Source: Candidatus Kaiserbacteria bacterium
GTDB lineage: Bacteria; Patescibacteriota; Minisyncoccia; Phycocordibacterales; Phycocordibacteraceae
Length of the DNA stretch: 64,000 nt
Reading direction: 5' to 3'
Assembly (NCBI GenBank): GCA_016217905.1
Contig: JACRFL010000013.1
Coordinates: 3,184 to 67,183, forward strand
In this document: piece by piece, positions 1-64,000 of the stretch
Position numbering within the stretch: the stretch's first letter is position 1
How the letters are laid out: every line of letters starts with the position of its first letter
Program-made: the position numbers and the translations under genes
Notes under the pieces: generated by a model
What the model was told of the DNA's origin: nothing
Seen by the model: the letters and a program-made list of their open reading frames with translations, nothing else
Databases searched by the model: none

Positions 1-524
1 ACGCGAAAAAGATCTTGAGCGAGCTCGCGGGCTCCGGATTCACGATTGCCATTCTCACCGGCGACCGGAAGGAACACGCCGAAACGATGTTCGCCGGCCT
101 GTCGCTCGACATTCGCGCCGACTGCACGCCAGAAGGGAAATACCGTGTCGTCGAGGAAGCGCGGAAGCGCGGAGAGGTCATCGTCATGATCGGCGACGGA
201 CTCAACGACGCGCCCGCGCTCGCGAAAGCGGACATCGGCATCGTCTTCTCCGGCACCGAGAACAGCGCGTCAATCGAAGCGGCCGATGCCGCCATCCTCG
301 GGCACGATCTCCTGCTCATACAGGAGCTTTTCGCGCTCTCGAAACGCTCCGTGAGCATCGCGCGCGAAAGCGTTTACGCCGGCATCGGCCTCTCGACCGT
401 CGGCATGCTCGCCGCCGCGTTCGGTCTCATCGCACCGGTCGGAGGCGCCGTCATCCAAGAAGGCATCGACGTCATAGTCATCGTACACGCCCTGCGCGCG
501 GCATTCCGGCCGCGCGCGGCATAA
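1..524 (+). CDS. P-type (P1B/heavy-metal-like) cation ATPase, C-terminal fragment; 5' end outside window
   Basis: Frame open to window edge (track ORF 15..524). GDGLNDAPALAKADIGI P-domain hinge motif, then two hydrophobic C-terminal helices. TAA at 522-524. Confidence 0.8.
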   Translation, partial: AKKILSELAGSGFTIAILTGDRKEHAETMFAGLSLDIRADCTPEGKYRVVEEARKRGEVIVMIGDGLNDAPALAKADIGIVFSGTENSASIEAADAAILGHDLLLIQELFALSKRSVSIARESVYAGIGLSTVGMLAAAFGLIAPVGGAVIQEGIDVIVIVHALRAAFRPRAA

Positions 525-615
525 GCAAAAAGATGTTCTCGGCGGCGCGCCCTTACCAACATACGAAGGCCGCGCCGCGCCTTGACGCGTCCTGCGAATG
601 CTATTGTAGAAGCAC

Positions 616-1791
616 GTGACGGTTATGAGCGTACTTTTTTGGGTGAATATTATCGCACTTCTCTTTTCCTTCTTCGTCGTTGGAGCTGTTCTCGGCGCGC
701 TCTTCTCCAAGCCGATACGCGATAAGCTCGCCGGCCTCTTGCGCCTCAAGGAGCTTCGACGCTTCCTTCTTCTCGACCGGTCTCTCCGCAATCCAATCCT
801 CAAGCCCGGGACGCACCCGTGGACGGCCGAGGCGGTCATGAATCCGGCAGCGGCCATCCTCGACGGTCGCACATATCTCATATATCGCGCTATCGGCATA
901 GACGGCGTCTCGCGGCTCGGTCACGCGAGCAGTCCAGATGGCATCGCCTTCGACCGGCGCCTTCCCTATCCGGTCTACGTCGCGAGGAATCCGCACAATC
1001 CCGCGACGCATCTGCGACGCTATTCTCCCGTTTTGTATCCCTCGGGCGGCAGCTGGGGCGGGTGCGAAGACCCGCGCATGGTGGTCATTGAGGGGCGCGT
1101 GTACGTTACATTCAATATGTTCGAGAATTGGAAACTCCGCGTTGCGGCCATAGAAATGGACGTGGATGACTTTCTCGCCGAGCGCTTTACCGCCTGGGAG
1201 GGGCCGACCATACTCTCGCATAGCGACCGGGACAAGAACTGGGTGCTCTTCCCCGAGAAGATCGGCGGGCAGTTCGCCGTCCTTCACAGCATCATCGGCG
1301 ACGATGAATATCACGTACGCATCGAATACGTTGACGACCTCGCAACCCTGGCCACGCGGAAGTTCGCGAGCCCCGACCCGCAGAGGGTCCCCGATACGCC
1401 CGTTGCGTGGCACGTCCACACGCGAAGCGCCGGACCGCCGCCCCTCAAGACCGAGAGGGGGTGGCTCGTCCTCTATCACGCCAACGACGCGAAAGAGGGA
1501 CACCGCTATAAGCTCGGCTCGATGCTCTTAGACCTCACTGAACCGACCAGGGTGCTCTATCGCTCTGCGGCGCCCATTCTCTCTCCGGATGAGCCGTACG
1601 AGAACCACGGCAAGCCCGGCATCGTCTACGCCTGCGGCGCGACCGTCCAGGGCGGAAAACTCTTTGTATACTATGGCGGGGCGGACAAGGTCATCTGCGT
1701 CGCGACCGCGCCGCTTGACGCCTTTCTTGACGCGCTCGTCGCGGGCAGCCAGCCCTCGCTCGCAGCGATGACGCCTGCGCGAACTATATAA
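616..1791 (+). CDS. GH130-family glycoside phosphorylase-like protein with N-terminal membrane anchor
   Basis: 391-aa ORF with an N-terminal hydrophobic helix (VNIIALLFSFFVVGAVLGALF). GGCEDPRMV motif and C-terminal YYGGADKV, as in GH130 beta-propellers. GTG at 616, alternative ATG at 625. Confidence 0.75.
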   Translation: MTVMSVLFWVNIIALLFSFFVVGAVLGALFSKPIRDKLAGLLRLKELRRFLLLDRSLRNPILKPGTHPWTAEAVMNPAAAILDGRTYLIYRAIGIDGVSRLGHASSPDGIAFDRRLPYPVYVARNPHNPATHLRRYSPVLYPSGGSWGGCEDPRMVVIEGRVYVTFNMFENWKLRVAAIEMDVDDFLAERFTAWEGPTILSHSDRDKNWVLFPEKIGGQFAVLHSIIGDDEYHVRIEYVDDLATLATRKFASPDPQRVPDTPVAWHVHTRSAGPPPLKTERGWLVLYHANDAKEGHRYKLGSMLLDLTEPTRVLYRSAAPILSPDEPYENHGKPGIVYACGATVQGGKLFVYYGGADKVICVATAPLDAFLDALVAGSQPSLAAMTPARTI

Positions 1792-1793
1792 CC

Positions 1794-3146
1794 ATGTTCG
1801 TCATCCGCCGAGAGCCGCATAACCCGATCCTCGCGCCGCAGCGCGAGCGCCCGTGGGAGGCGCGCGCCACCTATAACCCTTCCGCCGTGCGTACCGAGGA
1901 TGGCGTACGCCTTTTCTATCGCGCATTCGGGGATCCGGACGCTCTCCAGACGCCCATGGCGGGGCTCTCGACTATCGGCACCGCCTTTGCCGAAGACGGC
2001 GTCCATTTCCATTCACGACAGCAGGTCATCGCTCCTGAGGAGCAGTGGGACATATTCGGCTGCGAGGATCCGCGCGTCACGTTCTTTGAGGGACGCTGGT
2101 ACTGCTTTTATACCGCGCTCGGCGGCTACCCTTTCGGCCCCGACAACATCAAGATCGCGGTCGCTATCGGGGATACGCCCGACAACTTTACCGAACGGCA
2201 CCTCATTACTCCCTTTAATGCAAAAGCGGCGACCCTGTTCCCCGAACGCATCGATGGCGATATCGTGTTACTCCTCACCGCGCACACCGATTGGACGAGC
2301 GAGCACCCGCGGCCGACGATCGCCCTTGCGCGCGCGAAACGGATGGAAGATTTCTTTGATCCAGACTATTGGAATCGGTGGCACGCAATACTCGCCGATC
2401 ATGCACTTCCTGAAATGCGCCGCGGTGATGATGATCATGTTGAAGTCGGCGCTTCTCCCCTTCTCACGCCGCACGGCTGGCTGCTCATCTACTCGTATAT
2501 CCAAAATTACTACGACGAACGCAAACGCATCTTTTCGATCGAAGCGGCGCTCCTCGATCGCGACGATCCACAAAAACTCATTTCGCGTACCGAATCAATA
2601 CTCGTGCCGCAGGAATTTTATGAAGCGTATGGCCTCGTGCCGAACATTGTCTTCCCCACAAGCGCGACGGTCGGTGAAGGCGGCCTCCTCGATATCTGGT
2701 ACGGCGCGGCCGACACCGTCTGCGCGAAGGCGAGCGTGAAGCTTCACGATCTCATGCGCGCGCTTGACCCCGATCGGCCGGCGCGCACTTTCATCCGCGC
2801 GCCGCAGAACCCTATTCTCACGGCGAGGGGAAAAGGCTTTGAAAGCAGAGATGTGTTTAATGCCGCCGCCATCGACCTTAACGGCTCGGTCTACATTCTC
2901 TATCGCGCTATGGATCAGGCGGACACCTCGACCATCGGACTCGCCGTCTCGTCTGACGGCATCGCCATTGACGAACGCTTATCCGAGCCGATATACGTGC
3001 CGCGCGCTGATTTCGAAGCGAAGCGCGGAAATCCTGCGGGCAATTCCGGCTGCGAGGATCCGCGCATCGTGCGCATCGGCGACATGCTCCACATGACTTA
3101 CACCGCCTACGATGGCGTCCACTCGCCCGCCGGCGCGATCTCGTAG
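1794..3146 (+). CDS. Tandem GH130 protein, part 1: one full GH130 domain plus the N-terminal half of a second; ends at an in-frame TAG
   Basis: FGCEDPRVTFFEGRWY (domain 1) and SGCEDPRIVRIGDMLHMTYTAYDG (domain 2). TAG at 3144-3146 is in the same frame as ORF 3153..3710. Confidence 0.7.
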   Translation: MFVIRREPHNPILAPQRERPWEARATYNPSAVRTEDGVRLFYRAFGDPDALQTPMAGLSTIGTAFAEDGVHFHSRQQVIAPEEQWDIFGCEDPRVTFFEGRWYCFYTALGGYPFGPDNIKIAVAIGDTPDNFTERHLITPFNAKAATLFPERIDGDIVLLLTAHTDWTSEHPRPTIALARAKRMEDFFDPDYWNRWHAILADHALPEMRRGDDDHVEVGASPLLTPHGWLLIYSYIQNYYDERKRIFSIEAALLDRDDPQKLISRTESILVPQEFYEAYGLVPNIVFPTSATVGEGGLLDIWYGAADTVCAKASVKLHDLMRALDPDRPARTFIRAPQNPILTARGKGFESRDVFNAAAIDLNGSVYILYRAMDQADTSTIGLAVSSDGIAIDERLSEPIYVPRADFEAKRGNPAGNSGCEDPRIVRIGDMLHMTYTAYDGVHSPAGAIS

Positions 3147-3152
3147 ATAAGC

Positions 3153-3710
3153 GTGAGTGACTTTCTTGCACGCCGATGGCAAATGTGGAGCGCGCCGTTT
3201 TTGCTGACGCCCGACAATGTCGACGACAAAGACCTTGCGCTCCTGCCTGAAAAAATCGGCGCAAACTATCTTCTCTATCATCGCGTGAACAATCAAATCT
3301 GCGCCGATCTCCTACCCGACCTCGCCTCGGGCAAGCGGGTGAGCCGCTGTATCGAGGTGATTGGCCCCAGGCGCGGCATGTGGGACGGAGAGAAGGTCGG
3401 CAGTGCAGCCCCTCCCCTCAAGATCGGAGACAAATGGTTGATGATCTATCACGGCGTCTCGCGCCACGCCACCTACCGTCTCGGTGCCGCGCTGCTTGGA
3501 GCGAATGGTACGACGGTTCTTGCGCGCACCGCCGATCCGATCTTCGAACCGCTTGAAGACTATGAAAAGAGGGGCGAGATTGCGAACGTCGTCTTCTCCT
3601 GCGGCGCTGTCGTTCGCGACGATATGCTCTTTCTCTACTACGGCGCCGCCGACAAGGTCATCGGCGTCGCGACCGCGTCGCTCGCGCACATTCTCGATGC
3701 GCTTTCATAA
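3153..3710 (+). CDS. Tandem GH130 protein, part 2: C-terminal half of the second GH130 domain
   Basis: Same frame as 1794..3146, two codons after the TAG, with only a GTG start. LLPEKIGANYLLYHR and LYYGAADKVIGVATA match the C-terminal half of the 616..1791 paralogue. Confidence 0.6.
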   Translation: MSDFLARRWQMWSAPFLLTPDNVDDKDLALLPEKIGANYLLYHRVNNQICADLLPDLASGKRVSRCIEVIGPRRGMWDGEKVGSAAPPLKIGDKWLMIYHGVSRHATYRLGAALLGANGTTVLARTADPIFEPLEDYEKRGEIANVVFSCGAVVRDDMLFLYYGAADKVIGVATASLAHILDALS

Positions 3711-4453
3711 TGCCACCACTCGTCATTTTCGACCTTGACGGCACGCTCGCGGAAAGCAAGCAACCGATCACGAGCGAGATGGGGATGCTCGTTGCGAAAT
3801 TGCTCGACGTGACGCAGGTCGCGGTCGTCTCTGGCGGCGCGCTTTCCCAATTTTTGAAGCAGGTGGTGGCGAAGCTCCCTCCGGATGCGCGCCTTGAACA
3901 TTTATATCTTCTCCCGACATCTGGCGCCGCGCTCTACGAGTGGCGAGGCGACGCGTGGAGCAAAATATACGAGGAGCGTCTCTCCGAAACGGAAAAAGAA
4001 ACCATCGAGACAGCGATACGTGCGGCGGCGAAGGAGACCGGATGTATCGACTTCTCGAAAAGTGCGTGGGGCGAGCGCATCGAATATCGCGGCGGGCAGG
4101 TGACGCTCTCCGCGCTCGGCCAGCAGGCGCCGCTCGACGAGAAAAAGGCCTGGGACCCCGACCACTCGAAACGTCATGCACTCCACGCCGTGCTGAAAGA
4201 ACGGCTGCCTAACTTTTCGGTGGGCATCGGCGGCGCCACGAGCATCGACATCACAAAACGCGGCGTCGATAAGGCATACGGCATTCGAAAACTCTGCGAA
4301 CGTCTCGGTATTCCGGAATCCGAGGTGCTCTATATCGGCGACGAGCTTGCCTCCGGCGGCAATGACGAGGCGGTCTACAAAACGAACGTGCGTGCGGAAA
4401 ACGTCGGCGGCCCGTCCGATACCGAACGCCTTATCAAAAGCATGGTGAAATAA
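3710..4453 (+). CDS. HAD-IIB hydrolase, eukaryotic-type phosphomannomutase-like
   Basis: FDLDGTLAESK motif I, VAVVSGG, SIDITKRGVDKAYG and GDELASGGNDEAV. The start overlaps the previous TAA by 1 nt (TAATG). Confidence 0.7.
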   Translation: MPPLVIFDLDGTLAESKQPITSEMGMLVAKLLDVTQVAVVSGGALSQFLKQVVAKLPPDARLEHLYLLPTSGAALYEWRGDAWSKIYEERLSETEKETIETAIRAAAKETGCIDFSKSAWGERIEYRGGQVTLSALGQQAPLDEKKAWDPDHSKRHALHAVLKERLPNFSVGIGGATSIDITKRGVDKAYGIRKLCERLGIPESEVLYIGDELASGGNDEAVYKTNVRAENVGGPSDTERLIKSMVK

Positions 4454-4484
4454 TAAATCGATTCGCTTCGCCGCGCGCCGGACA

Positions 4485-6152
4485 CTATTGCGAGCGCATG
4501 AGCCGCACGAGGCGGATGGTTTCGAAGGAGTGGCGGCCGCCAAGAGCGTGGAAAACGGGCGAGAGGCGGTCGCCGCCCTCCGCAAAAAGCGTTTCGTGAA
4601 TCTCCTCAAGCGCGCCCTCCGACACGAGGTGAGCGAAATCCGCGCGCACGAGACGGCCGAGCTCGGCGAGCTCTTCGAGGTGCTTTACAATAGTCGAAGC
4701 GACGAGTCCGCGCGCTTTCGCCGCATCCTTCAGATTTTTTGCATCTCGCACTGCCTGCAGGGTTTCCGCCAATCTTCCCGGCAACCCTGTTTGGTTTTTG
4801 CTTACACCTTTCCCCTTGCCGCTTACGTCTTCAACCGACGCCCCTCCCATCGCTTTGACAAACTTTTTCTGCAGTGCGAGTTTTTCCATCTCGGGCATGT
4901 CTGCGAATGCGTCCCGCGCCGCCTCTGAGGCGGCGCGAAAATCCCTGTCTTTCTCAAGTATTTCCGGATGCACTTCAAGCGCGCGCTCGTTGAGTCCGGT
5001 GAGGTACACCCCCGCAAGCCGCCGCACCCGGGAAAGCGCGACGTACCCCTGTCCGTATTCAAATGCCCTCGAGAGATCCATGATGGCAGCGTCCATGCTC
5101 ATCCCCTGGCTCTTGTGGACCGTCATTGCATAGGAAAGACGCAGCGGTATCTGCGAGATGCTCGCCTTCACCTTCCCCTGCTCTTCGAGTTGCCATTCCA
5201 TCGGCTCGGTGGTGATCTTCACGCCATCTTTCGTCTTTACGATCGGCATCCCGTCCGTATCCCAGCCGGTCACGACGCCGAGAGTCCCGTTGACAAACTT
5301 CCCCTGCGGCGAGTTCTTGGTGAACATTACTGCCGCTCCCTCTTTCAATTCCAACACTTCGGGCGAGAGGCATCCGCGCTTGAGCCCATCCACAAGCGAA
5401 TCCTTCCCCTTCGAGCTCATGCGGAATTTCTTCGCCGTGCCCGGGAGCTTTGCGAGCTCCTCCGCATTGATGCGATCCACGTCCGCGTTATGCGAGAAGA
5501 GCTTCGGCGCGTTCGCGGGAACCGCCGAAGGGTCGGTGTGGTGCCGCATCAACTCCTCGTAGTGCGCCTCCTCGACCTCTCCCGAGCGTATCGCGGAGAG
5601 TACGCCGAGGAATTCGGTGTCGTCTTGCCGGTATTGCTCGGTGAGATAGCAGACGATCGGGTTGAGCTCGCGCCAGAGCTTCGACGCGAACGCGAACGCG
5701 ACTTCGCGGCCTCTTGAGACCGGCGGAAGCTGGAAGAAATCTCCGACGAGAATGGCCGTGAGACCGCCGAATGGCTTGTCCGTGCGTCGCACTTCTCGAC
5801 AGACCGTATCCGCCATCTCAAATGTCGAAGAAGAGAGCATTGAGATCTCCTCGATGATGAGCATCTTTGCTTTCTGGATGCGCCGCGCGACATGCTCTTT
5901 ACTGGCGATGCGGTCGACATCCGCGCGCGAGAGCGACTCCGCGACGCCGATGCCGCTCCAGGAGTGGAGCGTCATGCCCGCGACATGCGTCGCGGCGATG
6001 CCGGTCGCGGCGGTTACCGACGGATCGATACCCGAGGCGCGCAGCCATGCGATGAACTCGTTTATCGTGTGCGTCTTCCCGCTCCCGGGGCTCCCGGTGA
6101 GGTACACGTTCGCGCCGGTCTTCAGTATCGTGAGCGCTTCAGCTTGAGTCAT
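4485..6152 (-). CDS. PIF1/RecD-like ATP-dependent DNA helicase with C-terminal helix-turn-helix tail
   Basis: Walker A LTGSPGSGKTH, LIIEEISM (Walker B-like), TVHKSQGMSMD and GQGYVALSRVR helicase motifs. Confidence 0.8.
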   Translation of the reverse strand: MTQAEALTILKTGANVYLTGSPGSGKTHTINEFIAWLRASGIDPSVTAATGIAATHVAGMTLHSWSGIGVAESLSRADVDRIASKEHVARRIQKAKMLIIEEISMLSSSTFEMADTVCREVRRTDKPFGGLTAILVGDFFQLPPVSRGREVAFAFASKLWRELNPIVCYLTEQYRQDDTEFLGVLSAIRSGEVEEAHYEELMRHHTDPSAVPANAPKLFSHNADVDRINAEELAKLPGTAKKFRMSSKGKDSLVDGLKRGCLSPEVLELKEGAAVMFTKNSPQGKFVNGTLGVVTGWDTDGMPIVKTKDGVKITTEPMEWQLEEQGKVKASISQIPLRLSYAMTVHKSQGMSMDAAIMDLSRAFEYGQGYVALSRVRRLAGVYLTGLNERALEVHPEILEKDRDFRAASEAARDAFADMPEMEKLALQKKFVKAMGGASVEDVSGKGKGVSKNQTGLPGRLAETLQAVRDAKNLKDAAKARGLVASTIVKHLEELAELGRLVRADFAHLVSEGALEEIHETLFAEGGDRLSPVFHALGGRHSFETIRLVRLMRSQ

Positions 6153-6181
6153 CCGAATACTCTACCAGATGCGCGCGGATT

Positions 6182-6721
6182 TCAACGAATGCCGGTGTCG
6201 CAGGAAATGTTTGCTGCGACGTACCCGGTCGGAGGGACGGAGACATCGACTGGCAAACAGCGCGGGAGCGCCTTACCGCCTGACGGGGCCAGCGTGTAGG
6301 AACCGGGAGGAAGCGAAAAGTTGAACGTGCCGCTTGCATCCGAATTCCCGATGATAAACGGCAATTCCGAACCGGCGCGGTACACCGTTATTGCCGCCGC
6401 GTACGGCTTGTCGGCGCACGTATGGTCGGGCGGTATACGAGCGACCGGGCAGGTCGGCCCGAGCATAACCGTCCCGCGTACGCCGGAATTGTAGGGTAAG
6501 ATACCGACTCCGCCCGTGGTGCTTGCGGCGTCTGCCGTGGGACACGGGGCGAATTCACAGTTGGGGCCGGTGCGGCCTACCGAGGAGCCGTCGGGGCAAA
6601 TTTTGGCCTCCTGTGTGCATGCCCGCGGGCCGGGCGCATTCGCCACGCGCGCACCGATTGCCCAAAGAGCAAGAAGAACCGCTATCGCGACGATGCCAAT
6701 AACGAGCGCATACTTCCTCAT
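6182..6721 (-). CDS. Membrane-anchored/secreted Cys-rich hypothetical protein
   Basis: 179-aa ORF with an N-terminal helix (YALVIGIVAIAVLLALWAIG), then a Cys-containing extracytoplasmic region with a beta-sandwich-like C-terminus (GTFNFSLPPGSYTL). Confidence 0.6.
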   Translation of the reverse strand: MRKYALVIGIVAIAVLLALWAIGARVANAPGPRACTQEAKICPDGSSVGRTGPNCEFAPCPTADAASTTGGVGILPYNSGVRGTVMLGPTCPVARIPPDHTCADKPYAAAITVYRAGSELPFIIGNSDASGTFNFSLPPGSYTLAPSGGKALPRCLPVDVSVPPTGYVAANISCDTGIR

Positions 6722-6873
6722 ACCCTAAGCATAGCAGGTTATTTCTGTACCTGGTGTTCAGAACAAAATACATTGACATTGATAGCTCGACGTGTTTGAA
6801 TGTGCCTAACGTCGTTTGTTCATTTTCATTTTGCAGCAGGTTACGACGTTTCCTGCGGGCAAAGGAGAAAGCC

Positions 6874-6972
6874 ATGGAATCAAGCACACATGCAAGACTC
6901 ATCGTACCGCAGGTATACCGACCACGTGCGGGTGAGCGAGATCTTCACCTGACGACCGTTGCAGTTACATAG
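6874..6972 (+). CDS. Candidate 32-aa small protein (MESSTHARLIVPQVYRPRAGERDLHLTTVAVT)
   Basis: AAAGGAG 6 nt upstream of ATG 6874. The TAG stop lies inside a 21-nt perfect palindrome followed by a T-rich tract. Sits in an AT-rich intergenic island. No homology recognised. Confidence 0.25.
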   Translation: MESSTHARLIVPQVYRPRAGERDLHLTTVAVT

Positions 6973-6995
6973 GGCTGCCCTATGTATTTTCTATG
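6966..6995 (+). terminator. Hairpin TACATAGGGC-T-GCCCTATGTA plus T-rich tail
   Basis: Perfect 10-bp arms (6966-6986) followed by TTTTCTATGTATTT. Confidence 0.4.
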
Positions 6996-7045
6996 TATTT
7001 CAAATTGTGCATGCTCTCATTTCCCGATTTTTGATGTCCTAGTTT

Positions 7046-7477
7046 CTACCAAGTTTCTTTTGTCCTAAGATACGTCCGCACGATTTTGACTAGAGAAACG
7101 ATGACGAGAATGATGTAGAGGATGCCGATGACAAGAGCATCGAACGCGCCCGATACTGCGCCGCTGATGCCTATGCCCCCGCCGCCGCCCGCGTTTTGTA
7201 AAAAGAGCGTCACCGCGATAATCACCGGCACCCACCACCGTGCGAATCTCCACCACGCCTGGAAGACTTCGTCTTTCAGGCGATACGTGATGAGGGAGAA
7301 AATGAGAATTGGCACTAAAGGGAACACCGAGACAGCAACAATTTCGTAAGAATCATTGCAAAAAAACCAATTTTTCTGATAACAAGACAGGATTTGGTTC
7401 AAGATAGCCGGAAGAAATAACAAAATGCTTCCAACTATTCCCAGAAACAATACATTCTTTTTTGTATTCATAATCAA
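7046..7477 (-). CDS. Multi-pass membrane protein, hypothetical
   Basis: 143-aa ORF with about four hydrophobic helices. AT-rich codon usage unlike the flanking core genes. Confidence 0.55.
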   Translation of the reverse strand: MIMNTKKNVLFLGIVGSILLFLPAILNQILSCYQKNWFFCNDSYEIVAVSVFPLVPILIFSLITYRLKDEVFQAWWRFARWWVPVIIAVTLFLQNAGGGGGIGISGAVSGAFDALVIGILYIILVIVSLVKIVRTYLRTKETW

Positions 7478-7482
7478 AAAAA

Positions 7483-8886
7483 TTAATAATTCACCTCGAT
7501 CTTCCCCTTATTAGTCGTAAGATCGATGACAGCTAATCCCGGTAAGATTTTCTTGATCTCTCTTTCACTCTTATCTTCTTCGCTCTTTACCTCTTCCTCA
7601 ATCCTTGTCACGTTCTTCTTCGCATCGTAATGACCCTCGATCTTCAGAGTGCCCACTGTTGTTTTTTCTTCAAGCTCTTTAATGGCTTCGGTTTTGTCTG
7701 TGGACCACTCATATTTTAACATCGTCTTAGGGAGCAGTTCCGCAGATATGCCGCTGTATCGGAGCTCTTGGATTTCCAATTTGAGTTCGTGTTTTCCTTG
7801 ATTGAGTTTCTTGAAGACGATCTGCAGTGTGTTGCCGGCTTCGTCGGCAATGGTGGTGCTCGTGGCTGTTGTTAGGACAGTGGTACTGGAGAGATTATCA
7901 GTCCCGATAATCTTAAATTTTTGCGATGCCGGATCGAAAGTCAGGACTGCTTCCGGCGGTGTGATGTCGAACACAATCGTCTTTCCGATTTCCGACTTGA
8001 ACGAGAAGTCGGTCGTGCCATTCCCATCATAGTCGAGAAGAAGAGGTGAGGCGTTTTGGAGGGTGCCGTCGATAAATGTCATAGTCGCTTTGGTGCTTGT
8101 TGCAGACGGGATGGCGGAGAGGGTGCTTGAGGCGATAATGGTATTGCTCCCGTCTATTTCTTGCATATCAAGCGTGAATGAGCCTGTGGCGTAGCCGTCA
8201 AGGTTGAGGGTGAGAGGAGTGTTCTTGGGAACGGTGATCACTTGAACTTCGCCGTAGCGCTTAAAGCGGCCGCCGGGGATGGTGGAAGTGGCAGCATTAA
8301 CGACGTTGCCGAGGTTATCGGTGGCAGAGAGATTGAGAGGCGAGTGGAGAAGGAAGCGGAGACGTTTGTCGGCAACTGCGTCGGTGGCAGGTTGGGTGGT
8401 GAAAATAAATGCCAGTGGTGTTGTTGAGGTGGAATTGGTGAGAATGTTTTGAACCAGCGTGCGGAGTTCGGGGATTTCGAGGATGTCGGCGTGCTTGCGC
8501 GGGACATTTCCATTAAGCCACCATTTATTATAATCCTCCAAATTCACCCAGTACTTCCCCGCTGTCGAAGCAGTCGTTGTCCACAGTGCGCTCGGAACGA
8601 GTACCGTGCCATCTCCTTCCACAACCTCTTTGGGGCTGTAGGTGATTGCCGGAGAGACGGTGCAGGTGCGCACATCTGACATATCACTGCAATACGTTTT
8701 CCTCCCTTCCTGGTATTCAATCGTCGCAAGGGTATCCTCTCCCCACCCGGCGATTTCGTAGAGCTGCACTCCCTGCGGAGGCGCCCACGTATCAAGAGCA
8801 TTATGAACCGCTTCCGCTTTGGAAAGAAGTACCGCATTCCCTACACTCGGGTAGATGAGGTCGCTTGGTGATGATGAAGCGAGACG
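7483..8886 (-). CDS. C-terminal portion of an LCAT/PGAP1-like lipase-type surface protein (track ORF 7483..8769; frame open up to the TGA at 8887)
   Basis: The frame stays open for 39 start-less codons upstream of GTG 8769 and is in phase with ORF 8887..10224. Contains the EGDGTVLVPS Asp-type motif and Thr/Ser-rich beta-domains. Confidence 0.55.
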   Translation of the reverse strand, partial: RLASSSPSDLIYPSVGNAVLLSKAEAVHNALDTWAPPQGVQLYEIAGWGEDTLATIEYQEGRKTYCSDMSDVRTCTVSPAITYSPKEVVEGDGTVLVPSALWTTTASTAGKYWVNLEDYNKWWLNGNVPRKHADILEIPELRTLVQNILTNSTSTTPLAFIFTTQPATDAVADKRLRFLLHSPLNLSATDNLGNVVNAATSTIPGGRFKRYGEVQVITVPKNTPLTLNLDGYATGSFTLDMQEIDGSNTIIASSTLSAIPSATSTKATMTFIDGTLQNASPLLLDYDGNGTTDFSFKSEIGKTIVFDITPPEAVLTFDPASQKFKIIGTDNLSSTTVLTTATSTTIADEAGNTLQIVFKKLNQGKHELKLEIQELRYSGISAELLPKTMLKYEWSTDKTEAIKELEEKTTVGTLKIEGHYDAKKNVTRIEEEVKSEEDKSEREIKKILPGLAVIDLTTNKGKIEVNY

Positions 8887-10224
8887 TCACGCGTCGGCAA
8901 TGAAGTTTTTAAGTTGCGCTCCGTCATGAATCGTACTGCCATAACGCGCGCGGAATGCGGCGAGAAAATCTGAATCATCAAACTTCACGACCGGATTATC
9001 GACATAGGTGAAATAGTTTGCCGACGGGAGAAGGTTGTACGCACTTGGCATATTTGCTGTAAGCGTGCGAGCGGTTTCGGGAGAAAGGAAAACAGAAAGC
9101 CAATCCTTGGGCAATCCCTGTTCGTATCCGTGAAGAATCGCGCTAATCGCTTGCGGCGTTCCCGCCTGCGGCACGGCAATAAAAATGATCTTGTCGATGA
9201 GTTTGGCGGCTTCCGTATCGACGAGCTTCTGGATAAGCGCTTTGGTCATGAGTCCGCCGTTACTGTGCGCGACGATGGTCACCTTGCCCGTCTTCGAGCT
9301 TTTAGCCAGTCGGCGGAGCTCTTGACTGATATAGGGCGACGAAGTCGCCCTAAGGTCGCCGGAATAGTAGATGCGGCCGTCGGGAATGGGAACGGGCACC
9401 ACCAGACTCGTGGTAACGACGTGCCCGGATCCATCGTAGGCGGTGATGGTAATTTTAATTGAGGCGGCGATACTGAGAGCGTTCGACGGACTGTCGTTAA
9501 GAATAAATGGCACACGAGTGAATGAGCCATCGACCGAGGAAGCGATCGCTGTTGTGAGCAAATTTTTGCCATAGTCAATTCCACCGCTGGAACCAAAAAT
9601 CGGATTCCCTAGTGCGTCCCATAACGTTTCCCTGATCTGATATATGGTTAAAACGCTACCGGTGCCGTCCGATAACCCGCTCAAATACATAACGTCGCCT
9701 TTTTGGGGCGGCACGACTGAGAATGAAATGTCAGTGAGCGAAATCGTCGGCGGAACGTTGTCGATTATTATCTTCGTGCTACCCGTGGCAACATTCCCCA
9801 CCGCGTCAGTGGCTATCACCGAGATGGTCTTAAGACCATCGGGAACATCCGCACCGATAGTTAGCGGCCAGAATTTAAAAAAATAATCCGGGTAATAATC
9901 GGCACCATTGATATAAAAATGATACGGATTATTTCCCCCCGATAAAGGCGTAGTGGTCGGGCTTAAGAAACCTATCTGTGAAAGATCGGCTGAGATGGTC
10001 GGTACCCCTTGCCAGCTTTGCACGTTAATTGTAATCTGCTGGTTCGCGTCACCCGCTTTAAGTGTGGTTTGATACATTCCGTATCCCAAAGTCGAAATCA
10101 TCGGCAGGTCTCCAATTCTGACTTGAGCCACGTACAGTGGTGAACTCGCCTGAACTAAGGACGGAAAAATAAAAAACACGAGCGAAAAGAAAAACGGCCA
10201 AAAAACTTGTGCACGGGTGTGCAT
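8887..10224 (-). CDS. N-terminal portion of a secreted alpha/beta-hydrolase (lipase/esterase-like) surface protein; ends at an in-frame TGA
   Basis: Signal-like N-terminus (FWPFFFSLVFFIFPSLVQA), Ig-like region, nucleophile elbow VTIVAHSNGG. Confidence 0.65.
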   Translation of the reverse strand: MHTRAQVFWPFFFSLVFFIFPSLVQASSPLYVAQVRIGDLPMISTLGYGMYQTTLKAGDANQQITINVQSWQGVPTISADLSQIGFLSPTTTPLSGGNNPYHFYINGADYYPDYFFKFWPLTIGADVPDGLKTISVIATDAVGNVATGSTKIIIDNVPPTISLTDISFSVVPPQKGDVMYLSGLSDGTGSVLTIYQIRETLWDALGNPIFGSSGGIDYGKNLLTTAIASSVDGSFTRVPFILNDSPSNALSIAASIKITITAYDGSGHVVTTSLVVPVPIPDGRIYYSGDLRATSSPYISQELRRLAKSSKTGKVTIVAHSNGGLMTKALIQKLVDTEAAKLIDKIIFIAVPQAGTPQAISAILHGYEQGLPKDWLSVFLSPETARTLTANMPSAYNLLPSANYFTYVDNPVVKFDDSDFLAAFRARYGSTIHDGAQLKNFIADA

Positions 10225-10273
10225 CGTATCTAATGTAGCACCAATACTCGTGGAACGAGTATACTATGCACAT

Positions 10274-11965
10274 ATGACAAAAGACGAATTGAAAAACGCG
10301 CTTGCGGGTGTCCTGCAAGGGGAAGTATCGAATGATGCGGTGGCGCTTGAGAAAGCGAGCCGCGACACCTCCCTCTTCGAGCGAATGCCGAAGCTGGTAG
10401 TGTATCCAAAAGATGCCAAGGACGTGAGCGCGGCGGTGAGAGAGGTAGCCCGCGCCCGCTCCGCGGGCGCGGATGTATCGCTTGCGGCGCGCGCGGGCGG
10501 GACCGATATGTCGGGCGGCCCCTTGACCACTAGCATCGTGGTTTCCTTCACCAAACACATGAATCATGTACTCGAGGTTTCCTCCAACTTGGAGGCCCGG
10601 CCTCCAAGTGAAGGATATGCGGTGACGGAACCGGGGGTTTATTATAGGGATTTTGAAAAGGCGACGCTTGAAAAAGGCTTCATACTTCCCTCTTATCCCG
10701 CCAGCCGCGAGATAGCCGCCATGGGCGGCATCGTCGCGAACAATTCCGGCGGCGAGCGCACGCTCAAGTACGGCCAGACGGAGCGGTACGTCGAGGAACT
10801 GGAGGTCGTGCTCTCTGACGGTTCGCAAGTTACGTTCAAAGCGTTGACACCTGCGGAATTGGAGGAAAAAAAGAAACTTCAGACGCTTGAAGGCGCCATC
10901 TACCGCGAGATGGACGCGCTTATCACCGACAATGCCGGGCTCATCGAGGGGCGCCGGCCGCGCGTGTCGAAGAATTCCGCCGGCTACGCGCTCTGGAGCG
11001 TACTTGATGCGAAAACCGGCACCTTCAATCTCGCGAAGCTGATCTGCGGCTCCCAGGGGACGCTCGCCCTCTGGACGAAGGCGGAGCTCTCCCTCGTGAA
11101 GCCGAAAGGGCACCGCGCGATGCTCGTCGCCTTCCTCTACGACCTTTCCGACCTCCCCGAAATAGTAAAGCGCGTGCTCGCGCAGGGCCCGGAATCTTTC
11201 GAATCTTATGACGACCACACCTTCACGCTTGCGGTGAAATTCATTCCCGAGATGCTTTCGCAGATGGGCTTGTTTAAGGCCGCGCGGCTCGGCATCGACT
11301 TCATCAGCGAAGCGGCAATGGTCGCCACCGGCGGCGTGCCGAAGCTCATCTTGATGGCGGAATTCGCCGAGGACACTATCGAGGAAGCCGATCGGAAGGC
11401 GCTTCTCGCGAAGGAAGCGCTCGCCGACCTTCATCTTCATACCAAAATAGAGAAGGATGAGAAAGAGTCGGAGAAGTATTGGATCGTCCGACGCGAGAGC
11501 TTCTCGCTCCTGCGCAAGAACGTTCACGGGCTCCACACCGCGCCTTTCATCGACGATTTCGTCGTTCCGCCTTCGAGCTATCCCGACTTCCTGCCGAAAC
11601 TGAACGCGCTTCTCGAGGAATACTCATCGCACTTCATCTACACGATCGCGGGACACATCGGCAACGGCAACTTCCACATCATTCCGCTCATGGATCTCAC
11701 GAAGGAGGAGAACCGACAAGTCATCCTCGACCTTGCGCCCCGAGTCTACGAACTCGTCACCCGAGAGGGTGGCACGACGACCGGCGAGCACAACGACGGC
11801 ATCATCCGCACGCCGTACCTCAAGCTGGTTTTCGGCGCGGAAATGGTCGCGCTCTTCGAGCGGACGAAAAAAATCTTCGATCCTTTGAATATTTTCAACC
11901 CCGGGAAGAAAGTCGGCGGCACGTTTGCTGACATCGAGCGGGACATGATTAAGACGGCACCGTAA
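10274..11965 (+). CDS. FAD-binding oxidoreductase (GlcD/D-lactate dehydrogenase-like)
   Basis: ARAGGTDMSGGPL FAD_binding_4-type motif and GTTTGEHNDG in the C-terminal domain. ATG 10274 preferred over the track start 10217. Confidence 0.8.
   Translation: MTKDELKNALAGVLQGEVSNDAVALEKASRDTSLFERMPKLVVYPKDAKDVSAAVREVARARSAGADVSLAARAGGTDMSGGPLTTSIVVSFTKHMNHVLEVSSNLEARPPSEGYAVTEPGVYYRDFEKATLEKGFILPSYPASREIAAMGGIVANNSGGERTLKYGQTERYVEELEVVLSDGSQVTFKALTPAELEEKKKLQTLEGAIYREMDALITDNAGLIEGRRPRVSKNSAGYALWSVLDAKTGTFNLAKLICGSQGTLALWTKAELSLVKPKGHRAMLVAFLYDLSDLPEIVKRVLAQGPESFESYDDHTFTLAVKFIPEMLSQMGLFKAARLGIDFISEAAMVATGGVPKLILMAEFAEDTIEEADRKALLAKEALADLHLHTKIEKDEKESEKYWIVRRESFSLLRKNVHGLHTAPFIDDFVVPPSSYPDFLPKLNALLEEYSSHFIYTIAGHIGNGNFHIIPLMDLTKEENRQVILDLAPRVYELVTREGGTTTGEHNDGIIRTPYLKLVFGAEMVALFERTKKIFDPLNIFNPGKKVGGTFADIERDMIKTAP
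10581..10609. repeat. Palindromic element family A copy, inside the FAD oxidoreductase CDS
   Basis: CCTCCAA-C-TTGGAGG-CCCGG-CCTCCAAGT. The core ACTTGGAGGCCCGGCCTCCAAGT is the reverse complement of the 38453 copy. Encodes SSNLEARPPS. Confidence 0.8.
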
Positions 11966-11969
11966 AAAA

Positions 11970-11989
11970 GGCGCCTCGCGCGAGGCGCC
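11970..11989. terminator. Bidirectional terminator hairpin GGCGCCTCGCGCGAGGCGCC between convergent genes
   Basis: 20-nt perfect GC palindrome flanked by A6 on the plus strand, which reads as T6 on the minus strand. Confidence 0.6.
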
Positions 11990-12010
11990 CTTGCGGAAAG
12001 GACCAGGAAA

Positions 12011-12430
12011 TCATCTGGCCCACTTCGCTAACTGGAGTTCGGCGGACAATCGCGCGCCGCGGTCGTTCCGGGCTGAGAAGGGCAGGTGCAGATGGTCGTA
12101 CCGCTCCCCAACATCGGCCACGATCGGCGGTCTATACACCCGCATATCGAACCAGTACTTGAACAATTCGCCGGTCGGCTGTGACTCGTCGATTTTGTCC
12201 AGCTCGCAATTTTCGCACGCGCCGGAGTTGATCGGAAACGGGCAATCCCGACACCCTGTTGGTTCAGCCGCAATGCCGCAGACTGTCGACTCGGTGTCTA
12301 GCTCGTTCGGGTCAGGCGCCGCGTCCGCGTGATGCGCGGGAAGACGTAGAGCGGCCCATCGGACGATTCCCTTCACTGCTTTGGCTCGAGCTGCAGCCTC
12401 TTCTTCTCTGAACGGTAAGTAACGAGGCAT
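12011..12430 (-). CDS. Hypothetical Cys-containing protein (139 aa)
   Basis: ATG 12430 preceded by AAGGGGAAA. CGIAAEPTGCRDCPFPINSGACENC Cys cluster. Followed by the terminator at 11970. Confidence 0.5.
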   Translation of the reverse strand: MPRYLPFREEEAAARAKAVKGIVRWAALRLPAHHADAAPDPNELDTESTVCGIAAEPTGCRDCPFPINSGACENCELDKIDESQPTGELFKYWFDMRVYRPPIVADVGERYDHLHLPFSARNDRGARLSAELQLAKWAR

Positions 12431-12569
12431 GATATTTCCCCTTTTTTGCGAAAGTTTTTGAAAGATCAATCTCCTTGCCGGAAGTCGCACGCCGGAGGCG
12501 CTTGACTTATGGCACTTTTATACTACAACGTTTCCCGAATAACAGCAAGTGCTCTTTGGGGATAGCCGC

Positions 12570-12596
12570 CCCGCGGACGGCTTTGCCGTCCGCGGG
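12570..12596 (-). terminator. GC hairpin CCCGCGGACGG-CTTTG-CCGTCCGCGGG downstream of the SipW/TasA-like operon
   Basis: 11-bp perfect arms. No clear U-tract, so its function is uncertain. Confidence 0.3.
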
Positions 12597-12721
12597 AACT
12601 CTGCTATATTCCCTTGATGAAGCGCGCCCTCGCCGTCACTATCGTCGTCCTCTTGGCGCTTGGCATGCTCGGGATGTTCTTCCCCGCCCTCGTCTCCGGC
12701 AGACTCTGATTTTGTCCGGAG

Positions 12722-12964
12722 CTATTCCGGATCGCGTGAATAGCGAATCCAGGCGAGCCATGCAAGCAATCCCGCGAGAATCACGGAAAGCGGAATAACA
12801 ATGCATTCATTCCGGAAGATAAGCGCATAGGCGAGCGCGAGGAGGATGCCTCCGATGAGGAACAGCGCCCTCTTCAATCGGTACTCGCGAGGCGGCATAC
12901 TCTCCGCATAACCGCGCCATACGCTGATCAGCATCCATGCCACCAGGAGGCCGACGAGTACCAT
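12722..12964 (-). CDS. Small two-helix membrane protein; likely the displaced C-terminus of the upstream gene
   Basis: 80-aa ORF, but the same frame is open and start-less for 98 further codons up to 13258 (Gly/Ser-rich linker ... LLGLPPGFFEF). Confidence 0.4.
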   Translation of the reverse strand: MVLVGLLVAWMLISVWRGYAESMPPREYRLKRALFLIGGILLALAYALIFRNECIVIPLSVILAGLLAWLAWIRYSRDPE

Positions 12965-13146
12965 GAGCGGAATGAGAAGGCAATCGAACGATGCGGAGAA
13001 TTCGAAGAAACCGGGCGGCAGGCCAAGAAGTGCGGCGGCCGCGAGCGTGCCCCCCGCTTCTCCCGCGGTCTCCCCGCTTGAGGTCGCTTGCGCGCCCTTC
13101 GCGCCCCCTTCAGTCGGAGTCTGAAGCGCGACATTCCCCCCGCCTT

Positions 13147-14133
13147 CTATCGTTTTGCCGCCTCCGGAGGAAGACCCGGGAGCGGGCGTCGAACCGCCCC
13201 CACTGGACTGTTCGTCGAACCGCCTGCTTGCGCCAACAAGGGCACCGTGAACCGGCGCTCAACGCTTATCGTCGGCGGCGAGGCCCGAGAGATGACGCGG
13301 TATACGTACGTCTCTCCCGGCGTCAGACCGGTGAGTAAGAAAGAATGATTCGTTACTTTCGTCGTGTCTTCGGGAGTGGCGAACGGGTAGCCAAAATTCG
13401 GAGGTATCAGGACCAGAGCGTAGGGGCCGCCGGAGACCGGGCCATAGACGACCTGGCTGGTCGAGAGAAGATTTGTTTCCCACGTTATCGTGGCTAGTCC
13501 GGACTGGCCCACGTTCGATATGTCGAGGGCTTTTTCGTTGAATATGAAGAGACTGTTCCCAATCGATCCCCCGCCTCCTCCTCCGCCAGAACCAAGAATA
13601 GTCCCACCGCCCGGCGGCGTTCCACCTCCTCCGCCGCCTTCGCCTCCTACGACCGTGTTGCCGCAGCGGGTGGTACCCCCGTTGAACCCGACGCATACGT
13701 CGAAGCCGAGCGTCTTTCCTTGATACGAATTATCGCTTGAATCGATGAAGGAAACGTTGTACGTGAACGTCTTTGATTCTCCGTTTCCAATCGCACCGAG
13801 AGGGACTTCACCGGCGGTCGAGAGGAAATTCGCAAGAGAGTCGTCGAAGAGTGTTCCGCTGTTCCCGGTTATAGAGAGATGCAGAAGGGCGCTGAAGTTG
13901 CCGGCATCAAAAACATTAATGGCTTCGGTCAAGACGTTTTGTGTCGCGCCGGAATTATTGGTGACCGTAACGGTGCCGGCCGTCGAGTCGAGCGGAAGAA
14001 AATTCGATTTGTTGAACAGCGGATCCGGGACGAACTGGACGCCAAGCGGCGCCTGTGCCAAGGCAACGCCGGCGAAGCCCGTCAGAGAGAGGGCGACGAC
14101 CGGCAGTATCGAGATTTTAAGAAAGTTCTTCAT
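13147..14133 (-). CDS. Secreted protein with FN3-like domain and poly-Gly tracts
   Basis: ATG 14133, 5 nt after the upstream stop. Signal peptide MKNFLKISILPVVALSLTGFAGVALA. ATITWETN...LTGLTPGETYVYRV FN3-like signature. Confidence 0.65.
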   Translation of the reverse strand: MKNFLKISILPVVALSLTGFAGVALAQAPLGVQFVPDPLFNKSNFLPLDSTAGTVTVTNNSGATQNVLTEAINVFDAGNFSALLHLSITGNSGTLFDDSLANFLSTAGEVPLGAIGNGESKTFTYNVSFIDSSDNSYQGKTLGFDVCVGFNGGTTRCGNTVVGGEGGGGGGTPPGGGTILGSGGGGGGGSIGNSLFIFNEKALDISNVGQSGLATITWETNLLSTSQVVYGPVSGGPYALVLIPPNFGYPFATPEDTTKVTNHSFLLTGLTPGETYVYRVISRASPPTISVERRFTVPLLAQAGGSTNSPVGAVRRPLPGLPPEAAKR

Positions 14134-14137
14134 ACGT

Positions 14138-16135
14138 TTATTCGGCCGGGGTCGCCTCCGTCGGAGCGCTCTCGACAACTGCCGGAGCGCTCTCCGCCAC
14201 CACTGCCGCCGGCTCCGCTGGAGCGACTGCGGGCTCGGGGATGGCTGGCTCGACCGGCGTTTCCACGGCCGCTTCCGGCTCCGGAGAGAGAATGTCCTCT
14301 TCACGTGTGACGGCCGGCTCGACCGCCGCCGGCTGATCGGGAGCGGCCGTCTCCGCGGGAGCGGTCTCTTGAGACGTTCCCTCTGTCGAGATAGTCGTTT
14401 CAGACGCCACGATCTCGGTCTCCTCGGACGCACCTTCCTCGACCGGCAGCGGCGCCACGACGTTCTCCGGCCCGATGAAGAGGGGGAACGGATCATAGAT
14501 TCGGCCGCTCACGCTGCCAGAATTGAGCATCGGATTTTCCGGACCGATGGCGACGAGATGGATCCAGATGTAGCCGAGGAATCCGGACGGCACCGTCCAG
14601 GTAAACGCGCCGTCGTTTCCAGTAGTTTCGACTATCGTGTGCGTCGTGTCACCCAGACTTATTTTTCCGTCGTGGTTTACGTCCTTCACGTAGTAGATGC
14701 CGATGTCGAGGTCGCCGTCGGGGCCGTTGTTATTCGTCGCCGTCCACTTGATCTCGTAACTGTGCGTCCAGTACCACGTGTACGAGCCTCCCTCGTCCGG
14801 GTAGACGAGATCGATCGAAGGCGGCACGAGTTCTTTCCAATCGGAGGGCGCGTCGGTGTCGTAACCGGAAGGTACTCGAGCAAGGACGTTGCCCTCGGCG
14901 ACATTTGCCGCCCCGGGATCCCAGACGTTCGGATTGTAATTCGTCCATCCGGTGTCGGGGGTGCCCCAGTTCATCTGGTCGACGATAATCCTGTCGGGAC
15001 GTTTGAGGACAAGCATGTCGGCGTCGTTATCCAAACCGCCCCCGATTTTCGAATGTATGTTGATTTCGGTCACCTCGCTCGGCAGATACCAGTACGCGGG
15101 CAGGCCGCTCGAAACGGTCGTTGAGGTGGCGGTGGTTGACGTGGCAACGATGACCGCATATTTCTGCGCGGGAATGAGGAGTGTCGTCGGCAGGGTGTCA
15201 CACGAGGTGTTGTCGCAAATCTGCCATCCGGAAATATCCAAAGGCACGTTTGTCTGATTGTAGATCTCCACCCATTCGTTCGTACCCTCCGCACCGCGCT
15301 CCGGCGTTTTCACGTTGTAGTAGATCTTGTTGATCCGGAATCCCCACGAAGCGAGATGGTTTTTTACTTTTTCCGTATCGTTAAATCCGCCACCCTCGTA
15401 GCTCGGGTAGTCGTGCCGCGTTTGCCAGCCGTTGTAATCGATGTCGAAGTCGCAGGTGCGGTTTTGGAGATTGCTGGTCCCCGCCGTGTAGGCGAATTCC
15501 CACGGGTCGAGCGCGGTTGTCGTGGCGGTGAGGAGCCCCGTAAGAGGACCGTGATACATCTGGGTGCCCCCGCGCGTCGCGGTAACGTCAAGCCCCGAGC
15601 AGAAATCGGCATCGCCGGTAAAGTTGGTCGAGGTGGCGAAGTATTGAAACGGATTGCTCGCTTGCGGGTCGATCGCAACCGTCTTTTTCGTAACATCTCC
15701 GGGCGGCATCGACACGGCCGTACTCGTCGCCTGCCAGCCGGAAGTTGTCAGCGAGAAATCGACCGAACCCGCCCGGAAGGCATTCTCGGTCGAGCTCTCG
15801 ATATCGTTGTAGTATCCCCTTGTACTGCCGAGGCCGGTGATGCCGACGCTGTTAAGGCCGATCATGAGCGTGACGGCGAGCGCTTTAAGCGACAGCCGCG
15901 GCGTCGCCCTTATAAAAAACGGAGAGAGGACGCTCTTGCGCCTGTTCGCCCGCGCCGCGCGCGGCGCGCACGCGGCGCGCGGGCGCAGATCGAGCACATG
16001 CGCAGACGACGCGACGCGACGCGCCTTCCTCCTGGCGACCCTTCTCACCGGCACGGAAACACGCGCAGCGACAGTCGCTTTTTCTTTTTTCCGGGGAGTC
16101 TTCTTTATCGCTCCCGTTTTAATATGTACCGCCAT
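14138..16135 (-). CDS. TasA/CalY-like N-terminal module fused to a lamin-tail domain (LTD) and a Pro/Glu/Ala-rich tail
   Basis: GSTRGYYNDIESSTENAFRAGSVDFSL resembles the SipW-cognate TasA N-terminus. NEWVEIYNQTNVPLDISGWQICD is an LTD signature. Arg/Lys-rich extension of about 80 aa before the hydrophobic segment. Confidence 0.7.
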   Translation of the reverse strand: MAVHIKTGAIKKTPRKKEKATVAARVSVPVRRVARRKARRVASSAHVLDLRPRAACAPRAARANRRKSVLSPFFIRATPRLSLKALAVTLMIGLNSVGITGLGSTRGYYNDIESSTENAFRAGSVDFSLTTSGWQATSTAVSMPPGDVTKKTVAIDPQASNPFQYFATSTNFTGDADFCSGLDVTATRGGTQMYHGPLTGLLTATTTALDPWEFAYTAGTSNLQNRTCDFDIDYNGWQTRHDYPSYEGGGFNDTEKVKNHLASWGFRINKIYYNVKTPERGAEGTNEWVEIYNQTNVPLDISGWQICDNTSCDTLPTTLLIPAQKYAVIVATSTTATSTTVSSGLPAYWYLPSEVTEINIHSKIGGGLDNDADMLVLKRPDRIIVDQMNWGTPDTGWTNYNPNVWDPGAANVAEGNVLARVPSGYDTDAPSDWKELVPPSIDLVYPDEGGSYTWYWTHSYEIKWTATNNNGPDGDLDIGIYYVKDVNHDGKISLGDTTHTIVETTGNDGAFTWTVPSGFLGYIWIHLVAIGPENPMLNSGSVSGRIYDPFPLFIGPENVVAPLPVEEGASEETEIVASETTISTEGTSQETAPAETAAPDQPAAVEPAVTREEDILSPEPEAAVETPVEPAIPEPAVAPAEPAAVVAESAPAVVESAPTEATPAE

Positions 16136-16142
16136 ATATCGG

Positions 16143-16163
16143 TGTGGAGGTCAGACCTTCATA
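16143..16163. repeat. Palindromic element family B-like copy overlapping the sipW stop codon
   Basis: TGTGGAGGTCAGACCTTCATA. Arms pair with two G-T positions. Confidence 0.5.
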
Positions 16164-16704
16164 GCGCGGCAGAATCACCGAGAGGATCTTCTCCTTTCGG
16201 CCGCTTCATCTTCCGCACCTCCCTCCGGATATTCTGCGCTTCGTCGAAGACGACGATGACAGCCGGCACGCCGATGAGAAGAACGAATCCGAACGGCTTT
16301 TTCGCGAAGTCGAGCAGGTAGCCGAGATACGGGACCGAGAAGAGCACCTTCCCGATTACCTCGCTTTGCCGCACCAGCTGCGGATCGGAATCTTCGTTCG
16401 CGTCTCCCTTCGTCGTGTAGTAGAAGACGCCGCCCCTCACCTCGTCAGAGACGATGCGATGGGTCGTCGGGACTTGCGTCTTCGTGTCCGGCCCGAACAT
16501 GATGACGTCTCCCACCGCGTACTTCCCGAGAGGCTTGACCACCGTGAGCGCGCCCGTCTTGATGGTCGGCTCCATTGAGCCCGACTGAACTATTTTCACC
16601 TCGATATTCCCCGGTATCGGCACCAGGCTCACCACGAGGAGCGCGCCAAGCGCAAGGACGGCGCCGACGAGGACGTAATATGCGGTTTTGAAGAGTGTGT
16701 GCAT
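16159..16704 (-). CDS. sipW: Signal peptidase I, SipW/archaeal-eukaryotic (S26B) type
   Basis: SGSMEPT (Ser), THRIV (His), TKGDAN box, plus a C-terminal membrane helix. Confidence 0.85.
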   Translation of the reverse strand: MHTLFKTAYYVLVGAVLALGALLVVSLVPIPGNIEVKIVQSGSMEPTIKTGALTVVKPLGKYAVGDVIMFGPDTKTQVPTTHRIVSDEVRGGVFYYTTKGDANEDSDPQLVRQSEVIGKVLFSVPYLGYLLDFAKKPFGFVLLIGVPAVIVVFDEAQNIRREVRKMKRPKGEDPLGDSAAL

Positions 16705-16730
16705 GCGTGGCTCCGCTCGAGCCCCGGCTC

Positions 16731-16758
16731 TTCCGCGCCGCGAACATGCGGCGCGGAA
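16731..16758 (-). promoter_or_regulatory. Intra-operon hairpin TTCCGCGCCGC-GAACAT-GCGGCGCGGAA between the TasA-like gene and sipW
   Basis: 11-bp perfect GC-rich arms in the 94-nt gap. Possible attenuator or processing site. Confidence 0.35.
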
Positions 16759-16798
16759 CCTGCCGATACTCGAGCGCTACTCGGTCAAGAGAGATCTC

Positions 16799-43785: not shown

Positions 43786-46700
43786 ATGGCCTCGCGCTTC
43801 ATCCACCTGCATACGCACAGCCACTACAGCTTTCTCCAGGCGTTACCGAAAGTTGACGAGCTGGTGGAGAAAGCGAAAAAGGAGGGCATGGATGCGCTCG
43901 CGCTCACCGACGCGGGTAACATGCACGGCGCGATAGAGTTCTACAAAGCGGCGAAAGCGGCCGGCGTAAAGCCCATTCTCGGAGTCGACGCGTATCTCGC
44001 TCCGCGCTCGCGGCACGACCGAGACCACGCCCTCGACGCGAAGCGCTCACGCCTCGTCCTTCTCGCAGAAAACAACGAAGGTTACGCGAACCTCCTCGCG
44101 CTTGTGACGAAGTCGTGGACGGAGGGGTTCTTCGAGCGTCCGCGCCTCGACAAGGAGCTTCTGCGCGAATATTCGCGCGGCATCATCGCGCTTCTGCCCT
44201 CGTTCGCGGGCGACATCGCGCAGTGTTTGCGCGCCGGAGACGCTGACGGCGCCGCAGCCGCGCTCGCCGAATTCAAAAATATCTTCGGCGCCGGGAACGT
44301 CTTTTTGGAAATTACGCACCATCCGAAAGTCGAGGGACATGAAGCGCTCATGCAAAAAATCGTTGCGCTCGGGCAGACGAGCGGTACGCCGCTCGTCGCC
44401 CAGCACGACGTGTACTATCTGGAGACCTCCGACCGCGAAGCGACCGAGATTATGCGCCGCATCCAGCACGGCGCACACGGCAGGAATGAGGACGAGGATT
44501 TCTCCTTTATTGGCGAAAAAGCCGCGGAGAAAATTTTTAAGGATACTCCCGACGCGATCGACAATTCGCGGAAGATCGCAGACCGCTGTTCCGTCTCTTT
44601 TGACCTCGGGAAATGGACCTTCCCCGCCGTGCCGGTGTCGCCCGGTTTTAAAAACCACGACGAAGAGCTCCGAGCGAAGGCGTACGCCGGCATCGCGACA
44701 CGGAAACTCGAAGAAACAAAAGAGGTTACCGACCGCATCGAATACGAATTGAATATCATTATCGGCAAAGATTTTGCGGTGTATTACCTCATCGTCGCGG
44801 ACCTGCTCGCGTTCGCGCGGCGCGAAGGCATCCTCACCACCACACGCGGGAGCGCTGCCGGAAGCCTCGTCGCGTATCTCATCGGCATCACGAACGTGAA
44901 TCCGCTTTTCTACAAGCTCCCCTTCGAACGGTTCCTCAATCCGGAGCGCCCGAAAGCGCCGGACATCGACATGGACATGGCCGACAACCGCCGCGACGAG
45001 ATGGTCGCGTACACGAAGCGGAAATACGGCGAAGACCACGTCGCACAGATAGGAACCTTCGGCACGATGATGGCGAGGGCGGCGGTGCGCGATGTCGCGC
45101 GCGCTCTCGGCCACGCCTATAGCGCCGGCGACCGCATCGCAAAGCTCATTCCGATGGGTTCTCAGGGTTTCCCGATGACCATCGACCGCGCGCTCGAGCT
45201 CGAGTCGGATCTGAAAGCGCTCTACGATGAGGACGACGAGTCGCGGGAAATACTCGACCTCGCAAAGCGCATTGAGGGCTGCGTGCGGCACGTGGGAGTG
45301 CATGCGGCGGGCGTCGTGGTCGCGCCGACCCCGCTTATCGAGTGGACGCCTATCCAGCCCGACCCGAAGGGTACCGGCAAGCTCATTACGCAATACGACA
45401 TGTACTCCATTACTGACGAGTACGGCGGTGTCGGGCTCCTGAAATTCGATTTCCTCGGCATCAAGAACCTTGCCATCCTCGCCGACGCGGTTGCACGCGT
45501 GAAAGAGACGCGCGGTATTGAGATCGATATCGAAAATGTTCCTATCGACGATGGTAAAACGTATCAGATGCTCGCTCGCGGTGAGACGGAGGGGACCTTC
45601 CAGCTAAACGGCTCCGGCATGACCCGCTGGCTGAAGGAGCTGTGCCCCACGACCATCCACGACATCAACGCGATGGTCGCGCTCTATCGCCCGGGGCCGA
45701 TGGAGACGATTCCGCAATACATTGAACGAAAGCACAATCCCAAGCTCGTCCGCTACGCGGACGAGCGCATGAAGGAGTATCTTGACTTCTCCTACGGCCT
45801 CCTCGTCTACCAAGATGACGTGCTCCTTACCGCCATCAAGCTCGCCGGCTATTCCTGGCTCGAGGCGGACCAGCTTCGCAAAGCGATGGGGAAAAAAATC
45901 CCGAAAGTCATGCAGGCGGAAAAACAGAAACTGACCCGGGGGTTCATCGGATACGGAAAACTTTCGGAGAGCATGGCGGAAAAACTCTGGAAGCTCATTG
46001 AGCCGTTCGCCGCGTACGGCTTCAACAAGGCACACGCAGCTTCATACGGCAAGGTCGCCTATCAAACGGCGTATATGAAAGCGAATTATCCGGTGGAGTA
46101 TCTCGCCGCACTCCTGACCGCCGACTCGGGCGACACCGACTCCATCGCCATTTTCGTCGCTGAAGCCAAGCGCATGGGTATCCCCGTATTTCCCCCGGAC
46201 GTGAACGAAAGCGGAACGGCATTTACCGTTGTCGGCGCGGATAGAGACGCGATCCGCTTCGGTTTGTCGTCCATTAAGAACTTCGGTGACGGCATCTCGG
46301 AGGCGATCATCGCCGAACGGAAGAAGCGCGGCCCTTTTGCTTCCCTCTCCGATTTCCTCTCTAGCGTCGGCTCGAGAAACCTGAACCGAAAATCGCTTGA
46401 GTCCTTGATCAAATGCGGAGCGCTTGACTCTCTAAACTCCTCACGCGACGGACGCGGCACCTTGCTCGACGGCATCGAAACCCTTCTCGCCTTTCATAAA
46501 GAGGCGACCGTGGTGGCGCCGCAAGATTCCCTTTTCGGCTCGCTCAACTTGGCGCCTTCGCTTACGCTTCCGGAAGGCAAGCCGACCTCGCTCTTTGACA
46601 AGCTCGCCTGGGAAAAGGAATTGCTCGGTATTTACGTAAGCGGCCACCCGCTTGATGCGCATGAAGCCATCGTCAAAAAATCTGCCTTTTCCGTTAAAAA

Positions 46701-46968
46701 AATAAAAGAAGAACCGCAGCCAGGAATGCTTCTCATCCTGCCCGTGCTCGTCTCAATCGTGCGCGCTCTTCTTACTAAGAGCGGCGAAAAGATGGCGTTC
46801 GTCACGATGGAAGACACCACAGACTCCATTGAAGCGGTCGTCTTCCCGAAACTTTTTAAAGAACATGCGGGCGTCATCGTGCCCGGAACATGTCTCCTTG
46901 TGAAAGGGAAAGTTTCGGTCCGAAACGGCGAACCCTCGCTCGCGATAGAAGAGCTCAAGCCGCTGTGA
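43786..46968 (+). CDS. dnaE: DNA polymerase III alpha subunit
   Basis: N-terminal PHP FIHLHTHSHYS, palm/fingers region, C-terminal OB fold. 1060 aa. Confidence 0.95.
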   Translation: MASRFIHLHTHSHYSFLQALPKVDELVEKAKKEGMDALALTDAGNMHGAIEFYKAAKAAGVKPILGVDAYLAPRSRHDRDHALDAKRSRLVLLAENNEGYANLLALVTKSWTEGFFERPRLDKELLREYSRGIIALLPSFAGDIAQCLRAGDADGAAAALAEFKNIFGAGNVFLEITHHPKVEGHEALMQKIVALGQTSGTPLVAQHDVYYLETSDREATEIMRRIQHGAHGRNEDEDFSFIGEKAAEKIFKDTPDAIDNSRKIADRCSVSFDLGKWTFPAVPVSPGFKNHDEELRAKAYAGIATRKLEETKEVTDRIEYELNIIIGKDFAVYYLIVADLLAFARREGILTTTRGSAAGSLVAYLIGITNVNPLFYKLPFERFLNPERPKAPDIDMDMADNRRDEMVAYTKRKYGEDHVAQIGTFGTMMARAAVRDVARALGHAYSAGDRIAKLIPMGSQGFPMTIDRALELESDLKALYDEDDESREILDLAKRIEGCVRHVGVHAAGVVVAPTPLIEWTPIQPDPKGTGKLITQYDMYSITDEYGGVGLLKFDFLGIKNLAILADAVARVKETRGIEIDIENVPIDDGKTYQMLARGETEGTFQLNGSGMTRWLKELCPTTIHDINAMVALYRPGPMETIPQYIERKHNPKLVRYADERMKEYLDFSYGLLVYQDDVLLTAIKLAGYSWLEADQLRKAMGKKIPKVMQAEKQKLTRGFIGYGKLSESMAEKLWKLIEPFAAYGFNKAHAASYGKVAYQTAYMKANYPVEYLAALLTADSGDTDSIAIFVAEAKRMGIPVFPPDVNESGTAFTVVGADRDAIRFGLSSIKNFGDGISEAIIAERKKRGPFASLSDFLSSVGSRNLNRKSLESLIKCGALDSLNSSRDGRGTLLDGIETLLAFHKEATVVAPQDSLFGSLNLAPSLTLPEGKPTSLFDKLAWEKELLGIYVSGHPLDAHEAIVKKSAFSVKKIKEEPQPGMLLILPVLVSIVRALLTKSGEKMAFVTMEDTTDSIEAVVFPKLFKEHAGVIVPGTCLLVKGKVSVRNGEPSLAIEELKPL

Positions 46969-46982
46969 TATATTCCACAGAT

Positions 46983-48224
46983 ATGGATATGCCTGCGGAG
47001 AAAGAACGCGATCATAAGAAGCTCGGCAAAGAGCTTGACCTCTTCACCTTCTCGGACTCGGTCGGCAAAGGACTTCCTCTTTTCACCCCCAAGGGCTCGG
47101 TTGTTCGCCGCGAACTTGAACGTTTTATTGTTGACGAAGAGATTCGACGCGGCTACCTCCACGTGTACACGCCCGATATCGCGAAAATTGATTTGTATAA
47201 AAAAAGTGGTCACTATCCGCACTACAAGGATTCTATGTACGCGCCTATTGAAATAGACAAGGAACAATTTATGCTCCGTCCGATGACTTGTCCGCATCAC
47301 TTTGAACTCTACCTGCGCAAGCCGGTGAGCTATCGTGAGTTGCCGATGCGCATTGCCGAGCTCGCGAAACTGTATCGTTACGAACAGTCCGGCGAAATTA
47401 TGGGGCTGCAACGAGTTCGCACTTTCTGTCTGGCCGATGCACATATTATTTGCGCAAACGAAGAACAGGCCGTGGATGAAATCAGCGGGGCGCTTGACCT
47501 CATTGAATACGTCACTTCCGTATTCGATCTCGCGCTTGACGTGGATTACCGTTATCGCCTTTCGCTCGGCGATCGCGCGAACACAGAAAAATATTATGCA
47601 AATGACGACGGCTGGGAGAAAGCGGAGGACCTTCTGCGAAAGCTGATGCAAAAGCGCGGTTCAAAATTTGAAGAAGCGAAGGATGAGGCCGCCTTCTATG
47701 GACCGAAAATTGATATTCAAATGAAAAATGTGAACGGAAAAGAAGATACTGCCTTTACCGTGCAGTACGACTTTTGCATGCCGGAGCGATTTGACCTTTC
47801 ATACATCGGCGAGGATGGTGAAAAGCATCGTGCGTTTGTTGTGCATCGCTCCTCTATCGGTGCCATTGAACGTATTATGGCGTTCCTCATAGAGAAATAT
47901 GCGGGTGCCTTCCCGCTCTGGCTTGCGCCCGTGCAGGCCACAGTGTTGAGCGTGTCGGAGAAACATGCGGCGTATGCGCGGGAAGTCGCCAATGCGCTTA
48001 GGGCAGAGAACATCCGTGCGAACGTAGACGACACGAACGAATCGCTTGGGAAAAAGATACGCAACGCGAAGACGGAAAAAATTCCCTACTCGCTTGTCGT
48101 CGGCGATGCCGAAGTCGCCGCAAAGACAGTTTCGGTCGACAGCCGCGACCACGGAAAGCTCGGCGCGACTTCCCTGTCTGATTTCATTGCAAAAGCGGTT
48201 GAAGAAATAAGAGATCGAAAATAA
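46983..48224 (+). CDS. thrS: Threonyl-tRNA synthetase, catalytic core plus anticodon-binding domain only
   Basis: Starts at ERDHKKLGKELDLF, which corresponds to the start of the class II core in E. coli ThrRS as recalled. ATG 46983. Confidence 0.9.
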   Translation: MDMPAEKERDHKKLGKELDLFTFSDSVGKGLPLFTPKGSVVRRELERFIVDEEIRRGYLHVYTPDIAKIDLYKKSGHYPHYKDSMYAPIEIDKEQFMLRPMTCPHHFELYLRKPVSYRELPMRIAELAKLYRYEQSGEIMGLQRVRTFCLADAHIICANEEQAVDEISGALDLIEYVTSVFDLALDVDYRYRLSLGDRANTEKYYANDDGWEKAEDLLRKLMQKRGSKFEEAKDEAAFYGPKIDIQMKNVNGKEDTAFTVQYDFCMPERFDLSYIGEDGEKHRAFVVHRSSIGAIERIMAFLIEKYAGAFPLWLAPVQATVLSVSEKHAAYAREVANALRAENIRANVDDTNESLGKKIRNAKTEKIPYSLVVGDAEVAAKTVSVDSRDHGKLGATSLSDFIAKAVEEIRDRK

Positions 48225-48242
48225 GGAAGTCTGACTTCCCTA
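48222..48242. repeat. Palindromic element family B copy filling the gap between the thrS stop and the convergent surface-protein stop
   Basis: TAAGGAAGTC-T-GACTTCCCTA (one arm mismatch). Begins with the thrS TAA. Confidence 0.7.
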
Positions 48243-48243
48243 C

Positions 48244-51063
48244 TTAGGCGCCGAGGATCGCGAGCGCACGAGTAAGCGCGAGCTTCGCGCCCGTCACGCC
48301 CGTCGAGTAGCTGGAGTCGATAGCGGTTGTGAGGGAGGCAACGAGCTTCTCCAGAACCGGCGTCGAAAATCGGGCGGTCAAGCGTACGATTCCGGCATCG
48401 CAGGTAGTGCCGTCAATACGCGCGCGATACGCGTCGTCGATGAGGCAGACGATGCTTGAGAGAAGCTGCTCCGGCGCACCGGCACCCTGCACATGCCCCC
48501 GCAACCCAGCGAAGACCGCGGCACGGTCGCCCTCAAGCAGCGCGGCGGCAAAATCGCGAACGGATGCGGGTGCTGCAACTGCCGTCGCCGCCTCGCCGGT
48601 ATCGGCGGCAATCGGTTCGACGTTTTCATACACCGGCTCAACCCTTTCATATATCGGCTCTACTCGCGGCGCCGGTTCCCCTTTTTCTTCGACAGTTCGC
48701 GGAAGATGGTGCCGCGAAAGGCTCTTCACGATGTCATCAATCGAGAGCGCGCCGTCGTGCGCAAAAGACTTGAATCCGTGGTACGGCGAATACCCGCGCG
48801 GCGTCGCGGGCTCTGGCACAGGGAGAAGAGATTCGTTTTTCTCCGGAGGTTTCGGGTGCGGCGGAGCTACGGAAACGGCCCGCGTGGAAAGCGCAGTCGA
48901 AACGCGGGAAACGAAGCTGCGAATCGAGCGGTTCGCGAACGGCACCGCGCCGAAGAGCACGAGATACGCAAGCGCGAGCGCCCATCCGACAAGGGCGATC
49001 CAATACAGTACCGTGCCGACGGGTCCGAGCTCAAGGCCGGTGTACGGAATTTGAGAAAGATAGAGATACGCGAGCGGTTGCGCGTTCACGTGCGGAAGCG
49101 CCGCAAGCGTGATGGTCGGCGGAGGCGGGCCTCCTCCGCCACCACCGCCACCACCGCAGTTGCTGGTGCATCCGCCTCCGCCTCCGCCAGTCACAGAGAG
49201 CGCCGCGGTACAGGTGAGCGTCTGGCCGGTATTCGCCGTGAATACACCGGTGTACGTGTAGCTGCCTACGGCCGTCGGCGACACACTTGTCGAACTCGGT
49301 ATCGTCGTCGTCGCGCCGACACCGTTGTCTATAGACACGCTTTGTATTCCCGAGCCGCCCCACGAGAGCGTCGCCGAACTGCCAGAAACAATGCTGGTCG
49401 GACTGACGGCGAGAACGCACGACGGACCTCCGCCGCCGCCTCCGCCTGTGTTAACCGAGACCGTCGCGGTACAAGTCGCGGTTCCACCCGTCGGACTCAC
49501 CACTGTGCCGGTAAAGATAGTGTCCGCATTGATCGCGAGAGACATTATCGAACCGCCCACTGCGGGACTCACCGAGCCGATGCCCTGATTAATACTGAAA
49601 GTGTCGGCATTTGTGGCCGTCCACGTAAGCGATGCGCGATCGCCTCTATTCACTTTCACCGGAGAGGCGAGAAGCGTGCAGGTGGGTGCGGACGGAGGGG
49701 GTGGGGGTGGGGGTTTCGTCGTGACCGTCACCGTCGCCGCGCAAGTTGCCGAGCCGCCCGCGCCGGTGGCGGTGCCGGTGTACGTGGTGGTAAGGGTCGG
49801 CGAGACCGACTTCGAGCCGGACGCGACCGGCGCCACGGAGCCGATAGTGTGATTAATCGAGAACGATGCCGCATTCGCGGTCGTCCAAGAAAGTGTCGAA
49901 GGCGAGCCGGTCTGAATAGTCGTCGGCGATGCGACAAGGGTGCAGGTGGGAGCGGGAGGTGGGGGTGGGAGATGCGGGTATGTGCAGGTGATACCGGCCT
50001 GGCTCGTCGCAGCCGGGTTGTAGTTGGTGGCGGAGGGGTCCATACAGCCGTAAACGGGAGGGGGCGGGGGCGGTGTTGGGGTGACCGTAACGGTTGTCGA
50101 GCACGTTACAGAACCGCCCGCGCCGGTGGCGGTGCCGGTGTACGTGGTGGTAAGGGTCGGCGAGACCGACTTCGAGCCGGACGCGACCGGCGCCACGGAG
50201 CCGATAGTGTGGTCGATGGAAAATGCCGCAGCACTCGTCGTCGTCCATGAAAGCGTTAAAGAGGAGCCGACTTGGACGGTCGAAGGCGACGCCGAGAGTG
50301 CACAGGCAGGAGTGACAAGGGGCGGAGGAGCGCAACCCGGATCAGTCCCTATGTATTTATAGTTTCGCGGAGTCGAATCATCGTAGGCCCAGATCTGCCA
50401 GTTATTCCCGTTTAGATCATTACCGCCAGTACAGTAATTGGTCCAGATGGGCTCGACGACAACGGGAGCGACACATCCGTTCGCAATCGTTCCGTTTTCT
50501 ACAAACAGGTAGTTCGTCGGGGTGGAATTATCGTATGCCCATATTTGCCATGGGTGCAAAACGTCATTCGCTCCCGTACAGTAATTAGTCCACACGGGGG
50601 GCGGGGACGAGACTGCGATCTCAGCCGTACAGGTACCCTCCCCGCCCGGGCCCGAGACAGTCATCGTGTAGTTCGTCGTCGCTGTGACGGAGATTGTTCG
50701 AGAGCCGGAGTCAGCGGGCGAAACCGCTCCTACACCGTTGTCGATAGCTGCGCCCGTGGCCGTAGTCGTTGTCCACGAGAGCGTCGAGGAGCCGCCGCCG
50801 AAGGCGAGCGAAGCCGGGTTCGCGGAGAGCGCGCAGGTGGGTGCGGGCGGCCCGTCTAGACCGCCGCCGCCGCCGTCACCAGCGCCGCCTCCTCCCCCGC
50901 CCCCATCTCCGCCGCCACCTCCTCCACCGCCCCCATCTCCCTCGGCAAGCGCATGGAGAACGCCGAACGGAGACAACTCACCGTAGTGCTGCAGCACAAA
51001 GCCGCGCGAGAGCGCGAGTAGCATAAAAAGCAGTATCAGGGTGATCGAATATCGGAAAGGCAT
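48244..51063 (-). CDS. Large repeat-containing surface protein with IPYTG motif, membrane helix and about 230-aa C-terminal domain
   Basis: Signal-like N-terminus, poly-Gly tract, five Cys-bracketed Ig-like repeats (C.L.ASP...LSWTT...TC...V.V) joined by poly-Pro/Gly linkers, then SQIPYTG plus a hydrophobic helix. Confidence 0.75.
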   Translation of the reverse strand: MPFRYSITLILLFMLLALSRGFVLQHYGELSPFGVLHALAEGDGGGGGGGGGDGGGGGGGAGDGGGGGLDGPPAPTCALSANPASLAFGGGSSTLSWTTTTATGAAIDNGVGAVSPADSGSRTISVTATTNYTMTVSGPGGEGTCTAEIAVSSPPPVWTNYCTGANDVLHPWQIWAYDNSTPTNYLFVENGTIANGCVAPVVVEPIWTNYCTGGNDLNGNNWQIWAYDDSTPRNYKYIGTDPGCAPPPLVTPACALSASPSTVQVGSSLTLSWTTTSAAAFSIDHTIGSVAPVASGSKSVSPTLTTTYTGTATGAGGSVTCSTTVTVTPTPPPPPPVYGCMDPSATNYNPAATSQAGITCTYPHLPPPPPAPTCTLVASPTTIQTGSPSTLSWTTANAASFSINHTIGSVAPVASGSKSVSPTLTTTYTGTATGAGGSATCAATVTVTTKPPPPPPPSAPTCTLLASPVKVNRGDRASLTWTATNADTFSINQGIGSVSPAVGGSIMSLAINADTIFTGTVVSPTGGTATCTATVSVNTGGGGGGGPSCVLAVSPTSIVSGSSATLSWGGSGIQSVSIDNGVGATTTIPSSTSVSPTAVGSYTYTGVFTANTGQTLTCTAALSVTGGGGGGCTSNCGGGGGGGGGPPPPTITLAALPHVNAQPLAYLYLSQIPYTGLELGPVGTVLYWIALVGWALALAYLVLFGAVPFANRSIRSFVSRVSTALSTRAVSVAPPHPKPPEKNESLLPVPEPATPRGYSPYHGFKSFAHDGALSIDDIVKSLSRHHLPRTVEEKGEPAPRVEPIYERVEPVYENVEPIAADTGEAATAVAAPASVRDFAAALLEGDRAAVFAGLRGHVQGAGAPEQLLSSIVCLIDDAYRARIDGTTCDAGIVRLTARFSTPVLEKLVASLTTAIDSSYSTGVTGAKLALTRALAILGA
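49754..49851. repeat. 98-nt perfect direct repeat, copy 1 (within the surface-protein gene)
   Basis: Identical to 50114..50211. The 360-nt offset equals one 120-codon protein repeat. Confidence 0.9.
50114..50211. repeat. 98-nt perfect direct repeat, copy 2
   Basis: Identical to 49754..49851. Confidence 0.9.
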
Positions 51064-51115
51064 GCGTTAATTCCTATTTCCGAGACGCCTCATCGAGACG
51101 TGCCGGAAAAGGGAT

Positions 51116-51148
51116 CCATCGGGAGATGCGCGAACGCACCTCCGATGG
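51116..51148 (-). terminator. Imperfect hairpin plus T-tract after gene 51164..52234
   Basis: CCATCGG...CCGATGG arms. The minus strand continues ATCCCTTTTCC. Confidence 0.3.
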
Positions 51149-51163
51149 ACACGAGCGCAGAGA

Positions 51164-52234
51164 TTATTCGATCCAGTGCTCGTTCATGATGCAATCCGGG
51201 ACCGGATTGCTGTCCCACTCGCCGAGCGTAGTGCCCGGCAAACGGTTGAAGAACCGGAGCTCGTGGAGCCCCGTTTGGTGATATCGAGGCGGCGATACGA
51301 CATCATCGTTTATCGATACAACCCGGATTGCATCCCAAGTCTCGAGCTGAGCTCGTGAAAACTGAAGCTCGTGGAGCCCCGTTATCGGGACATCGCCAAG
51401 GACGTGCTCCTCGGTTACCGCAGGCGCTTCGCCGCGAACCTCCGGTGTCATGATGAACGACACACGGAAGACCCTGGTGGTCGCACTGCGCGCGATTTCT
51501 CCGGCAGCGTAGGCCTTGCGGAACTGCCCGCCGTGCATCCGCGAGACATGCGATGCTCCGACGAATTTTTCTTCGAGCTCTTCTTTTGCCGCCGTGCGCT
51601 CGACCCCAGGAAGGTTGAATGCTTTGCGTTCCCAAACGTTCACCTTCAGGGTGTACACGTCCGGGCACGCCCCGAGTGGCTTGAGAACGGCAGGCACTAC
51701 CGGTTGTTCCGGAGAAGCCGTTGCCACCCAGCTGACGTTGAAGCACACGAATGGGAGGTACAGAACGTAAACCTTCCCTTCGTGCGCAAACGTCCACGAG
51801 AACGCCTTCGCCGCTTCGGCGACCGCGCCCTTGCGGTACGACCGGCCGTCGGGCGATTTGAGAACCGGCAATTCCCCCACCGTGACGTTGTTCATCACGT
51901 GCGGTTTGGGGCCGCCGCTCCACATCTGCTCGAGCCGCTGGTGCGGCGTAAGCCACACCTCGGTGCCGCCTTTGCAGGTGGCGCCGAGAGCGGCCTTGAA
52001 ATGCTCCTTGACCGGCGGCGGCATGTTAAAGCCGTCGATGGACTCAATAAGCACTTTCGCGCATGCTTCCTCTTTCGAAGAAGCAAACGGTGCGATGTTC
52101 CACCTGTCCCATTTCACTCCGGCCTCGGCTGCTCGCACCTCCGGGATGACCATTGTCGGAATGAATATGAGCAGCAAAAACGCTGCGAACAGGAGAAGCA
52201 CCTTGAAGGCGATTTCCCGCACTTTGATTTTCAT
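51164..52234 (-). CDS. Secreted/membrane-anchored hypothetical protein (356 aa)
   Basis: ATG 52234. N-terminal helix VLLLFAAFLLLIFIPTMVI. No family recognised. Confidence 0.55.
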   Translation of the reverse strand: MKIKVREIAFKVLLLFAAFLLLIFIPTMVIPEVRAAEAGVKWDRWNIAPFASSKEEACAKVLIESIDGFNMPPPVKEHFKAALGATCKGGTEVWLTPHQRLEQMWSGGPKPHVMNNVTVGELPVLKSPDGRSYRKGAVAEAAKAFSWTFAHEGKVYVLYLPFVCFNVSWVATASPEQPVVPAVLKPLGACPDVYTLKVNVWERKAFNLPGVERTAAKEELEEKFVGASHVSRMHGGQFRKAYAAGEIARSATTRVFRVSFIMTPEVRGEAPAVTEEHVLGDVPITGLHELQFSRAQLETWDAIRVVSINDDVVSPPRYHQTGLHELRFFNRLPGTTLGEWDSNPVPDCIMNEHWIE

Positions 52235-52298
52235 AGCACTTCTCCTGCCTGTGCCGCGCAAGCGGCGATTGGTTGAAAGAACTTTTCTCTCCCTTACG

Positions 52299-52344
52299 GA
52301 GAGCCACGCGATTTCCGGCGTTAGCCGGAAATCGCGTGGCTCTC
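52299..52344. repeat. 46-nt hairpin with 21-bp perfect arms; the sortase stop codon sits in the GTTA loop
   Basis: GAGAGCCACGCGATTTCCGGC-GTTA-GCCGGAAATCGCGTGGCTCTC. Confidence 0.85.
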
Positions 52345-52998
52345 AACAAAGTCTGCGGTGACAACGAACCGGTCCGTTTTCTTCCCGAAGGAGTCGCAGG
52401 TCACAAGCGTAAGCACCTTCCCCCCTGTAGAAAGCGGAATGGCCGTGTTATCGTTCGCGCTTTCTTTCGCGACGCTTTGCACCCGGTACGTATACGCCGC
52501 GCCCGAAGCGTACACGATAATCGCGTCTCCGGCAACGAGCTTCTGGATGCCGTTGAAGGTCTTGTACGCTTGATTCTTGACGACCGGCAGGTAGCTCGAG
52601 TGCCCGAAGAGAACGACATTGCCCGTCTCTCCGAGCAGGGCCGATGTCGGGTAGCGCACCGCTCCCGACAGGAGCTCTCGGTCAAGCGCATCGATTGCGG
52701 TCGTTGTCGGGTTCACGACTGCCGCCGAAAGGCCGATGGCGGAAATTTCTATCTTCGTCGGCAATTCAGAAACGACCGGTGACGCCTGCGTTCTCCGCTC
52801 CGATGTCGCGCGCGAGACGGCCGGAGACGCGGAAACGGCACCGGTCGCACGCGCTTCCGGCAAAAGATCGAGCCTGCCGAGCACGGCGATGCTTCCGAGA
52901 AACAGTGCGGCGAAAAAACAAAGAAAGCTCCACTTCCGCGCGTACGCGCGCTCCGCGGCTTCGACAAGCCCCACGATAAAATCAATAAACTTCTGCAT
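52321..52998 (-). CDS. Sortase-family transpeptidase
   Basis: N-terminal anchor helix, VVLFGHSSY (His), LTLVTCD (TLxTC Cys), RFVV (Arg). Confidence 0.8.
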   Translation of the reverse strand: MQKFIDFIVGLVEAAERAYARKWSFLCFFAALFLGSIAVLGRLDLLPEARATGAVSASPAVSRATSERRTQASPVVSELPTKIEISAIGLSAAVVNPTTTAIDALDRELLSGAVRYPTSALLGETGNVVLFGHSSYLPVVKNQAYKTFNGIQKLVAGDAIIVYASGAAYTYRVQSVAKESANDNTAIPLSTGGKVLTLVTCDSFGKKTDRFVVTADFVESHAISG

Positions 52999-53034
52999 AT
53001 CGTCTTATCAAGAAATACACCATTGTGTTACACC

Positions 53035-64000: not shown

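Follow-up and report, generated by a model that had tools for sequence, protein, structure and literature searches.

A probable REP-like palindromic element in Candidatus Kaiserbacteria, linked to a RAYT-like transposase in related genomes

In this study we describe a family of short palindromes in a contig of Candidatus Kaiserbacteria (CPR/Patescibacteria), of which a stretch of 64 kb was analysed (the window). Most probably these palindromes, together with an inverted doublet at 20127 and a remnant at 19133, represent a REP-like non-autonomous element of the candidate phyla radiation (CPR), of the REP/RAYT type. We show here that they form a repeat family with insertion polymorphism and that in relatives they are linked to a transposase gene whose product has the corresponding fold and motifs.

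Palindromes in the window

The core ACTTGGAGG-N5-CCTCCAAGT occurs at three sites of the window (10587-10609, 38453-38475 and 42382-42404). With up to three mismatches allowed, the 23-mer was found at three sites, against 0.00 in 100 dinucleotide shuffles, and the generalised pattern TTGG-N3-N5-N3'-CCAA gave five units where 0.48 were expected. Short repeats present in many copies are characteristic of REPtrons, and the window holds three core copies, the doublet and the remnant, against 0-0.5 expected. The features are as follows.

10274..11965, plus strand: FAD-binding oxidoreductase gene (FAD_binding_4 and FAD-oxidase_C), 563 aa from the ATG at 10274, host of copy 1
10587..10609: copy 1, ACTTGGAGGCCCGGCCTCCAAGT, that is ACTTGGAGG-CCCGG-CCTCCAAGT, in frame in the FAD oxidoreductase gene
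19133..19147: truncated core, GGAGGCCGGACCTCC, intergenic, matching the inner 15 nt of copy 3 exactly on the opposite strand
20127..20170: inverted doublet (REPIN-like) of the GGAAG-CGAAG variant, AACTTGGAAGCGAAGCTTCCAA and TTGGAAGCTTCGCTTCCAAGTT
38453..38475: copy 2, ACTTGGAGG-CCGGG-CCTCCAAGT, exact reverse complement of copy 1
42379..42407: copy 3, with 12-nt arms, CCAACTTGGAGG-TCCGG-CCTCCAAGTTGG

What an earlier note on this DNA had stated about the sequence holds, including the in-frame copy in the oxidoreductase gene, its reverse complement between the rnr and smc stops and the core-only copy at 19133-19147. The longer-armed copy 3 was likewise found as described, but the long-arm consensus that the note had used as its title is absent from copies 1 and 2: the full 12-nt arms belong to copy 3 only, whereas copies 1 and 2 have in common the 9-nt arm ACTTGGAGG, with a stem of 10-11 bp when the loop-closing bases are counted.

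Copy 1 encodes SSNLEARPPS (the palindrome itself NLEARPPS) within the open reading frame 10217/10274..11965(+). An extra half-arm, CCTCCAA, lies upstream at bases 10581-10587, and the hairpin has energies of -12.2 kcal/mol as DNA and -21.6 kcal/mol as RNA. Copy 2 fills the 29-nt spacer between the convergent stops of an RNB-domain rnr-like gene (36499..38448, plus strand) and an SMC_N smc-like gene (38478..40688, minus strand), with RNA hairpins of -17 and -18.7 kcal/mol. Copy 3 is located 1 nt past the stop of rpmF (L32p) and upstream of a nusB-NUDIX gene, both on the minus strand, where its RNA hairpin reaches -20.6 kcal/mol. The truncated core lacks the outer arms ACTTGG. About 1e-4 chance matches are expected for a 15-mer in the window (an arithmetic estimate), and since its fold energy is not better than that of shuffles we read this core as a remnant. 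The palindrome at 20127, which the earlier note had seen as akin to the element, turned out to be an inverted doublet of the GGAAG variant and thus of the same family. It lies in frame (NLEAKLPIGSFASKFK) in a variable linker of an MTS-domain (prmC-like) gene (19887..20669, plus strand), and its DNA hairpin has an energy of -24.1 kcal/mol.

Insertion into the oxidoreductase gene

Judged by the sequences of its orthologues, copy 1 is a real insertion of net 27 nt (9 aa) in the oxidoreductase gene. Palindrome-free orthologues, which read GTC GGC GAC GAC TAT at this place, are 9 aa shorter at exactly the site where an insertion of about 8 aa had been proposed in the earlier note. The site is empty in 34 of 58 metagenomic orthologues, in 60 of 117 close proteins and in nearly all deep-branching orthologues. 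The insertion occurred in frame and without loss of the reading frame, as is characteristic of Rickettsia palindromic elements (RPEs). In the AlphaFold (AF2) model it corresponds to a beta-hairpin loop (residues 104-112) between the strands 99-103 and 113-118, which fits the proposed surface linker between strands of the FAD domain.

Filled sites carry family-A variants (GGAGG, GGCGG, GGGGG or GGAAG) or tandem doublets, and others contain either a family B (ATGTAGGAC..GTCCTACAT) or a third family, or else decayed remnants, so that sister taxa differ in what occupies the site. A single ancient insertion followed by covariation is weakened as the sole explanation of this site, because unrelated palindrome families are present in sister lineages. 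Several families in one protein loop also mean that site choice or tolerance matters beyond the simple model. The expectation that, within a genome, the oxidoreductase site and the RAYT gene would carry one and the same variant held only in part: in JAUSFZ010000028.1 the copies at the RAYT are of the type GGGGG-TTTCA/TGAAA, while the oxidoreductase site holds a GGCGG/GGGGG hybrid doublet with the loops CGAAA/TTTCG and a GGAGG copy lies close by.

A repeat family across CPR genomes

In the genome collection the exact motif (18 specified bases) was found at no fewer than 149 sites in at least 119 stretches, whereas chance alone would give about 9 occurrences in 596 Gb (an arithmetic estimate). 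Among the 119 matches listed, 106 are labelled as CPR lineages, 10 are unclassified and 3 carry other labels. A common outer stem was present in about 80 assemblies over many CPR orders, among the matches listed. This enrichment, in the window as well as across CPR genomes, supports the mobile palindrome of the REP/MITE or Rickettsia type that had been suggested from the window alone. tRNA-linked repeats were ruled out by a tRNA scan.

The element consists of a stem of 10 bp closed by a loop of 3 nt. Across the family the outer stem ACTTGG/CCAAGT does not vary, whereas the inner 3 bp and the loop differ from lineage to lineage. Of 50 unselected family members, 43 have perfectly complementary inner triplets, of 10 types, a sign that the hairpin is maintained. 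The inner stem covaries instead of keeping one sequence, and the arm spacing is fixed at 5 nt. When two copies come from different contigs of the same assembly, their loops agree in 61% of pairs, compared to 6.6% of pairs between assemblies, which points to amplification within genomes. Compensatory changes in the arms could also come from template switching within the hairpin rather than from selection.

A linked Y1/HUH transposase in relatives

A search for RAYT- or IS200-like genes had been advised in the earlier note. We examined relatives as genome pieces of 8-22 kb, counting RAYT genes in 8-kb loci, and found that the same palindrome flanks a Y1/HUH RAYT-like gene. A Y1_Tnp protein of ~220 aa is encoded in 22 of the 119 8-kb loci, among the matches listed. 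It passed the Pfam cutoff for Y1_Tnp ('Transposase IS200 like'; 30.9 and 29.9 bits against a cutoff of 23), and its match to NCBIfam REP_Tyr_transpos was weak (25 bits against a cutoff of 80). In the 19 full-length loci the palindrome stands just upstream of the gene in 16 and just downstream in 14. It is also found inside the gene, at about aa 60-78 in 13 and at about aa 154-184 in 11 of these loci. Two close relatives, L124 and the Kaiserbacteria contig L125, are alike in this layout, and in L125 the doublet variant seen at 20127-20170 both flanks the RAYT gene and sits inside it. Four further CPR RAYT clades are each flanked by a palindrome of their own.

The HUH motif NPNHFH and Tyr144 are invariant in 50 RAYT sequences. 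The best Foldseek match of an AF2 model of the protein (pLDDT 80) is 4ER8_A, a complex of E. coli TnpA-REP with a REP hairpin (E 7.9e-5, TM 0.61 on target), followed by the TnpA proteins of ISDra2 and IS608. A sequence search of the PDB with the RAYT gave no match.

The statement that the window contains no transposase was upheld by our scans. A tblastn search with six diverse CPR RAYTs (E<=10) returned only the repeat-encoded peptide and noise from the 64 kb. Its best match (E 0.003, 21250-21444) was rejected as a RAYT, being antisense to a bPH_2 gene. A 6.6-kb Logan contig reaching 3.2 kb past the right end of the window contained neither a RAYT nor hairpins. As the window has no RAYT gene, the transposase link for the Kaiserbacteria genome rests on its relatives. 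It would seem that a RAYT copy of its own lies, or formerly lay, elsewhere in this genome, outside the window.

The same loci might also be read as autonomous insertion sequences of the IS200/IS605 type, consisting of the transposase gene and its flanking hairpins, with the solo hairpins as by-products or miniature derivatives (PATE/MITE-like). The enzyme chemistry would be alike in both cases and the evolutionary status different. A protein that matches Pfam Y1_Tnp and stays far below the NCBIfam cutoff would suit such an element, and the outer stem found in about 80 assemblies of many orders could reflect horizontal spread. The neighbourhood of the transposase gene also varies among lineages: leuS/ychF in L070, tig in L111, prfA/rpsB in L124 and surface-protein genes in L125. 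With these differing neighbourhoods, a self-moving insertion sequence fits as well as a domesticated RAYT. However, both ends of these loci are the same palindrome as the dispersed copies, without distinct left and right ends, no locus examined had two full copies of the RAYT gene, and the gene content read for four loci (L070, L111, L124 and L125) did not include tnpB. The top structural match is TnpA-REP, ahead of the IS608 and ISDra2 enzymes, the scan of IMG/VR viral contigs gave 0 copies, and the loop variants are genome-specific, like those of vertically evolving REPIN populations. Taken together, an insertion sequence of this type seems to us improbable.

Gene context and other explanations

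Copies are depleted in open frames (44%, compared to 68% of random positions). Among the matches listed, 42 of 111 non-RAYT copies (~38%) are nevertheless intragenic in long open frames, which we judge to be a high share for a repeat that is defined as extragenic. Frame use in these 42 copies is biased (LGGxTSK 22, LExxPPS 17, TWRxxLQ 3). Outside the loop the element is free of stop codons in all frames, and this makes in-frame survival possible. Pfam domains were recognised in nine of ten host ORFs scanned (PurL-, XseA-, LeuRS-, RNase R-, YchF-, RecJ-, LigA- and M1 peptidase-type proteins and one TPR-repeat protein), with the copy mostly between domains.

Could the hairpins be functional RNA or transcription signals, such as terminators or stabilisers of mRNA 3' ends, which resemble each other by selection and not by mobility? 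As RNA the palindromes fold into stable hairpins (-17 to -21.6 kcal/mol). Copy 2 matches the hairpin-plus-T-run terminator pattern on both strands between its convergent genes, copy 3 begins 1 nt after the rpmF stop, and several copies in other genomes lie within longer stems that are followed by T-runs. In contrast, copy 3 has no T-run after the hairpin and does not match the pattern, copy 1 is intragenic, and T-runs follow 30% of copies as against 23% of random positions. Terminator sequences are not conserved across orders, and an Rfam scan at gathering thresholds (the window and 12 clustered loci) placed no family at the palindromes. Further points against such signals are the share of copies within coding frames, the physical linkage to a transposase gene, and a site, exact to the codon, at which the palindrome is present in some orthologues and absent from others and which holds different families in sister lineages. 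We regard this explanation as very unlikely, and an RNA or terminator role would at most be a secondary, exapted one of some copies.

Smaller still is the probability that template switching or fold-back synthesis created the palindromes de novo and convergently where the DNA is prone to form hairpins, without a dedicated enzyme. Some 'empty' oxidoreductase sites are already small palindromes (GTCGGCGAC; stems of 9-11 bp in L128 and L173), the flanks of copies are complementary far above chance and three unrelated palindrome families have entered one loop, all of which would agree with such an origin. But sequences of 18-23 nt recur identically at unrelated places of a single genome and across about 80 assemblies, so that convergence cannot account for them, and the repeats are linked to RAYT genes. 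Fold-back copying may explain the site-specific outer arms.

That the arms are DNA-uptake-type signals, or sites for a dimeric DNA-binding protein or a restriction-modification system, brought into inverted pairs by chance, has next to no probability even though CPR bacteria presumably depend on DNA uptake and, in Neisseria, uptake sequences are commonly found in terminators as inverted pairs: CTTGGAGG occurs four times in the window, three of them within palindromes, and CCTCCAAG three times, always within palindromes, while ACTTGG and CCAAGT total 19, as in shuffles (16.4 +/- 4.3), the spacing is always 5 nt, the inner stem covaries instead of staying the same, and the copies are insertions relative to orthologues; an uptake sequence was therefore rejected.

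Possible mechanism of spread

For the REP-like element favoured here, the linkage and the structural match suggest that a RAYT-like protein mobilises the repeats, and the CPR RAYT probably acts on hairpins in single strands. The transposase would recognise the folded hairpin on single-stranded DNA and cut and rejoin beside it, so that copies spread within the genome. Harmful insertions would then be removed by selection. Survivors would be found at the 3' ends of genes, where some might double as terminators or as hairpins of mRNA ends (possibly copy 2), and others in frame in protein loops and linkers, of which copy 1 would be one. No tag was detected in the flanks of the copies, either for GTAG (12.8% of copies, background 10%) or for CGTC (4.7%, background 12%). 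Flank bias is restricted to the positions +/-1 and +/-2, towards (C/T)(A/C)...(T/G)(G/A). Since the element is without a GTAG/CGTC tag, the cleavage chemistry of the studied REPtrons cannot simply be carried over.

As a bolder idea, which we hold to be doubtful as a whole, three properties might jointly characterise this CPR branch of hairpin transposases. The transposase gene would always carry in frame, directly behind the codon of the catalytic tyrosine, the hairpin that its product targets, as a self-recognition or autoregulatory site and not as a neutral self-insertion; insertion would be directed into the loops of pre-existing DNA hairpins; and the system would be a recurrent source of length variation in the loops and linkers of housekeeping proteins in reduced genomes. 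If true, hairpin-loop targeting would explain both the site-specific complementary flanks and the repeated insertion of families in one protein loop.

To our knowledge, work on REP/RAYT systems has been confined almost entirely to Proteobacteria, and a full-text literature search for REP/RAYT in CPR yielded nothing relevant. Hence the kind of system, a hairpin repeat with its transposase, is known, and its CPR branch appears to be undescribed. The family unites traits that usually occur apart, namely a REP-like Y1 linkage, an RPE-like residence in frame and an outer stem that spans orders. The palindrome provides a sequence signature that marks Paceibacteria-type contigs, and its insertions account for some of the short indels among CPR proteins. 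For annotators it is a warning that perfect hairpins inside CPR genes are insertions and not errors. A RAYT without GTAG also offers a test case for the choice of cleavage sites.

Comparison with known systems

With IS200/IS605 elements (IS608, ISDra2) the CPR transposase has in common the Y1 HUH fold and motifs, and single-strand recognition of subterminal DNA hairpins would be the chemistry expected from them (PMC6006769). Unlike in these elements, the hairpins on either side of the gene have the same sequence as one another and as the solo copies and do not form distinct left and right ends. Nor was tnpB seen in the CPR loci read, and the 8-22-kb pieces gave no evidence of several full copies per genome.

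The REP/RAYT systems of Proteobacteria (E. coli TnpA-REP/yafM with its REP/BIMEs; the group 3 RAYTs of Pseudomonas and Stenotrophomonas) are similar in several respects: a short dispersed palindrome (20-40 nt) located mostly at gene 3' ends, the palindrome on both sides of a single Y1 HUH transposase gene, genome-specific 'master' variants with occasional inverted doublets, and a protein model that matches 4ER8 best. In the studied REPtrons a tetranucleotide at the foot of the REP guides cleavage (PMC8266576), whereas the foot of the CPR palindrome is without GTAG or CGTC. In the literature reviewed, only the group 2 and 3 RAYTs of Enterobacteria and Pseudomonas are linked with REPINs (preprint 10.1101/2022.05.22.493013). 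Some classical REPs also lie inside ORFs (PMC3733652), but in the CPR family ~38% of the dispersed copies are intragenic and in frame. Further differences are that the CPR palindrome is perfect and symmetric, so that the strands differ only in the 3-nt loop, and that its outer stem is conserved over many CPR orders where REPs are species-specific. The CPR transposase, with its ~220 aa, long C-terminal helix and one or two in-frame copies of its own repeat, differs as well and falls far below the NCBIfam RAYT cutoff.

Rickettsia palindromic elements, which have a length of roughly 100-150 bp, were reportedly described by Ogata et al. in 2000 as inserted in frame in genes, and we know of no dedicated transposase identified for them. 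The CPR palindromes resemble these elements by lying in frame in many unrelated housekeeping genes, where they add a peptide at places that tolerate it (RPE insertions of this kind are summarised in PMC3733652), and by belonging to the reduced genomes of host-dependent bacteria. They are set apart from RPEs by length and host, as elements of 23-29 nt with a net insertion of 27 nt in a different phylum, and by a repeat that is physically linked to a RAYT-like gene.

Copies of the palindrome in the window

From the sequence alone, the earlier note had described a palindrome encoding SSNLEARPPS in a FAD oxidoreductase gene, its exact reverse complement between the rnr and smc stops, a longer-armed copy between rpmF and nusB, a core-only copy, and related sequence in the prmC palindrome. 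All of this was correct, since the copies, the doublet and the 15-mer were recovered.

Family-A copies and related units (window positions)
10587-10609: copy 1, ACTTGGAGGCCCGGCCTCCAAGT, within the reading frame (SSNLEARPPS) of a gene whose domains are FAD_binding_4 and FAD-oxidase_C
38453-38475: copy 2, nearly filling the 29 nt that separate the stops of convergent RNB-domain and SMC_N genes
42379-42407: copy 3, 12-nt arms, 1 base after the L32p gene stop and upstream of the NusB-NUDIX gene, both genes on the minus strand
20127-20170: doublet, a perfect 44-nt palindrome of two abutting generalised-pattern units (20130 and 20149), in frame (NLEAKLPIGSFASKFK) within an MTS-domain (prmC-like) gene, at a variable linker
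19133-19147: 15-mer, equal to copy 3's inner part in reverse complement, without outer arms

With up to 3 mismatches the 23-mer occurs at 10587, 38453 and 42382, compared with no site in 100 dinucleotide-preserving shuffles. Copies 1 and 2 are exact reverse complements of each other, with the central base alone different, and copy 3 carries T instead of C at the loop-closing position. A generalised pattern (TTGG-N3-N5-N3'-CCAA, inner triplets with at most 1 mismatch) gives 5 units in the window against 0.48 expected. Predicted hairpins reach -10.8 to -13.9 kcal/mol for single copies and -24 kcal/mol for the doublet as DNA; as RNA they are stable as well (-17 to -21.6 and -36 kcal/mol). The window (G+C ~58%) is rich in palindromes, with 22 perfect hairpins of stem at least 10 bp versus 0.47 in shuffles; tRNA and Rfam scans found no tRNA gene or Rfam match in it. 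A hairpin-plus-T-run pattern fits both strands at copy 2, which alone might plausibly double as a bidirectional terminator; the copy 3 hairpin is followed by no T-run.

Other long perfect palindromes (arms 11-21 bp) are found at 52299-52344, 60569-60608, 43563-43593, 20559-20587, 12570-12596 and 56182-56206, some of them inside ORFs (20559-20587 in the prmC-like gene, 43563-43593 in an RNase HII gene). The ORF at 41411-42382 (-) is a fusion of NusB and NUDIX hydrolase domains.

Insertion in the FAD oxidoreductase gene

The oxidoreductase (10274..11965, +; identical at 100% to protein P0001) was compared with its orthologues. Many close orthologues have 554 aa versus 563 aa, and the alignment puts the entire gap at the palindrome, where the short form has ...HMNxVLEVGD--DYAVTEPG and long forms carry ~9 more residues. 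The insertion of about 8 aa suspected earlier is thus a net 9 aa. In flank matching, empty orthologues (those lacking the insert) show a gap of -4 against the 23-nt core, hence a net gain of 27 nt.

DNA at the FAD site in the window and in related genome loci
L123 (empty): GTC GGC GAC GAC TAT
Window: ACTTGGAGG-CCCGG-CCTCCAAGT
L120: ACTTGGCGG-TTTCA-CCGCCAAGT
L121: ACTTGGGGG-TCCGA-CCCCCAAGT
L122: 9-codon insert, palindrome gone

Judged from these alignments, copy 1 is an insertion in the oxidoreductase gene. The site is empty in 34 of 58 metagenomic orthologues and in 60 of the 117 most similar proteins. The empty state is, on the same comparative grounds, ancestral, as it is also found in nearly every deep branch (50-70% identity). 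An AlphaFold model (pLDDT 73) places the insert (residues 104-112) in a loop joining antiparallel strands 99-103 and 113-118, in line with the surface linker predicted before.

Filled orthologues carry the family-A variants GGAGG, GGCGG, GGGGG and GGAAG, tandem or inverted doublets of these (e.g. P0017, P0018, P0020, P0078) or remnants of equal length without a palindrome. In other lineages (L126, L129, L143, L144, L158) an unrelated palindrome, ATGTAGGAC-N5-GTCCTACAT, occupies the site, and several 'empty' sites are small palindromes themselves. In a neighbour-joining tree, sister taxa differ between family A, the unrelated palindrome (B) and empty (L121[A]/L129[B], L126[B]/L156[A], L120[A]/L134[empty]), and a single ancient insertion therefore cannot account for the site. 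Insertion, replacement and decay all appear to be recurrent in this loop. Other palindromes in the prmC-like linker of L121 and L122 likewise point to repeated hits.

At L207 (3303-3349, JAUSFZ010000028.1) an inverted doublet occupies the FAD site in coding frame (NLAAKPPSYLGVSPPS); each half is an imperfect hairpin (GGCGG pairs with CCCCC), yet all 47 nt together form a perfect palindrome, the REPIN-like form of the element. The unrelated palindrome (B) represents a second family, which lies at window 35366-35390 (ATGTAGGACGTACGACGTCCTACAT), with a related sequence at 57547-57567 (GTGGGACGTACGACGTCCCAC) and 3 occurrences in L126; no transposase was found in linkage with this family. A third, with core GAAGTCAGACTTC, lies at 22428-22452 and 43441-43461. 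Its relative TTGAAGTCWGACTTCAA occupies the FAD site of L164 and of proteins P0082 and P0103, and it flanks and sits inside a distant gene for a Y1/HUH REP-associated tyrosine transposase (RAYT; L149, 3438-4234). In the close relative L122 (17356-19836, JAPLWH010000026.1) an RVT_1 reverse transcriptase gene two genes from a bAvd-like gene suggests a diversity-generating retroelement.

Family A across CPR genomes

A genome-collection scan with ACTTGGAGG-N5-CCTCCAAGT matched at least 119 stretches and at least 149 sites; by our own arithmetic, 18 specified bases in 596 Gb would give ~9 chance matches. Among the 119 matches listed, 106 are labelled as candidate phyla radiation (CPR), 10 as unclassified and 3 as other. 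The CPR labels in this set comprise Paceibacterota, Kaiser-, Nomura-, Zambryski-, Vogel-, Yonath-, Taylor-, Niyogi- and Moraniibacteria as well as MAGs labelled Saccharibacteria. Local G+C of the matched loci ranges from 30% to 58%. A scan of IMG/VR viral contigs found no family-A copy. Two MAGs labelled Bacteroidia share the exact motif at the same position of an orthologous ORF (ELGG[KN]TSKF; L042 6841, L086 3124), and L028, labelled Bdellovibrionales, has one exact motif too; these copies could reflect chance, mis-binning or transfer.

In consensus, a 10-bp stem closes a 3-nt loop, ACTTGGAGG-Y-NNN-R-CCTCCAAGT, with a flank bias of (C/T)(A/C)...(T/G)(G/A). In members not selected by pattern, arm spacing is fixed at 5 nt, and inner triplets are perfectly complementary in 43 of 50 and belong to ten types, so the hairpin is kept while the inner sequence changes. 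Loops are genome-specific: up to reverse complement they are identical in 84% of same-locus pairs and in 61% of pairs across contigs of one assembly, versus 6.6% between assemblies.

A linked Y1 transposase

Every locus with 3-4 copies a few hundred bases apart has a gene for a ~220-240-aa protein that scores above the Pfam Y1_Tnp cutoff ('Transposase IS200 like') and weakly matches NCBIfam REP_Tyr_transpos. Among the matches listed, this gene is found in 22 of 119 8-kb loci; about 1 would be expected by chance on our own estimate of ~1 transposase gene per 1-Mb genome.

Position of the palindrome at 19 loci with a full-length RAYT gene
Just upstream: 16/19
Just downstream: 14/19
Inside, in frame, ~aa 60-78: 13/19
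Inside, in frame, ~aa 154-184: 11/19
Genes with 1-2 in-frame copies of their own repeat: L070 4963-5631(-), L111 6748-7464(+), L124 4022-4696, L125 2193-2861

At E<=1e-5 the protein family has 3711 members, some of which JGI names RayT; HUH (NPNHFH) and Tyr144 are invariant in 50 sequences. In all close members the tyrosine helix is followed by the repeat-encoded HQLGGxTSKL, which is a gap in the distant homologue L003 and a low-confidence loop in the protein's structure model. The best solved-structure match of that model is 4ER8, E. coli TnpA-REP with REP hairpin bound, followed by the ISDra2 and IS608 transposases. The flanking layout recurs in the relative L124, on a contig shared with an 80%-identical FAD oxidoreductase, and in the Kaiserbacteria contig L125 with the variant ACTTGGAAG-CGAAG-CTTCCAAGT, which is exactly one half of the doublet at window 20127. 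Four more distant CPR RAYT clades each have their own flanking palindrome. No RAYT gene was found in the window, as the first reading had it, or in 3.2 kb past its right end; the genome presumably has, or once had, its own copy.

Copies inside genes

With 38 copies in or beside RAYT genes excluded, 42 of the 111 remaining copies among the matches listed lie in open frames (50 or more codons to either side); a looser count of all copies gave 44%, versus 68% of random positions. Read directly, the core outside the loop is stop-free in every frame, and frame use is uneven (LGGxTSK 22, LExxPPS 17, TWRxxLQ 3). Pfam domains were found in 9 of 10 host ORFs tested, eight being conserved enzyme or GTPase genes (PurL, XseA, LeuRS, RNase R, YchF, RecJ, LigA and M1-peptidase types) and one encoding a TPR-repeat protein; the copies lie mostly between the domains. 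This is as expected from broad insertion with selection retaining tolerated sites alone.

Possible mechanism

We observed a repeat family, insertion polymorphism, transposase adjacency and the motifs and fold of the enzyme, and a REP/RAYT-type system is the best-supported reading for family A. A Y1 HUH transposase would recognise the hairpin when it folds in single-stranded DNA, and would copy or move it; surviving copies would build up at gene ends and in protein loops. The linked Y1 enzyme probably mobilises the family-A repeats.

A real alternative, which differs in evolutionary status, is that transposase and hairpins together form an autonomous IS200/IS605-type element with solo ends. It would fit a RAYT gene neighbourhood that varies by lineage; however, the gene-flanking ends are identical to dispersed copies, no tnpB was found in the four loci whose genes were read, and no locus examined had more than one full copy. 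Purely terminator, uptake-sequence, operator or de novo origin explanations were rejected in view of contrary single-arm counts, copies in coding frames, presence/absence polymorphism among orthologues and RAYT linkage. A T-run follows 30% of copies versus 23% of random positions, which is barely an enrichment.

Flanks pair with each other far more often than chance predicts: 30% of copies gain 3 bp or more of stem (null 4%) and 13.5% gain 5 bp or more (null 0.6%); either insertion aimed at hairpin loops or inverted copying of a flank might explain this. Among the 148 copies in the pattern-matching loci (L001-L119), site-specific flanks on the two sides are complementary much more often than by chance (e.g. 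L005 4983, L020 4650, L071 769), so many copies are central in a longer, unique hairpin. Some of these longer hairpins resemble intrinsic terminators split by insertion.

Comparison with known systems

The likeness to REP elements and Rickettsia RPEs proposed earlier holds for the linked Y1 transposase and for in-frame residence; it does not extend to the GTAG/CGTC tag or to RPE length. RPEs are several times longer than the family-A element and, unlike it, are not known to have a linked transposase. In-frame residence within housekeeping genes is common to both (PMC3733652).

Family A works like a REPtron in pairing a short palindrome with a linked Y1 transposase. However, flank analysis found no GTAG or CGTC tag at family-A copies, and this defining tag directs cleavage in studied REPtrons (PMC8266576). 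Family A is also unlike a REPtron in its symmetric, perfect palindrome, an outer stem conserved across orders, the large intragenic share of its copies and its embedding in its own transposase gene. REPs within ORFs have already been reported (PMC3733652), and the reviewed literature connects REPINs with RAYTs of groups 2 and 3 alone, in Enterobacteria and Pseudomonas (10.1101/2022.05.22.493013). Since the literature searched contained no report of REP/RAYT in CPR, and in view of the missing tag and the other differences, we rate the tag-less CPR form as new, relative to the literature found, within the known REP/RAYT kind.

Follow-up and report, generated by a model that had tools for sequence, protein, structure and literature searches.

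The window, the whole 64,000-nt stretch of DNA analyzed here, comes from a Kaiserbacteria genome of the candidate phyla radiation (CPR) and contains a four-gene cassette. A gene for a CARDB-like membrane protein lies on the plus strand. Divergent from it, on the minus strand, are the genes for a sortase, a mosaic secreted protein, and a predicted sortase substrate. A preliminary description had named the three minus-strand genes and the divergent CARDB-like gene upstream, and all of these elements are in place. The cassette is probably co-transcribed.

The sortase gene (52321..52998, minus strand; 225 aa; NCBI MBI5405936.1) matches Pfam PF04203 with an E-value of 5.5e-23 and 81.5 bits against a threshold of 26.6. 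In NCBIfam, TIGR01076 scores it 40.3 against a cutoff of 39.35. The protein has an N-terminal membrane anchor at aa ~23-41. The catalytic codons, which were checked on the minus strand, are those of His133 (52600-52602), Cys201 (52396-52398), and Arg210 (52369-52371). In the alignment, FGH133SS, LTLVTC201, and DR210FVV are in register with the solved sortases 8t28, 2kw8, and 4d70, and the His/Cys/Arg triad is invariant among 50 orthologues. The earlier sortase call withstood this triad alignment and, judged from its sequence, the protein is a real and catalytically competent sortase. No class-specific NCBIfam model of the established classes (A-F, GN) reaches its cutoff. The scores are all far below, with class E the best (51 against 160), followed by SrtD (42 against 140), D (39 against 165), C (38 against 160), F (27 against 166), and GN (19 against 158). 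On these sequence comparisons, the sortase is placed in an unclassified CPR-specific clade. An enrichment of sortases in CPR bacteria had been reported before (PMC6744442).

The predicted substrate (48244..51063, 939 aa; NCBI MBI5405934.1, 'hypothetical protein') has the layout of a type-I membrane protein: the ectodomain is variable, a sorting signal and a single TM helix come next, and the cytoplasmic region is conserved. All of its features are on the minus strand. The N-terminal signal or anchor MPFRYSITLILLFMLLALSRGFVLQ (aa 1-25, 50989..51063), conserved in L001 and P0052, includes a hydrophobic 15-mer (aa 9-23, mean Kyte-Doolittle 2.3) and is a putative signal peptide. A poly-Gly/Asp tract follows (aa 41-68, 50860..50943). 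Both the signal-like N-terminus and the poly-Gly tract agree with what had been described for this protein.

The ectodomain carries five Cys-bracketed Ig-like repeats, defined by alignment (A3 for R1): R1 (aa 74-152, C77-C145; 50608..50844), R2 (aa 251-328, C254-C321; 50080..50313), R3 (aa 371-448, C374-C441; 49720..49953), R4 (aa 459-538, C462-C531; 49450..49689), and R5 (aa 546-625, C549-C618; 49189..49428). The count of five is as first reported, but the unit is ~80 aa (68-70 aa from Cys to Cys) and not 90-120 aa. Besides the linkers reported earlier, Cys-containing modules are also located between the repeats. They are two WTNYCTG...WQIWAYD...GC units (aa 157-197 and 206-244, 50332..50595; DNA repeat family D5) and one GCMDPSATNYN...C unit (aa 338-362, 49978..50052), a short module that is multiplied in many homologues. 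Identity to the first unit is 39-48%, 16 columns are invariant over all five repeats, and R2 and R3 show a 272-nt DNA duplication of 78% identity. The repeat profile gave a weak Ig-like match in PDB (9ncf_S, E 0.0012), together with telokin and titin. R5 is followed by a conserved stalk element, GGGGCTSNCGGGG (aa 626-646, 49126..49188), which is present in homologues. Ectodomains are freely exchanged across the family, in contrast to the conserved cytoplasmic module. Gene callers often cut family members short at the repeats, and public annotations therefore under-represent the family.

The juxtamembrane stalk PPPTITLAALPHVNAQPLAYLYLSQIPYTG (aa 647-676, 49036..49125), conserved in alignment A1, ends in the sorting motif SQIPYTG (aa 670-676, 49036-49056; IPYTG at aa 672-676). 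In A1, conservation is 90% or more at stalk positions Y22, S24, I26, P27, Y28, T29, and G30. The motif census gave 63 QIPYTG and 7 QIPQTG, and the remaining variants differ at X only. Across the family, P, T, and G are conserved and X is Y, Q, R, H, F, or K. When the conservation of IPYTG was tested, (I/V/L)PxTG was kept in essentially every homologue covering the region. In all six frames of the window, SQIPYTG is the only match to xPxT[GAS] plus a hydrophobic segment. The TM helix (aa 683-709, 48937..49017; best 21-mer mean Kyte-Doolittle 2.2) is covered by an AF2 helix at fragment residues 35-81 with pLDDT above 90. It leads into the basic ANRSIRSFVSR and the Arg-rich stop-transfer segment ANRSIRSFVSRVSTALSTR (aa 710-728, 48880..48936), which is positive-inside like that of classical sorting signals. 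The layout is tripartite as in the classical ones: pentapeptide, hydrophobic helix, and Arg-rich segment.

The earlier proposal of an LPXTG-like substrate stands as to the motif but not as to the canonical wall-anchored type, because the signal is internal and a conserved cytoplasmic region of ~230 aa follows. There are 263 residues after the motif Gly (family median 277, range 97-420). The substrate is unusual because its LPXTG-type signal is this far from the C-terminus, with a conserved cytoplasmic domain behind it. The short charged tail at the extreme C-terminus, the defining trait of sorting signals, is absent. The internal position of the motif went unremarked in the preliminary description and is counted here as the most important point.

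The conserved stretch around the motif comprises ~30 residues. Sortases usually need fewer conserved residues, and a structural role of the segment is therefore possible. A stretch so much longer than the pentapeptide would suit a protein that is never cut. Such a full-length protein would be a TM tether linking the surface domain to a cytoplasmic oligomerizing domain, with YLSQIPYTGLDLGP as a structural or partner-binding element, and the sortase would serve other substrates elsewhere in the genome or bind without turnover. When the whole 939-aa protein was scanned against NCBIfam (E up to 0.1), no family came up, therefore no curated sorting-signal model matches, which is also in line with an uncleaved tether. 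Against it, the motif variation is exactly LPXTG-like, with X alone varying, and there is no other candidate substrate in the cassette or the window. An uncleaved tether is considered unlikely.

The secreted two-domain protein 'mid' (51164..52234, minus strand) has 356 aa from the ATG and is 100% identical to NCBI HY972_02770. The longest ORF (51164-52261) has a TTG start and 365 aa; the ATG at 52234 is the NCBI-annotated start. Its signal peptide is followed by a pair of beta-rich domains, at aa 40-173 and 193-356. It matched no family in Pfam or NCBIfam, and its size matches the NCBI entry, in agreement with the first account of a 356-aa secreted protein of unknown family. If it has a pilin-like CnaB-type fold, the sortase could join Thr675 to one of its lysines, and the result would be a pilus-like or heterodimeric covalent surface complex and not peptidoglycan anchoring. 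Sortase-assembled pilins (SpaA, SpaD, EbpC, and BcpA) differ from mid, in which neither a conserved pilin-motif Lys nor an LPXTG signal of its own was found; the protein ends in ...NEHWIE, with neither a motif nor a TM segment there. Its shuffled domains are another difference from these pilins. Assembly of this kind seems quite unlikely.

The cytoplasmic region of the substrate begins with a linker (aa 729-832, 48568..48879) that is mostly disordered, its AF2 pLDDT being low save for one short helix. It includes the conserved motifs PRGYSPYHGFKSF, ALSIDDIVKSL, and tandem VEP(I/V)YE (A1 consensus, invariant columns), with EP[IV]Y at aa 802 and 809. The C-terminal six-helix domain (aa 833-939, 48247..48567) is confidently predicted and matches the clamp-loader domain III (collar) fold by two methods. 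The helical bundle is superposable on domain III of DnaX, delta, and RFC. There was no Pfam match at E up to 10 and no PDB sequence match at E up to 1 for this domain. The likeness of the predicted model to the collar is at the fold level only, without a sequence-level relationship. Clamp-loader domain III (DnaX tau/gamma, delta, delta', and RFC) and the C-terminal domain of MgsA/RarA differ also in context. Here, AAA+ domains I-II are absent ahead of the collar-like domain, their place being taken by the TM helix and the disordered linker, and the domain is membrane-tethered, forming the end of a surface protein. What is conserved in the substrate is the cytoplasmic module (50-68% identity). 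By these alignments, it is the cytoplasmic region, not the Cys repeats, that defines the family. A large conserved cytoplasmic domain would make little sense on a discarded peptide, a further point for the uncleaved tether.

In Paceibacteria, the C-terminal module family has 1048 representatives (sequence clusters) and is found in at least 150 species genomes. In the substrate-centered survey of species genomes, a sortase is located upstream on the same strand, at a distance of 1.4-4.7 kb, in 43 of the 44 loci with at least 5.5 kb upstream. In the sortase-centered survey of metagenomes, the module with SQIP[YQ]TG is located downstream in 16 of the 17 loci with at least 6 kb downstream. The core idea of the preliminary description, a sortase beside its own substrate, is strongly supported by the conserved motif and by this linkage in both directions. 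One dedicated sortase is likely to be paired with a single likely substrate per cassette. Linkage so near to perfect speaks against an uncleaved tether. One locus is more favorable to it: L088 retains an intact sortase, but the adjacent signal is a degenerate IPYIG, the ectodomain is nearly gone, and the secreted-protein gene is missing. At L151, a sortase locus has no module downstream; it represents a copper-ATPase island or a chimeric contig.

The cassette is conserved across the Kaiserbacteria/Paceibacteria lineage, and it is still present in a distant lineage (L091). Its usual site is between gyrB and thrS-dnaE-rnhB. In L004, the whole cassette has been relocated as a unit to a different genomic context.

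The CARDB-like protein (53062..53844, plus strand; 260 aa) matches Pfam CARDB PF07705 at aa 138-252 (E 9e-07, 29.5 bits against a cutoff of 22.7). It is composed of an N-terminal TM anchor, a linker, and a C-terminal CARDB Ig-like domain, and its gene starts 63 nt from the sortase start. In essentially every locus that extends far enough, the gene adjoins the cassette in one of two places: directly downstream of the substrate, or next to the sortase in divergent orientation. It was described earlier as a divergent gene, and it is; but it is more than that, being a constant member of the cassette whose N-terminus is fused to the substrate module in some variants. In P0055, P0115, and P0119, ~70 N-terminal aa of the CARDB-like protein are fused to the substrate TM and cytoplasmic domain, which are kept without the motif and the ectodomain. 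No sortase, secreted-protein, or CARDB gene was found at these loci. The sortase-less L087 and L089 retain the same GyrB...ThrRS-DnaE context. Motif, ectodomain, and sortase were thus lost together in three independent natural variants. Such co-loss of motif and sortase, with the rest kept, argues against the uncleaved tether. The proteins of P0055, P0115, and P0119 resemble the predicted post-cleavage stub.

It is fairly probable that the dedicated sortase cuts off the variable surface domain, with a functional stub remaining in the membrane; cleavage, acceptor, oligomerization, and stub function are what we infer here. The substrate would be exported via its N-terminal signal and held by the single TM helix, with the variable disulfide-bracketed Ig-like ectodomain outside and the conserved ~230 aa inside. 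The signal recognized by the membrane-anchored sortase would be the extended juxtamembrane stretch ...LAYLYLSQIPYT/GLELGP..., which lies six residues out from the TM helix. The enzyme would process the predicted cleavage segment LYLSQIPYTGLELGP at T675-G676, cutting between Thr675 and Gly676. The ectodomain would then be transferred to an amine acceptor, most likely a peptidoglycan precursor and possibly the co-encoded secreted protein. The remnant would be a conserved membrane-anchored protein with a collar-like cytoplasmic tail, not a throw-away peptide as for classical LPXTG proteins. The collar-like domain probably oligomerizes, because of the analogy with the clamp-loader fold, and the stub apparently works in concert with the CARDB-like membrane protein.

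The cut might instead serve signaling. The sortase would perform a 'site-1' shedding at a rate set by wall assembly or host contact, and the stub would then act in the cytoplasm, once activated or freed by an intramembrane protease. The stub would keep ~7 extracellular residues, which is typical of site-2 protease substrates; conserved linear motifs and a folded domain are present in the cytoplasmic region; and the chimeric variants have the appearance of constitutive stubs. The C-peptide of S. gordonii, which stays in the membrane after SrtA processing and is sensed by the SGO_1180 two-component system, sets a precedent for such a remnant, outlined in PMC11326707; it is equally a precedent for the functional stub of the reading favored above. 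The part shared with the present system, here as a prediction, is a membrane remnant of sortase cleavage with a later role. As outlined there (PMC11326707), what a separate kinase senses in S. gordonii is a short generic peptide, whereas here the remnant would be a conserved protein of ~260 aa with a folded domain. On the other side, no protease, kinase, or DNA-binding domain was found in the cassette genes, the collar fold is an oligomerization module and is not known as an effector, and this signaling role is inferred throughout. We regard it as very unlikely.

A more distant conjecture, for which we see only a slim chance, is that cleavage serves as a processing step for making a membrane-anchored DnaX-domain-III-like protein, and anchoring of a surface protein would not be its main purpose. 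Its collar would assemble into or mimic the clamp-loader collar, and the replication machinery would in this way be coupled to surface or wall events such as host attachment or envelope growth. In the sortase-less chimeras, the 'processed' form would be constitutive. The usual position of the cassette between gyrB and thrS-dnaE-rnhB in these minimal genomes fits such coupling.

Returning to the detached ectodomain and retained stub, the cassette shares several characters with the Gram-positive LPXTG (sortase A) systems: an export signal, (L/I)PXTG just outside a hydrophobic helix followed by basic residues, a membrane-anchored Cys transpeptidase with the His/Cys/Arg triad, and a repetitive Ig-like ectodomain on Pro/Gly-rich linkers. 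In those systems, the tail has 5-10 residues, whereas here ~230 conserved cytoplasmic residues follow the helix (up to ~400 in relatives). One housekeeping sortase A serves many substrates there, in contrast to one sortase and one substrate per cassette here. The conserved motif flanks, the internal signal, and a sortase outside the NCBIfam classes are also distinct. Specialized sortases beside a single cognate substrate are known in dedicated pairs such as SrtB-IsdC (NPQTN) and the 'marine sortase' TIGR03784 with its adjacent target. Like this cassette, these pairs have a family-specific extended recognition motif. Their targets end shortly after the hydrophobic segment, and none of these targets is known to carry a folded cytoplasmic domain. 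TIGR03784 scores 19 bits on the present sortase against a cutoff of 158.

The cassette provides a concrete lineage-wide sortase-substrate pair for CPR, and it bears on the targets of CPR sortases and on the building of envelope and host-contact structures. Textbooks treat sorting signals as C-terminal tags to be disposed of. The cassette breaks this rule, as no part of the protein is more conserved than the one predicted to stay behind in the membrane, which also has a confidently predicted fold and survives in sortase-less genomes. If the cleavage is confirmed, the scope of sortase biology would widen beyond anchoring to a single cut with two functional products, and the cassette would offer a handle on surface display in uncultivated episymbionts.

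The interval between the ThrRS and GyrB genes in the window holds three minus-strand genes and one divergent plus-strand gene, which together constitute the cassette. The minus-strand genes encode a sortase (225 aa, 52321-52998), a 356-aa secreted protein (51164-52234) and a 939-aa protein, the predicted sortase substrate (48244-51063), and are separated by gaps of 59-86 and 100 nt. The plus-strand gene (53062-53844) matches the CARDB domain, as the preliminary description had proposed. Exact protein matches assign the window to a Candidatus Kaiserbacteria MAG whose locus tags begin with HY972_. The window is gene-dense, has a GC content of roughly 59% and is made of core genes, which are DnaE (43786-46968), ThrRS, GyrB (53841-55931), PheT, RpoB/C, DnaG, sigma-70, SMC and RNase R. 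A mobile-element origin of the cassette is unlikely, because its flanks are core housekeeping genes (DnaE, ThrRS, GyrB, PheST, RpoBC and DnaG) and its GC content is typical of the window. No tRNA genes were found near the cassette. The promoter and terminator scan was uninformative: no promoter was detected, and the number of terminator-like sites was below that in shuffled sequences.

Several other features were observed in the window. ThrRS (46890-48224, plus strand) is short, about 410 aa from its likely start, and its longest ORF shares 79 nt with the end of dnaE. The tRNA_SAD editing domain, which is present in the 576-581-aa ThrRS of more distant Paceibacteria (loci L090 and L091), is absent from it; the orthologue in locus L001 has only the tRNA-synt_2b and HGTP_anticodon domains. 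A second cluster of probable surface proteins (13147-19060, minus strand) encodes a purple-acid-phosphatase-N/FN3-like domain protein (13147-14496), a lamin-tail-domain protein (14138-16135), an unknown 442-aa ORF (16799-18127) and a camelysin/TasA-like Peptidase_M73 protein (18149-19060). The gene at 60612-62324 (minus strand) codes for a 570-aa protein that contains Cohesin and Big_13 domains, and two GH130 (mannooligosaccharide phosphorylase-like) paralogues lie side by side at 616-3146 (plus strand). The GC content falls to 0.47 at 62001-64000.

The sortase matches the Pfam Sortase family with 81.5 bits. Its FGH133, TLVTC201 and DR210 are aligned in register with the catalytic residues of solved sortases, and His133, Cys201 and Arg210 are invariant across 50 orthologues; the catalytic triad noticed earlier is thus present. 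The protein passes the generic sortase model of NCBIfam, while it stays below the cutoff of every class A-F and GN model, the best being class E with 51 bits against a cutoff of 160. By these models, it lies outside all established classes.

The SQIPYTG motif of the 939-aa protein is at residues 670-676. It is followed by six residues, a TM helix (residues 683-709), an Arg-rich segment, a linker of ~100 aa and a 107-aa C-terminal domain. The predicted position of the motif relative to the membrane is that expected of a sorting signal, but the "tail" beyond it is 230 residues, not a handful. The motif is conserved as [QE][ILV]P[YQRHFK]TG across the genome loci, with P, T and G fixed and X free, and as [QED][IVLM]PYTG in the wider family. 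Many homologues seem to start right before LSQIPYTG, which would argue against a sorting signal. This was rejected by reading the DNA: the reading frames extend further upstream to cover signal peptides and repeats, and these short entries are therefore truncated gene calls or scaffold-gap artefacts. Public gene calls often cut the family to the last 270-400 aa (L001, L003, L004 and many protein entries), and the repeats of family members are overlain by spurious ORF calls on the minus strand. Many metagenome contigs end 1-2.5 kb downstream of the sortase, within the repeat region.

A search with residues 647-939 returned 193 clusters with 50-68% identity, all from Kaiserbacteria or Paceibacterota and none with a name. 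The exhaustive profile search for the module, which comprises the juxtamembrane motif, the TM helix, the linker and the C-terminal domain, yielded 1048 representatives with E of 1e-3 or less and 164 with E of 1e-30 or less. This module always occupies the C-terminus, in proteins up to 1378 aa, and was found in 150 genomes in a scan of one genome per species. N-terminal to it, homologues differ completely: among their ectodomains are Cys-bracketed Ig-like repeats, GC(M/T)DxxAxNYN units, CPNxxGxQ units, SpaA-like prealbumin domains or only a Pro-rich linker. It is the C-terminal module that defines the family.

The five Cys-bracketed repeats of the 939-aa protein are real (39-48% identity; 16 columns are invariant, as are the Cys at the two ends), but their unit is about 80 aa rather than the 90-120 aa first estimated. 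Small Cys modules of other kinds sit between them. The second and third repeats represent a 272-nt DNA duplication with 78% identity. Pfam and NCBIfam searches returned no family for the 939-aa protein, the isolated repeats, the linker, the C-terminal domain or the 356-aa protein, for which an unknown family had been noted before. The sole match on these queries, SPDY with 17 bits, was dismissed as meaningless. PDB sequence searches with the module and secreted-protein profiles gave nothing useful.

The sortase gene and the motif are tightly coupled. A same-strand sortase lies 1.4-4.7 kb upstream in 43 of the 44 substrate loci whose upstream sequence extends for 5.5 kb or more. An independent scan of metagenomes, with the sortase as its starting point, gave 17 loci with 6 kb or more of downstream sequence, and 16 of them carry the module with SQIP[YQ]TG there. 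The exception, L151, has the sortase followed by a copper-ATPase island, explained either by an insertion or by a chimeric contig. Its positions 1-8713 contain the orthologous sortase and then a heavy-metal island (a P-type ATPase and small membrane proteins), with no substrate there. The only substrate-side exception, L005, encodes the motif-less variant P0115. Two more motif-less variants, P0119 and P0055, are in the GyrB...ThrRS-DnaE context of the window. The loci of all three lack the sortase, secreted-protein and CARDB genes. The cassette has moved as a unit into a different neighbourhood in L004, and is also present in a distant lineage, L091.

Four lines of evidence, namely the conservation pattern, the linkage from the substrate side, the linkage from the sortase side and the natural knock-outs, indicate that the motif is a sortase signal. 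On the other side are the long tail, the conservation of ~30 residues around the motif, the lack of a match to any curated sorting-signal model in NCBIfam, and L088, where the signal is IPYIG beside an intact sortase. The minimal cassette of L088 (9254-11035) lacks the gene for the secreted protein, and its substrate homologue has 344 aa and hardly any ectodomain; this cassette may be in decay or have been repurposed. We consider it quite probable that the sortase and the 939-aa protein are a true sortase-substrate pair.

The secreted protein could be the acceptor of the cleaved ectodomain, which is a minority hypothesis. Three findings count against it. A candidate acceptor lysine was looked for and no conserved lysine was found in the family of the secreted protein. 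The family is built as a mosaic, in which three or more N-domain types and four or more C-domain types occur in most combinations. A few cassettes that are otherwise intact lack the gene.

In the chimeric proteins P0055, P0115 and P0119, the first 60-77 residues share homology with the N-terminal TM region of the CARDB-like neighbour (47-53% identity, E 1e-15 to 1e-20), and the rest is homologous to residues ~681-939 of the 939-aa protein, beginning directly after the motif. These chimeras look like the stub that is predicted to remain after cleavage, and their topology puts the C-terminal domain on the cytoplasmic side. The N-terminal ~70 aa of the CARDB-like protein (53062-53270; ...LAVVGFIAIIGASLWLAAYSTRFVPSVAGRIGSAAVYLGSIF...) form the N-terminus of these three proteins in three different genomic contexts. 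This Rosetta-stone-type fusion is a hint that the two membrane proteins, the CARDB-like protein and the substrate, work together.

In the AF2 model (59-sequence alignment), the TM helix is confident, the linker is largely disordered and the C-terminal six-helix domain is very confident, with pLDDT mostly above 95. The conserved linker motifs are PRGYSxYxGFKSF, ALSI(D/E)DIVKxL and tandem VEP(I/V)YE repeats. The latter (48640-48665, residues 800-813; family consensus VEPxYExVEPIYExVEPI) show strong conservation in spite of the predicted disorder of the region, and are similar to the EPIYA tyrosine-phosphorylation motifs of CagA-type effectors. The six-helix domain matched DnaX tau (14.6 and 14.2), B. 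subtilis delta (12.7), RFC subunits (10.8 to 9.7), delta and delta' (10.2) and the MgsA/RarA C-terminal domain (8.6 to 7.6); Pfam and PDB searches found no sequence-level relationship to these proteins. The matched domain is the oligomerisation ("collar") element in all of them, and oligomerisation would thus be the most economical inference for the six-helix domain.

Mechanistically, the cassette resembles classical sortase A sorting and dedicated sortase-target pairs. Unlike sorting-signal proteins, the 939-aa protein lacks their defining "C-terminal short tail". The S. gordonii C-peptide, left in the membrane after SrtA processing, is a precedent for a sortase remnant with a function, as summarised in PMC11326707; no precedent for a folded domain on such a remnant was found in the literature. 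Méheust et al. noted that sortases are enriched in CPR bacteria and did not name substrates (PMC6744442). No account of the architecture was found in literature searches on sortases in Parcubacteria/Patescibacteria, on IPYTG/LPYTG/VPYTG motifs or on sortases with cytoplasmic domains.

Based on the gene, domain and repeat findings, the preliminary description is accurate. Its interpretation as a sortase-substrate module is partly supported: the pairing is strongly supported by linkage, motif conservation and co-loss, but the internal position of the signal and the long cytoplasmic tail after it were missed. In the model with the best support, a dedicated sortase would cleave an internal LPXTG-type signal, cutting after the Thr of the peptide LYLSQIPYTGLELGP. 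The complete model, in which the stub is functional, is favoured with more reserve. The rapidly diversifying ectodomain would be released for covalent attachment, and the conserved membrane stub would remain with a function of its own, working with the CARDB-like membrane protein.
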